A stretch of DNA of 64,000 nucleotides, from NCBI GenBank assembly GCA_041658765.1, contig JBAZZO010000012.1, positions 5,387 through 69,386 of the forward strand, read 5' to 3'. The stretch comes from Coriobacteriia bacterium (GTDB lineage: Bacteria; Actinomycetota; Coriobacteriia; Anaerosomatales; JBAZZO01). Position 1 is the first letter of the stretch; every line of letters starts with the position of its first letter. Made by a program: the position numbers and the translations under genes. The notes under the pieces are model-generated. The model saw only the letters and a list, made by a program, of their open reading frames with translations, searched no databases and was not told the DNA's origin. Below, piece after piece: positions 1 to 64,000 of the stretch.

Positions 1-83
1 GCGCGGCCGAGTTCCCGGACGTACTCGTAGAGGCCCGCGTCGCCCTGACCGGCCGAGAGGTTCACCACGATGAGTATCCGCAT
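1..83 (-). CDS. hypothetical protein, N-terminal fragment (gene runs off the left edge)
   Basis: ATG at 83..81. The reverse-strand translation is MRILIVVNLSAGQGDAGLYEYVRELG. Only 27 codons are visible; the VNxxAGxG pattern is reminiscent of lipid-kinase N-termini but the fragment is too short to call. Confidence 0.3.
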   Translation of the reverse strand, partial: MRILIVVNLSAGQGDAGLYEYVRELGR

Positions 84-182
84 GACGCACCTCGCGCGGC
101 GAGCAAGCGGGAACGGCTACACTGTGCACATGATGACAGATGATGCCCGCACTGCTCCGCGTCCCATCGGACGGCGGTCTCC

Positions 183-1328
183 ATGCTCGTGAGCGATCTC
201 AAAGCTCTCGAAGCGCTCGTCTCGCGACTGCGTGGCGTTCCGGTGCTCGCGATCGATACGGAGTTCCTGCGCGAGCGCACGTACTGGGCACGCTGCTGTC
301 TGGTGCAGCTGGCGGCTGGAGACGAGGTCGCCGCCGTCGACGTGATCGCTCTGCCCGATCTCAGTCCTCTCGCCGTGTTGCTCGAGGACCCCGCGACGGT
401 GAAGGTCTTCCACGCGGGCTCGCAGGACCTCGAGATCCTGCGGCGGGCGACCGGCGCGACGACCACTCCCGTCTTCGACACACAGACCGCGGCGACGCTC
501 GCCGGATTCCCCACCCAGGTGGGATACGCGGCCCTCGTGAAGGAACTCCTCGGAGTGACCGTGGAGAAAGGGGAGTCCTATACCGATTGGGCGATACGGC
601 CGCTCACCGAGCATCAGCTAGCCTACGCCCTCGACGACGTGCGCCATCTGGGCGCCGTGCACGCTGCTCTCCTCGAGCGGCTCGAGCGCGACGACAGACT
701 CCAGTGGCTGGAGGCGGACTTCGCGCGCATGGCCGATCCGGCGACCTACGAGGTCGTCCCCGAGGAGCAATGGCGCCGCATCAAGAGGGCTTCGACCCTC
801 AAGCCGCGACAGCTCGGCGTCCTGCTCCATGTGGCGGCTTGGAGGGAACGCGAGGCGCAGAGGCGCGATCTTCCGAAGCGCTGGGTGGTGTCGGACGAGA
901 GCCTCATCGAGGTCGCTCGGCGCGCGCCGAAGAGCGCGGAGGAGGTCGCCGCCGTTCGGGGGATAGCAACTCGCAGCGCTGCGCAGATCGGACCCGGGCT
1001 CGTCGCCGCGGTGCGCGCGGGACTTGAACTCCCGGAGGACCAGCTCCCGCACCTCGAGAAGCGTCCGCGACTCGTTCGAGACACGGACGGCGCCGTCGAC
1101 CTCATGGCGGCCCTCGTGAGACTGCGGGCGAAGGAGCACGGTGTCGCATCGCCCCTCATCGCGTCGCGGAACGACCTGGAACATCTCGCGGCGGGCGGTG
1201 ACGACAGTCCGTTGCTCGAGGGATGGCGCAAGACGCTCGTCGGAGACGAGCTCATGGATCTCCTGGCAGGCCGGTTGACGCTTCGTCTCGCCGACGGACG
1301 GGTCCGCGTGGAGCGTCGCGATGGCTGA
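183..1328 (+). CDS. rnd: ribonuclease D (3'-5' exonuclease domain plus HRDC)
   Basis: 381-aa ORF. DEDD exonuclease motifs are present (LAIDTEF, HAGSQDLE, YALDDVRHL) and the C-terminal part is HRDC-like. Confidence 0.85.
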   Translation: MLVSDLKALEALVSRLRGVPVLAIDTEFLRERTYWARCCLVQLAAGDEVAAVDVIALPDLSPLAVLLEDPATVKVFHAGSQDLEILRRATGATTTPVFDTQTAATLAGFPTQVGYAALVKELLGVTVEKGESYTDWAIRPLTEHQLAYALDDVRHLGAVHAALLERLERDDRLQWLEADFARMADPATYEVVPEEQWRRIKRASTLKPRQLGVLLHVAAWREREAQRRDLPKRWVVSDESLIEVARRAPKSAEEVAAVRGIATRSAAQIGPGLVAAVRAGLELPEDQLPHLEKRPRLVRDTDGAVDLMAALVRLRAKEHGVASPLIASRNDLEHLAAGGDDSPLLEGWRKTLVGDELMDLLAGRLTLRLADGRVRVERRDG

Positions 1329-2598
1329 GGCGAGGCCCGAAGCGGTCTCCGTCTCGCGCGCGATGGCGCTGGCGAAAGGCGCGCTCGAGCGCGTCTCCGC
1401 TCGAGTGGTGGGCGAGGTCACCGAGCTTGCGGACAAGCCGGGCTACAAGGCCGTCTACTTCACGCTCGGCGACGAGTCCGCGAACATGCCGTGCCTGGTG
1501 TGGCGGGACGCGTACGAGGCGAGCGGGGTCGCGCTCCGTCTCGGCTCGCTGGTCGAGGTCGGTGGCTCGTTCACTGCCTACGCCCCGAAGGGCCGTCTCC
1601 AGTTCCAGGTCCGCACGCTCGCCCCGGCGGGGGAGGGAGTGCTCCGTCTCCAGGTCGCGGCGCTCGCTCGCCGCCTCGAGGCGGAAGGTCTCATGCGGGA
1701 GGACCGGAAGCGTCCCCTGCCCGCCTTCCCAAGGCGCGTCGGTCTGGTGACCTCGCCGCGCGGCAAGGCCGTGCACGACGTGATCCGGACGCTGCGGCGG
1801 CGTTATCCGTGCGCCGAGGTCGTCGTCGCGGGAGTGCCCGTCGAAGGTCCGGGTGCGGTGTCGTCGATCGTGGCGGGCTTAAGGCGGATGGCCGAGGAGC
1901 CGGGCGTCGACGTCGTCATCCTCGCTCGAGGCGGCGGCAGCTACGAGGATCTTATGCCGTTCAATGCCGAGGAGGTCGCTCGGGCCGTCGCGGCGATGCC
2001 GATGCCGGTGGTCACCGGCATCGGGCACGAGCCGGACACCTCCGTCGCGGACATGGTAGCCGATCTGCGGGCTTCGACCCCGACGGCCGCCGCGGAAGCG
2101 GTCGCGCCTTCACTGGACGAGGTCGCGGCGAGGCTTGCCGGCGCTCGGGCGAGACTCGCGCGGGCGCTCGAGCACGTGGCGCAGCGCGCACGCCATCGCG
2201 TCCAGCTGCTCGCTACGCGTCCGCTCTTCCAGGAGGCCGCCGTCTTACTCGCTCCGTTCGGGCTCTCGCTCGACTCGGGACGGGAATCGCTCGAGCGGTC
2301 GCTCCCGGGAATGGTGTCCGCGAGGCGGGATCGTACGCTGAGGGCGCGCGGGGCGATGCTGCGTTTGGGCGGGCACATCACCGAGCGCCGGGCCGGAAGG
2401 CTCGCGCCGGCGGCCGCCCAGCTCGAAGCGCTCTCTCCGCTCGCCGTCCTCGGTCGCGGATATGCGCTTTGCACCGACGAGACGGGTGCGAGGGTGTTGA
2501 CGGATGCCGGGGCGACCACGGTGGGCGAGCGCGTGAAGGTGCGCCTGCGACGCGGTGCCCTCGGATGTCGGGTCGAGACGACGGAGGTGGAGGCATGA
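1321..2598 (+). CDS. xseA: exodeoxyribonuclease VII large subunit
   Basis: 425-aa ORF with an N-terminal OB fold and XseA signatures (GLVTSPRGKAVHDV, LARGGGSYEDLMPFN, TGIGHEPD). It overlaps rnd by 8 nt. Confidence 0.9.
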   Translation: MAEARPEAVSVSRAMALAKGALERVSARVVGEVTELADKPGYKAVYFTLGDESANMPCLVWRDAYEASGVALRLGSLVEVGGSFTAYAPKGRLQFQVRTLAPAGEGVLRLQVAALARRLEAEGLMREDRKRPLPAFPRRVGLVTSPRGKAVHDVIRTLRRRYPCAEVVVAGVPVEGPGAVSSIVAGLRRMAEEPGVDVVILARGGGSYEDLMPFNAEEVARAVAAMPMPVVTGIGHEPDTSVADMVADLRASTPTAAAEAVAPSLDEVAARLAGARARLARALEHVAQRARHRVQLLATRPLFQEAAVLLAPFGLSLDSGRESLERSLPGMVSARRDRTLRARGAMLRLGGHITERRAGRLAPAAAQLEALSPLAVLGRGYALCTDETGARVLTDAGATTVGERVKVRLRRGALGCRVETTEVEA

Positions 2599-2840
2599 CA
2601 CAGGCGAAGGCGGGCCTTCCGGCGGAGGATCTCTCGTTCGGAGAGGCGCTCGCGGAGCTCGAGAGCATCGTCGCATCGCTCGAGGACGGCCGCCTGGAGC
2701 TCGAGCCGAGCATCGCGGCGTACGAGCGCGGCGTCGGCCTGCTCCGGGCCTGCGAGGCTAAGCTCGCCGACGCTGAACAGCGCGTGACCGTGCTCATGGG
2801 CGAGCTCGACGCGGACGAGGACGATGCCGAGACATCGTGA
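2595..2840 (+). CDS. xseB: exodeoxyribonuclease VII small subunit
   Basis: ATG at 2595 overlaps the xseA stop (ATGA). The translation MTQAKAGLPAEDLSFGEALAELESIVASLEDGRLELEPSIAAYERGVGLLRACEAKLADAEQRV is typical of XseB. It is hidden inside a longer shadow ORF in the track. Confidence 0.85.
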   Translation: MTQAKAGLPAEDLSFGEALAELESIVASLEDGRLELEPSIAAYERGVGLLRACEAKLADAEQRVTVLMGELDADEDDAETS

Positions 2841-4125
2841 TATCGCTTCGGGCCCGCACGCCGGGGTGACGGAGCCGTCGGTCGGGCGGATACGGACCGT
2901 GATCGTCGCGGGCACCGCTGTCCTCGGCGTGCTCCTGGCCGCGACGTTCGTCTTCTCGCAGGTGCGTACGGAACGTCTCATCCACGAGCAGATCGTGCTC
3001 CAGGCGCGCGCTTTCGCGCACGAGGCGATCGCGACGCGCGCGTTCATCTCGCTGCATGGCGGCATCTTCGTGCCCGCGTCGCGGGACGCGACCGTGAGCT
3101 CGTACCTGACGCGCATGCCGGGCGTGAAGGCGCGCATCGTGGACCGGGAGGGGAACGTGTACGTCCTCCAGAGCTATGCGACACTCACGAAGCAGGTGAG
3201 CGCGGGACTCGGCGGGACGGATGGACGGACGACCTCATTCCGTCTCACGAGCCTCGATCCGGTGGACCCCGCCAACGCGCCGGACTCGTTCGAACGCGCG
3301 GGGCTGCGTCGCATGTCGCGCGGCGCCAGCGAGGTCACGGTGCTCGAGCGGTCGGACGGGCGTACCCGGTTCCGCCTGATGCTGCCGCTGCGGGTGTCGG
3401 CCGATTGCCTGGTGTGCCACGCATACCAGGGCTACAAGGTCGGCGATCTGCGGGGAGCGGTGACGGTCGACACGGATGTCGAGCGCGAGATGCGGGCGGT
3501 GGATCGCGGCCGCATGCTCGTCGTGGCGGTCTGTTCAGGGATCGCGATAGGGCTGGCCGGCGCCTTGCGGTTCGTCTTGACGCGACCGCTCGCCCGGCTC
3601 CGGAGGGCTGAGGCCGATCTCGTGCGCCTAGCGAGCGTCGACGCTCTGACCGGTGTCGCGAACCGTCGCATCGGGATGGCGACGCTTGCCGTGGAGGTCG
3701 CTCGATCCCAGAGGACGGGAGACGACCTGTCGCTGGTGATGCTCGACCTCGACCACTTCAAGCGCGTGAACGACGCGCTCGGCCACGCGGCTGGTGACGC
3801 CGTGCTCGCGGCCGCGGCGTCCGCTCTCATGAGTGAGGCGCGCGTCTACGACACGGTCGCACGTGTGGGCGGAGAGGAGTTCGTCGTGTTGCTCCCCGGA
3901 GATGACCTCGAGGCTGCGCTCGGGACGGCCGAGCGCATCCGGCGGGCGGTGGCGATGGCGACGCGAGGAGTGGTGATGGGGCTTCCCGACGGCGTGACGG
4001 TCAGCGCCGGCGTGTCGACCATGGAGGGCTTCTCGGAGGGCTCTGCCGACGAACTGCTCGCTCGGGCGGATGCGGCCCTCTACCGTGCGAAGGCCGAGGG
4101 TCGCGACCGTGTGCTTGCGGGCTGA
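2824..4125 (+). CDS. diguanylate cyclase with an N-terminal TM helix, a CXXCH heme-c sensor-like domain (DUF3365/Tll0287-like) and a GGDEF domain
   Basis: CLVCH motif at 3406..3420. GGEEF active site (VARVGGEEFVVLLPG). TM segment IVAGTAVLGVLLAATFVF. Confidence 0.8.
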   Translation: MPRHRDIASGPHAGVTEPSVGRIRTVIVAGTAVLGVLLAATFVFSQVRTERLIHEQIVLQARAFAHEAIATRAFISLHGGIFVPASRDATVSSYLTRMPGVKARIVDREGNVYVLQSYATLTKQVSAGLGGTDGRTTSFRLTSLDPVDPANAPDSFERAGLRRMSRGASEVTVLERSDGRTRFRLMLPLRVSADCLVCHAYQGYKVGDLRGAVTVDTDVEREMRAVDRGRMLVVAVCSGIAIGLAGALRFVLTRPLARLRRAEADLVRLASVDALTGVANRRIGMATLAVEVARSQRTGDDLSLVMLDLDHFKRVNDALGHAAGDAVLAAAASALMSEARVYDTVARVGGEEFVVLLPGDDLEAALGTAERIRRAVAMATRGVVMGLPDGVTVSAGVSTMEGFSEGSADELLARADAALYRAKAEGRDRVLAG

Positions 4126-4170
4126 ACGCGCTAGTATCGGACGGGACCGACACACCTCGAGGAGGCCGGC

Positions 4171-4530
4171 GTGGACAACTGCATCTTCTGCATGATCGCG
4201 CGCAAGGAACTTGCCGCGAAGATCGTCTGGGAGGACGACGACCTGATCGCTTTCGACGACATCGCTCCGCAGGCGCCGGTCCATACGCTCATCATCCCGA
4301 AGGTCCACTTCGACGACCTCTCCTCCGACGTACCCTGGTCCGCTCTCGGGCAGCTCTTCGGCGCTGTCGGCCGCATCGCGAAGATGAAGGGCGTCTCAGA
4401 TAGCGGCTACCGCGTCATCGTGAACAACGGCAGGGACGCCATGCAGTCCGTCGGACACCTTCACGTGCACATCCTCGGCGGCGTGTCGATGTCTCACGGC
4501 ATGCTCCGGATGAGCGAAGAGGACCGGTAG
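4171..4530 (+). CDS. HIT family (histidine triad) protein
   Basis: 119-aa ORF with the histidine triad HLHVHILGG near the C-terminus. Confidence 0.85.
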   Translation: MDNCIFCMIARKELAAKIVWEDDDLIAFDDIAPQAPVHTLIIPKVHFDDLSSDVPWSALGQLFGAVGRIAKMKGVSDSGYRVIVNNGRDAMQSVGHLHVHILGGVSMSHGMLRMSEEDR

Positions 4531-4539
4531 GCCACGGCC

Positions 4540-6078
4540 GTGGGTGATCGCGTCCCCGTTCGGCTCGACCCACCGGGCGTGACCGTGTGGGTCTCGCGGG
4601 GTGAGACACTGCTCGAGGCGGCCCATGCGGCGGGCGTGCCTCTGGCGTCCGAGTGCGGTGGCCGCGGGACGTGCGGACGCTGCGCAGTGAGAGTCGTAGG
4701 AGGGCCCCCCGGCGTCGCTGTGCGCGAGGTCCTCCGGGCTTGTCAGACGCATCCGGACGCGCCGATGAGTGTGCGGCCCGTGTCAGCGCTCGGTCCGAAC
4801 GCGGGCGCCGAGGCCGGCTCCGCAGCGCCGCGAGGACCGCTCGTGGCCGCCGTCGACCTTGGGACGACCATCGTCACCGGAGCCGTCGCATCCCCGGTCA
4901 CGGGACGCGAGACCGGACGCGCGTGGCAGACGAATCCGCAACGCGCGAGCGGCGCCGACGTCCTGAGCCGTGCGAGCGCGGCGGCCACCGGCCGGGGCGA
5001 GGACTTGCGGGAGCAGGCCGTTCGCGCGGTCGGCGGCGTCGTGGCCGACGTGCTCGCTCTGGGCGCGCGGGACTTCGGCGACGTATCGCGCTTGGTGGTC
5101 GCCGCGAACCCGATCATGGCGCATCTGTTCGCGGGAGCCGACCCGTCCGGTCTGGGCAGACATCCCGTCGTGCATGCCTGGCAGGGTCCGCTCGCCAGGG
5201 ACGCCGGGGTGTTCGGGCTCTCGGGGTTCGAACCGGACATGCCCGTGGTGGTCCTGCCCGCGCTCGGCGGGCTCGTAGGCGGCGACGCGACGGCGGGGGT
5301 CCTCGCGACCGGACTCGACGGCGAGGGCGTGCGCGTTCTCATCGACCTGGGGACGAACGCCGAGGTGGTCGTCGGGGTGGACGGTCGTCTCACCGCGGCC
5401 TCGGCCGCCGCCGGACCCGCGTTCGAGGGCGGGGGACTCTCGTGTGGCATGCCGGCGATGCCCGGAGCCATCGTGGGAGCGCGCATCGAGAGAGGCGATC
5501 TCGTCATCGATGTCGTGGGCGGGGGAGAGCCCGCGGGTGTCTCCGGAAGCGGCGCCCTGTCGCTGATCCGCGTCCTGCTCGCGACCGGACATCTCGACGG
5601 TAGCGGTCGCCTGTTCCCGGAGGGTCTGCTCGCAGACCGCTTCCGCACGAGCGAGGGCGTCCTGGGGCTGCGACTCGCGGGGGAGCCGGATGGGAGCGAC
5701 GACATCAGGCTCACTCAACTCGACATACGTGAGATCCAGCTCGCGAAGGCCGCCGTGTCGACGGCCCTCACTCGCGCGCTCGACGTCGCAGGCGCCTCGT
5801 GGGACGCGGTGACCTCGGTCTCTGTCGCCGGAGCCTTCGGCTCCGCGCTCGACGGCGAGCTGCTCGAGGCCTTGGGTCTTGTGCCGCGCGGGGTCGCTCA
5901 TCTCACCCGGGTGGTCGGGAACGCCGCACTCCAGGGCGCGATGATCGTCGCGCTCGACCCCGAGGCTGAGCGGCGAGCGGCGGAACTCGCCGCAGGGGCA
6001 TGCGTCCTCGTGCTCGCCGCCGACCCCGCATTCGCCGCCGACTTCCTCGGCAACACCGCGTTCCCGGCGGCGACGTGA
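4540..6078 (+). CDS. 2Fe-2S ferredoxin domain fused to an ASKHA-type ATPase domain (RACo-like / DUF4445 family)
   Basis: The N-terminus carries CGGRGTCGRCAVRV (plant-type 2Fe-2S). This is followed by AVDLGTTIV and LIDLGTNAEVV phosphate-binding motifs of the actin/HSP70 fold. GTG start. Confidence 0.7.
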   Translation: MGDRVPVRLDPPGVTVWVSRGETLLEAAHAAGVPLASECGGRGTCGRCAVRVVGGPPGVAVREVLRACQTHPDAPMSVRPVSALGPNAGAEAGSAAPRGPLVAAVDLGTTIVTGAVASPVTGRETGRAWQTNPQRASGADVLSRASAAATGRGEDLREQAVRAVGGVVADVLALGARDFGDVSRLVVAANPIMAHLFAGADPSGLGRHPVVHAWQGPLARDAGVFGLSGFEPDMPVVVLPALGGLVGGDATAGVLATGLDGEGVRVLIDLGTNAEVVVGVDGRLTAASAAAGPAFEGGGLSCGMPAMPGAIVGARIERGDLVIDVVGGGEPAGVSGSGALSLIRVLLATGHLDGSGRLFPEGLLADRFRTSEGVLGLRLAGEPDGSDDIRLTQLDIREIQLAKAAVSTALTRALDVAGASWDAVTSVSVAGAFGSALDGELLEALGLVPRGVAHLTRVVGNAALQGAMIVALDPEAERRAAELAAGACVLVLAADPAFAADFLGNTAFPAAT

Positions 6079-6112
6079 CACGTTCGGCAGCGCTCGGAGT
6101 GTCCCATGACGT

Positions 6113-6146
6113 GGAACAGCCCCGGCCTTCGGGCCGAGGCTGTTCC
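6113..6146 (+). terminator. stem-loop downstream of the ASKHA gene (putative intrinsic terminator)
   Basis: GGAACAGCC-C-CGGCC-TTCG-GGCCG-A-GGCTGTTCC, followed by a pyrimidine/T-rich tail tattccttccctt. Confidence 0.55.
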
Positions 6147-6461
6147 TATTCCTTCCCTTGCTACCCCTGAGTCTCGTGTGGATGATCGTGCGGCTGGCCT
6201 GGAGTCCGCACCCGTCGCGATGCCGGTCGTCGACGGTCCACACATGTTCGCCGCGTCGGATCCCCCGACTGCGGCATTTTAGGGAAGGGAAACCGTTGAT
6301 GTGACAGTAGCCCATCCCGTATGTATATGCAACACCAGTTACATCCTAAATCGTGCCGTCCACCGACGATATCGCGCCGCTGACCCGACCACGGGGCGGT
6401 CGGAGCGGGTGTTACTCTACGATTGCAGTCGTTGGTTCGACCCGATCGGAGGAGGCCAAAC

Positions 6462-8453
6462 GTGACCGAGACAGTCTCGATCGAGTCCATGATGAAGGAG
6501 CTGCGGGTGGTCCAGCCGCCCGCATGGGTGTCGGAACGCGCCCACCTGAAGTCGATGGACGAGTACCACGCCATGTATCGTCGCTCCGTGGACGATCCTG
6601 AGGCCTTCTGGGCCGAGCAGGCCGAGGAGTTCCTGTACTGGCACAAGAAGTGGGACTCGGTCCTTGAGTATGAGTTCGACACACCGCGCGTGGAGTGGTT
6701 CAAGGGCGGTCAGACCAACGTCGCGTACAACTGCGTCGACCGGCACCTGACCACGTGGCGCAGGAACAAGGCGGCCCTCATCTGGGAGAGCGACGAGGGC
6801 CGCACCAAGATGTACACGTACCAGTCGCTCTACTACAAGGTCTGCCGTTTGGCGAACGTGCTCAGGAAGCGCGGCGTCAAGAAGGGCGACCGTGTCGCCA
6901 TCTACCTTCCCATGATCCCGGAACTGCCGGTCGCGATGCTCGCCTGCGCTCGCATCGGCGCCATCCACTCGGTCGTCTTCGGCGGCTTCTCCGCGGCGTC
7001 GCTGCGCGACCGCATCCAGGACTGCGGCGCGAAGATGCTCATCACCGCCGACGAGGGCATCCGTGGCGGACGCCCGGTCGCGCTGAAGGCGGCCGCCGAC
7101 GAGGCGCTGCTCGAGTGTCCGACCATCGAGACCTGCATCGTCGTCTCCCGCGCGCAGTCGCGCGTCGACATGGAGCCCGGCCGCGATGTCTGGTACCACG
7201 AGGAGGTCCGGGCCGCGGACATCCACCGTCACTGCGACCTGGAGTGGATGGATGCCGAAGACCCGCTCTTCATCCTCTACACGTCCGGATCTACCGGGAA
7301 GCCGAAGGGCGTCCTCCATACCACGGCGGGTTATCTGCTCTTCGCGACGATGACGATGAAGTACTCCTTCGACTACCACGACGAGGACGTCTTCTTCTGC
7401 ACCGCGGACATCGGCTGGGTGACCGGGCACAGCTACATCGTGTACGGTCCGCTCTCCCTAGGGGCCACCTCGCTCATGTTCGAGGGCGTGCCCACGTATC
7501 CCGACGCTGGCCGCTTCTGGCAGATCATCGAGAAGCACGGCGTCAACCAGTTCTACACCGCGCCGACCGCGATCCGCGCGCTCATGAAGGCGGGCGAGTC
7601 GTGGCCGGCGAAGTACGACCTCTCGAGCCTGCGCGTCATCGGCACGGTCGGCGAGCCCATCAATCCCGAGGCTTGGATGTGGTACTACAAGAATATCGCC
7701 CGCGAGAACTGCCCGATCGTCGACACGTACTGGCAGACGGAGACTGGCGGTCACCTCATCACGAACCTTCCGGGCGCGACTCCGATGAAGCCGGGCTCCG
7801 CCACGTTGCCGTTCTTCGGCATCCAGCCCGAGATCCTGAACGAGGACAAGTCCGAGACGCCCGTGAACGCCGGCGGGCGGCTGTGCATCAAGTTCCCATG
7901 GCCCGGCATGCTCCGCGGGACGTGGGGCGATCCCGAGAACAAGCTCGTCAAGGAGGTCTACTTCACGACCTTCCCGGGGCGCTACTTCACCGGTGACGGC
8001 TGTCGCAAGGACGAGGACGGCTTCTACTGGCTCATGGGCCGCGTCGACGACGTCATCAACGTCTCGGGACACCGCATGGGCACCGCTGAGGTCGAGAGTG
8101 CGCTGGTCAGCTACCCCGCGGTCGCCGAAGCGGCGGTCGTCGGGTTCCCGCACGAGATCAAGGGTGAGGGCATCTACGCGTACGTCAATCTCAAGACCGG
8201 CCAGGAGCCGACCGAGGATCTGAAGAAGATCCTTGCCGGGCACGTGGCGCACGAGATCGGCCCGATCGCGAAGCCCGACTACATCCACTTCGTGCCCGAG
8301 GTGCCCAAGACCCGCTCCGGCAAGATCATGCGCCGCATCCTGCGCAAGGTCGCGGCGGGCGAGCGCGACCTCGATGCGATGGGCGACATCTCGACGCTCG
8401 CGGATCCGACCATCGTCAAGACGATCATCGATTCGGCTCCGAAGTTCGACTGA
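6462..8453 (+). CDS. acs: acetyl-CoA synthetase (AMP-forming)
   Basis: Classic Acs sequence (YTSGSTGKPKG, WQTETGG, SGKIMRRILRK). GTG at 6462 lies 6 nt after GGAGGAGG; the ORF track starts earlier, at 6423. Confidence 0.93.
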   Translation: MTETVSIESMMKELRVVQPPAWVSERAHLKSMDEYHAMYRRSVDDPEAFWAEQAEEFLYWHKKWDSVLEYEFDTPRVEWFKGGQTNVAYNCVDRHLTTWRRNKAALIWESDEGRTKMYTYQSLYYKVCRLANVLRKRGVKKGDRVAIYLPMIPELPVAMLACARIGAIHSVVFGGFSAASLRDRIQDCGAKMLITADEGIRGGRPVALKAAADEALLECPTIETCIVVSRAQSRVDMEPGRDVWYHEEVRAADIHRHCDLEWMDAEDPLFILYTSGSTGKPKGVLHTTAGYLLFATMTMKYSFDYHDEDVFFCTADIGWVTGHSYIVYGPLSLGATSLMFEGVPTYPDAGRFWQIIEKHGVNQFYTAPTAIRALMKAGESWPAKYDLSSLRVIGTVGEPINPEAWMWYYKNIARENCPIVDTYWQTETGGHLITNLPGATPMKPGSATLPFFGIQPEILNEDKSETPVNAGGRLCIKFPWPGMLRGTWGDPENKLVKEVYFTTFPGRYFTGDGCRKDEDGFYWLMGRVDDVINVSGHRMGTAEVESALVSYPAVAEAAVVGFPHEIKGEGIYAYVNLKTGQEPTEDLKKILAGHVAHEIGPIAKPDYIHFVPEVPKTRSGKIMRRILRKVAAGERDLDAMGDISTLADPTIVKTIIDSAPKFD

Positions 8454-8482
8454 TCGACCGTCGTCCGCAAGGTTGTGTCCAC

Positions 8483-8530
8483 AGCCCCGGTACCCGTGTT
8501 TCGGCGGGGGTACCGGGGCTGGTTTTCTGT
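8483..8530 (+). terminator. rho-independent terminator after acs
   Basis: 13-bp perfect stem AGCCCCGGTACCC / GGGTACCGGGGCT followed by GGTTTTCTGTT. Confidence 0.75.
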
Positions 8531-8536
8531 TAGACT
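8528..8536 (+). promoter_or_regulatory. putative extended -10 promoter (TGtTAGACT) for hemE
   Basis: TGnTAGnnT motif 52 nt upstream of the hemE ATG. The same motif recurs at four other intergenic sites. Confidence 0.4.
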
Positions 8537-8587
8537 ATCTCGCGGCCTTCACCGGGCTGGCGATCCCTTACGAGAGGACCGATCCGC

Positions 8588-9643
8588 ATGCCGTTCGACG
8601 ATACCTTCCTGCGCGCCTGTAGGCGCGAGCCCACCGAGTTCACTCCCGTGTGGATGATGCGCCAGGCCGGCCGCTACTTGCCCGAATACCGGGCCATCCG
8701 GGAGCGTCACGGGTTCCTCGAGATGTGCCGTACGCCGGAGCTGGCCGTCGAGGTCACGCTCCAGCCGGTGGACCTGATCGGTGTCGACGCGGCGATCCTC
8801 TTCTCCGATATCCTCGTGCCCTTCCCGGGCATGGGCCTCGATCTCGAGTTCGCCAAGGGCGAGGGGCCGGTCATCCACAACCCGGTGCGCACGGTCGCGG
8901 ACGTCGACAAGCTGCGCGTCGCCGATCCCATCGAGGACACCGGCTTCGTCATGGACGCCATACGCATCCTCCGCCGCGAGCTGGTGGACAAGGTGCCGCT
9001 CATCGGGTTCTCTGGCGCGCCGTTCACCCTGGCCAGCTACATGATCGAGGGCGGTGGGACGCGCGACTACGAGAACTGCAAGGCTCTCATGTGGGGCGAG
9101 CCCGCGGCCTGGGACCGCCTCATGAACGTCACTGCCGACACGGTCATCGCGTACCTGTCGGCGCAGATCGACGCAGGGGCGCAGGCCGTGCAGGTCTTCG
9201 ACAGCTGGGTCGGTTACGTGGCTCCGCGCGACTACGAGCATTCCATCCTGCCGCACACGAAGCGAGTGATCGACGAGGTCTCGAAGAAGGGCGTCCCGGT
9301 CATCCACTTCGCCAATGGCGCGACTTCGATGATCGAGCTCGTCCAGCGGGCGGGCGGCGACGTCGTCGGCGTCGACTGGCGGCTCGATATGGCCGAGGCG
9401 CTCCAGCGGATCGACCCGCGATTCTCCATCCAGGGGAACATCGACCCGGTGGCGTTGTTCGCTCCCGACGACGAACTCGAGCGCATGGTCGTCGAGATCC
9501 TCGAGGCGTTCGGTACCCGGCCGGGCCACGTCTTCAACCTCGGACATGGGATCCACAAGACGACGGACCCGGCGAAGGCGAGGACCTTCGTCAGGCTCGT
9601 ACACGAGCACTCGCGCCGGATCCGCTCCGGCATGGAGGTGTAG
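8588..9643 (+). CDS. hemE: uroporphyrinogen decarboxylase
   Basis: 351-aa ORF with the RQAGRYLPEYR motif and UroD-like sequence over its full length. Confidence 0.92.
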   Translation: MPFDDTFLRACRREPTEFTPVWMMRQAGRYLPEYRAIRERHGFLEMCRTPELAVEVTLQPVDLIGVDAAILFSDILVPFPGMGLDLEFAKGEGPVIHNPVRTVADVDKLRVADPIEDTGFVMDAIRILRRELVDKVPLIGFSGAPFTLASYMIEGGGTRDYENCKALMWGEPAAWDRLMNVTADTVIAYLSAQIDAGAQAVQVFDSWVGYVAPRDYEHSILPHTKRVIDEVSKKGVPVIHFANGATSMIELVQRAGGDVVGVDWRLDMAEALQRIDPRFSIQGNIDPVALFAPDDELERMVVEILEAFGTRPGHVFNLGHGIHKTTDPAKARTFVRLVHEHSRRIRSGMEV

Positions 9644-9648
9644 GCGCT

Positions 9649-10662
9649 GTGGGAAAGTCGACAGAGGGCGTTCTGCTGCTCGGGTTCGGCGGCCCCGACT
9701 CCGTGGAGGAGATCGGACCGTTCATGTGCGAGCTCATGGGGCGTGAGCCTTCGGAGGAGCTGCTCGCGCGCGTCCGAAAGCGCTACCTGACGATCGGCGG
9801 GAAGTCGCCGCTGCCCGAGATCGCGGCGGAGATCGCTTCCGCGCTCGAGACGGAACTGGGGAAGCGCGGGCATGCCGTGCCGGTCCGTGTCGGCATGCGC
9901 TACTGGTCTCCGTTCATCGGACAGACCCTTCGCGAGATGTACGACTCCGGCGTGCGGCGAGTCGTGACGGTCAGCCTGTCGCCGTTCGAATCCGCGGTCA
10001 GTTCGGGAGCGTACCGCGATGCCGTCACGGAGGCTCTGGCCGGTCTGCCGGGTATGGAGGCGGTCGAGTCTCGGACCTACCACGACGCTCCAGACTTCAT
10101 CGGCCTTCTCGCGGGGGCGTCCGCGGACGCTCTCGAGCGTCTGGGCGAGGACTACCGCGAGCATGTCCTCGTCGTCTTCACGGCTCACAGTCTCCCGCTC
10201 TCCGACATCGCGGAGGACGGGACCTACGTCGTGCAACTCGAGGCGACCGCGCTCGCCACGGCCATCGCGCTCAAGCTCGGCCCCGCGACGGCTTTCAGGG
10301 GAGGCGAAGCGCTGCCCGGTATCGAGGCGTTCGGCGATCTGTCGACCGGTCGTCCGTGGCTCCTCGCATACCAGAGCAAGGGCCAGAAGCCGGGAGAATG
10401 GCTCGGCCCGGACGTCGAGGAAGTGATCGCCGCAGCTGCGGCGCAGGGTCTGACCGCCGTCGCCATTTGTCCGATCGGGTTCGTCACGGATCACATGGAG
10501 ACGCTCTATGATCTCGACGTCGTGGCCGCGGGGGCGGCGCTCGACGCCGGGCTGGAGTCGGTCAGGGCAACGGTCCCCAACGCCCACCCGGACATGATCC
10601 GGGTGTTCGCGGAGGCCGTGGCGTCGCTGCTGTCGCCGAGTGGAGAAGGAAGGCCCGGATGA
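9649..10662 (+). CDS. hemH: ferrochelatase (Gram-positive type, possibly coproporphyrin ferrochelatase)
   Basis: GTG at 9649 inside a long shadow ORF. Contains GVLLLGFGGPDS and ICPIGFVTDHMETLYDLD. Confidence 0.85.
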   Translation: MGKSTEGVLLLGFGGPDSVEEIGPFMCELMGREPSEELLARVRKRYLTIGGKSPLPEIAAEIASALETELGKRGHAVPVRVGMRYWSPFIGQTLREMYDSGVRRVVTVSLSPFESAVSSGAYRDAVTEALAGLPGMEAVESRTYHDAPDFIGLLAGASADALERLGEDYREHVLVVFTAHSLPLSDIAEDGTYVVQLEATALATAIALKLGPATAFRGGEALPGIEAFGDLSTGRPWLLAYQSKGQKPGEWLGPDVEEVIAAAAAQGLTAVAICPIGFVTDHMETLYDLDVVAAGAALDAGLESVRATVPNAHPDMIRVFAEAVASLLSPSGEGRPG

Positions 10663-12134
10663 AGAAGGTAGTCGTCATCGGTGGCGGGGTCGCCGGCCTC
10701 GGCGCGGCGTTCAAGGTGAAGCGGGCGGCCGACGCGGGGAACGACGTCACGTTCACGTTGGTCGAGCGCGACCCCCGTCTAGGCGGGAAGATCGCCTCCG
10801 AGGTCACGGGGGACGGCTTCATCATCGACGGCGGTCCCGACTGCTTCCTCACGAGCAAGCCGGCGGTCCATCGCGTCGCGGAGCTGATGGGGATCGACAA
10901 GGACAAGATGCCCACCGATGACAGCCGCAAGAAGACCCTCATCCTGTCGCGGGGGAAGCTCTACGAGATGCCCGACGGGGTCATGATGTTCGCTCCGACG
11001 AAGTTCGTCCCGTTCGCCACGACGGGGCTGTTCACCTGGCCGGGTAAGATCCGCGCGGGGATGGACCTCTTCGTCCCGAAGAAGCGTGTCGTGGAAGGCG
11101 AACTTAACGACGAGACGCTCGAGCATTTCATCCTGCGCCGCATGGGGCGCGAGATCCTCGACCGGCTCGCCGAGCCCCTCGTGGGCGGCGTGCACGCGTC
11201 CGATCCTGCGGTCATGTCTCTCGCGGCTACCTTCCCGAACCTGCTCGACATGGAGCAGAAGTACGGCAGCATGGTCCGCGGCTTCCTGGCCGCCCGCAAG
11301 ATGGTCGAGGCGATGAAGAAGAAGTACCCGCCCGACCCCGCGAATCCCAAGACGTTCTTCACGTCGTTCAAGCACGGCATGCAGGAGCTCACCGACACGC
11401 TGGCCGACGCGGCGGGCCGCGACAAGATACGCACGGGGGTCGCGGTCACGGCGATCAGCCGCTACGGGGACGCGTGGAGCGTCGCACTCTCCGACGGTTC
11501 GGTGGAGGCTTGCGACGCCGTGATCGTCGCGACCGAGTCCTGGGCGGCCGAGCCGCTGATGCGCCCGATCGACGAAGCGATCGCCGACGCGTTGGCGGGC
11601 ATCCCGTCGTCGTCTTCCGCGACCGTCTCCGTCGGGTTCGATGAGGACCAGGTCGGCATCGACATGAACGCCTTCGGCGTGCTCTGCCCGCTCGTGGAGA
11701 AGCGCTCGCTGATGGCGGCGACCTACTCGTCGACGAAGTGGCCCGGCCGGGCGCCCGAGGGCAAGGTGCTCCTGCGCGGATTCGTGGGAGGACCCCACAA
11801 CCAGGCGATCATGGAGCGCAGCGACGACGAGATAGGCGAGATCGTCCTCTCCGAGCTGCGCTCGATCCTCGGCGTCAAGGGCGAGCCCCTCTTCAAGAAG
11901 GTCTTCCGCTGGCACCTCGGGATGCCGCAGTACACGATGGGGCATCTCGACCGCGTGGCTACCGTCGAGGACCGCAGCGCCGACATCACCGGCCTCGCGC
12001 TCGCGGGGGGCAGCTACCGCGGTGTGGGGATACCGAACTGCATCGAGAGCGGCGAGCGGGCGGTGAGCAAGGTGCTCGGCGAGTGGGGCATCGACCTCGC
12101 TGAGGATCACGTCGAGGAGAAGCGCCGCTACTGA
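10659..12134 (+). CDS. hemY: protoporphyrinogen/coproporphyrinogen III oxidase, FAD-dependent (HemY/CgoX family)
   Basis: N-terminal dinucleotide-binding motif VVVIGGGVAGLGAAF. 491 aa. ATGA overlap with hemH. Confidence 0.88.
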   Translation: MKKVVVIGGGVAGLGAAFKVKRAADAGNDVTFTLVERDPRLGGKIASEVTGDGFIIDGGPDCFLTSKPAVHRVAELMGIDKDKMPTDDSRKKTLILSRGKLYEMPDGVMMFAPTKFVPFATTGLFTWPGKIRAGMDLFVPKKRVVEGELNDETLEHFILRRMGREILDRLAEPLVGGVHASDPAVMSLAATFPNLLDMEQKYGSMVRGFLAARKMVEAMKKKYPPDPANPKTFFTSFKHGMQELTDTLADAAGRDKIRTGVAVTAISRYGDAWSVALSDGSVEACDAVIVATESWAAEPLMRPIDEAIADALAGIPSSSSATVSVGFDEDQVGIDMNAFGVLCPLVEKRSLMAATYSSTKWPGRAPEGKVLLRGFVGGPHNQAIMERSDDEIGEIVLSELRSILGVKGEPLFKKVFRWHLGMPQYTMGHLDRVATVEDRSADITGLALAGGSYRGVGIPNCIESGERAVSKVLGEWGIDLAEDHVEEKRRY

Positions 12135-12943
12135 CGCGCGAGAGCGCGAGTGATGCGATCGAGCATGAGTCCGTGGAGCGCGATCCCGCCGGCGGCCAGT
12201 ATGTCGCCGGCGGCGGGCGTCCACTGTGCGCCGCGCATGTCGGTGACCACGGCGCCGGCCTCCCGCAGGATGACCACGCCCGCGGCGGTGTCCCACGGCT
12301 TGAGGCCGCCCTCCCAGTAGCCATCGCATCGTCCCGCGGCGACGTGGCAGCAATCGAGCGCCGCCGAACCGTCGCGGCGCACGTCGTGGACGTCGCGGAT
12401 GAACGCCGAGAAGATCGCCATCTGCCTGTCGAGCGGCTCGCCACGGTCGTAAGGGAAACCGGTGACGAGCAGCGATCTCTCGAGCGGGGACGAGCCCGCC
12501 GGTCGGATCGGGGCGCCGTCGAGGGTCGCGCCCAGCCCGAGGGCGGCGGCGGCCGTCGTGGCGCCGGGGACGTCGCGTACCGCGCCCGCGACGGGCACAC
12601 CGTCGCGGAGGCACGCGACCGAGACGGAGTAGCACGGGTATCCGTGCACGAACGAAGTCGTGCCGTCGAGCGGGTCGACTACCCACGTCTCGCCCTCGAA
12701 GATGTCGCCCTCGGGCACGCCGGTCGCCGCGAGTGCCTCGGGTTCCTCCACGACGACCCGTGCGCCCTCCGAGCGTTCGGCTATCGCGCGGACGACGGCG
12801 ATCCCCGAGGCGATGTCCGCCTCGGTGACCAGGTCGAACCCGCTCGACTTGGAGCGTACGGCACCGAGGTCTCCCGCTCGCGCCAGAAGGATCGCGCCGC
12901 CCGCCTCCGCTGCGGCGACGGCGATGGACAGCAGCTCACGCAT
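12128..12943 (-). CDS. inositol monophosphatase family protein
   Basis: WVVDPLDGTTSFVHGYP motif. ATG at 12943 (MRELLSIAV) is preceded by GAGG. The track ORF extends a further 51 codons upstream without support. Confidence 0.85.
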   Translation of the reverse strand: MRELLSIAVAAAEAGGAILLARAGDLGAVRSKSSGFDLVTEADIASGIAVVRAIAERSEGARVVVEEPEALAATGVPEGDIFEGETWVVDPLDGTTSFVHGYPCYSVSVACLRDGVPVAGAVRDVPGATTAAAALGLGATLDGAPIRPAGSSPLERSLLVTGFPYDRGEPLDRQMAIFSAFIRDVHDVRRDGSAALDCCHVAAGRCDGYWEGGLKPWDTAAGVVILREAGAVVTDMRGAQWTPAAGDILAAGGIALHGLMLDRITRALARQ

Positions 12944-12998
12944 GGGGGTCCTCTCGGGTTCGGGTAGATTCAAGTGTACCCTTCCCGAGGAGGTCCGC

Positions 12999-14912
12999 GT
13001 GCTCCACGACGGCTTCGCGTCCGCCACGCTCGCCGAGCCGCTCGCGCGGGAGCTGGAGGAGAGCGCCCGTCGCTGCAGGGGCGCGGTGCTGACCATGACG
13101 ACGCTCGCGGCGTCGGGTCATCCGGGCGGGTCGTTCTCCTCGATGGAGATCCTCACGCTGCTGTACTCCTTCGCCCGGCTGCGTCCCTCCGAGCCACGAT
13201 GGGCCGATCGCGACCGGGTCATCGTCAGCCATGGTCACACGTCGCCGGGGGTCTACTCCGCTCTGGCGGCGGCCGGCTTCTTCGATATCGACGACGCCGT
13301 GGCCCACTTCCGGCAGGCGGGCAGCCCCTTCGAGGGACATGTGGAGCGGTCCGTCCCTGGAGTCGAATGGTCGACCGGGAATCTCGGCCAGGGTCTATCC
13401 GCGGGCGTGGGATCGGCTCTCGCCGCGCGTATGACGCGCGGAGGGTGGCGCACGTTCGTCGCGATGAGCGACGCGGAGCAGCACAAGGGGCAGGTCGGGG
13501 AGGCCCGCAGGCTCGCCGTGAAGGAGGGGCTCTCGGACCTGACGGTCGTGGTAGACCTCAACGGGATCCAGATCTCGGGGCGTACGCGCGACGTGCTCCC
13601 GGTCGACGTCGCCGCGGACTATCGCGCCGACGGATGGGGCGTCATCGAGGCGGACGGTCACGACGTCCGCGACCTCTACGCGGCGATCGCGTCCGCCGTC
13701 GCCGAGCATGCCCGGCCGGTCGCCGTGCTCGCGAGGACGGTCATCGGCAAGGGCGTTCCGTTCATGGAGGGAGACCCCGAGTATCACGGACGGGCCCTGA
13801 GCGAGGAAGAGTACGTCGACGCGATGACGGTCTTGGGTCTCGCTCCCGGGCTTCAAGCGGCGCGGGAGCGCAGGACATCGCCCTGGGTCACCGCCCCGGC
13901 GCTGGTGGCCGCCGACCATCCGGAGCTGAAGACTGGCAGCCCCAGGGAGTACGGCGCCGATCACCCCACCGACTGCAGATCGGCCTGGGGAGCCGCGCTC
14001 CTCGATATCGCACAGGCGTCGCCCGGCGTCCCTCTGGCCGTGCTCGACTGCGACCTGGCGGCCTCGGTGAAGACCGAGGCGTTCGCCATCGCCCGGCCGG
14101 AGTCCTTCGTGGAGTGCGGAGTGGGGGAGCACAACGCCGCGACGGTGGCGGGAGCGCTGGCGGTGAACGGAGTGGCGGCGTTCTGGTCGGATTTCGGTGT
14201 CTTCGGTATCGACGAGGTCTACAACCAGCAGCGGCTCAACGACATCAACGGAGCTCCCGTCCGTCTGGCGGTCACGCACTGCGGTCTCGACGTCGGGGAG
14301 GACGGTCGCACTCACCAGTGCGTGGACTATGTCGGTACGCTGCGCAATCTGTTCGGCTGGCGCGTCATCGTCCCGGCGGATGCCGACCAGACCGACCGGG
14401 CCGTGCGCGCCATGGTCGCTTTCGATGGCCCCGTGGCACTGTGCGTGGGACGCTCGAAGCTTCCCGCGGTGCTCATGGCGGACGGCAGCCCGGCGTTCGG
14501 AGGGGACTGGGAGTTCCGCTACGGCGCCATCGACCGTGTCCGCGATGGGACCGACGCGTACGTGCTGGCGATGGGGACGCCCGTCGGGGCGGCGATCGCG
14601 GCGGCCGACGCGTTGCGTGCGGCCGGGGTCTCCGTCGCGGTCGGTGTCACCGCGAGTCCTCTCGAACTCGACGAAGCGGAGATGGAGTTCGCCGCTCGCG
14701 CCGGTCTGCTCGTCACGGTCGAGGACCACAACGTTCGCACCGGGCTGGCGGCCAGCGTCGCCGAGTGGCTCGCGCTTTCGGGAAGGACCGCGCGGCTGTT
14801 GCGCATCGGAGTCGAGGGATATGCGACGTCGGGGAGATCCGCCGACGTGCTCGCACGTTCGGGGCTCGACGCCGGCGGCATCGCTGCGGTACTCAAGACG
14901 GCGCTTCTCTAG
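12999..14912 (+). CDS. transketolase family protein (N- and C-terminal sections fused)
   Basis: GTG at 12999 lies 6 nt after GAGGAGG. Contains LAASGHPGGSFSSMEIL (TPP-binding N-terminal section) plus pyrimidine-binding and C-terminal domains. Confidence 0.85.
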   Translation: MLHDGFASATLAEPLARELEESARRCRGAVLTMTTLAASGHPGGSFSSMEILTLLYSFARLRPSEPRWADRDRVIVSHGHTSPGVYSALAAAGFFDIDDAVAHFRQAGSPFEGHVERSVPGVEWSTGNLGQGLSAGVGSALAARMTRGGWRTFVAMSDAEQHKGQVGEARRLAVKEGLSDLTVVVDLNGIQISGRTRDVLPVDVAADYRADGWGVIEADGHDVRDLYAAIASAVAEHARPVAVLARTVIGKGVPFMEGDPEYHGRALSEEEYVDAMTVLGLAPGLQAARERRTSPWVTAPALVAADHPELKTGSPREYGADHPTDCRSAWGAALLDIAQASPGVPLAVLDCDLAASVKTEAFAIARPESFVECGVGEHNAATVAGALAVNGVAAFWSDFGVFGIDEVYNQQRLNDINGAPVRLAVTHCGLDVGEDGRTHQCVDYVGTLRNLFGWRVIVPADADQTDRAVRAMVAFDGPVALCVGRSKLPAVLMADGSPAFGGDWEFRYGAIDRVRDGTDAYVLAMGTPVGAAIAAADALRAAGVSVAVGVTASPLELDEAEMEFAARAGLLVTVEDHNVRTGLAASVAEWLALSGRTARLLRIGVEGYATSGRSADVLARSGLDAGGIAAVLKTALL

Positions 14913-15454
14913 TCGTCGCCCCTGCGGACGGCGCGAAGCACCGCTGCCCCGTCAGCGTCGCCGGCGCACTCCACCGGGACGATCCCGCGCTCGGCGAGGA
15001 CGGCGAGGACGGCATCGACTGCCGCAGGCACCGCGGCGGCTACCTCGGGTGAGAGCCCTATCTCCGGGCCGCCGATGTCGCGGGCCTGCACCCCGACGAA
15101 GGTCGCCTGGGGCCGGGCGCCGATCAGTTCGGCCGCCTGCAGGACGTCGATGAGCCGGACGTCGTGCAGCGAGTGCATCACCTGGTTCCCCGCGACGTCC
15201 TCCGCGGCGACGCGCACGACCGTTCCGGGAGGCTCGCCGGTCCCGTCGACCGCGTCGACCACGAGCAGGAAGTCGCATTCGCGGAAGAGGTTGAGGATGC
15301 CCATCCCCATCGTTCCCGCGTCGATCACGCGGACGTGATCGGGGAACTCGAACCGCGAGAGGAGCTCCTCGGTGACGCGGGGGCCTATCCCTTCGTCGCG
15401 GCAGAGCGGGTTGCCCACCCCCATGACGGTGATCCGCTCGGGAGCTGAAGTCAC
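14909..15454 (-). CDS. hydrogenase maturation endopeptidase (HyaD/HybD family)
   Basis: VMGVGNPLCRDEGIGPRV and VVDAVD motifs. It is the last gene of the minus-strand hydrogenase operon. Confidence 0.88.
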   Translation of the reverse strand: MTSAPERITVMGVGNPLCRDEGIGPRVTEELLSRFEFPDHVRVIDAGTMGMGILNLFRECDFLLVVDAVDGTGEPPGTVVRVAAEDVAGNQVMHSLHDVRLIDVLQAAELIGARPQATFVGVQARDIGGPEIGLSPEVAAAVPAAVDAVLAVLAERGIVPVECAGDADGAAVLRAVRRGDD

Positions 15455-15498
15455 GGCGTTCCTCCTCCCTGTGGTCTCGTGTGCGGGTCCGATGAAGA

Positions 15499-15528
15499 GC
15501 CGGGCCCCGGGATGTCCCGGGGCCCGGC
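15499..15528 (-). terminator. perfect 14-bp GC-rich palindrome between the cytochrome b and protease genes (intercistronic hairpin or partial terminator)
   Basis: GCCGGGCCCCGGGA-TG-TCCCGGGGCCCGGC. On the minus strand it is followed by tcttcatcgg. Confidence 0.45.
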
Positions 15529-15551
15529 CGGTCGTGCGATGGCGCGTGGTG

Positions 15552-16199
15552 CTAGTGCTCCTTCGCCGGAGTCTCCTTCTGGAAGAACATGAGCGGCAGA
15601 GCCTCGATGTCCTCCGCGAGAGACAGGTAGACGTGGATCATGGTGATCAGGATGAAGACCCACATGATGAAGAAGTGGATCTCCCGCATGATCATCAGCC
15701 CACCGACGAGGCTCGTGCCCCACGAGAAGAACGTCATCCGGGCCGCTGGGCCGTAGATGGCGAATCCGGTGTAGCCCTGTGCGATCAGTAACGGGATCAT
15801 CGCCAGGTACGCCGTCTTCTGCATGGGATTGTACTTGCCCGAGATCGGATGGGTCTTGCGCAGGAAGAGGTAGTACTTGATGGTCTCGAAGAACTGACCC
15901 TTGTTCTCCTCCTGGAATCCCCAGTTCTTGCGGTCCCTCGCGATCTCGCGCGTCCCCTTCGTCAGCGTCGAACCGCCACCCATGAACGCCCAGTAGATGC
16001 GGCAGACGAGGGTGATCAACACGACGTACATGAAGATGAAGTGGAGCGTCCTCATGAGTTCCATGTTGCCGTTGAAGAAGGGCTTGTGGATGTAGAAGCC
16101 CGTGAAGCCGAGGGCGACCATGCTGATCAGGTGCGACCAGTGCATGAGCGTCGCCGGCAGGGGATGGGCTTCCCTGTATGCTCCGTGGGACATACGCAT
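15552..16199 (-). CDS. Ni/Fe-hydrogenase b-type cytochrome subunit
   Basis: Four predicted TM helices with conserved His residues; HyaC/CybH-like. The ATG at 16199..16197 overlaps the read-through stop of the large subunit (TGATG). Confidence 0.88.
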   Translation of the reverse strand: MRMSHGAYREAHPLPATLMHWSHLISMVALGFTGFYIHKPFFNGNMELMRTLHFIFMYVVLITLVCRIYWAFMGGGSTLTKGTREIARDRKNWGFQEENKGQFFETIKYYLFLRKTHPISGKYNPMQKTAYLAMIPLLIAQGYTGFAIYGPAARMTFFSWGTSLVGGLMIMREIHFFIMWVFILITMIHVYLSLAEDIEALPLMFFQKETPAKEH

Positions 16200-17836
16200 C
16201 ACAACCCGACGGGCTTGGAGAGGACTGTCGCCTGCTTCTTCGTCTTGGGTTCAAACACGTGAACCCCGCACCCGATTCAAGGATCGAAGCTATGTACGAT
16301 GCGCAACGCTTCGAGCGGCTTGGTCGGGTCCTCGACGGGAGCGCCGACGAGCGCTTCCTCCAGCGGACCGCGCTGGCCGTCCTTGTCGCGCGGGGACATG
16401 TCCCACGTCGACGGGGCGATGACCTGGTAGCGGTCTATCTTGCCGCCCTTGACGGTCACCCAGTGTCCGAGAGCGCCGCGAGGCGCCTCCCAGAGGCCTA
16501 CGCCTTCGCCGTCGGTGGCGTCGCTGGTCTCGAAGAACTTCGAGTCCCCGCCCTTGATCGCGGCGACGAGATCGTTGACCCAGCCGAGGGCCTTGTCGGC
16601 GATGTACTTCGCCTCGAGGTTACGGGCCGCGACGCGGCCGAGCAGCGAGAGAAGCACTTCCGGCTTGCCCGCGACGCCGAGCGCCGCGAGTGTGCTGTCG
16701 ACGAGCTCCTTGATCTCGGGAACGCCCGAGACGTATCCGACGAGCATGCGGGAGAGCGGGCCGACCTCCATGGGCTTGCCGTCGTAGCGCGGCGCCTTCA
16801 CCCAGGAGTACTTGTCGTCGACGTTGTAGTCCTTGTACTCCATCTTCGTGACGCCCTTGGCCGGATTCAGATTGCCGGAGTCGGACGTGAACCAGGAGTG
16901 GTCCACGTACTCCATGATCTTCGTCGGATCGGCCTCGAGGACGGATAGCTGACCGCCCATGATGACGCCACGAGGCAGGGCGCGCTTCTTCGGGTCCATC
17001 GACTCGTCGTCGAAGACACCCCACGCGAGGTGGTTCCCGACGCCCTTGCCGTACGTCGCGGCGTCGATGTAGAACGGGGCGATGGCGAGGGTGTCCGGGA
17101 TCATGGTGTTCGTGATCCAGTCGCGGACCTTCGTGAAGCGGAAGAGTATGTCGTCGAGCTTCTCCTCGGTGGGGACCCACACGGTCCCGCCGGGAAGCGA
17201 CGTCATGAAGTGCGGGAACTTGCCGCCCATCACGGCGATGATCGCTGCGGCCTCGGCCTGGATCTCCAGGGCCTCGAGGTAGTGCGCGACGGCGATCAGG
17301 TTGAGTTCGGGCGGAAGCTTCATAGCGGGGTGGCCCCAGTAGCCGTTCGTGAAGATCGACAACTGGCCGCCCTCGACGAACTTCTTGACGCGGGTCTGGA
17401 CTGCGCCGAAGTCGGCGACGCTCGTTCCCGCCTTACTCGCGAGAGCATACGTGTCGGCGATGTCCGCTGAGAGCGCGGAGACCACGTCGACGTAGTCGAG
17501 CGCGGTGAGCGTGTAGAACCACAGCACGTGGCTGTGGAGTGACTCGGCCGCCTCGATGAGGTTGCGGATGATCCGCGCGTTGTTCGGGATCTTGATGTTC
17601 AGCGCGGCCTCCGAGCCCATCGTGGAGGCGTGACCATGTGAGATGGGGCAGACGCCGCAGATGCGCTGCGCGACGTAGAACGCGTCGGCAGGTTCGCGGC
17701 CCTGCAGGACCGTCTCCATGCCACGGTAGAGGCCGCCGGACGCCCAAGCGTCCTTGACCTTCCCGCCCTCGACTTCGATCTCTACGCGGAGATGACCTTC
17801 GATGCGGGTGACTGGATCGATGACTGCACGAGTCAC
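16199..17836 (-). CDS. [NiFeSe] hydrogenase large subunit, selenocysteine encoded by in-frame TGA at 16279..16277 (545 aa including U)
   Basis: N-terminal Ni-ligand motif RICGVCPISHGHAS. The track ORF ends at HSFDP-TGA. Read-through gives DP-U-IGCGVH followed by VFEPKTKKQATVLSKPVGL, ending at TGA 16201..16199. Confidence 0.85.
16247..16266 (-). promoter_or_regulatory. candidate bacterial SECIS hairpin
   Basis: On the minus strand, GGGUUC(A)-CGUGUU-(U)GAACCC begins 11 nt after the UGA. The stem is 6-7 bp and the apical loop contains GU. Confidence 0.6.
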
Positions 17837-18972
17837 TGGTTATCGCCTCCCTTCGCGCTCTTCTTCTGCTTCTCCATGGGAGCACCGTGCCCCATGCGGC
17901 CCGTCGCGACCTGGGCGACGCCGTGGACTACGAGACCCGCGGCGGCGACAGCGCCGAGCGCCGCGCCGATGGTGTCGGGCTTCACGCCGCCGATACCCGG
18001 CAGCGGGATGTCGGCCAGCCGGTTGAGGAACGGAGCGTCCCTGTCGACCCAGTTCAGGTTGCCGCAGCCGATGCATGGGCTGCCGGACTCGACACACCAG
18101 TTGACACGGCGGTTCCAGCGCACGTTCGGGCAGTTCGTCTTCGTCTGGGGGCCCTTGCAGCCGACCTTGTAGAGGCACCACTGCTTGGCTTCCTCGGGCG
18201 TGCCGAACGTCTCGACGAACTCGCCGTTCTCGAAGTGACCGCGACGCGGGCAGTTGTCGTGGATCGTCGACCCGTAGATGAGCGTCGGGCGACCCTCTTC
18301 GTCCAGTTCAGGGAGCTTGCCGATGAGAAGCGCGTCGACGACCATCGCGACGATCCACTCGGGGTTCACGGGACAGGTCGGGAGGTTGATGAGCGGGACT
18401 TCACCGAAGCCGAGCTCCGCCGCGACCTGCTTGACGCCGGTGGCGTTCGCGGGGTTCGGTGCGGCCTTCACCCAGCCGCCGTCGACCGCGCACGAACCGA
18501 CCGCGATGATGGCGTCCGCGTTCGAGCAGACGTCCTTGAGGTGTTCCGTGCCGGTCTTGCCGGCGATGCGAAGGGTGTTGCCGTCGGCGCCCTGCATAAC
18601 GGAGCCCTCGATGATGGCGATGTAGCCGCCCTTGTCGATGGTGTCCTTCTTTGCCTGCTCGGCTTGTTCACCTGCGGCGGCCATGACCGTCTCGAAGTAG
18701 TTGAGTGAGAGAAGGTCCAGCACGATCGAGGCTACGTCGGGATAGTCGACCTGTGCGATCGACTCGGTGCAGCCCGTGCACGAACCTAGGTTGAGCCAGA
18801 TAGCCGGCTTGAGCGCGGCGCCCTTCTCGATCGCCGCGGCGATCTGCGGAGCGGCCATCTCGGACAGCCCGAGCATCGCCGCGAGGGTGCCACAGTACTT
18901 GACGAAGTCACGCCGGGTCACCCCGCGTGCCGCGAGCGCATCGTCGAGGACGCTTCGCGTCTCTTGCGCCAT
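17833..18972 (-). CDS. [NiFe(Se)] hydrogenase small subunit, Tat-exported, with a C-terminal membrane anchor
   Basis: Twin-arginine signal TRRDFVKYCGTLAAMLGL. Fe-S cysteine clusters are present, including NWCVESGSPCIGC. ATG at 18972 lies 8 nt after AAGGAGG. ATGA overlap with the large subunit. Confidence 0.9.
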   Translation of the reverse strand: MAQETRSVLDDALAARGVTRRDFVKYCGTLAAMLGLSEMAAPQIAAAIEKGAALKPAIWLNLGSCTGCTESIAQVDYPDVASIVLDLLSLNYFETVMAAAGEQAEQAKKDTIDKGGYIAIIEGSVMQGADGNTLRIAGKTGTEHLKDVCSNADAIIAVGSCAVDGGWVKAAPNPANATGVKQVAAELGFGEVPLINLPTCPVNPEWIVAMVVDALLIGKLPELDEEGRPTLIYGSTIHDNCPRRGHFENGEFVETFGTPEEAKQWCLYKVGCKGPQTKTNCPNVRWNRRVNWCVESGSPCIGCGNLNWVDRDAPFLNRLADIPLPGIGGVKPDTIGAALGAVAAAGLVVHGVAQVATGRMGHGAPMEKQKKSAKGGDNQ

Positions 18973-19374
18973 ACCATACACCTCCTTGGATGCGTTCCTG
19001 CTGACAGTACGTTCGGGACCGCGACGGCGGTCCGGTTCGGCGGTACCGCTATCGGCATCCTCCTCTCAGGCGGAAAGACCCGGGGATCGTCCTGGACGGG
19101 ATCTCAGGCCGCGCGCCACCCGGGAGGGTCGCGCCGGCCGATGCCGGAAGGTGGACGCGGGCAGAGGCGCCCGAGGGGGAAGCCCAGGTGGGTCGGGAGC
19201 AGGAGCGGGAGTCTCGACTTGGACGCGCCGGAAAGGCAGTCGACGTGGCGGTGAGCCCCGACTCCGGGCGAACGCACGTGAGTGCGTGACTGTCCATAGC
19301 CCCCTCAGACCACACAGCTTTCACCGGACAGCAGGCAGCCAGCTGCGACGGCAGGCCGGCACCCACCGACAACT

Positions 19375-19403
19375 ATCTTACGAGTCGCCGACAGGCATGC
19401 CAA
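19375..19403 (-). promoter_or_regulatory. putative sigma-70-type promoter for the hydrogenase operon (TTGGCA-17 nt-TAAGAT)
   Basis: On the minus strand, the -35 element is at 19403..19398 and the -10 element at 19380..19375. This implies a leader of about 395 nt. Confidence 0.45.
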
Positions 19404-19432
19404 CACATTCTTCCCCCATAGGGAGCCGGTTT

Positions 19433-20128
19433 TCACGCACCGAGGAACGGGAGTGCGTCCGAGAGTCCGTCGAGGTCCCCGTGCATGTCGGCCTCGACGA
19501 GGTCGCCACCGACGTACCAGGTGCTCATGCCCGTCGCGGATGCCGGCAGATCGAGGGACGCGTCGTCGCCGACCATGAGGCACTCCTCCGGAGAGGTCCC
19601 GAGCATCGACGCCGTCTGGAGGAAGTACTCCGGGCGCGGCTTGCACGCGCGCATGACCTCGTACGTCGTGATCGCGTCGAAGGGCAGGTCCGCGAGTCCC
19701 GCCCAGGCGAGACGGTGCTCCACGGCTATCCGAGGGAAGATCGGGTTGGTCGCGACCGCCACACGCAGGCCCAGCCCGAGGGCCGTCTCCACGACCCTCC
19801 GCGCTCCCGGGGCGGGTCCGGCGTCCCCCCGAAGACCGGGGAACGTCTCCCGGTAGAAGTCCTCGAAGACACCCCAGTGCACGCCGAGGTCGACGCCGGT
19901 GCGAAGGAGGAAGTCCGAGAAGAACACCTCGCGGTTCGTCAGGCCGGGGTGATCCGCGAACATGGCCTGCGTCGACCTGGAGATGGCGGCGATGGCGTCC
20001 GCACCGTCTCCGAGACCGGGGACCATGGCGGCGCTGCCGCGCAGAGCGGTGAAGTAGCGCGCTAGGAACCCGTCGAGGTCCAGGTCGAGCAACGTCCCGT
20101 CAAGGTCGAAGAGGATGGCTCGCATCAT
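19433..20128 (-). CDS. HAD superfamily hydrolase
   Basis: Starts MMRAILFDLDGTLLD (DxDG motif I) and contains MVGDDASLD (motif IV). The 410-aa track ORF has an unsupported Arg-rich N-terminal extension. Confidence 0.8.
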   Translation of the reverse strand: MMRAILFDLDGTLLDLDLDGFLARYFTALRGSAAMVPGLGDGADAIAAISRSTQAMFADHPGLTNREVFFSDFLLRTGVDLGVHWGVFEDFYRETFPGLRGDAGPAPGARRVVETALGLGLRVAVATNPIFPRIAVEHRLAWAGLADLPFDAITTYEVMRACKPRPEYFLQTASMLGTSPEECLMVGDDASLDLPASATGMSTWYVGGDLVEADMHGDLDGLSDALPFLGA

Positions 20129-20179
20129 GGGTGGAAGGATGCGGTAAAGTGTGCTCGATGTCACGCCGATAGGGGACAC

Positions 20180-20893
20180 ATGGAACCTGTCGATCAAGAG
20201 ACACGGGTGGATGTCGGCGTAGTCGTCGCCAAACTTCGGACGCTGCCGCTCTTCGCCGAGCTCTCTCCTGCCGATCTGGCGGCTCTCGCCGGGCTCGTGA
20301 CGTACCATCGCCTCCCCAAGGGGGCGATCATCGTGGCGCAGCACGAGCGAGGGTCTTCGATGTATCTCCTCGTCTCCGGACGGGTGAAGGTCTCGCTCGC
20401 GGCGCCCGACAACAGGGAGCTCGCTCTGAGCTTCCTCGACGCTCCCGCGCACTTCGGTGAGATGAGCCTGGTCGACTCGGAGCCGAGGTCGGCCGACGTC
20501 ACGGCGATGACCAACGTCGAAGTGCTCCAGATCGACGGGAAGGACCTCTCCGCGGCGATACAGCTGCAGCCCAGATTGGCGCTCTCGCTGATCGCGACGC
20601 TCTCGCGCCGGCTGAGGCAGACCATCTCGCGCCTGGAGGACCTGGTCTTCCACGACGCGACGCATCGCGTGATGCGCGTGCTGCTGAACGTGGCCACCGC
20701 TTCGTACGAGACCTGCGGCGTGCCGGTGATCGGCGGGATGACGCAGTACCAGATCGCTACGCTCGCGGGCACGTCTCGCGAGACGGTCAGCCGGGCGGTG
20801 TCCGCGCTCGGCAAGGAGGGCGTCCTCGCCACGAAGGGCCGTCGGATCGTCGTCGACATCGTCCGGCTGCGCGAGCGTCTCGAGACCGACTGA
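20180..20893 (+). CDS. Crp/Fnr family transcriptional regulator
   Basis: cNMP-binding beta-barrel (HFGEMSLVDSEPRSADV) plus a C-terminal HTH (QYQIATLAGTSRETVSRAVSALGKEG). Confidence 0.88.
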   Translation: MEPVDQETRVDVGVVVAKLRTLPLFAELSPADLAALAGLVTYHRLPKGAIIVAQHERGSSMYLLVSGRVKVSLAAPDNRELALSFLDAPAHFGEMSLVDSEPRSADVTAMTNVEVLQIDGKDLSAAIQLQPRLALSLIATLSRRLRQTISRLEDLVFHDATHRVMRVLLNVATASYETCGVPVIGGMTQYQIATLAGTSRETVSRAVSALGKEGVLATKGRRIVVDIVRLRERLETD

Positions 20894-20992
20894 TCGTTCG
20901 GGACGCGTCGGGTCCTCCTCCCGCGGGGGATAGACCCCCTATGGGTCCGCGCTGGCGACGGCGGACGTCCGAAGGATCACGGGAGGCCCCAC

Positions 20993-21220
20993 ATGAAGGA
21001 GTTCACTGCCGAGGAGCTGGCGGGTTTCGACGGCAAGGACGGTCGTCCGGTCTACGTCGCGTACAAGGGTGTCGTCTACGACCTCTCCGACAGCACGATG
21101 TGGCTCGAAGGCGAACATGGCGACACGCACTTCGCGGGCGTCGACCTCACGGTCGAGCACGAGGACGCTCCGCACGACGCCCTGGTGACCGACTTCCCCG
21201 AGGTCGGGAAGCTCGTCTAG
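20993..21220 (+). CDS. cytochrome b5-like heme/steroid-binding domain protein
   Basis: 75 aa. MKEFTAEELAGFDGKDGRPVYVAYKGVVYDLSDSTMW is typical of small b5-like proteins. Confidence 0.7.
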   Translation: MKEFTAEELAGFDGKDGRPVYVAYKGVVYDLSDSTMWLEGEHGDTHFAGVDLTVEHEDAPHDALVTDFPEVGKLV

Positions 21221-22563
21221 GCCCGTTCGAGCAAGGCGACCGTCTCGACGTGATACGTCTGCGGGAAGAGGTCGACCGGAACGGCAGACGCCAGCCGGTA
21301 GCCCGACTCCGCGAGCCGCGCGACATCGCGTGCTAGCGTGGTCGGGTCGCACGAGACGTAGACGATCCGCCCCGGCCGTGCCGCGACGAGCGCGCGCAGC
21401 GCGTCCGGGCGCATGCCCGCGCGAGGCGGGTCGACGACCGCGGCGTCGAAGACACCCAGTTCGGACAGGGCGCGGGCGGCGTCGCCCGGAGCGACCTGGG
21501 CCTTCAGGTCGTTCTCTTGCAGGTTGCGCCGCAGGTCGCGCACCGCGCTGCCGCCTGACTCCACGGCCACGACGGAGCCCGCCGCGGCCGCCAGCGGGAG
21601 AGTGAACGTCCCGACTCCCGCGTAGAGGTCGAGGACCCGGTCCGAGCCGTCCGCAGCGAGGCGCTCGAGCACGATCGCGACGAGCCGCTCGGCGGCCATC
21701 GTGTTGACCTGGAAGAACGAAGGCGCGGAGACGAGGTACGGACGCCCGGCGAGCCTCTCGCGCCATGCCCCGGGTCCGGCGAGGACCTCCACTCGCGAGA
21801 CCGCGCGAGCGGACGTCGGGCCCTTCGTCAGGACGTGCGTGACGGTCGTCGCTCCGACCGCGGTGGCGATGGTGCCCGCCGCGGCGTGTCTGGGGAAGGG
21901 CCCCGGCGGGCCCCAGAGGTCGACGGCGACGTCGGGGGAGTGACGCGCGACGCGCAGGGAGACCCTCTCGATGCCGAGGCCGTGACGGCCCGCGAGGTAC
22001 CTGAGCGCACCGCGCAGCGCACGCGGGGCGCCCTCCCGGTTCTTCGGAAGCAGGAGGCATGCGTCGACGGGGACGAACCCGTCGCCCTGGCGAGGAGCGA
22101 ACCCCAGGGAGAGGCGGCCGTCCTCGGCGGCGCCGACGGTGAGTTCGACGCGGTTCCGGTAGCCGAGGGCGGGTCCGGCGTCGACGACGTCCTCCACGAC
22201 CTCGCCCGTGACATGCCCGATCCGGGTGAGCGCCTCGGCGACGGCTCTCGTCTTCGCCGCGAGTTGCACGGCTGCTGAGACGTGCTGCCACTGACAGCCG
22301 CCGCACGTCCCGAAGTACGGGCAAGGTGGGACGACCCGCTCGGGCGAGGCCTGCACGATCTCGAGGACTTCTCCGATCACGTACCGGCCTCGGTCGGAGA
22401 CGACCTTGGCCGTGACCACATCTCCGGGGCAAGCCCCGCTGAGGAAGACCGCACGACCATCGGCGGCGTGGGCGACCGCGTCACCGCCGTACGCGAGGCT
22501 CTCGACGGTAAGACGCATCGGATCGTCCATCGGGTCCTTCCGGTTGCCGACCGTGCCGGTCAC
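21217..22563 (-). CDS. 23S rRNA (uracil-5-)-methyltransferase, RumA/RlmD family
   Basis: TRAM domain, 4Fe-4S cysteines (CPYFGTCGGCQWQH), SAM-binding motif VLDLYAGVGTF, and catalytic VSCDP. An alternative start is M16 at 22518. Confidence 0.85.
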   Translation of the reverse strand: MTGTVGNRKDPMDDPMRLTVESLAYGGDAVAHAADGRAVFLSGACPGDVVTAKVVSDRGRYVIGEVLEIVQASPERVVPPCPYFGTCGGCQWQHVSAAVQLAAKTRAVAEALTRIGHVTGEVVEDVVDAGPALGYRNRVELTVGAAEDGRLSLGFAPRQGDGFVPVDACLLLPKNREGAPRALRGALRYLAGRHGLGIERVSLRVARHSPDVAVDLWGPPGPFPRHAAAGTIATAVGATTVTHVLTKGPTSARAVSRVEVLAGPGAWRERLAGRPYLVSAPSFFQVNTMAAERLVAIVLERLAADGSDRVLDLYAGVGTFTLPLAAAAGSVVAVESGGSAVRDLRRNLQENDLKAQVAPGDAARALSELGVFDAAVVDPPRAGMRPDALRALVAARPGRIVYVSCDPTTLARDVARLAESGYRLASAVPVDLFPQTYHVETVALLERA

Positions 22564-22639
22564 GGTCCATCATACGGTATCGGGCGCGCCGCGCCCCGTG
22601 CGGGGGCCGCAGGCCCCGAACGAGGAGGTTGGGCGTCCC

Positions 22640-24214
22640 GTGGGGGAGAGCAGGATACTGATCGTCCACGACGACATGGGCCTCGTCGAGACTCTGAAGA
22701 ACGCGATCGAGCAGGCCTTGCCGGGTTCGGAGGTCGCGTCCGCGATCTCCGCTCCACGCGCTCTCGGTCTGTGCATGAGCACCCCTCCGGACCTCGTGAT
22801 AGTCGATGGGGACCTGACGGGGATGGACGGATACACGTTCACGAAGCAACTCCTGGAGGAAGAGGGCTGCTCCGGCGTCAAGGTCATCATCCTGGCCGAG
22901 AGCCCCACCGAGGCCTCGGCGCTCAAGGCGCGGCAGTCTGGAGCCGCGGCGCATCTCTCGCAGGCGGCGGACACGACGACGGTCGTCGAGAAGGTCGCGT
23001 CGCTCCTCTCGGTCGCCGCGGAGACCCCGCAAGCGCCCGTCGAGACTCCGCTTCCCGAGCCCGTCGGCGGCTACGGCGTGGCAGGGCCGCCCAGCGGAGT
23101 GCCGGTCGGGGCGGTCCAGGTGGGCAGCGCCGTGCCCGGAGGCGACGCCCCGGTCGTCGACGACCTCCTCCGCGAGATGGTCGACCGCGGCGGCTCGGAC
23201 CTGCACATCGCGGTCGGTAGCGCTCCGGGCTTCCGCATCCGCGGCGAGCTCATACCGGTCGACGGGGCGAAGACGCTCACGCCGCGCGACACGCAGGACA
23301 TGATCCTCAACCTGCTCTCCGAGGAGCAGCGACGTCGCTTCGAGACGGAGCTCGAGCTCGATTTCGCCTACAGCATCCCCGGACTCTCGCGATTCCGCGC
23401 CAACGTCTACCAGCAGAGGGACACCATGGCGGCCGTCTTCCGCGTGGTCCCCATCGCCGTCCCGACGCTCGAGGAGCTGGGGCTGCCGAAGGTCTGCAAG
23501 TTCCTCGCGGACAGGCCGCGAGGCCTGGTCCTCGTGACCGGTCCGACGGGCGCCGGCAAGTCGACGACGCTGGCGGCGATGATCGACCACATCAACGCGA
23601 CGCGTCCGCTGCACATCGTCACCCTCGAGGACCCGATCGAGTTCATGCACAAGAACCAGAAGGCGTACGTCTCGCAACGCGAGATCGGCGAGGACACGCA
23701 TTCGTTCGCGGGCGCGCTCAGGCGGGTGCTGCGACAGGACCCCGACGTCATCCTCGTCGGAGAGATGCGCGACCTCGAGACGATCTCCGCGGCCATCACG
23801 GCGGCGGAGACGGGCCACCTCGTGCTGGCGACCCTGCACACGACCGGCGGTCCCGCGACCGTCGACCGCATCATCGACGTCTTCCCTCCACACCAGCAGA
23901 TGCAGGTGCGCATGCAGCTCGCCGGCACCTTGGAGGGCGTCCTGTCGCAGGTGCTGTTGCGCAGCACGGACGGTCGCTCCCGCGTTCTGGCGATGGAGAT
24001 CATGCTCGGCGTGCCGGCGATCAGCAACCTCATCCGCGAGGGGAAGACGCACCAGATGCCGACGATCATCCAGGGCGGCGCCGCGCTGGGCATGCAGACG
24101 CTCGACCAGCACCTGAAGACCCTGCTGCAGGCGGGCAAAGTCACGTACGAGGAGGCCATAAGCAAGGCTCAGAACCCGCGGGAACTCGCGGCCATGGTCG
24201 GCCGGAAGATATAG
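22640..24214 (+). CDS. pilT: receiver-domain-fused type IV pilus retraction ATPase (REC-PilT)
   Basis: GTG at 22640 after GAGGAGG. N-terminal CheY-like fold (ILIVHDD, DLVIVDGDLTGMDG), then a Pro-rich linker, then a PilT core (GPTGAGKST, DVILVGEMRD, TGHLVLATLHT). Confidence 0.85.
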   Translation: MGESRILIVHDDMGLVETLKNAIEQALPGSEVASAISAPRALGLCMSTPPDLVIVDGDLTGMDGYTFTKQLLEEEGCSGVKVIILAESPTEASALKARQSGAAAHLSQAADTTTVVEKVASLLSVAAETPQAPVETPLPEPVGGYGVAGPPSGVPVGAVQVGSAVPGGDAPVVDDLLREMVDRGGSDLHIAVGSAPGFRIRGELIPVDGAKTLTPRDTQDMILNLLSEEQRRRFETELELDFAYSIPGLSRFRANVYQQRDTMAAVFRVVPIAVPTLEELGLPKVCKFLADRPRGLVLVTGPTGAGKSTTLAAMIDHINATRPLHIVTLEDPIEFMHKNQKAYVSQREIGEDTHSFAGALRRVLRQDPDVILVGEMRDLETISAAITAAETGHLVLATLHTTGGPATVDRIIDVFPPHQQMQVRMQLAGTLEGVLSQVLLRSTDGRSRVLAMEIMLGVPAISNLIREGKTHQMPTIIQGGAALGMQTLDQHLKTLLQAGKVTYEEAISKAQNPRELAAMVGRKI

Positions 24215-24228
24215 GGTACATAGCCGGC

Positions 24229-24651
24229 GTGGACACCGTCATCGTCAGATGGAACGGCGGAAGGCGCTTCGTCGGCTGGGACGAGGCCGGCCACGGCGTC
24301 GTCATGGACTCGCCGAAGGAATACCACGGCGACGGTTCGGGCGCGCGTCCCCTCGAACTCGCCCTCTACGCCCTCGGCGGATGCACGGGCATCGACGTCA
24401 TCTCGATCCTGGCCAAGCAGCGCCAGGACGTGCGCGACTTCGAGGTGCGTGTCACCGCCGGCCAGCGCGAGGAGCAGCCGCGCATCTATACCGAGGTAGC
24501 GGTCGAGTACGTCGTGACGGGACACGACGTCAATCCCGCGTTCCTCGAGCGCGCGGTCGCGCTCTCCGAGGAGAAGTACTGCTCGGTTCGGGGGATGTTC
24601 GGACCGCAGGTCCGGATCACGTCCTCCTGGCGCGTCGTCGAAGCCGAGTAG
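24229..24651 (+). CDS. OsmC family peroxiredoxin-like protein
   Basis: 140 aa with two conserved Cys residues (LGGCTGID and EKYCSVRG). Confidence 0.8.
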   Translation: MDTVIVRWNGGRRFVGWDEAGHGVVMDSPKEYHGDGSGARPLELALYALGGCTGIDVISILAKQRQDVRDFEVRVTAGQREEQPRIYTEVAVEYVVTGHDVNPAFLERAVALSEEKYCSVRGMFGPQVRITSSWRVVEAE

Positions 24652-24671
24652 GGCAGGGGCAGCGGCGCGCG

Positions 24672-25373
24672 GTGTCCGATGCCGTCATCATGCCCGTCCA
24701 TGACGAGGCGCCCACGGTGTGCGAGGTCCTCGATGCCGTGCGGGAGGAGTTCGCGGGGCTGGTCATCGTCGTCGACGACGGCTCCACAGATGGTAGCGCG
24801 GAGATCCTTGCGCACCGCCATGACATCGTCCTCGTGACGCACCCGGGCAACCTCGGCTACGGGCGCTCGCTCATCGACGGGTTCGCGCTCGCGCGCTCGG
24901 CGGGGGCCCGCCGCGTGCTGACGATGGACTGCGACGGACAGCACGAGCCCGCCCACATCGCGGCGTTCCTCGCGGCGATCGATTCGGGTGCGGACATCGT
25001 GTCGGGCAGCCGCTACCTGCCCGAGAGCGTCGCGATCGGGGAGACCCCCGGCCAGCGCCGCGAGGTCAACGAGCGGGTCGCGACCGAGGTGAACGCCGTC
25101 ACGGGCTGGGGCATCACCGACGCGTTCTGCGGCTTCAAGGCGTACCGCGCCGGGATGCTGGACTGTCTCGACCTGTCCGAGCCAGGGTATGCCATGCCCA
25201 TGGAGCTGTGGGCGAAGGCGTGGAGGTGCTCCGCTAGAGTGCGGGAACTGCCGGTGGAGCGGATCTACTCCGATGCGGACCGCTCGTTCGGTGAGGACCT
25301 GGACGATCCGGAGAGGCGATTCGCCTACTACTTGCGCGTTTGGCGCGATGCCCTTGGGAAGGACGAAGGATGA
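24672..25373 (+). CDS. family 2 glycosyltransferase (DPM1-like)
   Basis: GTG start. AVIMPVHDEAPTV, VVDDGSTDGS and DCDGQHEP motifs of GT-A fold GT2 enzymes. Confidence 0.8.
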   Translation: MSDAVIMPVHDEAPTVCEVLDAVREEFAGLVIVVDDGSTDGSAEILAHRHDIVLVTHPGNLGYGRSLIDGFALARSAGARRVLTMDCDGQHEPAHIAAFLAAIDSGADIVSGSRYLPESVAIGETPGQRREVNERVATEVNAVTGWGITDAFCGFKAYRAGMLDCLDLSEPGYAMPMELWAKAWRCSARVRELPVERIYSDADRSFGEDLDDPERRFAYYLRVWRDALGKDEG

Positions 25374-26050
25374 TCGACGCGCTGTGCGTCGGGGCTCACC
25401 CCGACGACGTCGAGATAGGGATGGGCGGCACGGTAGCGGGCATGGTACGCCGCGGACTGGAGGTCGCGATCGTCGACCTCACGGACGGCGAGCCCACACC
25501 CGCGGGCTCTTCCGAGACGCGCGCGAAGGAGTCCGCCGCGGCGGCGGCCGTCCTCGGCGCACGCCGCCGCACCCTCGACCTCCCGAACCGCTCGCTCTTC
25601 GACGGAGTGGCGGAGCGCACGGCGCTGGCCGAGGTCATACGCGAGTTGAAGCCCCGGCTGCTCTTCCTGCCGTATCCCGAAGACGCGCATCCCGACCATG
25701 TCGCCGCCGCGGCGATAGGGGAGGCTGCCCGCTTCTGGGCGAAGTTCGTGAAGACGGAGATGTCCGGGGAGCCTCACTATCCGGAGAAGGTCTACCACTA
25801 CTACGCCGTCCACCTGCGGCTGCTCAAGAAGCCGGCGTTCGTCGTGGATATCTCGCCCGACCTCGCGGCGAAGATGGATGCCCTGCGATGCTACGCGTCG
25901 CAGTTCTCCGCCAATCCCCGCAACGCCGAGGTGCTGCCGACGATGGAGATGATGGCCCGCTCGTGGGGCGCTCTCATCGGCACAGCCGCCGGTGAGCCGT
26001 TCTTCTGTCGCGAAGAGATCGGCGTAGCCCGCGTCGAGGACCTGGTCTAG
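25370..26050 (+). CDS. PIG-L/LmbE family N-acetylglucosaminyl deacetylase (BshB/MshB-like)
   Basis: ATG at 25370 overlaps the GT2 stop (ATGA). Contains VGAHPDDVEIGMGGT, VDLTDGE and HPDH motifs. Confidence 0.8.
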   Translation: MIDALCVGAHPDDVEIGMGGTVAGMVRRGLEVAIVDLTDGEPTPAGSSETRAKESAAAAAVLGARRRTLDLPNRSLFDGVAERTALAEVIRELKPRLLFLPYPEDAHPDHVAAAAIGEAARFWAKFVKTEMSGEPHYPEKVYHYYAVHLRLLKKPAFVVDISPDLAAKMDALRCYASQFSANPRNAEVLPTMEMMARSWGALIGTAAGEPFFCREEIGVARVEDLV

Positions 26051-26059
26051 GCACGCGCG

Positions 26060-27631
26060 ATGGTCCACGCCAAGGGCACCACCCCGCAAGGTCACGGCGA
26101 GCTGCTCACCGTGCCGCCGTACGTCGAGTGGGCCGCGCTCGCCCGTGCGAACGCGCGTGTCGCGGCAGCGCTCGACGTGCGGATCGCGGGCGTTCCGGCG
26201 CGCGAGCTGCGCGCGGAAGCTCGCGAGACCGCGCTCGCGGCGGCCGCTGAGTTCTCGCGGTACCTAGGCGTCGAGGTGACGAGCGGCGCGGGGGCCGGCG
26301 CGCCGCTCGTGATGACCGGCCACCAGCCGCAGCTCTACCACCCCGGTGTCTGGGCGAAGGTCTTCCTGTTGCAGCGTCTCGCACAAGAGATCGGGGGCAC
26401 GGGCATCGACCTTGTCGTCGACTCGGACGGTTTCGACGCGGTCGAGCTGACCGCTCCGTGTCTTCGCCCGGAGATCGAGCGATGCCGCCAGTACCTCGCG
26501 ATCGGCGGCACGGATGCCTGCTACGCATGCTCTCCGGTGCCCTCGCTGGCGGACATCGAGACCTTCCGCGTGGCTGGGGAGCAGATGCTCTCGACCCTGC
26601 CCGCCCCGGCCCTGCCGAGGCATTTCGGCGCTTTCTGCGACGCGCTGGCATCGGCGAACACAGATGCGCGCAATCTCGCGGAACTCGTCACCTTCGCGCG
26701 CAGACGTTACGAAGCGAGCGCCGGGACGACGTACCTGGAGCTTCCCGTGACCGAGGAGGCCGTCACGGCACCGTTCCGGCGCTTCGCCGTGTCGCTGCTC
26801 GGGGAGGCCGAGCGGTTCGCACTGGCGTACAACGAAGCGCTCGCGGCGTACCGCGCGGCGAATCGCGTGCGCTCGGTCGTGCAGCCGTTCCCGGACCTGA
26901 CGTTCGACGGCGATCTCGTGGAGACGCCTTTCTGGCTGGTGGGTGAGCGTGGGCGCACGGCCGTGTGGGCGCGTCAGGGCGACGTGACGGAACTGCTCGC
27001 CGGCGGCGAGGTCGTTTGCCGGCTGCCCGCCGACCCCGATGCGGCCGTCACCGCTCTCGAGGAGTCGGGTGTCCTGCTCGCGCCGAAGGCCGTCGTACTC
27101 ACCGCATATCAGCGACTGCTCGTCGCGGATCTGTTCATCCACGGTGTAGGCGGAGGGCGCTACGACCGCGTGACCGACGACGTGGTCCGCCGCTTCTTCG
27201 GTGTGGACCTTCCGCCCTTCGTGGTGGCGTCGCTGACCGTCCAGCTCCCGCTGGGTGCGAGCGTGGTCGGCGACCGCGAGGTGGAGGAGGCCGAGAGGCG
27301 CGTGCAGACGGCGGAGCACAACCCCGACCGTCTGCTCGACGAGGTGGAGTTCGACGACGAGGCCGAGCGTGAGCGGGCCGAAGCGCTCGCTGAGGAGAAG
27401 GCGCGGCTCGTCGCCGCGATCGAACAGCCGGGAGCGGACCGCAAGGCGCTGGGCGCGGCGATCCGAGACGCGAACGCCGGGCTCGCGGACGTGCTCGCGC
27501 CGCTGGTGGCGGAGGCGCGCTCGCGCGCCGAGGACCTGCGCGCGCGCCGCGACGCGGCGGACATCCTCACCGACCGCACCTACCCGTTCTGCCTCTGGAG
27601 CCCACAGGAGATCCAGGACAAGGTGGGGTAA
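26060..27631 (+). CDS. BshC-like protein (putative cysteine-adding enzyme family), divergent
   Basis: The by-eye layout matches B. subtilis BshC: VMTGHQPQLYHPGVWAK vs VVGGQQAGLLTGPLYTIHK, IHGVGGGRYD vs IAGPGEINYW, and LPPFVVASLTV vs MPPVMPRLNIT. There is also a C-terminal coiled-coil-like segment. Confidence 0.5.
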   Translation: MVHAKGTTPQGHGELLTVPPYVEWAALARANARVAAALDVRIAGVPARELRAEARETALAAAAEFSRYLGVEVTSGAGAGAPLVMTGHQPQLYHPGVWAKVFLLQRLAQEIGGTGIDLVVDSDGFDAVELTAPCLRPEIERCRQYLAIGGTDACYACSPVPSLADIETFRVAGEQMLSTLPAPALPRHFGAFCDALASANTDARNLAELVTFARRRYEASAGTTYLELPVTEEAVTAPFRRFAVSLLGEAERFALAYNEALAAYRAANRVRSVVQPFPDLTFDGDLVETPFWLVGERGRTAVWARQGDVTELLAGGEVVCRLPADPDAAVTALEESGVLLAPKAVVLTAYQRLLVADLFIHGVGGGRYDRVTDDVVRRFFGVDLPPFVVASLTVQLPLGASVVGDREVEEAERRVQTAEHNPDRLLDEVEFDDEAERERAEALAEEKARLVAAIEQPGADRKALGAAIRDANAGLADVLAPLVAEARSRAEDLRARRDAADILTDRTYPFCLWSPQEIQDKVG

Positions 27632-27639
27632 CGCCGAGT

Positions 27640-30600
27640 CTAGCGTCTCACTCCAATCGCATCCAACTCCAACCTAGGCCTGCGCGCCGTCGCAAGATTC
27701 TCTATCGTCACCGTGTGGACCTCATTCGCGTTTCCCGCGATGCGCGGCCACGCCCACGCAGCCTGGCGGAATCTCGTGGACGGAGCATACGTGTCGAAGG
27801 TCGACCAAGCACCTCCGTCGACCCTGACCCGTGCCTTCCCTCGATCAGGCCCTTCCGTGACGAACAAGATCACCTGCCTGCCGTTGAATCGATAGACCGC
27901 CCTGGCTCCTGGTCTGGTCGTGGATCTCGCGGTGCCAAGGTAGAGCTGGGAAGACGTCGCGCTGGTCGACGCCCACATCCGAGCCGAGTAGGTCGCCACA
28001 TCCTGGTCGAAAGGAACCACCGTCGCGACAGGCGGAGACCACGTACTCTGGTTGTCCGTCCAGTCCGTGGCTCTGACCCGGAAGTGGTACGTGTGGCCGA
28101 CGGTGCCGGAGAAGATGCCGGACGTCTGAGTCGTGTCGTTCTTCCAGTCCGTCCACGCGCCCAGTGAGCCGTCCTTTCGCTGGACTTCGTAGGAGGCGAT
28201 GCCCATCGTCGGCGTCGCGTCGCTTGCCGTCCAGCCGACCCTGAAGGTCCTGGTCTTGGACTGATCGGTCGAATATCGCGGCGCGGAAGCTCGAGCGAAC
28301 GGTTTCGTCCGGTCCGGCCAGTATGGATTGAAGCTGCGTGCGGCCATGATGAACCAGGATGTGGCACCGACGTGCAGACGGTTGAGGTACACCAAGTCGA
28401 ATCCCGTGGTCACTCCGTCGTGGCAAGCGGCCACGATGCCCCTGCCGTCCGAGTTCTCGGCCGAGACCTGTGCCCGGCGCAGCTCTCGCAGGTACGTGCC
28501 GGCCGCCTCGGTCTCACATGCCGCCCGATACGCCGTCACCATCTGCGCGGTCCCTTCGAACCAGATGCCGTCCAGGTCATCGTTGAAGTCGAAGCCGCTG
28601 AACCCAGGGCGAGCGTCGCTGTGATTCGGACAATCATGCACCGCGCAATCCGTTCGCGCATTCGCCTCGGCCCACGCAAGACCTTGTCGGTATTCCAGCT
28701 TCTCAGGGAAGGCAAGCACCGCCCACGCCTGGATGTCCACTGGGATGTTGGCGGTGTTCGTGGTCGTTCCGTCACCTAATGTGCCGGTCCAGAAGCGTCC
28801 CGAGTCAGAGTCCCACATCGCCTCGACCAGCCGCTTGGCATGGTTCGCCCGTTCGACCCAGGCGGTGTTTCCTGTTGCGGTGTGTAGCCGCCTGAAGGCC
28901 ACGTAGAGATCGATGTTGTGCTCTGTGGACTTCCAGGTCTGTTTCTGGGGAGGATCGCTTGGCCAACCCCTGTAGCCCCCCATGTATCCGCCGATCGCAA
29001 CCGAGTCGTCTCTCGTCTCGGTCTCGACCCACTCCCCCATCCTTCTTGCGGCTTCGAGATAGGCTGGGTCCCCTTTGTTCTCGTAGTAGTCGAGGAGCGC
29101 GATCATCGCCCAAGCGATGTTGCCCGTCGTGGAGCTCACCGCTTCCGGATCCTCGAGCCATCTCTTCCGAGTGTCGTCCCACCAACCAGGCAGTAGGGCA
29201 TCGCCGTTCGACGTATCAGTGATGTCGCCGGAGCGATACGCGTTCCGCAACCTCCCATCGTCATAGTCTGGATCGTGATCCTGCGCGTAGATCAACGTAT
29301 CGCCGATGATCTTGGCTCTGCGCCAATCGTCCGCGGTTCCGCGAGCCATGTATGACAGCATGGCCAGGGCGTTGTCATAGGTGAAAGCCACGTTGCCGAG
29401 TGGTTTGTCGGCGTCGGGATCGCGCAACTCGAAGCTCGTGAGCAGCCGGAGAGCGTTCGGTCTGGCTTTGTCGAACTGGATGTCGTCGAGATAGAAAGTG
29501 ACGCCGTCGGGATTGCTGGCCTTGTCCGTCGCCCACGCGAACCCGCCGATCGTCGAGTTGAGATCCGAGGGCGAGAGTGACCGCTCGTATCGAATGTCGT
29601 CAAGGTAGAAGGTGGCTCCATTTGCGTTGCGCGATCTGTTCGTGGCCCAGCCGAAGCCGCCGATGACCCGAGACAAGTCCTTTCCGGTCAGGTCTATCGA
29701 GTACGTCGTCCAAGTGCTATCCAGCGAGACATAGCCCAGACTGGTCTTTGGACTCGAGTCGTAGTACGGCTTCGTCGGCGTGCCGGTCAACGGGTCTCGG
29801 CCGATGCCGAACGCGAAGAACTCCACCTGCTCTCCGCCGACCCGGCCGTGTGCCTTGAAGGTCAAGCGGGTGAAGCCTGCGAGGTCGAGACCTGCGGGGG
29901 AATCGCCCCATGCGTTGGCGGGACACTGCCAGTAGATGCCAGACCATCCTTGTGGGCCCGCCGCCGAGTAGTCGATCCGGATCGCCGTTCTCCCGGCGTA
30001 CGGGTTGACGGTGTAGGTGTCGGTGAAAGTGATGTCGCCCAAGTCACCCATCGAGCCGCTCGGAGCGAAGCCGTTGGCCACGTGTTGATCGCGGTAGACA
30101 TCGAAGTAGTCCTTGTCCAGCGGGATGGTGAACCGCTGCCACTCGTCGCTCAACCTCACGTAGCCGGTGCCGATGGGACCGAATGCATCCCGATCGGGCT
30201 TGGCGGGATCGTCGTTCGGGATCCTGTTGATCCCGCCGACCTTGAAGTCGACCCAACCGTCACCCGGATCTTCCTTCTTGCCCCAGAAGGTAAGCTGACT
30301 GGCTCCGCGAAGGTCCAATCCCCCAGTGAGATCGCCCCAGTTGTTCTCCGGATGTTGCCAGTAGATGCCGGCCCACCTGTTTCCCTGGGTCGCCTCGGCG
30401 GAATAGCGAATCCTGACCGAGGTGAGGCCGGAGTGAGGAACGGTTGCGGTGCTGTCGCTGGCGAACGTGACGTCAGCCCAGTCTCCCATCCACCCGGAGG
30501 GGATGTAGTGGTTGCCGCCGGAGTCCGCGTCCGTGTACACGTCGACGGTATGGTTGAACTTGTCCATCACGCTGTTGAGATACTCGTATCCGAGCGCGGT

Positions 30601-30756
30601 CGAAACCGTCGTTGATGTGTCGAGCGCCACAGCCGGTCTCGTCTCCGGTGGTCTCGAGATGGTTTGAGACGCAGCGCCCACCCCGACGGCGAATCCGACC
30701 ATCGTCGTCGCCATAGAGAGGATTACCAGCGGATACCCGATCCTCTTGGCTGACAT
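27640..30756 (-). CDS. secreted multidomain protein: signal/TM anchor, two CBM-like beta-sandwich modules, (alpha/alpha)6-barrel glycoside-hydrolase-like domain, FN3 domain, C-terminal beta-sandwich
   Basis: 1038-aa ORF with an N-terminal hydrophobic segment. Internal duplicated modules are present. The TGNIAWAMIALLDYY and DIQAWAVLAF patterns resemble barrel helices. An FN3-like segment reads HTYHFRVRATDWTDNQS. The CDS itself is solid; the product call is tentative. Confidence 0.6.
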   Translation of the reverse strand: MSAKRIGYPLVILSMATTMVGFAVGVGAASQTISRPPETRPAVALDTSTTVSTALGYEYLNSVMDKFNHTVDVYTDADSGGNHYIPSGWMGDWADVTFASDSTATVPHSGLTSVRIRYSAEATQGNRWAGIYWQHPENNWGDLTGGLDLRGASQLTFWGKKEDPGDGWVDFKVGGINRIPNDDPAKPDRDAFGPIGTGYVRLSDEWQRFTIPLDKDYFDVYRDQHVANGFAPSGSMGDLGDITFTDTYTVNPYAGRTAIRIDYSAAGPQGWSGIYWQCPANAWGDSPAGLDLAGFTRLTFKAHGRVGGEQVEFFAFGIGRDPLTGTPTKPYYDSSPKTSLGYVSLDSTWTTYSIDLTGKDLSRVIGGFGWATNRSRNANGATFYLDDIRYERSLSPSDLNSTIGGFAWATDKASNPDGVTFYLDDIQFDKARPNALRLLTSFELRDPDADKPLGNVAFTYDNALAMLSYMARGTADDWRRAKIIGDTLIYAQDHDPDYDDGRLRNAYRSGDITDTSNGDALLPGWWDDTRKRWLEDPEAVSSTTGNIAWAMIALLDYYENKGDPAYLEAARRMGEWVETETRDDSVAIGGYMGGYRGWPSDPPQKQTWKSTEHNIDLYVAFRRLHTATGNTAWVERANHAKRLVEAMWDSDSGRFWTGTLGDGTTTNTANIPVDIQAWAVLAFPEKLEYRQGLAWAEANARTDCAVHDCPNHSDARPGFSGFDFNDDLDGIWFEGTAQMVTAYRAACETEAAGTYLRELRRAQVSAENSDGRGIVAACHDGVTTGFDLVYLNRLHVGATSWFIMAARSFNPYWPDRTKPFARASAPRYSTDQSKTRTFRVGWTASDATPTMGIASYEVQRKDGSLGAWTDWKNDTTQTSGIFSGTVGHTYHFRVRATDWTDNQSTWSPPVATVVPFDQDVATYSARMWASTSATSSQLYLGTARSTTRPGARAVYRFNGRQVILFVTEGPDRGKARVRVDGGAWSTFDTYAPSTRFRQAAWAWPRIAGNANEVHTVTIENLATARRPRLELDAIGVRR
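29473..29664 (-). repeat. two copies of a 26-aa motif IGGF(G/A)WATxxxxNxxGxTFYLDDI
   Basis: The copies are at aa 365-390 and aa 403-428 of the secreted protein. Confidence 0.7.
29800..30498 (-). repeat. tandem duplication of a ~90-aa CBM-like module inside the secreted protein
   Basis: aa 87-176 and aa 233-319 share SGxMGDxxDxTF...RIxYSA...W(A/S)GIYWQxPxNxWGD...GLDLxGxxxLTF. Confidence 0.7.
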
Positions 30757-31027
30757 CGCGTTCGCCCCCCTCGCGGTCGATCATACGACCATCCAAGTGA
30801 AGAAACGAGCGCCACCACCTCTAGATGCACCTGGCTTTAGCAGTCCGTACGCGATGCCGCGCGATTCCTTGCGTGGCTTCCGCCCCCGCGCAATATCATA
30901 CGCCCCTCTCACTGTCAGGCTCTGGACGGCCGGACGTCCTCCTTGCCCTCCTGCGCCCGCCCGCGCTACGATGCGGCCCTGCGGCCGTACCGGGCCGCCG
31001 TGACCCGCAGTCGAAAGGGAGTCTCAC

Positions 31028-31204
31028 ATGGGCAAGCCCGTCGTCGACAACTCGCTCTGCACCGCTTGCGGCATCTGCGTGGATGAGTGCCCCACGAGCG
31101 CGCTCGACCTCGATGACTTCGCCGTACTCGCCCGTCCGGACGATTGCTCCGAGTGCGGCACGTGCGCCGACGTCTGTCCGAACGAGGCCATCGAACTCAA
31201 GTAG
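31028..31204 (+). CDS. small 2x[4Fe-4S] ferredoxin (58 aa)
   Basis: Absent from the ORF track because it is under 60 aa. Translation: MGKPVVDNSLCTACGICVDECPTSALDLDDFAVLARPDDCSECGTCADVCPNEAIELK. It has two CxxCxxCxxxCP motifs and an AAAGGGAG RBS 8 nt upstream. Confidence 0.8.
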   Translation: MGKPVVDNSLCTACGICVDECPTSALDLDDFAVLARPDDCSECGTCADVCPNEAIELK

Positions 31205-31217
31205 GGTCTGCCCGCGA

Positions 31218-31856
31218 TCAGCCGCGCGGGCCCTTCCCGTCGTCGATGTAGAGGCGCGGCTCCTTGCCTTGCAGCATCCCCACGAACCTCTTGTGGTGCG
31301 CGGCGTAGACGAGAAGCCCTATGGCTAGCGCGAAAGGCCAGTCGGGCGAGTGTAGTGCCAGCGCGGTCACGGGCAGCGCCGCAGCAGCGGCGACCTGACC
31401 GGCCAGCATGTACTTCGTCACCGCGATGACCAGCAGCGCGACGGTCAGCGCGACCACGAAGTAGCGCCAGTCGTAGATGAGCAGCGCCCCTCCGCCGGTC
31501 GCCAGCCCTTTGCCCGTACGCTCGAAGCGTCGCTTCAGCAACGCCATCCAGAGCGAGTAGTTGTGTCCGACGACCGCGCCCGCGAGCGCCACCGCTGGAG
31601 CCGCCACGATCGTTGCGGGCAGCAGGCGCGTCGCACCGACCGCGAGCATCCCCTTCGAGGCGTCCGCCACCATCGCGACGACGAACCAGCGCCAGGAGCC
31701 GGTCGAGCGGCGCACGTTCATCGCGCCGACGTTGCCGGTGCCGTGCGCGGCGATGTCCTCTCCGGTCACGCGGCGCACGATGACGTACGCCCACGGTACG
31801 GACCCGATCAGGTACGCGGCCGCGAAGACCGCCGCGCCCCACACGAACCGGCTCAC
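31218..31856 (-). CDS. plsY: glycerol-3-phosphate acyltransferase PlsY
   Basis: GTG at 31856 overlaps the lipid kinase stop (GTGA). Contains YLIGSVPWAYVI, HGTGNVGAMNV and GKGLATGGG motifs. Confidence 0.85.
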   Translation of the reverse strand: MSRFVWGAAVFAAAYLIGSVPWAYVIVRRVTGEDIAAHGTGNVGAMNVRRSTGSWRWFVVAMVADASKGMLAVGATRLLPATIVAAPAVALAGAVVGHNYSLWMALLKRRFERTGKGLATGGGALLIYDWRYFVVALTVALLVIAVTKYMLAGQVAAAAALPVTALALHSPDWPFALAIGLLVYAAHHKRFVGMLQGKEPRLYIDDGKGPRG

Positions 31857-32758
31857 GGCGCAGGGATCACGCACTCGATAGCGGAGGGCAGCATCGAGAC
31901 CTCGTAGCGGCTCTCGAGCATCACCTCGCCGTCGATCTGCGCGGGGAGCGGGCCGTCGCCCGACTCGATGACTAGCGACGTGTGGCGCTCCATGTGGACC
32001 GGGCGCATGCGCGTGTGCTTCCCCATGATGACGAACGGTAGTCGCATGAGCGCCTGGGGCAGCGAGAGCGGGTCGATCACGCAGGTGTCGAAGAGCCCGT
32101 CGTCGGGGATGGACGCCGGCGTGATGAAGAAGCCGCCCCCGTACGTCGGTCCGTTCGTGACCGCGACGATCAGCAGGTCGGTCTCTTCGGCCGGCGCGCC
32201 GTCCCACGAGACGCGCACGTGGTGGGGGTAGAGCTCGTTGAAGAGCACGTGCATGAGTGCGGTGAGGTAGAGCCAGATGCCCGAGCGGCCGGTGGTCGAC
32301 TTGTACTCGACCGCCTTCATCGTGACGCGCGCGTCGAGGCCCGCCGCGAACGAGTTGTTGAAGTACACGCCGTTGCACACGCCGACGTCGAAGCGGCGGC
32401 GGTTGTCGGCCATGAGCTGTATCGCGGCGGCGGCGAGGTCGACGGGCACGCCGTACGTACGTCGCGTGTCGTTGCCGGAGCCGGTCGGCAGCAGGCCGAG
32501 CGCCGGGCGGCTGCCTTCGGGGCGGCGCATGATCCCGTTGAGGACCTCGTGGACGGTGCCGTCGCCCCCGACGGCGACGAGGAGGTCGTAGCGGTCGTCG
32601 GCCTGCTCGGCGATGACGGCCGCGTGGCCCATGCGCTCGGTCAGCACCGTGTCGTGCGGCAGCGACTGCAGCATCCGCTCCACCGCGGGGACGAGCTTGC
32701 CCGTCTCGCCGTGCTTGGCGACCGGGTTCACGATGACGAGCGCCCGTCCGACTGCCAC
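31853..32758 (-). CDS. diacylglycerol kinase family lipid kinase (YegS/DagK-like)
   Basis: LVAVGGDGTVHEVLNG motif. The preferred start is GTG at 32758, 5 nt after GGGGAGG. The track ORF start at 32812 would abut the divergent tRNA. Confidence 0.8.
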   Translation of the reverse strand: MAVGRALVIVNPVAKHGETGKLVPAVERMLQSLPHDTVLTERMGHAAVIAEQADDRYDLLVAVGGDGTVHEVLNGIMRRPEGSRPALGLLPTGSGNDTRRTYGVPVDLAAAAIQLMADNRRRFDVGVCNGVYFNNSFAAGLDARVTMKAVEYKSTTGRSGIWLYLTALMHVLFNELYPHHVRVSWDGAPAEETDLLIVAVTNGPTYGGGFFITPASIPDDGLFDTCVIDPLSLPQALMRLPFVIMGKHTRMRPVHMERHTSLVIESGDGPLPAQIDGEVMLESRYEVSMLPSAIECVIPAP

Positions 32759-32793
32759 CTCTGCCTCCCCGATAGCGGTTCCAGGGCCGATTG

Positions 32794-32802
32794 TGGTAGC
32801 GT
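32794..32802 (+). promoter_or_regulatory. putative extended -10 promoter (TGgTAGCGT) for tRNA-Arg
   Basis: The motif ends 10 nt before the mature tRNA 5' end. Confidence 0.4.
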
Positions 32803-32812
32803 GACTTTCCAC

Positions 32813-32888
32813 GCCCTCGTAGCTCAGTGGATAGAGCGTCTGCCTCCGGAGCAGAAGGCCACAGGTTCGAGTCCTGTCGGGGGCGCCA
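32813..32888 (+). tRNA. tRNA-Arg (anticodon CCG), CCA encoded
   Basis: Cloverleaf read by eye: acceptor stem GCCCUCG/CGGGGGC, D arm GCUC-AGUGGAUA-GAGC, anticodon arm UCUGC-CUCCGGA-GCAGA, T arm ACAGG-UUCGAGU-CCUGU, discriminator G followed by CCA. Confidence 0.9.
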
Positions 32889-32899
32889 TCACGGCATAC

Positions 32900-32928
32900 G
32901 AAGGAGGAGGCCTTACGCCTCCTCCTTC
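32900..32928. terminator. 12-bp perfect hairpin between tRNA-Arg and the convergent EF-G-like gene (possible bidirectional terminator)
   Basis: GAAGGAGGAGGC-cttac-GCCTCCTCCTTC. The loop contains the EF-G-like stop codon (tta on the plus strand, 32913..32915). On the plus strand the hairpin is followed by tccttctt. Confidence 0.5.
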
Positions 32929-34970
32929 TCCTTCTTGGTGGCCTCGATGATCTTCTTCGCCATGTCGAAGGGGACCTCGGCGTATTCGCCGACCTTGATG
33001 GTGTAGCTGCCGGTCCCGTGCGTGAGCGAACGCAGCTGGATGGCGTAGTGGACGACCTCGGCGTAGGGCACCGTCGCCTTGATGACCTGCCGCTTGCCCT
33101 TCGCCTCCATGCCCAGGATCTTGCCGCGCTTCGAGGACATGTCGCCCATGACGGCCCCGGCGTACTCCTCGGGCATCTGTATCTCGAGGTGTGCGATCGG
33201 CTCGAGAAGCACCATGTCGGCCTTCTCGGCGGCTGCGCGGAACCCGATGCGGGCGGCGGTCCGGAACGCCATCTCGGACGAGTCGACGCTGTGGTAGCTG
33301 CCGTCGTAGACGCAGACCTTCACGTCGACGACGGGGTAGCCGGCGAGCACGCCTTCGGTGAGCGTGTTCTGGACGCCCTTGTCGACGGCGGGGATGAACT
33401 GGCGCGGGATCTTGCCGCCGACGATCTGGTCGACGAACTCGTAGCCCGCGCCGGGATTGGGCTCGAGGCGCAGCCAGCAGTCGCCGAACTGTCCGCTGCC
33501 GCCGGTCTGCTTCTTGTGGCGGCCCTGCGCGGAGGCGATCTTACGGATGGTCTCGCGATAGGGGATCCGCAGCTCGATGAGCTCGGCCTCGACGTTCGCC
33601 TTCGTCTTCAGCCGGTTGAGAGCGGTGTCGATCTGGATGTCGCCGAGGCCGGAGAGCACCGTCTGGTGCGTCTCGGGGTCGCGGCGGATCGTCAGCGTCG
33701 GCTCCTCGTCGACGATGCGGTTCAGCGCCGTGCCGAGCTTGTCCTCGTCGGCTTTGTTCTTCGCGACCACCGCGACGGGATAGAGCGGCTCGGGCAGGGG
33801 CATCGGAGCGTAGCTGACGTCTCCCGAGTCGGAGAGGGTGTCGTCCGTGCGCGTGTCGGCGAGCTTCGGGAGGATGGCGATGTCGCCGGCGGCTGCGGCC
33901 TCCACGTCGACCGATTCCTTGCCTCTCATGGAGAAGACGTGCCCGATGCGCTCCTTCTTGCCGGTGCGCGGGTTGCCCGCTTGGGTATCCGGCTTCAGCG
34001 TGCCCGTGACCACCTTCACGAAGTTGAGGTGGCCAAGGTACGGGTCGGAGACGGTCTTGAAGACGAACGCGGACATGGTGCCGGACGACGAGACGGGCAC
34101 GTCCTTGCCGTCGGTCGTCGTCCACGGTGCGCGCTCGGTCGGGGCGGGGAAGAAGCCCACGATCTCGTCGAGCAGGTCCTCCACGCCTTGCAGGGTGGTG
34201 GCGGAACCCACGAAGACCGGCACGAAGATGTGCTGCGCGATCGCCTTGTCCAGAAGTGTCTCGAGCTCCTCCTGGGTCAGCCGCTCGCCCTCGAGGTACT
34301 TCTCCATGAGGTCGTCGTCGGCTTCGGCCACGAGTTCGCAGAGCTTCTCGCGAGCCGCTTCCGCCGCGTCGGTCATGTCGGCCGGGATGTCGAATACCTC
34401 TTCTTTGTCGCCTTCGTGGTGGTAGGCCTTCATTCGGATGATGTCGACCACGCCGCGGAAGTCCTGTTCGCACCCGATGGGAAGCTGGACGGCGCCGATC
34501 CGGTGTCCGAAGGCCTCGGTGAGAGAGGTCATGGCGGCGTCGAAGTCGGCGTGCTCCTTGTCCATCCGGTTGATGAACACAGCGCGGGGGGTGCCGGTCT
34601 CCTCGGCGGCCTCCCACAGCTTCTCCGTCTGGACCTGCGGGCCGGAGACGGCGTCGACGACGAACAGTGCGGCTTCGGACGCGACGATCCCGGCGATGGC
34701 GTCGCCGATGAAGTCCGAATACCCCGGGGTGTCGATCACGTTGATCTTGCAGCCCTTGTGCACGATCGGAGCGAGCGAGAGGTTGATCGTGAACCGTCGG
34801 CGCTTCTCCTCCTCGTCGTAGTCGAGGTTCGAGTTGCCGTCGTCGACCCTGCCGAGCCGCTTCGTCTCGCCGGCGACGAAGAGCATCGCCTCCGCGAGCG
34901 AGGTCTTGCCGGCTCCGCCATGGCCCACGAGCGCGACGTTGCGGATCTTGTCGGTGGTGGGTGCCGCCAC
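32913..34970 (-). CDS. elongation factor G paralog (EF-G-like / FusA2-type GTPase)
   Basis: All five EF-G domains are recognisable. The G1 motif is GHGGAGKTS rather than AHIDAGKTT. GTG at 34970 lies 5 nt after GAAGGAGGAG. Confidence 0.85.
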   Translation of the reverse strand: MAAPTTDKIRNVALVGHGGAGKTSLAEAMLFVAGETKRLGRVDDGNSNLDYDEEEKRRRFTINLSLAPIVHKGCKINVIDTPGYSDFIGDAIAGIVASEAALFVVDAVSGPQVQTEKLWEAAEETGTPRAVFINRMDKEHADFDAAMTSLTEAFGHRIGAVQLPIGCEQDFRGVVDIIRMKAYHHEGDKEEVFDIPADMTDAAEAAREKLCELVAEADDDLMEKYLEGERLTQEELETLLDKAIAQHIFVPVFVGSATTLQGVEDLLDEIVGFFPAPTERAPWTTTDGKDVPVSSSGTMSAFVFKTVSDPYLGHLNFVKVVTGTLKPDTQAGNPRTGKKERIGHVFSMRGKESVDVEAAAAGDIAILPKLADTRTDDTLSDSGDVSYAPMPLPEPLYPVAVVAKNKADEDKLGTALNRIVDEEPTLTIRRDPETHQTVLSGLGDIQIDTALNRLKTKANVEAELIELRIPYRETIRKIASAQGRHKKQTGGSGQFGDCWLRLEPNPGAGYEFVDQIVGGKIPRQFIPAVDKGVQNTLTEGVLAGYPVVDVKVCVYDGSYHSVDSSEMAFRTAARIGFRAAAEKADMVLLEPIAHLEIQMPEEYAGAVMGDMSSKRGKILGMEAKGKRQVIKATVPYAEVVHYAIQLRSLTHGTGSYTIKVGEYAEVPFDMAKKIIEATKKEKEEA

Positions 34971-35104
34971 TGCGTCTCCTCCTTCACGCGCCACGCGCGT
35001 TCTCCGTATCGAGCGGCCGTCGCCGTTGGGCGTGGCGGCCGGGCAACAGCGTAGCAGGACGACCGCGCGAGCGCATGCCCCGGCACCCGCGCGGGAAGGA
35101 CGGC

Positions 35105-35133
35105 TTACAAGCCGAGCGCGGCCTTGCTAGAAT
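35105..35133 (+). promoter_or_regulatory. putative sigma-70 promoter TTACAA-17 nt-(TGc)TAGAAT
   Basis: -35 element at 35105..35110 and extended -10 at 35125..35133, about 58 nt upstream of the PPIase ATG. Confidence 0.5.
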
Positions 35134-35190
35134 GATGCGGGTTCCGGCGGCCGGTGAAGCCGGACGCAGACCGCGAGAGGGGTTCCATAC

Positions 35191-35877
35191 ATGTCGAGAT
35201 CCGCTGCGCGAGCGATCGCCGCCGTCCTTCTCGTGGGGGCCGTCTTCGCGCTGCAGGGTTGCGCCAAGCAGGCGTCGAGCGCGGAAGAGGCGGCGGCGCA
35301 GCAGGCGGCCGATGCGCAGTCGACAGCGGGGGGAGAGCCGATGCACGTCTCTACGACGAAGGTGGGCAAGGCTCCGATCGTCGTGATCAAGACTTCGAAG
35401 GGCGACATCACCGCCGAACTCTATCCCGCGGATGCCCCCAACTCGGTCGCGAGCTTCGTCGAGCTCGCGGATTCTGGCTTCTACGACGGCATCAAGTTCC
35501 ATCGCGTCGAAGCCGGATTCGTCATCCAGGTCGGGGATCCGCAGACGAAGGTCCTCTCCGCTCAGGAGATCATCGACATCGTGACCCGCCAGAAGGCGAA
35601 CCAGGTCGCGCCGGAGGACCCGACGCTGGGTACCGGCAACCCGGGCTGGCGCATGAAGGCCGAGTTCAACCCCCGCAAGCACGTCGACGGGACGCTCGCC
35701 ATGGCGCGAGCGACCGACCCGGACTCCGCGGGCTCGCAGTTCTACATCTGCCTCGGACCACAACCGAGCCTGGACAACCAGTACACGGTGTTCGGCCAGG
35801 TGATCAAGGGTCTCGACGTAGTCCACAACATCGCGGTCGGTGACGTGATCACGTCGATCACCGTGCAGGACCAGTAG
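35191..35877 (+). CDS. cyclophilin-type peptidyl-prolyl cis-trans isomerase, lipoprotein
   Basis: Lipobox LQGC after a signal peptide. Cyclophilin motifs FHRVEAGFVIQVGDP and GSQFYICLG. Confidence 0.88.
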   Translation: MSRSAARAIAAVLLVGAVFALQGCAKQASSAEEAAAQQAADAQSTAGGEPMHVSTTKVGKAPIVVIKTSKGDITAELYPADAPNSVASFVELADSGFYDGIKFHRVEAGFVIQVGDPQTKVLSAQEIIDIVTRQKANQVAPEDPTLGTGNPGWRMKAEFNPRKHVDGTLAMARATDPDSAGSQFYICLGPQPSLDNQYTVFGQVIKGLDVVHNIAVGDVITSITVQDQ

Positions 35878-35885
35878 GCGAGGGC

Positions 35886-37187
35886 GTGGACCAGGTCCGC
35901 TTCCAGGAGGCCGAGCGCGCCTACGCCGATGGCGACTGGCGCGCCGCCGCGAAGGCCTTCCTCGCATCCGCTACCGGCGGTGTGGAGGGGAACGGGCCGG
36001 CTTACCATCTGGCCGGTAACTCCCTCGTGCGGCTGCGCCGTCACAACGACGCCATCACCGTCTACCGTCACGCTCTCGAGGATCCCAGATACGCGAAGCG
36101 ACCCTCCGTGTGGTTGAACCTGGGAGCGGCGTATTCGGCCGCCGGCAGCTATCCCGAGGCGGTCGACACGTACGCCTCGGCGATCGGGGAGCCGGGCCAG
36201 ACGGCGGCATACAAGGCGCACCAGGGCATGGCCGGCGCGCTCTACGAGATGGGACGCGTCGCGGACGCCGCGAGGGAGTACCGCGCGGCCGCCGTCGACG
36301 AAGGGAACCCGGATCCGGGCAAGGCGCTGAACAACCTCGGTCTGTGCCTGATGGCGTTGGGCCGTCCCGAGGATGCCGTCGAGGCGTACCGCACCGCGTC
36401 CGGGATGGCGGAGTACGCCGGCAAGGGCAGGTCGTTGGCGAACCTCGGTCTGGCCTACACGACGCTCGGCCGTCATGAGGAGGCCGTGAAGTCGTTCAAG
36501 AAGGCCTCGGAGCTGCATAGTCATCGTCTCTCGGTGCCGGCGCTCGCGGCGTACGAGGCGAGCGCGGCCGCGATATCGGCGCCGTCTCCGCAGACCGTGG
36601 ACGGTTGGACGACGGGGGAGCTTCCCACAGCGCCTGAGTCCGCTCCGGTGGCTGGGTCCGTCCAGGCGTCGGGAGTCCCCATCGCGGGTGCTGCGGCGGA
36701 CTCGAGGTTCTTCACGGCGACCGAGGACGAGATGCGCGAGCGCGACCGCACGGCGCGACGCGAGGAGCGCGAGGAGTACCGCGCGGAGCGCAATCCGTGG
36801 GTGGTGGCCGCCGTCTGGATCGTGGGCGTCCTCCTGGTCGTCGGCGCCGTGCTCGGCGCGTGGGCGCTCGGCCTGGGCTGGCCGACGCAGAACGCCACGG
36901 TGAAGGGCCTGCTCGACGCCCATCAGAACGGCAAGGAGGTCGCGCGCTATTGGGTCGCCGTCCCCGACGTCGATGTGAGCAAGGAGATGGCGAACCTGCC
37001 TCCGACTTACCGTTCGTTCACCGTCGACTCGATCGAGCGTTCCGCGCTGTCCTCGAAGGCCTCCGTCACGGTCACGCTGGAGAAGGGCGCTCCGCTGCAC
37101 TATGAGGTCACGCTGGGCCGCGAAGGCGTCGGCTGGAAGGTGACAGGGATCTCGAACGACTGGCGCTCCACGGGCGGCGGGTCCTGA
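35886..37187 (+). CDS. TPR-repeat membrane protein
   Basis: N-terminal TPR repeats, a charged linker, one TM helix (WVVAAVWIVGVLLVVGAVLGAWALGL) and a small C-terminal extracytoplasmic domain. Confidence 0.7.
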   Translation: MDQVRFQEAERAYADGDWRAAAKAFLASATGGVEGNGPAYHLAGNSLVRLRRHNDAITVYRHALEDPRYAKRPSVWLNLGAAYSAAGSYPEAVDTYASAIGEPGQTAAYKAHQGMAGALYEMGRVADAAREYRAAAVDEGNPDPGKALNNLGLCLMALGRPEDAVEAYRTASGMAEYAGKGRSLANLGLAYTTLGRHEEAVKSFKKASELHSHRLSVPALAAYEASAAAISAPSPQTVDGWTTGELPTAPESAPVAGSVQASGVPIAGAAADSRFFTATEDEMRERDRTARREEREEYRAERNPWVVAAVWIVGVLLVVGAVLGAWALGLGWPTQNATVKGLLDAHQNGKEVARYWVAVPDVDVSKEMANLPPTYRSFTVDSIERSALSSKASVTVTLEKGAPLHYEVTLGREGVGWKVTGISNDWRSTGGGS

Positions 37188-37205
37188 CCCGCGGGAAGGT
37201 GAGGT

Positions 37206-37604
37206 ATGGAGAAGACCTACGTGATGATCAAGCCGGACGCCGTCGCGCGCGGGCTCGTCGGTCGGATCGTCGACCGCTTCGAGTCGGCCGGGCTGACCAT
37301 CGAGCGGATGGAGCTCGCCGCGCTCACGCGGGAACAGGCGGAGGCCAACTACGCCGAGCACGCGGGTAAGCCCTTCTACGAGGGGCTCGTCTCGTATGTG
37401 ACCTCGGGCCCTGTCGTCAAGATGGTCGTGGTGGGTCCCGGAGCGGTCGCTGTCTGCCGCAAGCTCATGGGCGCCACGGACCCGGCGCAGGCCGCTCCGG
37501 GTACCATCCGGGGGGACTACGGGCTCGAGCTGGACGCGAACGTCGTCCACGGCTCCGATTCGCTCGCGAGCGCCGAGAGGGAGATAGCGATCTTCTTCGC
37601 GTGA
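37206..37604 (+). CDS. ndk: nucleoside diphosphate kinase
   Basis: EKTYVMIKPDAV at the N-terminus and the NVVHGSDS active-site His motif. Confidence 0.92.
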   Translation: MEKTYVMIKPDAVARGLVGRIVDRFESAGLTIERMELAALTREQAEANYAEHAGKPFYEGLVSYVTSGPVVKMVVVGPGAVAVCRKLMGATDPAQAAPGTIRGDYGLELDANVVHGSDSLASAEREIAIFFA

Positions 37605-37667
37605 CGCACGCTCCATCGCGGCGATATCTCGCCGCCGTCCGCACTCTGCCGGGAGTAAGGGGACGCC

Positions 37668-38693
37668 GTGTTCTTTCGCATCATGGATAAGGGCCGCCTG
37701 CCCGATCTCGTGAGCGGTCTGGCTCGCGAGTTCGAGGTCATCGGGCCCATCGCCAAGGGGGACAAGTTCGTCTTCGCCCCCGTGCACGAGGCCTCTGAGT
37801 TGCGGCTCGACTACGATACGACGCTCTTGCCGCCCAAGCGGTGGTTCTTCCCGCCCGAGGAGGCGCTCATGCGCTTCCGCGTCGCGGACAACGAGGTCGT
37901 CGACGACGCGGTGTGGGCCAATCCGCGCGTCCTGTTCGGGCTGCACCCGTGCGACATCAACGGGCTGCTGCTCATGGACAACGTCTTCAACGGGAAGTAC
38001 ATCGACCCGTACTACAAGGCCCGCAGGGACGCCACGCTGCTCGTCGGCGTGAGCTGCACGCCTTCGGACACGTGCTTCTGCAACGCGTGGAGCACGGACG
38101 AGGTCCATTGGGGGTTCGACATCTTCCTCTCCGACCTCGGGGACCGCTACTTCGCTTCGGTGCGCACGGTCAAAGGCGCCGAGCTCCTCGACCGCCACGT
38201 CGAGACGCGAGACATCACCGACGAGGACACCGCCGAGTTCCAGCGAGCGGTCAAGAGGTTCAAGAAGTCCTTCATGCACGACCTCGACACCTCGCAGCTG
38301 CCGCTCCTGCTCGACGCGAAGTTCGACAGCCCCATCTGGGACGAGCTGGGCAAGCGCTGCCTGAGTTGCGGCGCGTGTTCGATGGTCTGCCCGACCTGCT
38401 ACTGCTTCGACGTGCGGGACGATCTCGACGCCGATCAGCAGATGGGCACGCGCGTGAGGAAGTGGGACTCCTGCCAGTTCAGGCAGTTCGCCGAGGTCGC
38501 TCACGGCGAGAACTTCCGTGAGAGTCGCGCGAGCCGCGTGAAGTACCGCTACTACCACAAGCAGTGGGGCTACCTCAGCAAGTTCGAGAGGGTGCTGTGC
38601 GTCGGCTGCGGGCGTTGCGCCCGCGCGTGCCTGGCCGGCATCAGCCCGATGGAGGTCGTCAGCGCGCTGGAGAGCGGAGGTGAGGTGGTATGA
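37668..38693 (+). CDS. Fe-S subunit of group-3b-type hydrogenase (HydB / AsrA-like beta subunit)
   Basis: CLSCGACSMVCPTCYCFD and CVGCGRCARAC motifs. First of four tightly coupled genes. Confidence 0.75.
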   Translation: MFFRIMDKGRLPDLVSGLAREFEVIGPIAKGDKFVFAPVHEASELRLDYDTTLLPPKRWFFPPEEALMRFRVADNEVVDDAVWANPRVLFGLHPCDINGLLLMDNVFNGKYIDPYYKARRDATLLVGVSCTPSDTCFCNAWSTDEVHWGFDIFLSDLGDRYFASVRTVKGAELLDRHVETRDITDEDTAEFQRAVKRFKKSFMHDLDTSQLPLLLDAKFDSPIWDELGKRCLSCGACSMVCPTCYCFDVRDDLDADQQMGTRVRKWDSCQFRQFAEVAHGENFRESRASRVKYRYYHKQWGYLSKFERVLCVGCGRCARACLAGISPMEVVSALESGGEVV

Positions 38694-39565
38694 GAGACGG
38701 GCAGCACGCCGATCTCGGCAGCGTCACGCGAGACATCACGGCGAACCCGTACCGGCCCTGGCCGGCGAGGATCACCTCGATCCTCGACCTCACGGAGAAG
38801 GAGAAACTCTTCGAGCTCCGTCTCATCGACGAGGACGTGCGGGAGGCGTTCCAGTTCCACTCGGGTCAGTTCGTCGAGCTCTCCATCTTCGGGGTGGGAG
38901 AGGCGCCGATCTCCATCTCGTCCGCACCGAGCAAGGCCGGCTTCATCGAGCTGTGCATCCGCGAGGCCGGGGACGTGACGGGCGCGATGCACCGCAAGCA
39001 GTGCGGCGACGTGGTCGGCATCCGCGGGCCGTTCGGGCGCGGGTTCCCCTTCCAGCAGATGAAGGGCTCCGACGTCCTGCTCGTCGCGGGCGGGCTCGGT
39101 ATCGCGCCGCTCAAGTCGCTCATCAACCACATCCACGACGAACGTCACGAGTTCGGCCGGGTGACGATCCTCTACGGCGCGCGCACGCCAGCCGAGGTGC
39201 TCTTCCGCTACCAGTTCGACATGTGGAAGCACCGGGACGACTTCGACCTCATCCTCACGGTCGACGTATCGGACGAGGAATGGGAGGGCGAGGTCGGTCT
39301 CGTCACCAAGCTCTTCGACAGGATCGAGATCGATCCGCTCAACACGTACGGCGCGATCTGCGGGCCTCCGGTCATGTACAAGTACGTCATCGCCGAGATG
39401 CGCAAGAAGCAGATGGACGTCGACAAGATCTACGTGAGCTTCGAGCGCCGCATGAAATGCGGCATCGGCAAGTGCGGCCACTGCGGGGTAGGTCACCAGT
39501 ACGCGTGCGTCGACGGGCCGGTCTTCAACTACTGGGAAGCCATGAACCTGCAGGAGGCGATCTGA
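38690..39565 (+). CDS. FAD/NAD(P)-binding, 2Fe-2S subunit (HydG / AsrB-like gamma subunit)
   Basis: Ferredoxin-reductase fold (SGQFVELS, LVAGGLGIAP) and a C-terminal CGIGKCGHCGVG motif. ATGA overlap with the beta subunit. Confidence 0.8.
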   Translation: MRDGQHADLGSVTRDITANPYRPWPARITSILDLTEKEKLFELRLIDEDVREAFQFHSGQFVELSIFGVGEAPISISSAPSKAGFIELCIREAGDVTGAMHRKQCGDVVGIRGPFGRGFPFQQMKGSDVLLVAGGLGIAPLKSLINHIHDERHEFGRVTILYGARTPAEVLFRYQFDMWKHRDDFDLILTVDVSDEEWEGEVGLVTKLFDRIEIDPLNTYGAICGPPVMYKYVIAEMRKKQMDVDKIYVSFERRMKCGIGKCGHCGVGHQYACVDGPVFNYWEAMNLQEAI

Positions 39566-39567
39566 CC

Positions 39568-40251
39568 ATGCGACCGAAGCTCGCGGTCTTCTCACTAGCC
39601 AGCGATTTCGGCTGCCAGGTCCAGATGACGAACATGGAGGACGTGCTCCTCGACGTCCTGGGATTGTTCGAGATCGCGTACTGGCAACTACTCTCGTCGG
39701 GTCACGTCCCCGACGAGTACGACGTCGCCGTCGTCGAGGGCGCGGTCACGTCCGACGAGCACGTGGAGCTGCTCCGCGACATCCGCCGGAAGGCGAAGAT
39801 AGTCGTCGCCATCGGGGCGTGCGCGATCACCGGAGGTATCCCCGCGATGGTGACGGGAGGCCGCACGCCGGTCTCCGTCACGAGCGTCATCGACGTCGAC
39901 TACGTCGTTCCCGGATGTCCGATCGACCCCCCGGAGTTCGTGCGCGTCGTCTCGCGTGCTCTGCAGGGCCTCTCCGACGCGACGCCCGCCGAGCCGCTCT
40001 GTTCGACGTGCAAGACGAAGGAGAACGTCTGCTTCTGGGAGAGCGGCGAGGTCTGCCTCGGAGTGCTCACGCGCAACGGGTGCGGCGCGCGCTGCGTCAC
40101 GCTCGGGAGGGCCTGCAGCGGGTGCCGTGGGCTCGCCCCGGAGGCGAACCTCGACTCCGCCCGGGAGGTCTTCACCAAGCACGGAGCGGATCTCGCCGCG
40201 GTGGTGTCGCGGCTCGAACTGTACAACGCCGTCGAGGAGGTGACGTTCTAG
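39568..40251 (+). CDS. NiFe hydrogenase small (delta) subunit, group 3 type
   Basis: ATG at 39568 follows CAGGAGG. Contains FGCQVQM, GACAITGGIP and VPGCPIDP motifs plus distal-cluster cysteines. Confidence 0.8.
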   Translation: MRPKLAVFSLASDFGCQVQMTNMEDVLLDVLGLFEIAYWQLLSSGHVPDEYDVAVVEGAVTSDEHVELLRDIRRKAKIVVAIGACAITGGIPAMVTGGRTPVSVTSVIDVDYVVPGCPIDPPEFVRVVSRALQGLSDATPAEPLCSTCKTKENVCFWESGEVCLGVLTRNGCGARCVTLGRACSGCRGLAPEANLDSAREVFTKHGADLAAVVSRLELYNAVEEVTF

Positions 40252-40252
40252 G

Positions 40253-41515
40253 ATGCCGAGCATATCTGTCGAGCACGTCGCCAGGATCGAAGGCCATGGG
40301 ACCATCTCGGTCGACGTCGAGGGCGGGGCGGTCGCGTCGGTCCGCCTCGACGTCATCGAGCCCGCGCGGTACTTCGAATCGATGGTCGTCGGACGCAGGT
40401 TCGACGACATCCCGCTCATCACGTCGCGCATCTGCGGTATCTGCTCGCCGAACCATGCGCTGACGGCCATCAAGGCCCTCGAGGCCGCGCTGGGCGTCGA
40501 GGTGTCGCCGCGCACGCGTCTTCTGCGGAAGCTGCTCGTGTACGGCTCCTACCTGCAGAACCACGCGACGCACCTCTACGTCTTCGCCGCGCCCGACTTC
40601 GTCGGCCAGGCGAGCGTCCTCCCGCTGGCCGCATCGCATCCCGAGGTGGTGCGTCGCGCGCTGCGCATCAAGAAGCTCGGCAACGACCTCACGACGCTCG
40701 TCGGCGGCCGGCCGGTGCATCCCGTGACCGCGGTCGTGGGCGGGTTCACCTCCGAGCCGGACCAGCGCGATCTCGAGAAGATGCGCGACTCTCTGCTCGC
40801 CATCGCGGACGAGGCCCTCGAGACGGTCTCGCTGTTCGCCTCGTTCGAGGTGCCGGACTTCGCGACCTCCGGAGACATGCTCGCGCTCGTCGCCGACGAC
40901 GACTATGCCATCTACGAGGGCGATATCGCGTCGCTCGACGGCGGATGGCGGCGCCCGGTCGCGGACTACCGCTCCATGGTGCACGAGGAGGTCGTCGCGC
41001 ACGGCAACGCGAAGCACAGCACCGTGGACGGCCGGACCTTCATGGTCGGCGCCCTGCCTCGCATCGACCTCTCCTCGGGCCGGTTCGGCGCGCGGGCACG
41101 TCGCGCGCTCGAAGCCGCGGGGCTCGAGGTCCCCTCGCGCAACCCCTTCGCCAACAACGTGTGCCAGGCCGTCGAGCTCGTCGACGCGGCCGAGCGCTGC
41201 GCCGGCTACGTGGAGCGGATCCTCGAGTCGGACGGATCCTCGCTCCCCGTGCCGTTCGTCGTGCGAGCCGGATCGGGCGTCGGAGCGACGGAGGCGCCGC
41301 GTGGGACTCTCTACCACGGCTACAGCGTGGACGACGACGGCATCGTCACCGCGGGGGACGTCATCACCCCGACCGCCCAGAACCTCGCGAATCTCGAGTC
41401 GGACATGCGCTCCTTCGCCCCGACGGTCGTCGACCGGCCGCGCGAGGAGTTCACGCTGTTGATCGAGCAGCTCGTGCGTGCGTACGACCCCTGCCTCTCC
41501 TGCGCCGTGCACTGA
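40253..41515 (+). CDS. NiFe hydrogenase large (alpha) subunit, group 3 type
   Basis: RICGICSPNH near the N-terminus. The C-terminus is DPCLSCAVH followed directly by a stop codon. Confidence 0.88.
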   Translation: MPSISVEHVARIEGHGTISVDVEGGAVASVRLDVIEPARYFESMVVGRRFDDIPLITSRICGICSPNHALTAIKALEAALGVEVSPRTRLLRKLLVYGSYLQNHATHLYVFAAPDFVGQASVLPLAASHPEVVRRALRIKKLGNDLTTLVGGRPVHPVTAVVGGFTSEPDQRDLEKMRDSLLAIADEALETVSLFASFEVPDFATSGDMLALVADDDYAIYEGDIASLDGGWRRPVADYRSMVHEEVVAHGNAKHSTVDGRTFMVGALPRIDLSSGRFGARARRALEAAGLEVPSRNPFANNVCQAVELVDAAERCAGYVERILESDGSSLPVPFVVRAGSGVGATEAPRGTLYHGYSVDDDGIVTAGDVITPTAQNLANLESDMRSFAPTVVDRPREEFTLLIEQLVRAYDPCLSCAVH

Positions 41516-41538
41516 GAGCGGGGGCATCGTCTTTACGC

Positions 41539-41567
41539 GGAAGGGCGGGCCGCACACCCGCCCTTCC
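41539..41567 (+). terminator. 11-bp perfect hairpin after the group-3 hydrogenase operon
   Basis: GGAAGGGCGGG-ccgcaca-CCCGCCCTTCC. An A/T-rich stretch (gaatatattttg) follows within 20 nt. Confidence 0.5.
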
Positions 41568-41586
41568 GGATATTCCCGAATATATT

Positions 41587-41615
41587 TTGCAGGAGTCCGG
41601 CCGACCGGCTAGAAT
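41587..41615 (+). promoter_or_regulatory. putative sigma-70 promoter TTGCAG-17 nt-TAGAAT for the rnf operon
   Basis: -35 element at 41587..41592 and -10 at 41610..41615, 40 nt upstream of the rnfC GTG. Confidence 0.5.
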
Positions 41616-41654
41616 CCAATCCTCATATCGCGTCGGGCTCGCAAGGGGGTCTGT

Positions 41655-42956
41655 GTGGCAAGGAGCGCGTTCGCAGGTGGCGTCCATCCTCCGGCAGGGA
41701 AGACGGCGACCTCGGGGAAGCCGATAGAGCGCCCCCCGCTGCCGTCGAAGCTGTTCGTGCCGATGTCGCAGCACCTTGGCGCCCCGTGCGAGCCGACCGT
41801 CGCCGTCGGAGACCGCGTGGTCCGCGGCCAGCTCATCGGCAGCGTCGACGCGATGGTCAGCGCCCCCGTTCACGCGCCCGCCTCGGGCGTGGTCGACGCG
41901 ATCGCGCCCGTCCTCCTCACGTCCGGAGTGCGCGCCCCCGCCGTCGTCATCGCGACCGATCCCGATCAGGACCTAGAGGCCTTCGAGCCGATCGCGCATG
42001 CCCATGACGTTCGCGCCGCGGTGCGTGCGGCCGGGATCGTCGGCCTCGGAGGCGCGGCGTTCCCGTCGGTCGTGAAGCTCACCCCGCCTAAGGACATGCG
42101 GCTCGATCTGCTCATCGTGAACGGCTGCGAGTGCGAGCCGCGCTTGACGTGCGACCATCGGCTCATGCTCGAGCACGCGGAGCAGGTCGTCTCCGGCTCC
42201 AAGGTCGTTGCCTCCGCCGTCGGGGCGGAGCGCATCGTCATCGCCGTCGAGGACGACAAGCCCGACGCTGTGGAGGCCTTGCGCGCGGCCGCCGACGGTG
42301 GCGTCGAGGTCGTCGCTCTGCCCGTGCGCTACCCGCAGGGCGGAGAGAAGCAGCTCATCCTCGCGATAACCGGTCGCGAGGTCGGACACGGCCAACTCCC
42401 GGCTTCCGTCGGCGCCCTCGTGCACAACGTCGCGACCATCGTCGCCATGCTCGAGGCCATCGAGAACGGGCGGCCGCTGATCGAGCGCGTCGTGACCGTC
42501 ACCGGCGCCGTGAAGCGGCCGGGCAACTACCTGACGCTGCTCGGCACACTCGTGAGCGATCTCATCGAGGCGGCTGGCGGACTCGACGGCCCGGTGGGCA
42601 GGGTGGTCGCCGGCGGGCCGATGACCGGCGCCGCGCTGGGCTCTCTCGACGTCCCGATCGTCAAGGGGACGTCCGGCGTCCTGGCGCTGCGTCCCGACGA
42701 GGCCGCGCCGTGCGTCGACGGCGACCAGCCGTGCATCCGCTGCCGCCGGTGCGCCGACGCGTGCCCGATGGGGCTGTCGCCTTTCGCTCTCGGTACCTAC
42801 GCGGACAGGCGCATGTGGGACAAGACGTCGGCTCTGCACACGCTCGACTGCATCGAATGCGGCTGCTGCAGCTACGTCTGCCCGACGCAGCGTCCGCTCG
42901 TACAGCTCATCCGCCTGGCGAAGGCCATGGCGCTGCTGCAGGGGGCGGCGCTGTGA
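41655..42956 (+). CDS. rnfC: Rnf electron transport complex subunit C
   Basis: GLGGAAFPS NADH/FMN-binding motif and two 4Fe-4S motifs (CIRCRRCADACP, CIECGCCSYVCP). Confidence 0.9.
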   Translation: MARSAFAGGVHPPAGKTATSGKPIERPPLPSKLFVPMSQHLGAPCEPTVAVGDRVVRGQLIGSVDAMVSAPVHAPASGVVDAIAPVLLTSGVRAPAVVIATDPDQDLEAFEPIAHAHDVRAAVRAAGIVGLGGAAFPSVVKLTPPKDMRLDLLIVNGCECEPRLTCDHRLMLEHAEQVVSGSKVVASAVGAERIVIAVEDDKPDAVEALRAAADGGVEVVALPVRYPQGGEKQLILAITGREVGHGQLPASVGALVHNVATIVAMLEAIENGRPLIERVVTVTGAVKRPGNYLTLLGTLVSDLIEAAGGLDGPVGRVVAGGPMTGAALGSLDVPIVKGTSGVLALRPDEAAPCVDGDQPCIRCRRCADACPMGLSPFALGTYADRRMWDKTSALHTLDCIECGCCSYVCPTQRPLVQLIRLAKAMALLQGAAL

Positions 42957-43957
42957 GCGAGCAAGAGACGGTCCGCCTCCCGCAGGTCGCGCCTTCGCCT
43001 CACATCGCGGCGCCGGCGTCCGCGTCCGGGATCATGCTCGCCGTGGTCGCCGCTCTCGTCCCGACCGCGGTATGGGCCGTCTACAACATGGGCGCTCCGG
43101 CCGCGATCACGTTCGCGAGCGCGATCGTCGGGTGCATGGGGACCGAGGCGCTCTGGTGCGCGGTGGCGAAGCGCAAGCAGACGCTGCGAGACGGGAGCGC
43201 GCTGCTCACGGGCATCCTCCTCGCGATGTGTATGCCGCCGATGACGCCCTGGTGGATCACGTTCGCCGCGGGCGTCGTCGCGATCGGTCTCGGCAAGATG
43301 ATCTTCGGCGGGCTCGGCTGCAACCTCTTCAATCCAGCGCTCGTCGGCCGAGCGTTCGCCGTCATCTCGTGGGCCGGAGTCATCTCCGAGAGCCCGGGCC
43401 GCGGATGGTTCCGCACGCTCGATCTGCCGGGCAAGGCCGGTCTCGACGCTGTGACCGGAGCGACGAGGCTCGCGCTCGCCGCCGCCGACCGCGCCGCGCA
43501 CGGCGGATACGGCTACGACCTCTCGGCGCAGTACGCGCCGCTGCTCTGGCGCAACCTCGAAGGCTCGCTCGGCGAGGTCTCCGGCGCGCTCCTCCTGCTC
43601 GGTGGCCTCGTGCTGGTCGCCGCACGTATCGTCGATTGGCGCATCCCCGCCGGGTACATAGGCTCCGTCGCTCTGTTCTCGTGGCTGACCGGCTCGAACC
43701 CTGGGTTCGACGTGCTCGCCGGCGGAGTGCTCCTCGGAGCGTTCTTCATGGCGACCGACTACGTGAGCAGCCCGATCACGCGCAACGGCCGGCTCGTGTA
43801 CGCCGTGGGGTGCGGGACGCTCGCTTCCTGCGGAAGGTTCTTCGGCACGTCGATGCCCGACACGACGACCTTCGCGATCCTGTTCATGAACGGGCTCGCG
43901 CCGCTGATCGACCGCGCATTCACTCCGCGTACGTACGGGTGGCCGCGCCGTGGATAA
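42953..43957 (+). CDS. rnfD: Rnf complex subunit D
   Basis: GTG overlaps the rnfC stop (GTGA). Polytopic membrane protein with the flavinylation motif DAVTGATRL. Confidence 0.88.
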   Translation: MSEQETVRLPQVAPSPHIAAPASASGIMLAVVAALVPTAVWAVYNMGAPAAITFASAIVGCMGTEALWCAVAKRKQTLRDGSALLTGILLAMCMPPMTPWWITFAAGVVAIGLGKMIFGGLGCNLFNPALVGRAFAVISWAGVISESPGRGWFRTLDLPGKAGLDAVTGATRLALAAADRAAHGGYGYDLSAQYAPLLWRNLEGSLGEVSGALLLLGGLVLVAARIVDWRIPAGYIGSVALFSWLTGSNPGFDVLAGGVLLGAFFMATDYVSSPITRNGRLVYAVGCGTLASCGRFFGTSMPDTTTFAILFMNGLAPLIDRAFTPRTYGWPRRG

Positions 43958-44537
43958 GACAGCGATCAAGCTCGTGGTCTCCACCACCGTCGTCTGCATC
44001 GTCGCGGCCGCAGGGCTCGGCATGACGTACGGCGTCACGAAGGACCGCATCGCGAAGATGGACCGCGAGGCCGAGGTCGCCGCGCTGCGCGCGGTGCTGC
44101 CCGACGCGAAGCGTTTCTCGAAGGTCGCCGCCGCCGAGGATCTCGCCGCCGCCAAGAAGGCTGCGGGCGAGGTCACGTTCGTCTCCGCATATAGCGCCAG
44201 TTCCTCGGGCGGGGACCCGGCGGGGTGGGGCGTCAGGGTCGCCTCCCGCGGATACGGCGGTCCTATGCAGCTGGTTATCGGATTGGATAGAGACGGGAAA
44301 GTGACGGGTGTCAGCATAGTCGCCATGAACGAGACGCCCGGTCTCGGCACCAAGGTCCTGACGGAGAAGTGGTTCATGCGACAGTTCACGAAGCTCCCCG
44401 CGGGAGCCAGCGACGCCGACCTCCGGAAGCTCGACGCGATCAGCGGGGCCACGAAGTCGTCGCGGGGCGTCAGGCATGGTGTCGAAGCGGCGGTACGTGT
44501 CTGGCGGGCGGCGTTCGGCGGGGGAGGCGGGAACTGA
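43950..44537 (+). CDS. rnfG: Rnf complex subunit G
   Basis: N-terminal TM helix and FMN-binding domain with the SGATKSSRGV motif. Confidence 0.88.
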   Translation: MDKTAIKLVVSTTVVCIVAAAGLGMTYGVTKDRIAKMDREAEVAALRAVLPDAKRFSKVAAAEDLAAAKKAAGEVTFVSAYSASSSGGDPAGWGVRVASRGYGGPMQLVIGLDRDGKVTGVSIVAMNETPGLGTKVLTEKWFMRQFTKLPAGASDADLRKLDAISGATKSSRGVRHGVEAAVRVWRAAFGGGGGN

Positions 44538-45202
44538 TGGGCGCTTGGCGTAAGACCTTCATGGACGGTATCTCGCTCGAGAACCCGCTGACGGTGCTCA
44601 TGATCGGTCTCTGCGCGACTCTCGCCGTCACGTCGAAGCTCGAGGGTTCGTTCTTCATGAGCATCGCCGTGATCTTCGTCCTCGTGATGAGCAACGTGCT
44701 GGTCTCCGCGATACGGAAGTTCACCCCCAACGAGGTGCGCATACCGATCTTCATCGTCGTGATCGCGTCGTTCGTGACGATCGTCGACCTCTCGATGAAG
44801 GCGTTCGTGCCGGGCGTCTACGCGCTGCTCGGCATCTGGATCCCCCTCATCGTCGTCAACTGCATCATCCTCGGACGTGCCGAGGCGTTCGCCTACCACA
44901 ACACGGTCTGGCTCTCGATCGCTGACGGGCTCGGCATGGGCATCGGGTACTCGGTAATCATGGTGATGCTCTCCGTGGTGCGTGAGCTCTTCGGGACGGG
45001 CCGGATCGTCTTCCTCGGGGCCCAACTGCTGGCGTTGCCGGCATGGTTCAAGCCTCCCGGGATCCTGCTATCGTTCCCAGGCGCGTTCATCCTGTTCGGG
45101 TTCGTCATCGCGGGGTCGATAGCCTTGAACCGCAAGCTCAGGGCGCGCGCCAAGGCCAGCGGCCGCGAGATACCGCCTCCGCCGGAACCGGGGTGCTGCT
45201 GA
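44537..45202 (+). CDS. rnfE: Rnf complex subunit E
   Basis: ATG overlaps the rnfG stop (TGATG). Contains ENPLTVLMIGLCATLAV and VNCIILGRAEAFA. Confidence 0.88.
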   Translation: MGAWRKTFMDGISLENPLTVLMIGLCATLAVTSKLEGSFFMSIAVIFVLVMSNVLVSAIRKFTPNEVRIPIFIVVIASFVTIVDLSMKAFVPGVYALLGIWIPLIVVNCIILGRAEAFAYHNTVWLSIADGLGMGIGYSVIMVMLSVVRELFGTGRIVFLGAQLLALPAWFKPPGILLSFPGAFILFGFVIAGSIALNRKLRARAKASGREIPPPPEPGCC

Positions 45203-45822
45203 TGGGTACTCTGAGCCATATGGCACTGCTCTTCGTCGGAGCGGCGCTCATAAACAACATCCTGCTGACACGGTTCATCGCCCTGTGCTCGTTCTTCGGC
45301 ATCAGCAACGACATGGACACGTCGGTCGGGATGAGCCTCGCCGTGATCTTCGTCATGGTCATGGCGTCGACGGCGACGTGGCTCCTGTGGAACGTGGTGC
45401 TGGCGCCACTCGGCGTCGGTGAGTTCCTCTACATACCCGCGTTCATCCTGATCATCGCGGCACTCGTCCAGTTCGTGGAGATGTACCTGCGAAAGGCGAG
45501 CCCGGCGCTCTACCGCGCCATGGGCATCTACCTGCCGCTGATCACCACCAACTGCGCGGTCCTCGCCGCGGCCACGGAGGTGGCGAAGCCAGGCTTCTTC
45601 AAGATGAACATGGCGTACAGCTACGGGTTCTTCGAAGGCCTCGTGTACACGATCGGGGTCGCCGCTGGGTACGGTTTCGCTCTCGTGAGCTTCACCGCTC
45701 TCAGGGAGCGTCTCGAGACCGCGCCCGTCCCGGCCGCGCTCCGCGGGATACCGATGGCGTTCATCACCGCGGGACTGTTGTCCCTCGGGTACGTGGGACT
45801 AGGCGGGTTGTTCGGGCTGTGA
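45202..45822 (+). CDS. rnfA: Rnf complex subunit A
   Basis: ATG overlaps the rnfE stop (TGATG). Contains NNILLTRFIALCSFFG and ITTNCAVLAAA. Confidence 0.88.
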   Translation: MGTLSHMALLFVGAALINNILLTRFIALCSFFGISNDMDTSVGMSLAVIFVMVMASTATWLLWNVVLAPLGVGEFLYIPAFILIIAALVQFVEMYLRKASPALYRAMGIYLPLITTNCAVLAAATEVAKPGFFKMNMAYSYGFFEGLVYTIGVAAGYGFALVSFTALRERLETAPVPAALRGIPMAFITAGLLSLGYVGLGGLFGL

Positions 45823-45852
45823 GCGGACGGACGCGGACGGAGAGACGCTGAA

Positions 45853-46692
45853 GTGGATCCGATGCTCGTCTTGAAGGCGGTACTCGTGCTCGCGGCGCTC
45901 GGCGCGTTCTCCGCGGCGCTGCTGGCCACCGCCGCGAGGCGTTTCCATGTCGACGTCGACCCGAAGGTCGAGCTGGTCTTCGAGGCGCTGCCGGGCTCGA
46001 ACTGTGGGGCGTGCGGCAATCCGTCGTGCTTCGCCGTCGCCGAGCGCGTCTCGGCCGGCTCGCTGAAGGTCGACACGTGCGTCGCCGGCGGCCAGTCCGT
46101 CGCCGACGCCCTCGCGAAGGTCCTCGGCGTCACCGGGGTCGAGGTCGAGGCGTCGGTGAGCGTGCTCCACTGCGGCGGAGGCACCCGGTCGGCGCGTTCG
46201 TACCGCTACAGCGGGCTCCACTCGTGCAACGCGGTCGCGCGTCTCGCAGGCGGCCCTCTGCGCTGTCCCGCCGGATGCATCGGGTTCGGCGACTGCGCTC
46301 GCGCGTGCCCCTTCGATGCGATCATCATGGGCGACGACGGTCTTCCCATCGTCGACCTCGAGGCTTGTACCGGATGTGGCATCTGCGTGCGGGAATGCCC
46401 GCGTGCGGGGTCCCATCACCTTCTCGAACTCCTGCCTGTCGCCACCAGGGTCGTCGTCCGCTGCTCCACGCGCGAGCGCGTGAAGGAACGCCGCGAGAGC
46501 TGCCCGGTCTGCTGCATCGCGTGTAAGAAGTGCGAGAAGGTCTGTGATGTCGACGCGATCGTCGTCGTCGACGGTCTCGCCGTCATCGACCAGGCACTCT
46601 GTACGGCTTGCGGAGCTTGCATCGAGGAGTGCCCGCAGAACTGCATCGGACGTATCGACCAGGGGGCCTGTGCCGCGGAGGTCAGCGCTTGA
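45853..46692 (+). CDS. rnfB: Rnf complex subunit B
   Basis: N-terminal TM helix, CGACGNPSC motif, and several 4Fe-4S ferredoxin motifs. Confidence 0.88.
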   Translation: MDPMLVLKAVLVLAALGAFSAALLATAARRFHVDVDPKVELVFEALPGSNCGACGNPSCFAVAERVSAGSLKVDTCVAGGQSVADALAKVLGVTGVEVEASVSVLHCGGGTRSARSYRYSGLHSCNAVARLAGGPLRCPAGCIGFGDCARACPFDAIIMGDDGLPIVDLEACTGCGICVRECPRAGSHHLLELLPVATRVVVRCSTRERVKERRESCPVCCIACKKCEKVCDVDAIVVVDGLAVIDQALCTACGACIEECPQNCIGRIDQGACAAEVSA

Positions 46693-47051
46693 CCAAGTGG
46701 GATCGTGTCCTCGTGATCGCGATCGTGGTCTTGGCGATCACAGCCCTTCCGGTCGCGACCGCGCTGGCCGGTGGAGGCGCGAACCGCGTCGTGATCACCG
46801 GGCCTCACGGTCGCACCGTCCTTCCGATCGGTGTCCCGCGCCGCGTGACCGTCGAAGGGGCGCTCGGGCCGGTCGAGGTCGTCATATCCGACGGAGCGGC
46901 CCGCGTCACCGAGTCGTCGTGTCCCGACAAGCTGTGCGTGCGCTCGGGTCCGATCGCCGCTGCGGGTCATGCTGTCGTCTGTGCTCCCAACGGCGTCACC
47001 GTCGTCGTAGGTGGTGATGAGCGTGGCGTCTTCGACGCCGTCGTTCGCTAG
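46689..47051 (+). CDS. NusG domain II-containing protein
   Basis: TTG at 46689 overlaps the rnfB stop. TM helix followed by VTESSCPDKLCVRSGPIAAAGHAVVCAPNGVTVVV, which is characteristic of this family. Confidence 0.65.
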   Translation: MTKWDRVLVIAIVVLAITALPVATALAGGGANRVVITGPHGRTVLPIGVPRRVTVEGALGPVEVVISDGAARVTESSCPDKLCVRSGPIAAAGHAVVCAPNGVTVVVGGDERGVFDAVVR

Positions 47052-47589
47052 CCACGTCGTGGTCGCCGCCCCGCGCAGTACTGGAGCGCTCGCGCGCGCC
47101 GCATGCCTGCTCGCGATGGGTTCGGTGCTCGGTCTCGTCGAGAGCTGGCTCGTCCCCGCGCTCCCGCTCCCAGGCGTGCGACTCGGGCTCGCGAACCTCG
47201 CGGTGGTCCTCGCCATGGTGCTCGTCGGGGACGGTCGGGCCCTGGCCGTCTCGATCGGGCGGGTGATCATCGTGGGCGCCGCGACGGGCTCTCTCGGCGG
47301 CCCGGGGAGCGCTCTCGCCGCGGGCGGCGCCCTGGCCGCCTGGACCGTGATGGTCGCGCTCCGTCGTCTCGGCGGGGAGCGCTTCTCCGTGGTCGGCTGG
47401 TCGGCGGCCGGTTCCGCCGCCCACGTGCTGGCGCAGATCGGCGTCGCGTGCGCGCTGGCCGGATCGTTCGCGCCGCTGTTCGTCGCACCCGTGTCCGTGC
47501 TGGCCGGGCTCGTCTTCGGCGTCATCATCGGCTATCTCGCCCTGCTTCTCCTCTCCCGCATCCCCCTCGCCGCGTACGCGTCTCGGTGA
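47011..47589 (+). CDS. Gx transporter family protein (Hpre_diP_synt_I-like membrane protein)
   Basis: LGLVESWLVPALPLPGVRLGLANLAVVLAMV is typical of the family. The start is uncertain (47011, 47017 or 47059). Confidence 0.65.
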   Translation: MVMSVASSTPSFASHVVVAAPRSTGALARAACLLAMGSVLGLVESWLVPALPLPGVRLGLANLAVVLAMVLVGDGRALAVSIGRVIIVGAATGSLGGPGSALAAGGALAAWTVMVALRRLGGERFSVVGWSAAGSAAHVLAQIGVACALAGSFAPLFVAPVSVLAGLVFGVIIGYLALLLLSRIPLAAYASR

Positions 47590-47600
47590 GAGGAGGGGCC

Positions 47601-48263
47601 ATGGCGCCCCGGCTCGGAGGGTTGGCCCGCTCGCCGCGGGAACTGCTGCTGTGCGGAAGGGCCGACGCGCTCTCGGACGCCGGATTGCTCTCCGTGCTCG
47701 TAGGTGAGGACGGCGACGAAGCGGGACGGGCGATACTCGAGGCACACCCGCTGCCCGACGGACTGTGGCGGGCGTGCGCCGAGGACCTGCAGCGATGCGC
47801 CAGGGTCGGGCCCGCTCGCGCCGCTAGAGTGATAGCCGGCATCGAGCTCGGCAGACGCGTGTCGGCGTGGCCGAAGTCCGTGAGGCCCCTCGTGTCCTCT
47901 CCCGAGGACGTCGTGAGGTTGTGCGGCCCTCAGCTGCGCGGACTCGATCGCGAGCACTTCTGGGCGCTGGCCCTGAACACGAAGAACCAGCTGTTGCGGG
48001 CGTTCGAGGTCTCCGTCGGGAGTCTGAACGCGTCGATCGTCCATCCGCGGGAACTCTACAAGGAGGCCGTCCGTGTCTCGGCCGCCTCGCTGGTCGTGGT
48101 GCACAACCACCCGAGCGGCGACCCGACGCCGAGCGGTGCGGACATACAACTCACGAGGCGGCTCGTGAAGGCCGGCGACGTGCTCGGGATCGAGTTGCTC
48201 GATCACGTCGTCGTCGGCGACGGCGAGACGCACGCGTCCTTGCGCGAACTGGGCGTGATGTAG
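47601..48263 (+). CDS. radC: RadC family (JAMM-motif) protein
   Basis: ATG follows GAGAGGAGGGG. Contains VVHNHPSGDPTPSGADIQLTRRL. Confidence 0.88.
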   Translation: MAPRLGGLARSPRELLLCGRADALSDAGLLSVLVGEDGDEAGRAILEAHPLPDGLWRACAEDLQRCARVGPARAARVIAGIELGRRVSAWPKSVRPLVSSPEDVVRLCGPQLRGLDREHFWALALNTKNQLLRAFEVSVGSLNASIVHPRELYKEAVRVSAASLVVVHNHPSGDPTPSGADIQLTRRLVKAGDVLGIELLDHVVVGDGETHASLRELGVM

Positions 48264-48279
48264 GGGCTGCGACGTGCTG

Positions 48280-48288
48280 TGCTAGACT
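48280..48288 (+). promoter_or_regulatory. putative extended -10 promoter (TGcTAGACT) for mreB
   Basis: The motif lies 38 nt upstream of the mreB GTG, in the radC-mreB gap. Confidence 0.4.
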
Positions 48289-48326
48289 TTACGGGTCCGG
48301 ACGGCCCAGTCCCGGAGGGGGCCTGC

Positions 48327-49367
48327 GTGTCGCTCATCGACATGTTCTTCAACTCGTGGGGCGGCGACATGGCCGTCGACCTCGGCACCGCGAACACGCT
48401 GGTCAGCGTTCGCGGTAGAGGCATCGTCCTGATCGAGCCGTCCGTCGTGGCGGTCGAGAAGGACACCAAGCGCGTGCTCGCCGTCGGCATCGAGGCGAAG
48501 CGCATGCTCGGTCGCACGCCAGGCTCGATCGTCGCCATCCGTCCGCTCAAGGACGGCGTCATCGCCGACTTCGAGGTCACCGAGGCGATGCTGCGCTACT
48601 TCATCAACCGCACCCGCGTGAAGCGCTTCCCGTGGCAGCCGAAGCCCCGGGTCGTCGTCTGCGTCCCCTCGGGCGTCACCGAGGTCGAGAAGCGCGCCGT
48701 CTTCGAGGCGACGATGCAGGCCGGCGCGCGGCACGCGTACCTGATCGAGGAGCCGATGGCCGCGGCGATCGGCGCGGGGCTGCCCATCCAGGAGCCGACC
48801 GGCAACATGGTCGTCGACATCGGCGGCGGCACGACCGAGGTCGCGATCATCTCGCTCGGCGGCATCGTCGTGGCGCAGTCCATCCGCATCGGCGGCGACG
48901 AGTTCGACGAGGCGATAATCGCCCACGTCAAGCGCGAGTACAACGTGCTCGTGGGCGAGCGCACCGCTGAGGAGATCAAGTTCGAGATCGGCTCGGCCCA
49001 TCCGCTGCCCGAGGAGCTCGACGTCGAGGTCCGCGGTCGCGACCTGCTCACCGGGCTCCCCAGGACGATCCAACTCTCGTCGGAGGAGATCCGCACAGCG
49101 GTCGAGGAACCGACGCAGGCCATCGTCCAAGCCATCAAGGCGACTCTCGAAGAGACGCCGCCGGAGCTGTCCAGCGACATCATGGAGTACGGTATCGTGC
49201 TCACCGGCGGAGGCGCCCTGCTCAAGGGGATGGACGAGAGGTTGCGAATGGAGACGGGGATGCCCGTGCACGTCTCCGAGAACGCGCTCATCAACGTCGT
49301 TCTCGGTTCGGCGATGGCCCTCGAGGAGATCGACGTCCTCAAGAAGGTCCTGACGGTCTCCCGCTAG
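48327..49367 (+). CDS. mreB: rod shape-determining protein MreB
   Basis: [12 protein letters not shown] and [12 protein letters not shown] motifs. GTG at 48327 lies 8 nt after GGAGG; an alternative ATG is at 48342. Confidence 0.92.
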
Positions 49368-49382
49368 GGAGCGTCCGCCGAG

Positions 49383-50237
49383 ATGCGCCTGGCAGACACC
49401 GACACGAGGAAGGGGAGCCCGGCGCTCCTCGCCGTTCTCGTAGTCGTGTCGCTCGTCGTCACGACGGTCTACTTCCGCGAGGGCCCTCGCGGGCCTCTGC
49501 GCCGTGCCCGGACGATGGCGCTTGCGGTCTCTCGCCCGCTGCTCGCGGTCGGCGACGGCGTGACCGCTCCGTTCCGCGCGGTGCGCGGCTTCTTCGCGGG
49601 CATGGGCGCGTCGCGTTCGGAGATCGAGACCCTGCGACGCCAGAACGCCGAGTTGCGCACGCGTCTCGCCTCGCTCGAGGAAGCGCGCCAGGAGAACGAC
49701 CGGCTGAGGGCCCTCGTGAACTTCGCCGAGGCGAAGAAGTTCGCCTCTCTCGGCGCTCGGGTGATCGGCCGCCCGACCGACCCGTGGATCGGCGTCGTCA
49801 CCATCGACCGTGGGACCGCCGACGGCATCCGGAGCGGGATGCCCGTGCTGGCGGCGCAGGGGCTCGTCGGGCAGGTCCTGGACGTCTCGCGCCACATTGC
49901 GCGCGTGCGCCTGATCACCGACCAGGAGAGCGGCGTCGCGGTCCTGGTGCAGTCGACGCGCGCCGTCGGCGTCGTCCGCGGGTCGATCGACCGCCGCCTC
50001 TCGCTCGACTTCGTCGACGCCTCGACCCTTCCGACCGTTGGCGACGTCGTGGTCACCTCCGGTCTGGGCGGCGTATACCCGAAAGGCATCGTCGTGGGGG
50101 ACGTGACCGACGTCGAGAGGCAGCGGGGCGATCTGTATCCGACCGTCGGAGTGCGCTCGAGGGTCCCCATCGATCTCATCGAGGAGGTCCTCGTGCTGAT
50201 AGGGCCGTCCGTCTCGACCGGGGGTGGGGGAGAATGA
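49383..50237 (+). CDS. mreC: rod shape-determining protein MreC
   Basis: TM helix, coiled coil (LRRQNAELRTRLASLEE) and two beta-barrel domains (VVTSGLGGVYPKGIVVG). Confidence 0.88.
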   Translation: MRLADTDTRKGSPALLAVLVVVSLVVTTVYFREGPRGPLRRARTMALAVSRPLLAVGDGVTAPFRAVRGFFAGMGASRSEIETLRRQNAELRTRLASLEEARQENDRLRALVNFAEAKKFASLGARVIGRPTDPWIGVVTIDRGTADGIRSGMPVLAAQGLVGQVLDVSRHIARVRLITDQESGVAVLVQSTRAVGVVRGSIDRRLSLDFVDASTLPTVGDVVVTSGLGGVYPKGIVVGDVTDVERQRGDLYPTVGVRSRVPIDLIEEVLVLIGPSVSTGGGGE

Positions 50238-50746
50238 GCGGTGTCGCGGGTCGCGTCGCGCTCGGTGTGCTCCTCGCCGTCACGCTGCAGCTGGTGATCG
50301 GCTCCCACCTGACGATCGCTGGTGTCGTCCCCGATCTCCTGCTCGTGGCGACGGTGACCGTGGCTCTCGCGTCCGGCTCCAGCGCGGGCGCGGTCGCGGG
50401 TTTCGCCGCGGGCGTGCTGGCGGACCTCATCGGCAGCGGACCCTTCGGCGCGTCGATGCTCGTCATGACGGTCGTGGGCTACCTCGCGGGTTCGCTCCAG
50501 GCGAGCCTGTTCGCCGAAGGATGGCTCGCTCCCGTGACCGTCGTGCTCACGGCGAGCCTGCTGAAGGAGGCCTCGTACGGCCTGCTGCTGGGAGTGCTCG
50601 GCGTGGGGGGCCCGTTCTGGCGGACGCTCTCGCGGGTCGTGCTCCCGACAGCGGCGTATACGACCATCGTGGCGGTGATCGTCTACCCGTGGGTGTCGCG
50701 GCTCCTGCGCCGCGAGCGATCGGTCGCGACTCTCGGCCGGCTATGA
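50234..50746 (+). CDS. mreD: rod shape-determining protein MreD
   Basis: ATGA overlap with mreC. 170-aa polytopic membrane protein in the canonical position. Confidence 0.8.
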   Translation: MSGVAGRVALGVLLAVTLQLVIGSHLTIAGVVPDLLLVATVTVALASGSSAGAVAGFAAGVLADLIGSGPFGASMLVMTVVGYLAGSLQASLFAEGWLAPVTVVLTASLLKEASYGLLLGVLGVGGPFWRTLSRVVLPTAAYTTIVAVIVYPWVSRLLRRERSVATLGRL

Positions 50747-52662
50747 CCACGTTCCGCGATCGTCTCAAGCCCCGCTTCGCCGCTCTCGGCGTCGTGGTAC
50801 TCGTCGTCTTCGGCAGCCTTCTCGTCCGCTTGTGGGCGATGCAGGTGGTCGCGGGCGATGCTTTCGCCCGCCAGGCGGAGAACAACCGTATCCGCGAGAT
50901 CACGGTCGACGCGCCTCGCGGCCGGATCCTCGACCGCAAGGGCCGTCTCCTCGTGTCGAACCGTGCCGTCCTGGGAGTGACGCTCGATCCCTCGAGCGAC
51001 GCGGTGAGGGGCCTTGTCGCCCTCGCTCAGAACTCCGACAAGACCGACGATCCCACGCCGGCGCAGCTGGCGAAAGCGCTCGGTCCGCTCGCCGCGCGTC
51101 TGAAAGTGACGCCCGCTGTCGTCTTCGAGCGGCTGCTCACCTCGAAGGTCGAGGCCCACAAGCCGCGCGTCGTCGCCATCGACGTGCCGATCGCCACGGT
51201 GAGCTACATCCTCGAACACCAGCCGGACTTCCCGGGAGTGGGCGTGGAGGAGCTCGGGGTGCGGCAGTACCCGTTGGGGAGCCTGGCGGCTCACGTCCTC
51301 GGTTACACGGGCGAGATCTCCGAGCAGCAGCTCGCCGATCCCGACCTCTCCGGCTACCATCTCGGCGACGTCGTGGGCAAGACCGGCGCCGAGCGCCAGT
51401 TCGAGAGCGTTCTCCAGGGCGACAAGGGAGTGCGGCACATCGAGGTCGACGCGGCGGGCCGGTTGCGGCGCGTCGTCGACAGGACCGACCCCATCCCCGG
51501 CCGGGACGTCGTGCTCACCCTCGACATCGACATCCAGCGCATCACCGAGGAGGCTCTCGCTGGGGCGCTCTCGGAGGCACGTCGCCAGAGGTTCTACAAG
51601 GCGCGCTCGGGCGCCGCGGTCGTCCTCGACGTGAAGACGGGCGAGGTGCTCGCGATGGCGAGCGCCCCGACCTACGATCCCGCGCTGTTCATCGGTGGCA
51701 TCGGGTCCGTCGAGTGGAAACGCTTGAACGCGCCGAACAGCGAGTACCCGCTCAACAACCGGGCGATCATGTCCGCGTATCCGCCGGCCTCGACGTTCAA
51801 GGCGATCACGGGGCTGGCCGGGCTGCAGAACAAGATCACGAGCGAGTACCGGCTCTACGATTGCGCGGGGCGCTGGACCGCGATGGGCGAGCAGTGGCCC
51901 AAGTGGTGCTGGAAGCGCACCGGGCACGGCTCCATCGATTTCGCGAACGGTATCGAACAGTCCTGCGACACGGTCTTCTACGAGATCGGCTACGCGTTCT
52001 ACAAGAAGCCCGGTGAGAAGTTCCAGGCTTTCGCCCGGGCGAGCGGTTTCGGGAGCGTCACCGGGATCGACCTTCCCGGAGAGGTGCCGGGGCGTGTCCC
52101 CGACGCCGCCTGGAAGCGGGCCTTCAACAAGGACTATCCCGAGTACCGCACGTGGCTGCCGGGCGACACCGTGAACATGGCGATCGGGCAGGGCGACCTG
52201 CTGGCCACGCCGTTGCAGCTCGCGGCCGGGTACGCGGGGATCGCGAACGGCGGCCGGGTCATGCAGCCGCACGTGATGCGCAGGGTCCTAGACTCGGCCG
52301 GCAAGACCGTGCTCGTATCGCGCTCGAAGGTCGCGTACCGCATACCGGCGTCGGCCGGGGTCCTCGGTGTCATGCGTCGCGGGCTCGTGTCGGTGACGGA
52401 GAACGGCACGGCCAAGGGCGCCTTCCGGGGATTCAAGGCGACCGTCGCCGGCAAGACCGGCACGGCGGAGGTCCGCGGCAAGGACGACTACGCGCTGTTC
52501 GCCGCGTATGCGCCCGCCGAGTCCCCGCGCTACGCGGTCGTGGTCATCATCGAGCAAGGCGGACACGGTGGTTCGGTCGCCGCGCCCGCGGCTCGCCGGA
52601 TCATCGCGAAGCTGCTGGGGCTGCCGACGACCGCCGTCCGCGCGACGGACGCATCGAGGTAA
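50743..52662 (+). CDS. mrdA: penicillin-binding protein 2 (elongasome transpeptidase)
   Basis: ATGA overlap with mreD. Carries the STFK, SCD and KTGTAE motifs. Confidence 0.9.
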   Translation: MTTFRDRLKPRFAALGVVVLVVFGSLLVRLWAMQVVAGDAFARQAENNRIREITVDAPRGRILDRKGRLLVSNRAVLGVTLDPSSDAVRGLVALAQNSDKTDDPTPAQLAKALGPLAARLKVTPAVVFERLLTSKVEAHKPRVVAIDVPIATVSYILEHQPDFPGVGVEELGVRQYPLGSLAAHVLGYTGEISEQQLADPDLSGYHLGDVVGKTGAERQFESVLQGDKGVRHIEVDAAGRLRRVVDRTDPIPGRDVVLTLDIDIQRITEEALAGALSEARRQRFYKARSGAAVVLDVKTGEVLAMASAPTYDPALFIGGIGSVEWKRLNAPNSEYPLNNRAIMSAYPPASTFKAITGLAGLQNKITSEYRLYDCAGRWTAMGEQWPKWCWKRTGHGSIDFANGIEQSCDTVFYEIGYAFYKKPGEKFQAFARASGFGSVTGIDLPGEVPGRVPDAAWKRAFNKDYPEYRTWLPGDTVNMAIGQGDLLATPLQLAAGYAGIANGGRVMQPHVMRRVLDSAGKTVLVSRSKVAYRIPASAGVLGVMRRGLVSVTENGTAKGAFRGFKATVAGKTGTAEVRGKDDYALFAAYAPAESPRYAVVVIIEQGGHGGSVAAPAARRIIAKLLGLPTTAVRATDASR

Positions 52663-52669
52663 GGCGGAC

Positions 52670-53785
52670 ATGGAGAAATCGACTTCTCGGCGAGTACGCG
52701 ACGCGGTCAACGCGCCGCTGCTGCTCTGGGTGGCGCTCCTCGTGGTCTTCGGGACCGTCGTCGTAGCGTCGGCGCTGCCGGAGGGCGCGGTCGGCGAGTC
52801 TATGCTGCGCAGGCACGTCGCGGGCATCCTCGTCGGGCTCGTCCCGCTCGCCGTGGCTTGGTCGTTCGACTACACGCAGTTCGAGCACTGGCTCGGTCCG
52901 CTCGCCGTGTTCGGCGCCATCCTCGTCGTGTCGCCGAGGATCCCCGGCCTGGGAGCGAGCGCGAAGGGCGCCACGTCGTGGCTCCAGATAGCTGGCGTGC
53001 GCCTGTTCCAGCCCTCCGAGCCGGCCAAACTCGTGATGATAATCGTGCTTGCCGCGGTGATCGCGCACTACAGGGGGCGCATCGACACACCCAAGGACGT
53101 CGCTCGCGTCATGGGCTTCCTCTTCGTCCCGCTCGCGCTCATCCTGGTCCAGCCCGACCTCGGCACAGGGCTGGTCTTCGTCGCCATCGCCATGGGGATG
53201 TTCCTCGTCGGCGGACTGGGCCTGCGCTGGTTCGCGGTCTTCGCCGTGGTCGGCGCGCTCGGCGTGCTGCTCGTGCTCAACACGCACATGCTCAAAGGTT
53301 ACCAGGAGGACCGGCTGCTCGTCTTCGTCGACCCGACGCGCGACCCGCGCGGCGCCGGCTACAACCTGGCGCAGTCGAAGATCGCGATCGGCTCCGGCGG
53401 CCTGACCGGCAAGGGGCTCGGCTCGGGCACGCAATCGAACCTCGACTTCGTTCCCGAGAGGCACACGGACTTCATCTTCGCGGTCCTGGGGGAGGAACTG
53501 GGCTTCGTCGGGGTCGCGGGCTTGCTCGCGCTCTATCTCCTGCTGCTCGTCACGGCCCTGGACGTCGCCACGTCGTCACGCGACCTCATGGGAGCGCTCA
53601 TCGTCGCGGGGGTCATCAGCATGTGGACTTTCCAGATACTGGAGAACATCGGGATGACGGTGGGGATGATGCCCATCACGGGCATCCCGCTGCCGTTCAT
53701 GAGCTACGGCGGTTCTTTCATGGTCACGAACCTGGCCGGAACGGGTATGCTGCTGTCCGTGTGGTCGCGCCGCTACGGCACCTGA
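52670..53785 (+). CDS. rodA: SEDS glycosyltransferase RodA
   Basis: FtsW/RodA/SpoVE family sequence (QPSEPAKL, DFIFAVLGEELGF, PLPFMSYGGS). Confidence 0.9.
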   Translation: MEKSTSRRVRDAVNAPLLLWVALLVVFGTVVVASALPEGAVGESMLRRHVAGILVGLVPLAVAWSFDYTQFEHWLGPLAVFGAILVVSPRIPGLGASAKGATSWLQIAGVRLFQPSEPAKLVMIIVLAAVIAHYRGRIDTPKDVARVMGFLFVPLALILVQPDLGTGLVFVAIAMGMFLVGGLGLRWFAVFAVVGALGVLLVLNTHMLKGYQEDRLLVFVDPTRDPRGAGYNLAQSKIAIGSGGLTGKGLGSGTQSNLDFVPERHTDFIFAVLGEELGFVGVAGLLALYLLLLVTALDVATSSRDLMGALIVAGVISMWTFQILENIGMTVGMMPITGIPLPFMSYGGSFMVTNLAGTGMLLSVWSRRYGT

Positions 53786-53808
53786 CGGGCGCGACGGAAA
53801 GGACCACC

Positions 53809-54705
53809 GTGGGCCTCCCTATCGATCCGCGTGACCTGCTACGTTCGGCGAAGCGCCTGAGCGAGGACCGCGACGCCGCGCTGACGTTCGAAGTGCTCGT
53901 CGAGGGAGACGCGCCCGACGCGCTCCTCGACGCGCTCCAGGCGGCCCTCGTGCCCCGTACGGCGAAGGCGCGCGTCGCCGTCGCCGCGCTCGGGGACGCG
54001 AAGCCGGCCGCGCCGGCGCCCGACGCGCTCGTGCTCGTGCTCGGTTCGGGCGCCGCCGCCGCGGTCTCGGCGGCCGACGACGCGCGCCGTCGGGGCGTGC
54101 CGGTCGCCGTGGTCGCGCTGCGCGAGGACGCCGAAGCGCTCGCGGCGTCGCTCGGCGAGCCCATCGAGGACGTCATCGCGTGCGATTCCGCCGATCGCGC
54201 GGTAGAGCTGCTCGCCCGGTGGTTCGTCGACCGGGTACCGGAGAAGCGTCTCGCCGTCGCGCACAACTTCACCTTCGTCCGGCGCGCGGTCGCCGGCACC
54301 TTCGTGCGCGCCACCGCCTGGCAGAACGGCGCGATCGGCGCTGTCGCGATCATCCCCGGCGCCGACCTTCCACTGATGACGGCGAACCAGGCGAAGATGC
54401 TCCTCCAGATCGCCGCTGCTTACGGGCAGCCTCTGAGCGCCGAACGCGTGCGGGAGCTGGCGGTCGTCGTCGGGGGTGGCTTCACGCTGCGCGCGGTCGC
54501 CCGGCAGTTCGTCGGGCTCGTCCCGGGATTCGGCTGGGCGGTCAAGGGCGGCATCGGATACGCGGGCACGGTCGCGATGGGCGAGGCCGCTATCGCCTAC
54601 TTCGAGCAGGGAGCGGACCTTCGCGCGGTCACCCGCCGCGTTCTCAAGGTCCGTGCCAAGGCCATAGGCGACGGGATCTCGGATGACGGTCCGTCCGCGG
54701 GCTGA
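53809..54705 (+). CDS. hypothetical protein with a DUF697-like C-terminal domain
   Basis: GTG start. The C-terminal half (GADLPLMTANQAKMLLQIAAAYG...GFGWAVKGGIGYAGT) resembles the YcjF/DUF697 family. The N-terminal half is Ala-rich. Confidence 0.5.
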   Translation: MGLPIDPRDLLRSAKRLSEDRDAALTFEVLVEGDAPDALLDALQAALVPRTAKARVAVAALGDAKPAAPAPDALVLVLGSGAAAAVSAADDARRRGVPVAVVALREDAEALAASLGEPIEDVIACDSADRAVELLARWFVDRVPEKRLAVAHNFTFVRRAVAGTFVRATAWQNGAIGAVAIIPGADLPLMTANQAKMLLQIAAAYGQPLSAERVRELAVVVGGGFTLRAVARQFVGLVPGFGWAVKGGIGYAGTVAMGEAAIAYFEQGADLRAVTRRVLKVRAKAIGDGISDDGPSAG

Positions 54706-56512
54706 CCTGTGGCCGCGGCTCGAGCCGCTGCTCTCGGGGGTCGAGCGGCCCGCGCGATACGTCGACCGCGAGTGGGGCGCGCGCCACGATGAGTCCGAGT
54801 ACGTCGTCGGTCTCGTCTACCCGGACACCTACGAGCTAGGCATGGCGAATTCCGCGCTCGCGATCCTCTACGAACGGCTGAACGCGCTGCCGGGGGTCTC
54901 GGCCGAGCGCGCCTACGTGCCATGGGTCGACATGGCTTCGGCGCTGCGCTGTGCCGGCGTCCCGCTCCCCACGCTGGAATCGTGCGCGCCGCTTCGAGAC
55001 TGCGATCTCGTCGGGATCACCCTGCCCTACGAGCTCACGTACACGAACGTGCTGGAGGTCCTCGACCTGGCGGGGATCCCCCTGCGCGCCGCCGATCGCG
55101 GCGCCGGAGATCCGTTCGTGATCGGAGGCGGGCCCTGCGCCTTCCAGCCGGAGCCCGTCGCACCCTTCTTCGACGCGATACTCCTCGGCGACGGCGAGGA
55201 GGCGGTCGTCGATATCGTCGAGGCCCACCGCAAGGCGCTGTCCTCCGGCGCCACTCGCGAGTCGACGCTGCGCGTGCTCGCCGAGGTCCCCGGCGTCTAC
55301 GTGCCGTCTCTGCACCTGCCGGGTAGCGCCGCCGTCGTGTCGAAGCGCGTGCTCGCCGACCTCGCGGCGACGCGGGCGCCGGTGTGCCCGGTCGTGCCGT
55401 TCGTCGAGGCCGTGCACGACCGTGCGACGGTCGAGGTCCTGCGCGGTTGCAGCAGGGGCTGCCGGTTCTGCCAGGCGGGGATGGTCTATCGCCCCGTCCG
55501 GGAGCGGTCGGCGGACGGGATCGTGCGCGACGTCATGGCCGCGCTCGCGTGCACGGGCTACGAGGAGGTCTCGCTGACCTCGCTGTCGACGACCGACCAC
55601 TCTCGCATCGAAGAGGTGCTCCGCCGCCTGACCTCGAGGCTGCGCGGCATGGGCGTGACCGTCTCCCTCCCGTCGTTGCGCGTCGACTCGTTCGGCATCG
55701 AGCTGGCGCGGCTGGCGTCGGGAGGCGGGCGCAAGAGCGGGCTCACGCTCGCTCCGGAGGCGGGCACGCAGCGCCTTCGCGACGTCGTGAACAAGAACGT
55801 GTCGGAGGAGGACCTCATCGACGCGGTGAGGGCCGCCGTCGGCTCCGGCTGGAGAAGGGTGAAGCTCTACTTCATGATCGGCCTTCCCACGGAGACCGAC
55901 GAGGACGTCGCCGCCATCGGCTCTCTCGTCTCCCGCGTTGTCGCGACGGCGCGCGCTCAGGTGGCGCCGGGCGAGCGGGGAGCGCTGCGCATCGCTGTGT
56001 CCGTGTCGACGTTCGTCCCGAAGGCGCACACGCCGTTCCAGTGGGAGGTCCAGCCCGGTCTCGAGGAGATACGCCGCCGCCAGGGAGTCTTGCGCGACGC
56101 GATGCCCCGCAAGGGGGTCGAGCTCTCGTGGCACGACCCGGAGGTCTCGTTCCTGGAGGCGGCCTTCGCCCGCGGCGGGCGCGAGCTGTCCGACGTCGTC
56201 GAGGCCGCGTGGCGCGCCGGCGCTGTCTTCCAGGGGTGGAGCGACCACTTCTCGCTGCCGAGGTGGGTCGCCGCGTTCGAGAAGTGCGGACTCGACGCCA
56301 AAGAAGCGGCGTCCGCGGTCCGCGTCCCCGGCACCGCACTCCCGTGGTCGCACCTGTCGGCCGGTCTCGACGAGGTCTTCCTCCTCGAGGAGCGCGAACG
56401 CGCGCTGCGTGGCGAGCGCACGGGCGACTGCGCGGCCGAGGGATGCGTGGAGTGCGGTGTGTGTCCCGCGCTCGGCGCGGACGTGCGCATCGAGGGCGAG
56501 CGCCGTGGGTAA
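54683..56512 (+). CDS. radical SAM protein with N-terminal B12-binding-like domain (TIGR03960-type)
   Basis: CSRGCRFCQAG radical SAM cluster motif. Conserved pairing with the downstream DUF2344 gene. Confidence 0.85.
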   Translation: MTVRPRADLWPRLEPLLSGVERPARYVDREWGARHDESEYVVGLVYPDTYELGMANSALAILYERLNALPGVSAERAYVPWVDMASALRCAGVPLPTLESCAPLRDCDLVGITLPYELTYTNVLEVLDLAGIPLRAADRGAGDPFVIGGGPCAFQPEPVAPFFDAILLGDGEEAVVDIVEAHRKALSSGATRESTLRVLAEVPGVYVPSLHLPGSAAVVSKRVLADLAATRAPVCPVVPFVEAVHDRATVEVLRGCSRGCRFCQAGMVYRPVRERSADGIVRDVMAALACTGYEEVSLTSLSTTDHSRIEEVLRRLTSRLRGMGVTVSLPSLRVDSFGIELARLASGGGRKSGLTLAPEAGTQRLRDVVNKNVSEEDLIDAVRAAVGSGWRRVKLYFMIGLPTETDEDVAAIGSLVSRVVATARAQVAPGERGALRIAVSVSTFVPKAHTPFQWEVQPGLEEIRRRQGVLRDAMPRKGVELSWHDPEVSFLEAAFARGGRELSDVVEAAWRAGAVFQGWSDHFSLPRWVAAFEKCGLDAKEAASAVRVPGTALPWSHLSAGLDEVFLLEERERALRGERTGDCAAEGCVECGVCPALGADVRIEGERRG

Positions 56513-57197
56513 CGGGCTGTTCCGTCTCAGGATCTGCTTCTCGAAGACGGGGCGTCTGCGCTGGTTGGCGCACCTGGAGGTCGTGCGCGCGTTCGAGCGC
56601 GCGGTGCGCCGGGCCCCACTGGAGTATGCTGTGACGCAAGGGTTCAACCCGAAGCTGCGGATAGCCTTTGGGCCGGCGCTGCCGGTCGGTACGGCCGGCG
56701 AGCGCGAGTGGGCGGATGTCTGGCTCACTCGGCACGCGCCCGCCGCGGGGCTGCTCGAGAGGCTTCGGGAGGTGTCGGCGCAGGACCTGGCGCCGATCCA
56801 GGCGGGGTTCGTGGCACCGGGCGGGGCGTCTCTCTCGGCGGTGCTGACGGTGGCTAGATACGAGGTCGTCGTGGAAGGGGACGATATCGGCAAGGACCGG
56901 ATGCAAGCGGCGCTGGACGCGGTGCTCGCGACCGGCGAGCTGGCGGTGGAACACAAGGGCAACACCAAGGTTTTCGGTCTCGCGCTCAGTCTCCCGGAGG
57001 AGCCCAGCGCGAGCACCGTCGAAGGGCGGACGGTGGTGCGCGTCACGACGCGCATCGGCGAGCACGGCTCGCTCCGCCCCGAAGCCCTCGTGACCGCCTC
57101 GATCGCCCGTGCGGGACTCGCAGGCGCCGTCCGATCGGTGGCGCGGACAGACCTGCTCGTCGAATGTGAGGACGGGGTCGCGCGTCGCCCGTTGTGA
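56505..57197 (+). CDS. DUF2344 (TIGR03936) family protein
   Basis: GTG at 56505 overlaps the radical SAM gene by 8 nt. Translation starts FRLRICFSKTGRLRWLAHLEVVRAFERAVRRA. Confidence 0.75.
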   Translation: MGNGLFRLRICFSKTGRLRWLAHLEVVRAFERAVRRAPLEYAVTQGFNPKLRIAFGPALPVGTAGEREWADVWLTRHAPAAGLLERLREVSAQDLAPIQAGFVAPGGASLSAVLTVARYEVVVEGDDIGKDRMQAALDAVLATGELAVEHKGNTKVFGLALSLPEEPSASTVEGRTVVRVTTRIGEHGSLRPEALVTASIARAGLAGAVRSVARTDLLVECEDGVARRPL

Positions 57198-57212
57198 CGG
57201 GAGTCGCGACCG

Positions 57213-58700
57213 ATGACGGTCACAGTGCGCGAGATGCTCATCTCGCACGACATGAGCGAGACGCGCGTCGCCCTGCTCGAGGACGGCAAGCTCGTCGAGC
57301 TCTACATCGAACGGCCCAAACGCTCGGTGGTGGGCAACGTCTACCTGGGCAGGGTCAAGGACGTCCTGCCGGGGATGCAGGCGGCATTCGTCGACATCGG
57401 GCTGGAGAAGAACGCCTTCCTCTACGTCGACGAGGTCGTGGCGCCCGAAGGCTTCGAGGACGTGCCGCGCCGGGACATCCAGCAGCTGCTCAAGCCCGGG
57501 CAGCAGGTGATGGTGCAGGTCCTGAAGGACTCGATGGGCACGAAGGGCTCTCGCATCACCACCGAGATCTCACTCCCGGGGCGCTTCCTCGTGCTGATGC
57601 CGTTCTCCGAGTTCGTCGGTGTCTCGCGCAAGCTTCCCGAGGAGGAGCGCGACCGCCTCTACGAGATCGTCGCCCCGCTGGTCCCGCAAGGGCTGGGCGT
57701 CATCGTGCGCACCGCCGCTCAGGGCAGCTCCGCGCGCGACGTCGCTTCCGACATGGAGTTCCTGCTGCGCCTGTGGAAGCGCGTTCGACACCAGGCGAAG
57801 GAGGGGCTGGCCCCCGAGGTCGTCTACACGGAGATGGACCTTGCGCTGCGCCTCGTGCGCGACGTCTTCAACGAGGACTTCCGCCGGCTGATCATCGACG
57901 ACAAGCAGGTCTTCGAGAAGGTCGTCTCCTTCCTCAAGAAGACGTCGGGCGAGCTCGTGCGTCGCGTCATGTTGCACAAGGAGCGCGTGCCGCTCTTCGA
58001 CTTCTTCGACCTGCAGCCGACGATCGACTCGGCGCTCTCGCGCTCGGTCGAGCTGCACAGCGGCGGTCACGTCAACGTCGACCGGACCGAGGCGCTGACG
58101 GCCATCGACGTGAACACGGGCAAGTTCGTCGGGAAGCACAACCTCGAGGAGACGATCCTGCGCACGAACCTCGAGGCGGCGGACGAGGCCGTCCGCCAGC
58201 TGCGCCTGCGCGACATCGGCGGGATCATCGTCATCGACTTCATCGACATGGAGGAATCCAGGCACCGCACGGAGGTCTTCGCGCGGCTCAATCGCGCGCT
58301 CGAGGCCGACCGCACGAAGACGCGCGTGACCGAGATCAGCCGCCTCGGGCTCGTCGAGATGACACGGAAGAACGTCACCGAGGGCCTCTACGGGATCCTC
58401 ACCGAGCAGTGTCCGTGCTGCCACGGGGAAGGCCGCGTCCTCTCCGACGTCACGAAGCGGATCATGGTCGTCCGCCGCATGCGCGAGATCCTCGAGGGAG
58501 GCCGCTCGCCCGCGTACCTGTTCGGGCTCCATCCGGAGACGTACGCCCTGGTCAGGGCGCCGGGCCAGAACGCGATAGCGACGCTTCGCGCCGAGACGGG
58601 CAAGCAGGTCGAGATCGTCACCGACCCAGACACCGAGCCCACGGGGGTGAGCATCCTCATCGAGGGGAAGGCCGGACTGTTGAAGCGGGCGCTCGAGTAG
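57213..58700 (+). CDS. rng: ribonuclease E/G family protein
   Basis: S1 domain (GNVYLGRVKDVLPGMQAAFVDIG), catalytic core (IDVNTGKFVG, IIVIDFIDM) and Zn-link CPCCHGEG. Confidence 0.9.
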   Translation: MTVTVREMLISHDMSETRVALLEDGKLVELYIERPKRSVVGNVYLGRVKDVLPGMQAAFVDIGLEKNAFLYVDEVVAPEGFEDVPRRDIQQLLKPGQQVMVQVLKDSMGTKGSRITTEISLPGRFLVLMPFSEFVGVSRKLPEEERDRLYEIVAPLVPQGLGVIVRTAAQGSSARDVASDMEFLLRLWKRVRHQAKEGLAPEVVYTEMDLALRLVRDVFNEDFRRLIIDDKQVFEKVVSFLKKTSGELVRRVMLHKERVPLFDFFDLQPTIDSALSRSVELHSGGHVNVDRTEALTAIDVNTGKFVGKHNLEETILRTNLEAADEAVRQLRLRDIGGIIVIDFIDMEESRHRTEVFARLNRALEADRTKTRVTEISRLGLVEMTRKNVTEGLYGILTEQCPCCHGEGRVLSDVTKRIMVVRRMREILEGGRSPAYLFGLHPETYALVRAPGQNAIATLRAETGKQVEIVTDPDTEPTGVSILIEGKAGLLKRALE

Positions 58701-58712
58701 GCTGCGGGCCGT

Positions 58713-58741
58713 TTGACGTGCAGGAGAGCAGGTGCTAGCAT
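58713..58741 (+). promoter_or_regulatory. putative sigma-70 promoter TTGACG-17 nt-(TGc)TAGCAT for rplU-rpmA
   Basis: -35 element at 58713..58718 and extended -10 at 58733..58741, 38 nt upstream of the rplU ATG. Confidence 0.55.
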
Positions 58742-58779
58742 TTCCCCTCGCGTATCCACCCGAGAGTGAGGCTTCAAGG

Positions 58780-59391
58780 ATGTATGCTGTCGTCGCCACC
58801 GGCGGGAAGCAGGTCAAGGTAGAAGAGGGGTCCGTCACCGTCGTCGAGAAGCTCGACGTGCCGGTGGGCGGGACACTCACCCTGCCTGCGATCTTCGTTG
58901 CCGACGGGGAGGGCATCCACGTCGGTGCCGGCGCCGCGAACGCGGCCGTCACCGTCGAGATAGTCGAGCATTTCAAGGGCGAGAAGTCGGTCATCTTCAA
59001 GTTCAAGAAGCGCAAGGGCTACAAGCGCCTCAAGGGACATCGCCAGAACCTCACCAAGATCCTCGTGACGGGCATCGCGCTCGACGGCGCGAAGCCGGCG
59101 AAGGCCGCGAAGGCGAAGGCCGAGCCGAAGGCGCCCGCAGCGAAGAAGCCGGCAGCCGCGAAGAAGGCTCCCGCCGCGAAGAAGCCGGCCGCGAAGAAGC
59201 CGGCGGCAGCCGCCAAGAAGCCGGCAGCCGCGAAGAAGCCGGCAGCCGCGAAGAAGCCGGCCGCGCCGAAGAAGGCCCCGGCCGCCAAGAAGCCGGCCGC
59301 AGTGAAGAAGGCCCCGGCCGCGAAGAAGCCGGCGGCCGATGAGAAGCCGAAGCGCGCCACGCGCAGCAAGAAGGCGGACGCCGAGGGCTAG
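58780..59391 (+). CDS. rplU: 50S ribosomal protein L21 with a ~100-aa Ala/Lys/Pro-rich C-terminal extension
   Basis: The core MYAVVATGGKQVKVEEG...KKRKGYKRLKGHRQ is canonical L21 (about 102 aa). It continues in frame into AKPAKAAKAKAEPKAPAAKKPAAAKK... Confidence 0.9.
   Translation: MYAVVATGGKQVKVEEGSVTVVEKLDVPVGGTLTLPAIFVADGEGIHVGAGAANAAVTVEIVEHFKGEKSVIFKFKKRKGYKRLKGHRQNLTKILVTGIALDGAKPAKAAKAKAEPKAPAAKKPAAAKKAPAAKKPAAKKPAAAAKKPAAAKKPAAAKKPAAPKKAPAAKKPAAVKKAPAAKKPAADEKPKRATRSKKADAEG
59086..59388 (+). repeat. coding low-complexity tandem repeat (unit about GCCGCGAAGAAGCCGGCA = AAKKPA, roughly 10 copies)
   Basis: Direct reading of 59101..59340. The repeat lies in frame within rplU. Confidence 0.85.
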
Positions 59392-59430
59392 CGCCCTTCT
59401 TTTCCGGATCTGGAAGGCAGGTCGTAGGTC

Positions 59431-59685
59431 ATGGCCCACAAGAAAGGTCTCGGCTCGACGAAGAACGGCCGCGACTCCAAGTCGAAGCGACTCGGGGTCA
59501 AGCGGTTCGCCGGCCAGGTAGTGACGGCCGGGTCGATCCTCGTGCGTCAGCGCGGCACCGCGCTCAAGCCCGGCAACAACGTCGGCCTCGGCCGCGACGA
59601 CACGCTGTTCGCGCTCATCGACGGCGTCGTCGATTTCACGCGCGGCAAGGACCGCCGCGTGCACGTGCGACCGGCGGAGGCCTAG
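59431..59685 (+). CDS. rpmA: 50S ribosomal protein L27
   Basis: Starts [24 protein letters not shown]. Confidence 0.93.
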
Positions 59686-59716
59686 CCGCCGACCGTCCTC
59701 GAAGAAGCGAAGATGA

Positions 59717-61087
<1,371 letters not shown>

Positions 61088-61091
61088 TACG

Positions 61092-62228
61092 ATGGGCTCC
61101 AGGAGGAACGGCAGAGGTGGGGTAGTGAGCAGCCGGACGATCGTCATCAAGCTCGGGAGTTCCACGGTCACGGGGCCCGACGGCCGTGTGGACGTGGCGT
61201 ACCTGAGCTCGCTCGCGGGGCAGGTTGCCCGCGTGCGCGAGAGCGGCGACCGGGTCGTCGTGGTGACCAGCGGCGCGATCGCCGCGGGAGTCGACGCGCT
61301 CGGTCTCGCCTCGCGTCCCTCCGACATGCCCGGCCTGCAGGCCGCGGCCTCCGTCGGCCAGGTGCGCCTGATCGGCGCCTACAAGCAGGCCTTCTCCGAG
61401 GCCGGCATACCGACCGGACAGGTGTTGCTCACCCGCCACGAGCTGGGGCATCGCCCCTCTTACGTGAACGCATGCCAGACGCTCGAGAGGCTGCTGGGGA
61501 TGGGCGTCGTGCCGGTCGTGAACGAGAACGACACCACCGCCGTGGACGAGATCCGCATGGGAGACAACGACCAGCTCGCTGCGCTCGTCGGCATCATGGT
61601 CCAGGCGGACCTGGTGGCGCTGCTCACCGACACCGAGGGGCTCTATTCCTCCGATCCTCGCACAGACGAGGACGCGAGCCTGGTCGCGCGCGTGGAGACG
61701 CTCACAGACGACGTCGTGGCGGCCGCGGGCGGCTCGGGAAGCGACGTCGGCTCGGGCGGCATGGCCACCAAGCTCGAGGCCGCGCGCGTGGCGATGAAGG
61801 CGGGCATCCCGCTGGTGGTCTGCGACGGGCATCGTCCCGACGTGGTCGTCGACGCGGCGGCGGGCGAGCCCGTGGGAACGTACTTCTGCGAAGGCGCGGA
61901 GTCGATCGCCGGACGAAAGCTGTGGATCGCGTACGGGAGCCCGGTGAAGGGCACCGTCGAGATAGACGACGGCGCACGCGACGCGCTGTGTTCGCGCGGG
62001 AAGAGCCTGCTCCCGGCGGGTGTCGTCGCGACATCGGGGAGCTTCGCCGCCGGGGACGCCGTCGACCTCGTCGACGCACGGGGCAAGGTCGTCGCGCGCG
62101 GGCTGAGCGCGATCTCCCGTGAGGACCTCGACCGCGTCAAGGGGATGAAGACTTCGGAGATATCGAAGATGATCCCGGATTGGGACGGCGGCGAGGTTGT
62201 CCATAGGGACTGCCTAGTCATACTGTGA
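61092..62228 (+). CDS. proB: glutamate 5-kinase (with PUA domain)
   Basis: Contains IVIKLGSSTV, VVTSGAIAAG and GGMATKLEAA motifs. The start may instead be GTG at 61125. Confidence 0.9.
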   Translation: MGSRRNGRGGVVSSRTIVIKLGSSTVTGPDGRVDVAYLSSLAGQVARVRESGDRVVVVTSGAIAAGVDALGLASRPSDMPGLQAAASVGQVRLIGAYKQAFSEAGIPTGQVLLTRHELGHRPSYVNACQTLERLLGMGVVPVVNENDTTAVDEIRMGDNDQLAALVGIMVQADLVALLTDTEGLYSSDPRTDEDASLVARVETLTDDVVAAAGGSGSDVGSGGMATKLEAARVAMKAGIPLVVCDGHRPDVVVDAAAGEPVGTYFCEGAESIAGRKLWIAYGSPVKGTVEIDDGARDALCSRGKSLLPAGVVATSGSFAAGDAVDLVDARGKVVARGLSAISREDLDRVKGMKTSEISKMIPDWDGGEVVHRDCLVIL

Positions 62229-62256
62229 GGTAACCGCGAACGGTAGGAGGGTAGAA

Positions 62257-63510
62257 ATGTCCGAAGTGCTCGATCTCGCCCTCGCCGCCCGCGAGGCCTC
62301 ACGCAAGCTCGCGGTGACCTCGAGCGACCAGCGCAACCGCGCGCTGCTCTCGATGTCGCACGCGCTGCTCACGCGCCAGGAGGAGATACTCGCCGCCAAC
62401 GAGGCCGACGTCGCCGCGGCGCGCGTGAAGAACACCGCGGCCCCGCTCGTCGACAGGCTGGCGCTCGATCCCGCGCGCATCAAGTCGATGGCCGAGGCGC
62501 TCAAGGCGCTCTCGATCCTGCCCGACCCCATCGGCGAGCTCGTGCGCGGCTCGCGTCTGGCGAACGGCATCTGGCTCCAGCAGGTGAGAGTGCCCATCGG
62601 CGTCGTCGCGATGATCTACGAGGCGCGCCCGAACGTGACCGTCGACGCGGCGGGGCTTTGCGTGAAGACCGGCAACGCGGTGATCCTGCGCGGCGGCTCG
62701 ATGGCCGCGAACTCGAACGCGGCGCTCACGCGCGTGCTGCAGTCCGCCGCGGTCGGCGCCGGGCTGCCCGAGACGTGCGTGCAGTCGGTGCTCTCCACCG
62801 ATCGCGAGGCCGCCGAAGAACTGATGCGCCTGCACGGCTACATCGACGTGCTCATCCCACGCGGCGGCGCCGGCCTCATCCGTAGTGTCGTCGAGAACGC
62901 GAAGGTCCCGGTCATCGAGACGGGCGTGGGCAACTGCCACATCTACATCCACAGCGGCGCGAACGCCGAGATGGCCAAGCGCATCGTCGTGAACGCGAAG
63001 GTGCAGCGCCCGGGCGTGTGCAACGCCGCCGAGAGCATCCTGTGCGACGCGGACGTCTACGAGACGATCCTGCCGCCCGTGCTCAAGGCGCTCGAGTCGG
63101 AGGGCGTGACCATCTACGCCGACGACCGCACGCGCTCTCTCGGCGCGGTCATGCGCATCGAGGCCGCGACCGAGGAGGACTGGGCGACCGAGTATCTCGA
63201 CCTGAAGATATCGTGCAAGATCGTCAGCGGCCTCGACGAGGCGATCACCCACATCAACACGTACGGGACGAAGCATTCCGAGGCGATCGTCACCGGCGAC
63301 TACGAGGCGGCGAAGCGCTTCCTCGACGAGATCGACGCGGCGGCCGTGTACGTGAACGCCTCGACGCGCTTCACCGACGGCGGCGAGTTCGGCCTTGGCG
63401 CCGAGATCGGCATCTCGACCCAGAAACTCCACGCCCGCGGCCCGATGGGCCTCGAGGCGCTGACGACCACGAAATTCATGGCGATGGGGAGCGGTCAGAT
63501 CCGGACGTGA
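62257..63510 (+). CDS. proA: glutamate-5-semialdehyde dehydrogenase
   Basis: Contains ILRGGS, CNAAESIL and HSEAIVT motifs. 417 aa. Confidence 0.92.
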   Translation: MSEVLDLALAAREASRKLAVTSSDQRNRALLSMSHALLTRQEEILAANEADVAAARVKNTAAPLVDRLALDPARIKSMAEALKALSILPDPIGELVRGSRLANGIWLQQVRVPIGVVAMIYEARPNVTVDAAGLCVKTGNAVILRGGSMAANSNAALTRVLQSAAVGAGLPETCVQSVLSTDREAAEELMRLHGYIDVLIPRGGAGLIRSVVENAKVPVIETGVGNCHIYIHSGANAEMAKRIVVNAKVQRPGVCNAAESILCDADVYETILPPVLKALESEGVTIYADDRTRSLGAVMRIEAATEEDWATEYLDLKISCKIVSGLDEAITHINTYGTKHSEAIVTGDYEAAKRFLDEIDAAAVYVNASTRFTDGGEFGLGAEIGISTQKLHARGPMGLEALTTTKFMAMGSGQIRT

Positions 63511-64000
63511 GGAAGAAACCGCGCCTCGGGATCATGGGTGGGACGTTCGATCCCATCCATTTCGGCCACCTCGTGGCGGCCGAAGAAGCGCTCGTCCAGT
63601 TCAACCTGGACCGGGTGGTCTTCATGCCCACGGGGCGTCCCGCCGCGAAGCTCGAGCAGCCCGTGACCTCGCCCGAGCACCGCTACCTCATGACCGTCAT
63701 CGCCACCGCGGCGAACCCCGATTTCGAGGTCTCGCGCATGGAGATCGACCGGCCGGGGCCGACGTTCACCGCCGACACGATGGCCGAGATGCGCCGCTCG
63801 CTGGGACCCGCCGCCGAGCTCTACTTCGTGTCGGGCGCCGATGCGGTGTGGGAGATCCTCACGTGGAAGGACGCCGAGCGCCTGGGGAACCTCTGCTCGT
63901 TCATCGCGGCCACGCGCCCCGGATACGACCTCGCGGGCTTCGAGGAGCGCCTGAAGGCCCTCTCGTGGGCTCCCAGGGTCGACATCATCGAGGTGCCCGC
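63507..64000 (+). CDS. nadD: nicotinate-nucleotide adenylyltransferase, 3'-truncated by the window edge
   Basis: GTG overlaps the proA stop (GTGA). Translation begins RLGIMGGTFDPIHFGHLVAAEEA. No stop codon within the window. Confidence 0.85.
   Translation, partial: MRKKPRLGIMGGTFDPIHFGHLVAAEEALVQFNLDRVVFMPTGRPAAKLEQPVTSPEHRYLMTVIATAANPDFEVSRMEIDRPGPTFTADTMAEMRRSLGPAAELYFVSGADAVWEILTWKDAERLGNLCSFIAATRPGYDLAGFEERLKALSWAPRVDIIEVP

Follow-up and report, generated by a model that had tools for sequence, protein, structure and literature searches.

An in-frame TGA at 16279..16277, on the minus strand of a 64,000-nucleotide stretch of Coriobacteriia DNA (hereafter the window), very probably encodes selenocysteine (Sec), and the operon around it would then specify a respiratory [NiFeSe] hydrogenase for H2 uptake, bound to the membrane and linked to cytochrome b, from the Coriobacteria-type lineage. 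This assignment draws on the position of the codon, on the conservation of both the TGA and the frame behind it, and on a covarying hairpin restricted to genes of the TGA type, and further on the make-up of the operon and the presence of Sec machinery in one relative. Selenocysteine had already been proposed from the letters of the window alone; codon position, downstream frame, SECIS-like hairpin and operon all support that proposal. The enzyme is of a known kind and its mechanism is textbook, while the lineage (Actinomycetota) and the cytochrome b-linked context are new.

The large-subunit gene, its operon and its relatives

The large subunit begins as a 519-aa open reading frame (17836..16277, minus strand) that ends in ...RIVHSFDP and is followed by TGA 16279..16277. 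The sequence-only reading had placed this TGA at the first Cys of the C-terminal Ni-binding motif DPCxxCxxH, and both translation and alignment with solved structures bear this out: in phmmer searches against the PDB, the TGA falls in the exact column of that Cys, with the query ...FDP-C-IGCGVH aligned to DPCIACGVH of D. fructosovorans, D. gigas and A. vinosum, and the best match (1frf_L, 2.7e-146) runs through DPC-IACGVH into the tail. Translation past the TGA yields IGCGVH, the tail VFEPKTKKQATVLSKPVGL and a second stop, TGA 16201..16199, overlapping the cytochrome b start ATG 16199..16197 (TGATG), again as anticipated. The full-length gene accordingly spans 16199..17836 (minus strand) and comprises 545 codons including Sec520. 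Within it, UGA codon 520 (16277..16279) would open the C-terminal UxxC of DP-U-IGC-GVH and provide its first ligand. Codons 521-526 (IGCGVH, 16259..16276) include Cys523, which is the second Ni ligand at the C-terminus, and His526, after which the endopeptidase is expected to cleave. The 19-aa C-terminal extension VFEPKTKKQATVLSKPVGL (16202..16258) is presumably cut off after His526 during maturation, by analogy with the established [NiFe] pathway. The N-terminal Ni-binding CxxC (Cys60 and Cys63, 17648..17659, minus strand) lies in RICGVCPISH, residues 58-67, which fits the RxCGxCxxxH motif and whose CxxC columns are invariant in an alignment of 24 homologues. In the public annotation of the source contig, the gene is called as 519 aa and the next 77 nt have no call, in line with the roughly 75 nt that ORF calling had been predicted to leave apparently non-coding. 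A scan of the whole window for in-frame TGA codons with coding-like flanks returned no other credible site.

The operon consists of genes for the small subunit, the large subunit, a cytochrome b and a HyaD-type protease, all four with Pfam and NCBIfam matches, and its synteny is common to the relatives L082 and L083. The small-subunit gene (17833..18981, minus strand; Pfam PF01058 and PF14720; TIGR00391 at 330 bits, above cutoff) encodes a twin-arginine signal, RRDFVK, and its stop overlaps the GTG start of the large subunit (GTGA). The b-type cytochrome subunit of Ni/Fe-hydrogenases, a membrane anchor, is encoded at 15552..16202 (minus strand), with its start at ATG 16199 or alternatively at GTG 16202 (Pfam PF01292, 1.1e-29; TIGR02125, 125 bits, above cutoff). 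Two genes downstream of the large subunit, at 15454..14909 on the minus strand, lies the HyaD/HybD-type (HycI/HyaD) maturation endopeptidase that had been recognised from the translations (Pfam PF01750, E 1.9e-28; TIGR00072, 1e-39). The tight translational coupling ascribed to the operon holds between small and large subunit and between large subunit and cytochrome b, but not between cytochrome b and protease, which are separated by 97 nt. The small subunit has a Cys within NWCVESGSPCIGC at a position that Pro occupies in standard [NiFe] enzymes (NWC against NWP in the alignment with NWPVDAGHPCIGC of 1h2a_S and 1yq9_A). This medial-cluster Cys was considered as a Sec-specific marker and rejected, as it occurs in all 63 readable relatives, of the Sec and Cys type alike, and is a trait of the lineage.

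Among 5.8 billion proteins searched, the best 120 homologues (66-100% identity) all end in ...SFDP, so that each of these entries records a large subunit from which two of the four metal ligands are missing. At the level of DNA, the equivalent of codon 520 is TGA in 20 and TGC or TGT in 56 of 80 genomic loci. Together with the window, these 20 relatives form the set of 21 TGA-type sequences, which takes in every locus of at least 62% identity whose motif can be read, as well as L020 and L021 (57%) and two outliers, L022 (56%) and L080 (50%). Beyond the TGA, the frame stays open through a tail of 15-21 aa in 20 of 20 TGA-type relatives, and xGC[GA]VH follows in 19 of them, the exception being L001 with VGCGVQ (Gln for His). 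The 20-aa tails (V.EPKTGK...WGVK) are homologous between Sec-type relatives and the 56 Cys-type loci. The closest named relatives are Coriobacteriia metagenome-assembled genomes, one TGA-type locus (62% identical) belonging to an Anaerosomatales assembly, and the independent assemblies that carry the TGA stem from many studies and include contigs of 0.86 to 2.7 Mb.

A SECIS-like hairpin in TGA-type genes

A hairpin, GGGUUCA/CGUGUU/UGAACCC, is present at 16266..16247 (minus strand), where the sequence-only reading had located it; the first base of its 7-bp stem is the 11th nucleotide after the UGA. The 6-nt loop CGUGUU (16259..16254) begins 17 nt after the UGA, and its second and third positions are G 16258 and U 16257, nucleotides 22 and 23 with the U of the UGA as number 1. 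Published constraints for bacterial SECIS elements (bSECIS) comprise a loop of 3-9 nt with a G within its first two positions, an upper stem of 4-16 bp, 16-37 nt from UGA to loop and a minimum free energy of -7.5 kcal/mol or lower (PMC13188914). The window hairpin lies within these limits, with its 6-nt loop, 7-bp stem, 17-nt spacing and -9.0 kcal/mol, and the bSECIS model is passed by 18 of 21 TGA-type sequences vs 0 of 50 of the Cys type. Its folding energy as a single sequence is ordinary (z = 0.28 for a 71-nt region of 68% G+C), so energy alone is no evidence; what supports the hairpin is its comparison across relatives.

All pairs of the 7-bp helix form in 17 of the 21 TGA-type sequences, and compensatory swaps between GC and CG occur at two of its pairs (in 4 and 7 sequences of this set), whereas 55% of the helix cells are paired in a control of 40 Cys-type sequences. 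In four TGA-type relatives (L010-L013), the hairpin has moved by one nucleotide (GUCCAC/GUGGAC). Because of this shifted register, RNAalifold did not recover the hairpin from all 21 TGA-type sequences; with the 17 in-register sequences, it returned the identical 7 pairs at -10.19 kcal/mol, two of them covarying. Local folding energies were -9.9 +/- 1.3 kcal/mol for TGA-type vs -4.5 +/- 2.9 kcal/mol for Cys-type sequences (Mann-Whitney p = 5e-9), a statistic that, like those from shuffling, takes no account of phylogenetic relatedness. Wobble positions of codons +5 to +9 are likewise more constrained in the TGA type (entropy 0.28-0.70 bits vs 0.72-1.9 bits). Part of the conservation of the stem is at the level of the protein, since its nucleotides also encode the conserved residues G/A-V-H-V-I/F-E-P. 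Many relatives have a lower stem as well (columns 5-10 with 36-41); it is weak in the window and was not counted in the element.

A SECIS predictor or covariance model had been suggested as a check: the hairpin agrees with the bSECIS constraints and is conserved with compensation in TGA-type genes only, but no SECIS family was matched in Rfam, either across the whole window at the gathering threshold or in a permissive scan of 16100..16400. The sole permissive match in that segment was a chance lncRNA hit (E = 7.9).

Decoding of UGA520 and alternative readings

Genes for selA, selB, selD and tRNA-Sec were found neither in the window nor in the remainder of its 72.8-kb source contig. In the window, ARAGORN reported tRNA-Arg only and Pfam searches of about 55 ORFs gave no SelA, SelB or SelD; the remaining 8.8 kb of the contig likewise held no Sec machinery. 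The Sec-decoding trait of the source organism is consequently putative. A complete set occurs in the TGA-type relative L020, where selD, tRNA-Sec, selB and selA lie immediately upstream of the hydrogenase small subunit; its tRNA-Sec is recognised by ARAGORN and by Rfam (RF01852, 75.9 bits), and its selD contains an in-frame TGA of its own (SSKAG-U-AAK). Searches with the L020 SelA, SelB and SelD proteins (tblastn) against the window and loci L001-L081 gave matches in L020 only.

It is inferred that the source organism inserts Sec, removes the tail, exports the enzyme and couples it to quinone, and the sequence of events would be as follows. The hairpin at 16266..16247 would still be folded in the mRNA when the ribosome arrives at UGA520. 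SelB-GTP-Sec-tRNA(Sec) would bind it and, competing with release factor 2, deliver Sec, and the ribosome would go on through IGCGVH and the 19-aa tail to the true stop that overlaps the cytochrome b start. Sec520, Cys523, Cys60 and Cys63 would then serve as ligands of the Ni-Fe centre. Once the metals are in place, the HyaD-type protease would cut behind His526, the Tat signal of the small subunit would export the dimer, and electrons would pass to the cytochrome b anchor.

Of the other readings, the one that survives best, though very improbable, is that UGA520 is read through as a residue other than Sec, namely Cys (by a mis-charged tRNA(Sec) or a suppressor tRNA) or Trp or Gly (under alternative codes). 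Read-through as such is well supported, the identity of the residue comes from sequence only, and the source contig yielded no tRNA-Sec, all of which leaves some room for it. Against this, TGA is the commonest stop among Pfam-supported genes of the window and ends 26 of these 45 well-supported genes, the large subunit's own true stop included; there is therefore no genome-wide reassignment of TGA. The hairpin is specific to the site and fits a SelB-type SECIS model, L020 keeps a full sel set beside the operon, and Ni is not ligated by Trp or Gly.

Slightly less probable still is a genuine stop, in which case the gene would be a pseudogene or encode a truncated large subunit without C-terminal Ni ligands, followed by 77 nt of non-coding DNA. 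Standard gene callers do end here (on the source contig and in NCBI and JGI records), and the contig's lack of Sec machinery would agree with such a stop. Over a span of about 35% sequence divergence, the TGA is nevertheless fixed in the 20 genomic relatives and in all 120 top protein matches; downstream of it, the frame still encodes xGCxVH and a tail with homologues in Cys-type enzymes, and the protease and cytochrome b genes are intact. A large subunit missing two of four Ni ligands could moreover not assemble its active site, as is established in [NiFe] biochemistry.

Hardly any weight attaches to a sequencing or assembly error for TGC or TGT in an ordinary Cys-type [NiFe] hydrogenase. A single base separates these codons from TGA and the source is a short-read metagenome contig; yet the TGA recurs in independent assemblies of many studies, long contigs included, and is accompanied by hairpin and wobble constraints that are missing from Cys-type genes, so that an error is effectively refuted by the relatives. 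Equally negligible is a split subunit like VhuA/VhuU of Methanococcus voltae, with a separate small peptide supplying the C-terminal Ni ligands to the 519-aa protein: methanococci do have split [NiFeSe] large subunits (PMC13188914 lists VhuU), but the first missing ligand here is the TGA codon itself, so the peptide would have to start upstream, in frame, inside the 519-aa ORF, start codons between the TGA and GCGVH lie only inside the motif, and Cys-type relatives are single continuous ORFs.

Relation to known hydrogenases

The [NiFeSe] hydrogenases characterised to date were obtained from a small range of sulfate reducers and methanogens; such enzymes are prized because they produce H2 fast, resist damage by O2 and recover from it. 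The classical example, HysAB of Desulfovibrio vulgaris Hildenborough and Desulfomicrobium baculatum (HydDB group 1a; PDB 5jsu, 2wpn and 1cc1; NF045518), shares with the selenocysteine enzyme proposed here the Sec at the first C-terminal Cys (UxxC), a UGA a few codons ahead of a short C-terminal extension, a dedicated maturation protease, and a small-subunit Cys in place of the Pro of [3Fe-4S] enzymes, which implies a medial [4Fe-4S] cluster. In the Dm. baculatum structure, a fourth small-subunit Cys at the medial cluster reportedly gives three [4Fe-4S] clusters. The operons and hosts differ: the window operon includes a cytochrome b anchor and its host is an actinomycetote, whereas HysAB hosts are sulfate reducers and, HysAB is not known to have a cytochrome b. 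The anchor would therefore make the window enzyme a quinone-linked respiratory one. By sequence, the window enzyme is nearer to standard group-1 [NiFe] hydrogenases and to the Coriobacteria-type lineage than to classical Desulfovibrio [NiFeSe] enzymes; the large subunit matches the latter in the PDB at 1e-111 to 1e-93 and standard [NiFe] structures at 1e-146, and it scores 459.7 bits against the HysA model NF045518 (group 1a; cutoff 780), with the match in two stretches.

The best-scoring NCBIfam model is NF033181 (NiFeSe_hydrog), which covers the protein at full length, C-terminal motif and tail included, at 551.1 bits. Its cutoff of 600 bits is missed by the window as well as by the proteins of Adlercreutzia (511) and EMTCatB1 (515), and these Coriobacteriia proteins, at 511-551 bits, are thus not members of NF033181 by the NCBI criterion. 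The cutoff is passed by a neighbouring clade, both by the Sec-type L022 (614 bits) and by the Cys-type L016 (621 bits); that clade has a 15-aa tail, in contrast to the tail of the 20-aa type in the window clade.

From sequence comparison, the window enzyme probably belongs to HydDB group 1i, the Coriobacteria-type group of Eggerthellaceae and others, with which it shares the operon order and the 20-aa tail type at 48-57% identity. In a neighbour-joining tree, the window clade is the sister of the Eggerthellaceae group 1i enzymes, and HydDB has classed the homologous enzyme of Anaerosomatales isolates as 1i (PMC9686372). Group 1i is described as a group of Cys enzymes, and its gut Eggerthellaceae members have TGC or TGT and no hairpin, which sets them apart from the window gene. 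HydDB itself lists [NiFeSe] variants for groups 1a, 3a and 3c only (PMC5037454), and the papers on Anaerosomatales and on Coriobacteriaceae sp. EMTCatB1 name the enzyme [NiFe] with selenocysteine unmentioned (PMC9686372, PMC7943316). In EMTCatB1, whose locus (L012) is of the TGA type, the homologous operon is reportedly highly expressed (PMC7943316). No biochemical report of selenium in a protein of any clade member was found in the literature.

On balance, these comparisons favour the view that environmental Coriobacteriia (OPB41/Anaerosomatales and allies) harbour a large and hitherto unnoticed clade of [NiFeSe] hydrogenases that are membrane-bound and linked to cytochrome b. Sec would be fixed in this clade, every public protein entry would be truncated at the Sec codon, and the sister enzymes would be the Cys-only ones of gut Eggerthellaceae. 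The window thereby points to Actinomycetota with a Sec ligand in a quinone-linked, cytochrome b-anchored uptake hydrogenase. If this holds, group 1i would form a natural Sec/Cys pair: cultured H2-oxidising Anaerosomatales isolates exist, and the Cys-type relatives of gut Eggerthellaceae offer the natural comparison of Sec with Cys. Such a clade would also contradict the statement of a 2026 review that [NiFeSe] hydrogenases are confined to sulfate reducers and methanogens, and a selenium dependence of H2 metabolism would have been overlooked in these subsurface, peat and bioelectrochemical organisms.

Other Sec-containing hydrogenases, the methanogen enzymes of group 3 (FrhA/FruA and VhuA/VhuU) and the group 4 variants reported in 2026 (PMC13582414), belong to different hydrogenase groups from the window enzyme; in groups 3 and 4, as here, the genes have been overlooked because the UGA was taken as a stop. 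The SECIS elements of bacterial group 4 [NiFeSe] enzymes have a G in the first two loop positions, as does the window hairpin (PMC13582414), but their Sec lies in the N-terminal motif rather than the C-terminal one, and archaeal Sec hydrogenases use a SECIS in the 3'-UTR, unlike the window gene. The window also encodes a second hydrogenase, group 3b-like, which has Cys and not Sec.

The in-frame UGA and the hydrogenase operon

On the minus strand of the window (68% G+C), a hydrogenase large-subunit ORF (17836..16277) encodes 519 aa ending in ...LEALRIVHSFDP, followed by a TGA codon at 16279..16277. Beyond this codon the frame reads IGCGVH and then VFEPKTKKQATVLSKPVGL, up to a second TGA at 16201..16199. 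The sequence-only reading had interpreted the first TGA as a selenocysteine (Sec) codon of a [NiFeSe] hydrogenase, and its description of the ORF, read-through, tail and downstream hairpin proved accurate when re-derived from the window sequence. As it had anticipated, standard gene calling shortens the gene: in the public call for the source contig (ENA ERZ27247322, k141_168743, 72,766 bp), the large subunit ends at 519 aa and 77 nt remain uncalled before the cytochrome b gene. The operon comprises a small subunit (18981..17833, minus strand; PF01058 and PF14720; TIGR00391, 330 bits) with the Tat motif RRDFVK, the read-through large subunit (17836..16199, minus strand; Pfam and NCBIfam), a Ni/Fe-hydrogenase b-type cytochrome (16202..15552, minus strand; TIGR02125, 125 bits) and, two genes downstream of the large subunit as claimed, a HyaD/HybD-type maturation endopeptidase (15454..14909, minus strand; PF01750, 1.9e-28). 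The proposed tight coupling applies to three of these four genes: the small- and large-subunit genes overlap via GTGA, and the large-subunit stop overlaps the cytochrome b ATG (16199..16197; TGATG) only if the TGA is read through, while cytochrome b and protease are 97 nt apart. An alternative cytochrome b start is a GTG at 16202.

The 545-aa product, with the stop replaced by Cys, was used as query for a PDB sequence search and is matched over its full length by group-1 [NiFe] large subunits (1frf_L, 2.7e-146; 3myr_B, 1.9e-144). FDP-C-IGCGVH of the query aligns column for column with FDPCIACGVH, which places the TGA at the first Cys, the Ni-ligand position. The 1frf alignment extends into the C-terminal tail, and the N-terminal motif RICGVCPISH is present in the translation. 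In contrast, the classical [NiFeSe] enzymes 5jsu, 2wpn and 1cc1 are weaker matches (1e-111 to 1e-93).

A search of the 519-aa ORF against 5.8 billion proteins showed that all 120 matches listed (66-100% identity) end in ...SFDP; the named ones are Coriobacteriia MAG proteins annotated as 'nickel-dependent hydrogenase large subunit' or '[NiFe] hydrogenase large subunit'. Since every listed match ends there, the truncation is a fixed property of the clade and not an accident of the source contig, and the hydrogenases of this clade are systematically mis-annotated. At the DNA level, scanning one genome for each species yielded 80 loci, with TGA at the critical position in 20 and TGC or TGT in 56. 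TGA is found in all loci with a readable motif and at least 62% identity, in L020 and L021 (57%) and in the outliers L022 (56%) and L080 (50%). The TGA-type hosts are environmental Coriobacteriia, an Anaerosomatales MAG (L047), Coriobacteriaceae sp. EMTCatB1 (L012) and the outliers; the Cys-type loci belong to gut Eggerthellaceae with a 20-aa tail and to a Nitrospirota/Deltaproteobacteria type with a 15-aa tail. The frame stays open past the TGA in 20/20 TGA-type loci, xGC[GA]VH is kept in 19, and the 20-aa tail that follows the TGA (e.g. VIEPKTGKEATVLTKAWGVK) is homologous to that of the Cys-type Eggerthellaceae enzymes (VTEPATGKSFETVTSPWGVK). The kept frame and homologous tail imply that translation runs on past the TGA. 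A sequencing error is ruled out by the recurrence of TGA and conserved frame in relatives, and a pseudogene by the conservation of frame and tail across them.

Of the 45 window genes with Pfam support, 26 end in TGA, 16 in TAG and 3 in TAA, and the true stop of the large subunit is itself TGA; the recoding is therefore site-specific. A scan of the window revealed no other credible in-frame TGA. The five codons before the UGA (His/Arg-Ser-Phe-Asp-Pro; 16280..16294, minus strand; also L001-L021 and L047) show hardly any synonymous variation in TGA-type genes, with wobble entropies of 0-0.59 bits versus 0.58-1.62 bits in Cys-type genes. Nearly all TGA-type genes have AGC TTC GAT CCT here, using A/T-ending codons although GC3 is ~88%. 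These invariant codons may reflect a context need for Sec insertion versus termination.

A conserved hairpin downstream of the UGA

The hairpin GGGUUCA/CGUGUU/UGAACCC (16266..16247, minus strand) has its first paired base at the 11th nt after the UGA. It is obtained by single-sequence folding with an energy ordinary for its composition (z = 0.28), and no Rfam family matched it; the comparative evidence is stronger. In a 48-nt alignment of the 21 TGA-type sequences (20 relatives and the window), helix columns 14-20 and 27-33 are fully paired in 17. GC and CG are swapped at 14:33 in 4 sequences and at 15:32 in 7, coinciding with Gly to Ala (5' arm) and Pro to Arg (3' arm) changes. RNAalifold did not recover the hairpin from all 21 TGA-type sequences because its register is shifted in L010-L013, whereas the 17 in-register sequences gave exactly the 7-bp helix (-10.19 kcal/mol) with two covarying pairs. 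In L010-L013, a subclade including EMTCatB1, the variant (U)GUCCAC-GUG-GUGGAC(A) keeps the 5' arm position but pairs one nt closer, leaving a nominal 3-nt loop, and the tail is also changed (Glu to Asp, Pro to Thr). The structure is maintained by coordinated change of RNA and protein.

Among 40 Cys-type controls, only 55% of cells are paired at these columns (A20:U27 in 6/40, U18:A29 in 11/40). Local folding energies are -9.9 +/- 1.3 kcal/mol for TGA-type versus -4.5 +/- 2.9 for Cys-type sequences (Mann-Whitney p = 5e-9, uncorrected for relatedness). The third positions of codons +5 to +9 have entropies of 0.28-0.70 bits in TGA-type versus 0.72-1.9 bits in Cys-type genes; upstream of the UGA in these TGA-type genes, at codons -20 to -6, the values are 1.1-1.8 bits (0.89 at codon -15). 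A published bacterial SECIS model prescribes a loop of 3-9 nt with G in its first two positions, an upper stem of 4-16 bp, 16-37 nt from UGA to loop and an MFE <= -7.5 kcal/mol (PMC13188914); 18/21 TGA-type versus 0/50 Cys-type sequences comply. With a 6-nt loop (CGUGUU), 7-bp stem, 17-nt spacing and -9.0 kcal/mol, the window element fits as well, in agreement with its earlier designation as a SECIS at the expected position. In E. coli fdhF, the critical loop bases are G23 and U24, numbered from the U of UGA. The window loop has G22 and U23, a possible parallel, and these two bases also begin a conserved Val codon. Since the hairpin covers the G-V-H-V-F-E-P codons, RNA signal and putative protease cleavage site lie within the same 20 nt.

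Two deviations were observed. The closest genomic relative, L001 (11555..11602), reads DP-U-VGCGVQ, with Gln (CAG) replacing the His that marks the cleavage site in all others, and its hairpin is altered accordingly (8-bp stem, loop GUCA); either an assembly error or genuine variation may account for this. L022 and L080 are TGA-type genes outside Coriobacteriia, in the 15-aa-tail clade passing NCBIfam NF033181. Their hairpin sequence (GGUUCACGUGAUUGAACC) is almost the same as in coriobacterial genes, for which shared ancestry, transfer of the 3' end and convergence are candidate explanations.

Selenocysteine machinery, placement and proposed function

Within the window, tRNA-Arg is the only tRNA and no SelA, SelB or SelD was found by Pfam among ~55 ORFs; the GTPase encoded at 32913..34994 is EF-G. 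The other 8.8 kb of the source contig likewise held no Sec machinery. In the TGA-type locus L020 (Actinomycetes MAG Md513_bin57), all four components directly precede the hydrogenase small subunit (8791..9978): selA (8306..6753; PF03841, 6.8e-133), selB (6877..5243; GTP_EFTU, SelB winged-helix and beta-barrel domains), tRNA-Sec (5212..5116; ARAGORN anticodon TCA; RF01852, 75.9 bits versus a gathering score of 47) and selD (3899..4885; AIRS domains). This selD carries its own in-frame TGA, ahead of the called gene, in SSKAG-U-AAK. The Sec trait is thus present in the clade, and its genes can sit physically next to this hydrogenase; among L001-L081, only L020 has sel genes within 10 kb. Taken with the ligand position, kept frame and SECIS-type hairpin, this supports the [NiFeSe] interpretation, which is very likely correct.

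In quick neighbour-joining distance trees of read-through proteins, which are indicative only, the 20 coriobacterial TGA-type sequences (window included) form one clade, sister to the Cys-type Eggerthellaceae, and L022 and L080 lie at the base of the 15-aa-tail clade. Among curated models the closest is NF033181 ('NiFeSe_hydrog'), with 551 bits for the window protein and a cutoff of 600 bits; L022 (614) and L016 (621) pass, Adlercreutzia (511) and EMTCatB1 (515) fail. Curators therefore know a neighbouring family with Sec members, and the position of the coriobacterial clade outside it probably accounts for the truncated NCBI records. HydDB split group 1i ('Coriobacteria-type') from 1a and lists [NiFeSe] variants for 1a, 3a and 3c only (PMC5037454). 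The small-large-cytochrome b-protease cluster of the first Anaerosomatales isolates was classed as 1i [NiFe], with no mention of selenocysteine (PMC9686372), and the homologous 'NiFe hydrogenase' of EMTCatB1 was reported to be highly expressed on a biocathode (PMC7943316). In a full-text literature search, NiFeSe together with Coriobacteri* was found in the HydDB paper only. The enzyme is of a known kind and bears a textbook signature, and its occurrence in this lineage and enzyme context appears unreported; its value lies in annotation correction and a modest widening of the [NiFeSe] range, with no new mechanism.

By analogy with established systems, SelB would bind the hairpin and bring Sec-tRNA(Sec) to UGA520, and Sec520 and Cys523 would ligate Ni-Fe with Cys60 and Cys63. 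After Ni insertion, the HyaD-type protease would remove the 19-aa tail behind His526. The small-subunit Tat signal would take the dimer across the membrane, and electrons would reach the cytochrome b anchor and the quinone pool by way of three Fe-S clusters. At the site where D. vulgaris Miyazaki and D. gigas have NWPV.AGHPCIGC, the small subunit reads NWCVESGSPCIGC; going by established findings for [NiFeSe] enzymes and Pro-to-Cys mutants, this Cys predicts a medial [4Fe-4S] rather than [3Fe-4S] cluster. It occurs in 63/63 readable relatives, Sec- and Cys-type alike, and thus marks the lineage and does not track with Sec.

Neighbouring genes

A second hydrogenase operon (37668..41515, plus strand) resembles group 3b (sulfhydrogenase-like) and encodes beta (37668..38693; Fer4_22), gamma (38690..39565; FAD/NAD), small delta (about 39568..40254) and large (40253..41515) subunits. 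The last is of the Cys type (DPCLSCAVH) and ends right after the His without C-terminal extension; the organism would hence carry one Sec and one Cys hydrogenase. An Rnf-type complex follows (41655..46692, plus strand), with an RnfC-like protein (41655..42956), two Rnf-Nqr membrane subunits (44369..45202, 45043..45822) and an RnfB-like Fe-S protein (45853..46692). Some bacteria make RnfC as a selenoprotein; the window scan detected no in-frame TGA in the RnfC-like gene. Two ORFs, 27640..30756 (minus strand, 1038 aa) and 26060..27631 (plus strand, 523 aa), lack Pfam matches; the gene call for the source contig includes both.

Acetyl-CoA synthetase, uroporphyrinogen decarboxylase, ferrochelatase and a protoporphyrinogen-oxidase-like flavoprotein (6423..12134, plus strand) flank the [NiFeSe] operon, in an order kept in relatives, including L083. 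On the upstream side of the operon, 20180..20893 encodes a Crp-family regulator and about 20990..21220 a cytochrome b5-like protein. That haem supply is tied to the cytochrome b subunit is speculative. In L082 (2.67-Mb contig; 13851..17388), a HycI protease gene directly follows a second small-subunit gene (15707..16831). No large subunit is called alongside, and upstream lies a 549-aa minus-strand call without Pfam matches; this locus may hold another miscalled large subunit.

Follow-up and report, generated by a model that had tools for sequence, protein, structure and literature searches.

Three adjacent genes in the window (the whole 64,000-nucleotide stretch of Coriobacteriia DNA analysed here) make up a module that takes the place of the usual bacillithiol genes in numerous other bacteria, and its product is therefore probably an undescribed sugar–amino-acid compound and possibly a new protective thiol. 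The module combines a glycosyltransferase of family GT2, a BshB1-type deacetylase and an unannotated protein with a BshC fold. In the reading that we prefer, to which we assign a probability of about 0.5, it encodes a three-step cytoplasmic pathway to a cysteinyl-aminosugar glycoside, a low-molecular-weight thiol distinct from bacillithiol, in which the logic of bacillithiol and mycothiol synthesis would be kept and two of the three enzymes replaced.

The genes belong to a single compact operon on the + strand, headed by an OsmC/Ohr-family peroxidase-like gene (24229..24651; 140 amino acids; PF02566, E = 2.5e-16, 60.3 bits against a gathering score of 27.5; 124 bits on NCBIfam PRK10738, under the cut-off of 138). 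The GT2 gene (24672..25373; 233 amino acids) begins with a GTG codon after a gap of 20 nucleotides and ends in a TGA codon that shares the letters ATGA with the start codon of the deacetylase gene (25370..26050; 226 amino acids); the third reading frame (26060..27631; 523 amino acids) opens with an ATG nine nucleotides past the deacetylase stop. Third-position G+C contents of 0.86–0.89 in the OsmC, deacetylase and 523-amino-acid reading frames are usual for true genes of the window. The layout thus agrees with that given by the first-pass annotation of this DNA, which had described three translationally coupled or closely spaced genes with an OsmC-like gene immediately upstream. The host is an uncultured anaerobic actinobacterium.

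The middle gene had been recognized by its motifs as encoding a PIG-L/LmbE deacetylase, and profile searches agreed: the translation, which contains AHPDDVEIGMGG, DLTDGE and HPDH (AHPDD and HPDH being the zinc/catalytic motifs), matched PF02585 (E = 8.1e-25) and scored 196.1 bits on TIGR04001, the BshB1 model, above its curated cut-off of 182.5 (195.5 bits in the genome search), and 45 bits on the MshB model. In a quick, midpoint-rooted maximum-likelihood tree, 10 canonical planctomycete BshB1 sequences formed one clade, and all 26 module-linked deacetylases, planctomycete ones included, fell across the split from it (SH-aLRT 98) rather than grouping with the enzymes encoded in canonical bshA-bshB1-bshC operons. 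This separate grouping suggests that the module deacetylases may act on a substrate other than that of canonical BshB1.

For the 523-amino-acid protein, which had been called a divergent homologue of BshC, the outcome differed between methods: profile HMMs of the BshC family gave no match, whereas fold and profile–profile comparisons upheld the resemblance. No Pfam or NCBIfam model matched the protein even at E 10 (neither PF10079 and PF24850 nor the BshC model TIGR03998), no sequence match was found in the PDB, and none of 42 diverse members of the same family matched any Pfam family; a TIGR03998 search of the protein's own genome likewise returned nothing, with Bacillus subtilis, Thermus and Deinococcus controls positive. 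By contrast, the AF2 model (pLDDT 89.1), with long helices at residues 405-504, had BshC (PDB 4WBD) as its top Foldseek match (E = 1.6e-12, TM-scores 0.55/0.53, 531 columns) and as its best, full-length match in VIA-align (Z 26.4, r.m.s.d. 5.5, 450 residues aligned), at 11% identity. The runner-up was class I LysRS (Z 19.3), and MshC, a much more distant match than BshC, was also among the fold matches (Z 10.7). The modelled protein thus has the whole BshC architecture, comprising an aaRS-like Rossmann core and a C-terminal coiled coil. Aligned by hhalign with 12 true BshC sequences, the family gave E = 1.2e-4 over 482 collinear columns, at a probability of only 55%, and TGHQPxLYHPGVW was paired with TGQQxGLxTGPLY, VDSD with EDHD, and IHGvGGakYD with vaGPGEixY. 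The signature motifs of the two families (GHQPxLYHPGVW and HGxGGxxYD in the module; GQQxGLxxGPLY and GPGExxY in the bacillithiol enzyme) line up position for position, although most residues differ; GHQPQLYHPGVW, noted in the first pass in place of the usual GQQxGLxxGPLY, occupies residues 87-98. Judged by its modelled fold, the protein is a divergent BshC homologue whose resemblance is real but remote. It belongs to an unnamed sister family of BshC, defined here, of 3323 clusters at 50% identity (one GT2::BshC-like fusion of 802 amino acids was also found), and by analogy it is the pathway's putative amino-acid ligase, dependent on ATP. As far as we know, the evidence that BshC itself is a cysteine ligase is genetic, and in vitro reconstitution has not been reported, so the analogy is an indirect one.

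Gene neighbourhoods tie the new family to the GT2 enzyme. In 61 of 80 loci, which represent at least 7 phyla, a GT2 orthologue adjoins the BshC-like gene on its upstream side, and in 35 loci, all outside Planctomycetota, the deacetylase gene sits between the two. Carriers include Coriobacteriia, Planctomycetota, Nitrospinota, Armatimonadota and others. Among 121 Planctomycetota genomes, 20 contained the BshC-like gene and 63 canonical BshC, and none contained both (Fisher P = 5e-8, related genomes being non-independent). All 20 also carried the GT2 orthologue (called at 253 bits or more, the next best score being 156), even where it was unlinked, as did one other genome. BshA was above cut-off in 57 of the 121, with no match at E ≤ 1e-55 in any of the 20, and a BshB1-type deacetylase accompanied either ligase (20 of 20 BshC-like and 60 of 63 canonical-BshC genomes; elsewhere only 2 weak cases). 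The three genes are thus shown to be co-inherited and mutually exclusive with canonical BshA and BshC, an either/or distribution that strengthens the earlier proposal of a variant pathway; the other part of that proposal, a bacillithiol-like thiol as the product, we infer. In the window's own order, the BshC-like gene was present in 42 of 42 sampled genomes (9 families, 30 genera), a universality that points to a housekeeping role.

No other route to a known thiol came to light in the window's own genome, which is 100% complete: BshA, BshC, MshA, MshC, GshA and GshB were not found there, which removes the objection that a canonical bacillithiol or mycothiol gene set might exist elsewhere in this genome. 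Its GT4 enzymes all scored under the cut-offs (at best 94 bits versus 273.7 on TIGR03999 and 132 versus 462.5 on TIGR03449), and its match to the MshC model was at CysRS level (288 bits versus a cut-off of 485). YtxJ, bacilliredoxin and, above its cut-off, YpdA were likewise not found in this genome, and in the Planctomycetota sample YtxJ occurred in 28 of the 63 canonical-BshC genomes versus 0 of the 20 module genomes (P = 8e-5). That the module travels without the accessory proteins of bacillithiol counts against the thiol reading. Hints of thiol or amine chemistry come from a YpdA-like flavoprotein gene, 2 kb from a module-type deacetylase gene in one genome, and from the adjacent upstream OsmC gene; the OsmC link is confined to Coriobacteriia relatives, the OsmC gene preceding the GT2 gene in about 14 of the module loci compared, all actinobacterial, and in no other phylum.

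The slot held by BshA or MshA in the known pathways is filled here by an enzyme of another kind. As the first pass had stated, it is a GT2 glycosyltransferase of GT-A fold, by its match to PF00535 (E = 2.7e-23) and its modelled fold, and it has neither the GT-B fold nor the family-model matches of the GT4 enzymes BshA and MshA. Among solved structures, PfDPMS (5MLZ; E = 9.5e-23) and ArnC are closest to it in sequence, and its predicted model (pLDDT 94.6) matched DPMS at Z 24.6 over 221 residues. The best NCBIfam model was PpgS, at 102.8 bits far under the cut-off of 370, and the ArnC model gave 36 bits (cut-off 529). On these sequence comparisons the enzyme falls in the polyprenyl-phosphate glycosyltransferase clade (DPMS/ArnC/PpgS-like), short of equivalog level, and not with BshA.

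In the pathway that we propose, the GT2 enzyme would move an N-acetylhexosamine, with UDP-GlcNAc as the likeliest donor, to an anionic acceptor, giving a β-linked product if it inverts as GT-A enzymes of this family do; the BshB1-type LmbE enzyme would then take off the N-acetyl group to leave a free sugar amine; and the BshC-like, aaRS-like enzyme would use ATP to join an amino acid to that amine, most likely cysteine, as the analogy to BshC and MshC suggests. The resulting cysteinyl-aminosugar glycoside would be the low-molecular-weight thiol of cells in which BshA and BshC are absent. The donor sugar, the acceptor, the added amino acid and the thiol function are all inferred. The same three-step logic underlies bacillithiol synthesis in B. 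subtilis (BshA, a GT4; BshB1/BshB2, LmbE enzymes; and BshC), and in Planctomycetota genomes one gene set takes the place of the other, but BshA is a retaining GT-B enzyme and the module glycosyltransferase an inverting GT-A enzyme of the DPMS clade. Mycothiol synthesis (MshA, a GT4; MshB, LmbE; MshC, CysRS-like; MshD, a GNAT) shares with the module LmbE deacetylation, a ligase of class-I aaRS fold and an actinobacterial host, and differs in its use of MshA. At 12 or more planctomycete loci the BshC-like gene is followed by one for an Eis-like GNAT N-acetyltransferase, much as MshD completes mycothiol, which is a further hint of thiol or amine chemistry; this neighbour is limited to one clade and was found neither in the 121-genome Planctomycetota sample nor in the window's own genome. 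A fuller version of our proposal, to which we give slightly less than even odds, is that the compound is an undescribed β-linked cysteinyl-aminosugar thiol with a new aglycone, carrying an N-acetyl group in some Planctomycetota, that serves as the main redox buffer of lineages for which no thiol is known. The lineages meant are the window's Coriobacteriia order, one-fifth of the sampled Planctomycetota, Nitrospinota, Armatimonadota and others.

The first-pass annotation had also allowed for an unrelated glycoconjugate pathway, an alternative that we keep because the GT2 enzyme is of the lipid-phosphate type and no bacillithiol accessory genes travel with the module. Specifically, and in our judgement rather unlikely, the GT2 enzyme would act at the membrane's inner face to make polyprenyl-phosphate-HexNAc, which would be deacetylated by the LmbE enzyme, N-aminoacylated by the BshC-like enzyme, flipped and added to an envelope polymer, in parallel with PpgS/Rv3631 (GalN on arabinogalactan), ArnC-ArnD (Ara4N) and PIG-A/PIG-L (GPI). 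A lipid-phosphate acceptor is a live possibility, since the enzyme's nearest neighbours by sequence (DPMS, ArnC, GtrB and PpgS, which are also nearest in structure) glycosylate polyprenyl phosphates and since key arginines are retained. Residues D86-C-D88-G-Q90-H91 pair with D89-A-D91-L-Q93-H94 of DPMS (DCDGQH versus DADLQH) in the DxDxQH metal/donor motif, and R114, R129 and N133 align with R117, R131 and S135, the acceptor-phosphate site of PfDPMS (PMC5526996); R114 and R129 are invariant across 24 GT2 orthologues, in which the S135 position is an invariant N133. However, K178 of DPMS, a phosphoester contact, is replaced by alanine, interface helix 1, which binds the lipid in DPMS, has a polar counterpart here (QRREVNERVATEVN), and no membrane segment was found in the 233 residues. 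PpgS, too, is a short GT2 enzyme that lacks membrane segments, and the pairing of a GT2 enzyme with a deacetylase on a lipid carrier is well established (ArnC/ArnD and PIG-A/PIG-L), a deacylase acting next in both the PpgS (polyprenyl-P-GalNAc) and ArnC routes. The module deacetylase is nevertheless of the LmbE/BshB1 type, not the ArnD type, and we know of no BshC-fold ligase in a lipid-linked route. Beside the module, no flippase, GT-C transferase or small membrane partner recurred in the 80 loci, which span many phyla, and the envelopes of its carriers are very unlike one another (Gram-positive Coriobacteriia, Planctomycetota and Nitrospinota). Finally, BshA and BshC are swapped one for one with the BshB1-type deacetylase retained, as a soluble thiol pathway predicts and an envelope pathway does not. 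Were the lipid-linked route nonetheless correct, the module would yield an aminoacylated lipid-sugar donor of a kind not described before.

A soluble product that is not a thiol appears improbable to us. The BshC-like enzyme would in that case add a non-cysteine amino acid or another carboxylate, and the glycoside would serve as a compatible solute, as a signalling metabolite or as the precursor of a cofactor. The sequence has no feature that specifies cysteine, and the Coriobacteriia OsmC gene is the one exception to a lack of linked, known thiol-dependent accessory enzymes. Among the structural neighbours of the GT2 enzyme are also GpgS, MpgS and MGS (Z 18-21.6), GT-A enzymes that take small hydroxy-acid acceptors and yield compatible-solute glycosides; on the modelled fold, they provide a precedent for a small acceptor in GT2-like GT-A enzymes, which counts for our preferred pathway as well. 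The module and the bacillithiol genes exclude each other, which speaks instead for an equivalent physiological role; the presence of the BshC-like gene throughout an order of small-genome anaerobes, with no other thiol pathway found in the window's own genome, also counts against a non-thiol product. Authentic bacillithiol (Cys-GlcN-malate), made by isofunctional but non-orthologous replacements of BshA and BshC, would fit the strict either/or pattern around a common BshB1-type deacetylase, the score of that deacetylase above the equivalog cut-off and one genome (G180) that pairs the GT2 orthologue with canonical BshC and without BshA, but it is very improbable, because GT2 enzymes invert anomeric configuration and would turn UDP-α-GlcNAc into a β-glycoside whereas bacillithiol is α-linked, YtxJ tracks the canonical BshC genomes, the module deacetylases do not group with canonical BshB1 sequences from their own phylum, and the G180 combination may be a binning artefact (G+C of 44% in its BshC contig and 49-50% in the other two contigs).

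Few thiols of low molecular weight have been described (glutathione, mycothiol, bacillithiol, ergothioneine and some others), and each past discovery of one opened a field, in redox biology, detoxification and antibiotic resistance. A second BshC-type family may help to work out the mechanism of BshC. Hiras et al. 2018 (PMC6282198) counted Planctomycetes among the major lineages for which no thiol had been documented or predicted, and the module provides a concrete three-gene candidate for a thiol in this group, within a family of more than 3300 sequence clusters. Carriers in culture include Bythopirellula goksoeyrii and Adhaeretor mobilis.

The module proposed as a possible variant of a low-molecular-weight-thiol pathway lies in a head-to-tail array of four plus-strand genes: an OsmC-family gene (24229-24651; PF02566), a GT2 glycosyltransferase gene (24672-25373; PF00535), a PIG-L/LmbE deacetylase gene (25370-26050; PF02585) and a 523-aa, BshC-like ORF without a Pfam assignment (26060-27631). 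From 5′ to 3′, the first pair of genes is 20 nt apart, the second overlaps by 4 nt (ATGA) and the third is separated by 9 nt, an arrangement that bears out the first-pass annotation's description of three coupled or closely spaced genes with OsmC just upstream, and every sequence motif that it quoted was found in the translations. The operon region yielded no promoter-like site, and its lone terminator-like match, within the deacetylase gene, was not above the chance level of shuffled sequences. We conclude that the module is a real, conserved, unannotated variant of a bacillithiol/mycothiol-type pathway with a putative product that is directly testable: relative to the BshA-BshB-BshC route of bacillithiol synthesis, it keeps a BshB1-type deacetylase but has a GT2 enzyme and a remote BshC sister in place of the other two.

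The proposal that the 523-aa protein is a divergent BshC homolog stood at the level of fold and profile, but not at that of family models. The protein had no Pfam or NCBIfam match even at E 10, nor had any of 42 diverse relatives scanned singly, and searches of PDB sequences (phmmer, two profiles) returned nothing useful, only coiled-coil noise to designed helical proteins. The top Foldseek match of its AlphaFold model (pLDDT 89.1, pTM 0.81), however, was Bacillus subtilis BshC (PDB 4WBD; E 1.6e-12, TM 0.55/0.53, 11% identity), with which VIA-align aligned 450 of the 523 residues (Z 26.4), followed by class I LysRS (Z 19.3) and by other class I synthetases and MshC (Z ~10). Aligned by hhalign with a BshC profile built from 12 true BshC genes out of Bacillota genomes, the family profile gave an E value of 1.2e-4 at a probability of only 55%, with 482 collinear columns and the signature motifs paired. 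In the ESM Atlas, the nearest clusters were unannotated Planctomycetota, then archaeal clusters partly carrying PF10079. The protein is thus a genuine, very remote sister of BshC, outside the BshC family as now defined. The archaeal clusters (Nitrososphaerota; PF10079 in 15-49% of members), the closest in structure among annotated neighbours (TM 0.70-0.75), may be intermediates between the two families.

The BshC-like family is large (3,323 clusters at 50% identity with E <= 1e-3, 1,314 of them with E <= 1e-30), and every named member is labelled 'hypothetical protein'. Cultured carriers are Bythopirellula goksoeyrii, B. polymerisocia and Adhaeretor mobilis. Relatives were confirmed in species-representative genomes in 552 cases. 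Neighbourhoods were counted at the best 80 of these 552 loci by phmmer, with the window's proteins as queries against the ORFs of each locus; all-against-all neighbour clustering was made noisy by the antisense ORFs of high-GC DNA. These 80 loci span Actinomycetota, Planctomycetota, Nitrospinota, Nitrospirota, Armatimonadota, Bacillota-labelled MAGs, Ca. Sysuimicrobiota and unnamed phyla. At 61 of the 80, the BshC-like gene has a GT2 ortholog directly 5′ of it (phmmer E 1e-45 to 1e-101), with a deacetylase gene between the two at 35, every one non-Planctomycetota. Among the same best 80 loci, OsmC occurred at actinobacterial ones only. The full OsmC-GT2-PIG-L-BshC-like order is repeated in two closer relatives. 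NIF3, 5′ of the module in eight planctomycete loci, and the cytochrome c maturation genes CcmF and CcmB, 3′ of it in a small number of related loci, were judged lineage synteny rather than parts of the module.

On a lone 7.8-kb ENA metagenome contig, a single ORF (P0370, 802 aa) fuses GT2 (residues ~15-245) to a BshC-like domain (~265-802). This could reflect a sequencing frameshift, a lost stop codon or read-through; if real, it would be a Rosetta-stone link between the two enzymes. A search for longer fusions (at least 924 aa) found none.

How the module relates to the canonical pathway was assessed by searching six families in one fixed set of 121 Planctomycetota genomes. BshC-like genes occurred in 20 and canonical BshC (E <= 1e-10) in 63, and no genome had both. 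The GT2 ortholog (253-356 bits) was found in the same 20 BshC-like genomes and in one other, G180, the sole exception to the either/or pattern; scores were bimodal (orthologs at least 253 bits, generic paralogs at most 156), and in several of the 20 the ortholog was unlinked, on another contig or hundreds of kilobases from the BshC-like gene. BshA exceeded its cut-off in 57 genomes, none among the 20, and a BshB1-type deacetylase (E <= 1e-30) was present in 82 (20 of 20 with the module, 60 of 63 with BshC and two weak others). Fisher tests on this profile gave P values of 5e-8 to 8e-25, which are overstated, as related genomes are not independent. Five more carriers from four phyla had a BshB1-type gene above cut-off and no BshC or BshA. 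Within the window's own class, all 42 genomes sampled from its order carried the BshC-like gene, and none of the 58 from the other orders did. The window's deacetylase itself scored 196.1 bits on the NCBI BshB1 equivalog model (cut-off 182.5) and only 45 and 38 bits on the MshB and BshB2 models, and its genome holds no second BshB1-type gene; in a quick maximum-likelihood tree, module-linked deacetylases from all phyla clustered together, separate from canonical planctomycete BshB1 (SH-aLRT 98). Together, the profile, the further carriers, the deacetylase tree and the own-class distribution identify the module as a co-inherited three-gene unit standing in for BshA-BshB-BshC.

Adjacent canonical bshA-bshB1-bshC genes are common in Planctomycetota (for example, locus L121, G079:C98:23706-28039). 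The exceptional genome G180 (loci L123, L124 and L125) lacks BshA but carries canonical BshC (PF10079 and PF24850), together with a BshB1-like gene and a GT2 ortholog of the module type (253.8 bits). This combination may reflect either a genuine hybrid pathway or an artefact of binning. The BshC contig of G180 is 44% G+C, versus 49-50% for the other two, and we did not rely on this genome as a hybrid proving that GT2 feeds BshC. A 518-aa gene adjoining its deacetylase gene proved to be pyruvate kinase.

Several observations argue for a thiol product: the substitution pattern with respect to bacillithiol genes, the adjoining OsmC peroxidase gene, and a window genome (24 contigs totalling 2.06 Mb, with a marker-gene completeness of 100%) in which no bacillithiol, mycothiol or glutathione synthesis genes were found, bshA, mshA and mshC among them. 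The organism belongs to an uncultured lineage of Coriobacteriia, as the names of its closest homologues show. In one further genome (G158; L153:4847-5872, 7735-8436), a full-length YpdA-like flavoprotein of the bacillithiol-disulfide-reductase family (306.8 bits, under the cut-off of 339.9) is encoded 1.9 kb from a module-type deacetylase and was also counted in favour; the two genes converge, with a C92 amidase-like gene between them. A clade-limited hint comes from an Eis-like GNAT (~480 aa, GNAT and SCP2 domains): in Pirellulales, Planctomycetaceae and Isosphaeraceae, its gene directly follows the BshC-like one at 12 or more loci, a position after a ligase gene that recalls the MshD GNAT of mycothiol synthesis; 11 of 11 sequences in one alignment (A3; L067:7604-9082 and 10 further planctomycete loci) matched PF13527 (best E 4.7e-25). 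The GNAT was not found in the window's genome nor, one partial match apart, in the 121 Planctomycetota, and we rejected it as a general MshD analogue; its clade restriction, like the lipid-phosphate type of the GT2, was counted against a thiol. So were failed searches of the window's genome for YtxJ, bacilliredoxin and YpdA above cut-off, and the distribution of YtxJ in Planctomycetota (28 of 63 canonical-BshC versus 0 of 20 module genomes, P = 8e-5). On balance, a distinct cysteinyl-aminosugar thiol is the single most likely product, with a probability of about 0.5.

The glycosyltransferase, which bears on the alternative readings, is a soluble 233-aa enzyme for which a GT-A fold in the glycosyltransferase slot was correctly proposed: the PF00535 assignment and superposition of its model (pLDDT 94.6) on Pyrococcus furiosus dolichyl-phosphate mannose synthase (DPMS, PDB 5MLZ) agree. 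A lipid-linked aminoacyl-aminosugar, the next-ranked but rather doubtful reading, would suit its closest relatives: its top-scoring NCBIfam models (PpgS, dolichyl-P hexose transferase, AglJ and ArnC) all describe polyprenyl-phosphate glycosyltransferases, with scores far under their cut-offs; the nearest solved proteins to a profile of 24 orthologs are DPMS (E 9.5e-23), ArnC and GtrB; and the model superposes best on DPMS (Z 24.6, 221 residues) and ArnC (Z 22.5). In pairwise alignment, the GT2 DCDGQH motif corresponds to DPMS DADLQH, and the invariant R114, R129 and N133 align with DPMS R117, R131 and S135, which bind the acceptor phosphate (PMC5526996). The two enzymes thus share a DxDxQH motif and two arginines but differ at DPMS K178, an alanine in GT2, and in the helix matching DPMS lipid-binding interface helix 1, which is polar. 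From this comparison we infer an anionic acceptor, probably a phosphate or acid, which may be either a lipid or a small molecule. A non-thiol soluble glycoside is less probable still, even with a GT2 model nearly as close to soluble small-acceptor enzymes (GpgS, Z 21.6; MpgS, 20.3; mannosylglycerate synthase, 18.6). Authentic bacillithiol is unlikely, because GT2 enzymes invert and would yield a β-glycoside, whereas bacillithiol is α-linked.

Searches of the literature on bacillithiol in Coriobacteriia, BshC in Planctomycetes and BshC with novel glycosyltransferases turned up no paper on the module. Of the 121 sampled Planctomycetota genomes, approximately half have canonical bsh genes and another sixth have the module variant, in contrast to a 2018 survey that explicitly placed Planctomycetes among lineages without a predicted low-molecular-weight thiol (Hiras et al. 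2018, PMC6282198).

Elsewhere in the window's genome, a CysRS-like match to the MshC model (L017, G000:C3:81753-82910; 288.6 bits) has one in-frame TGA in a 502-aa frame, a possible sign of a frameshift, a sequencing error, a recoded codon or two separate genes. The operon is followed by a 1038-aa ORF (27640-30756, minus strand) and a lipid kinase gene. This ORF, without a Pfam match and of lower G+C (~0.62 versus 0.68-0.70 in the flanks), is convergent with the BshC-like gene, the stop of which lies 8 nt away, and looks like an insertion, because two relatives (maybe not the closest) have plsY and a gene for a small 4Fe-4S ferredoxin in its position. On the 5′ side lie tRNA methyltransferase and Crp regulator genes, NiFe hydrogenase large and small subunit genes (16277-18981, minus strand) and a gene that unusually joins a response-regulator receiver domain to a T2SSE/PilB-type ATPase (22406-24214, plus strand) and is found at the same position in relatives.
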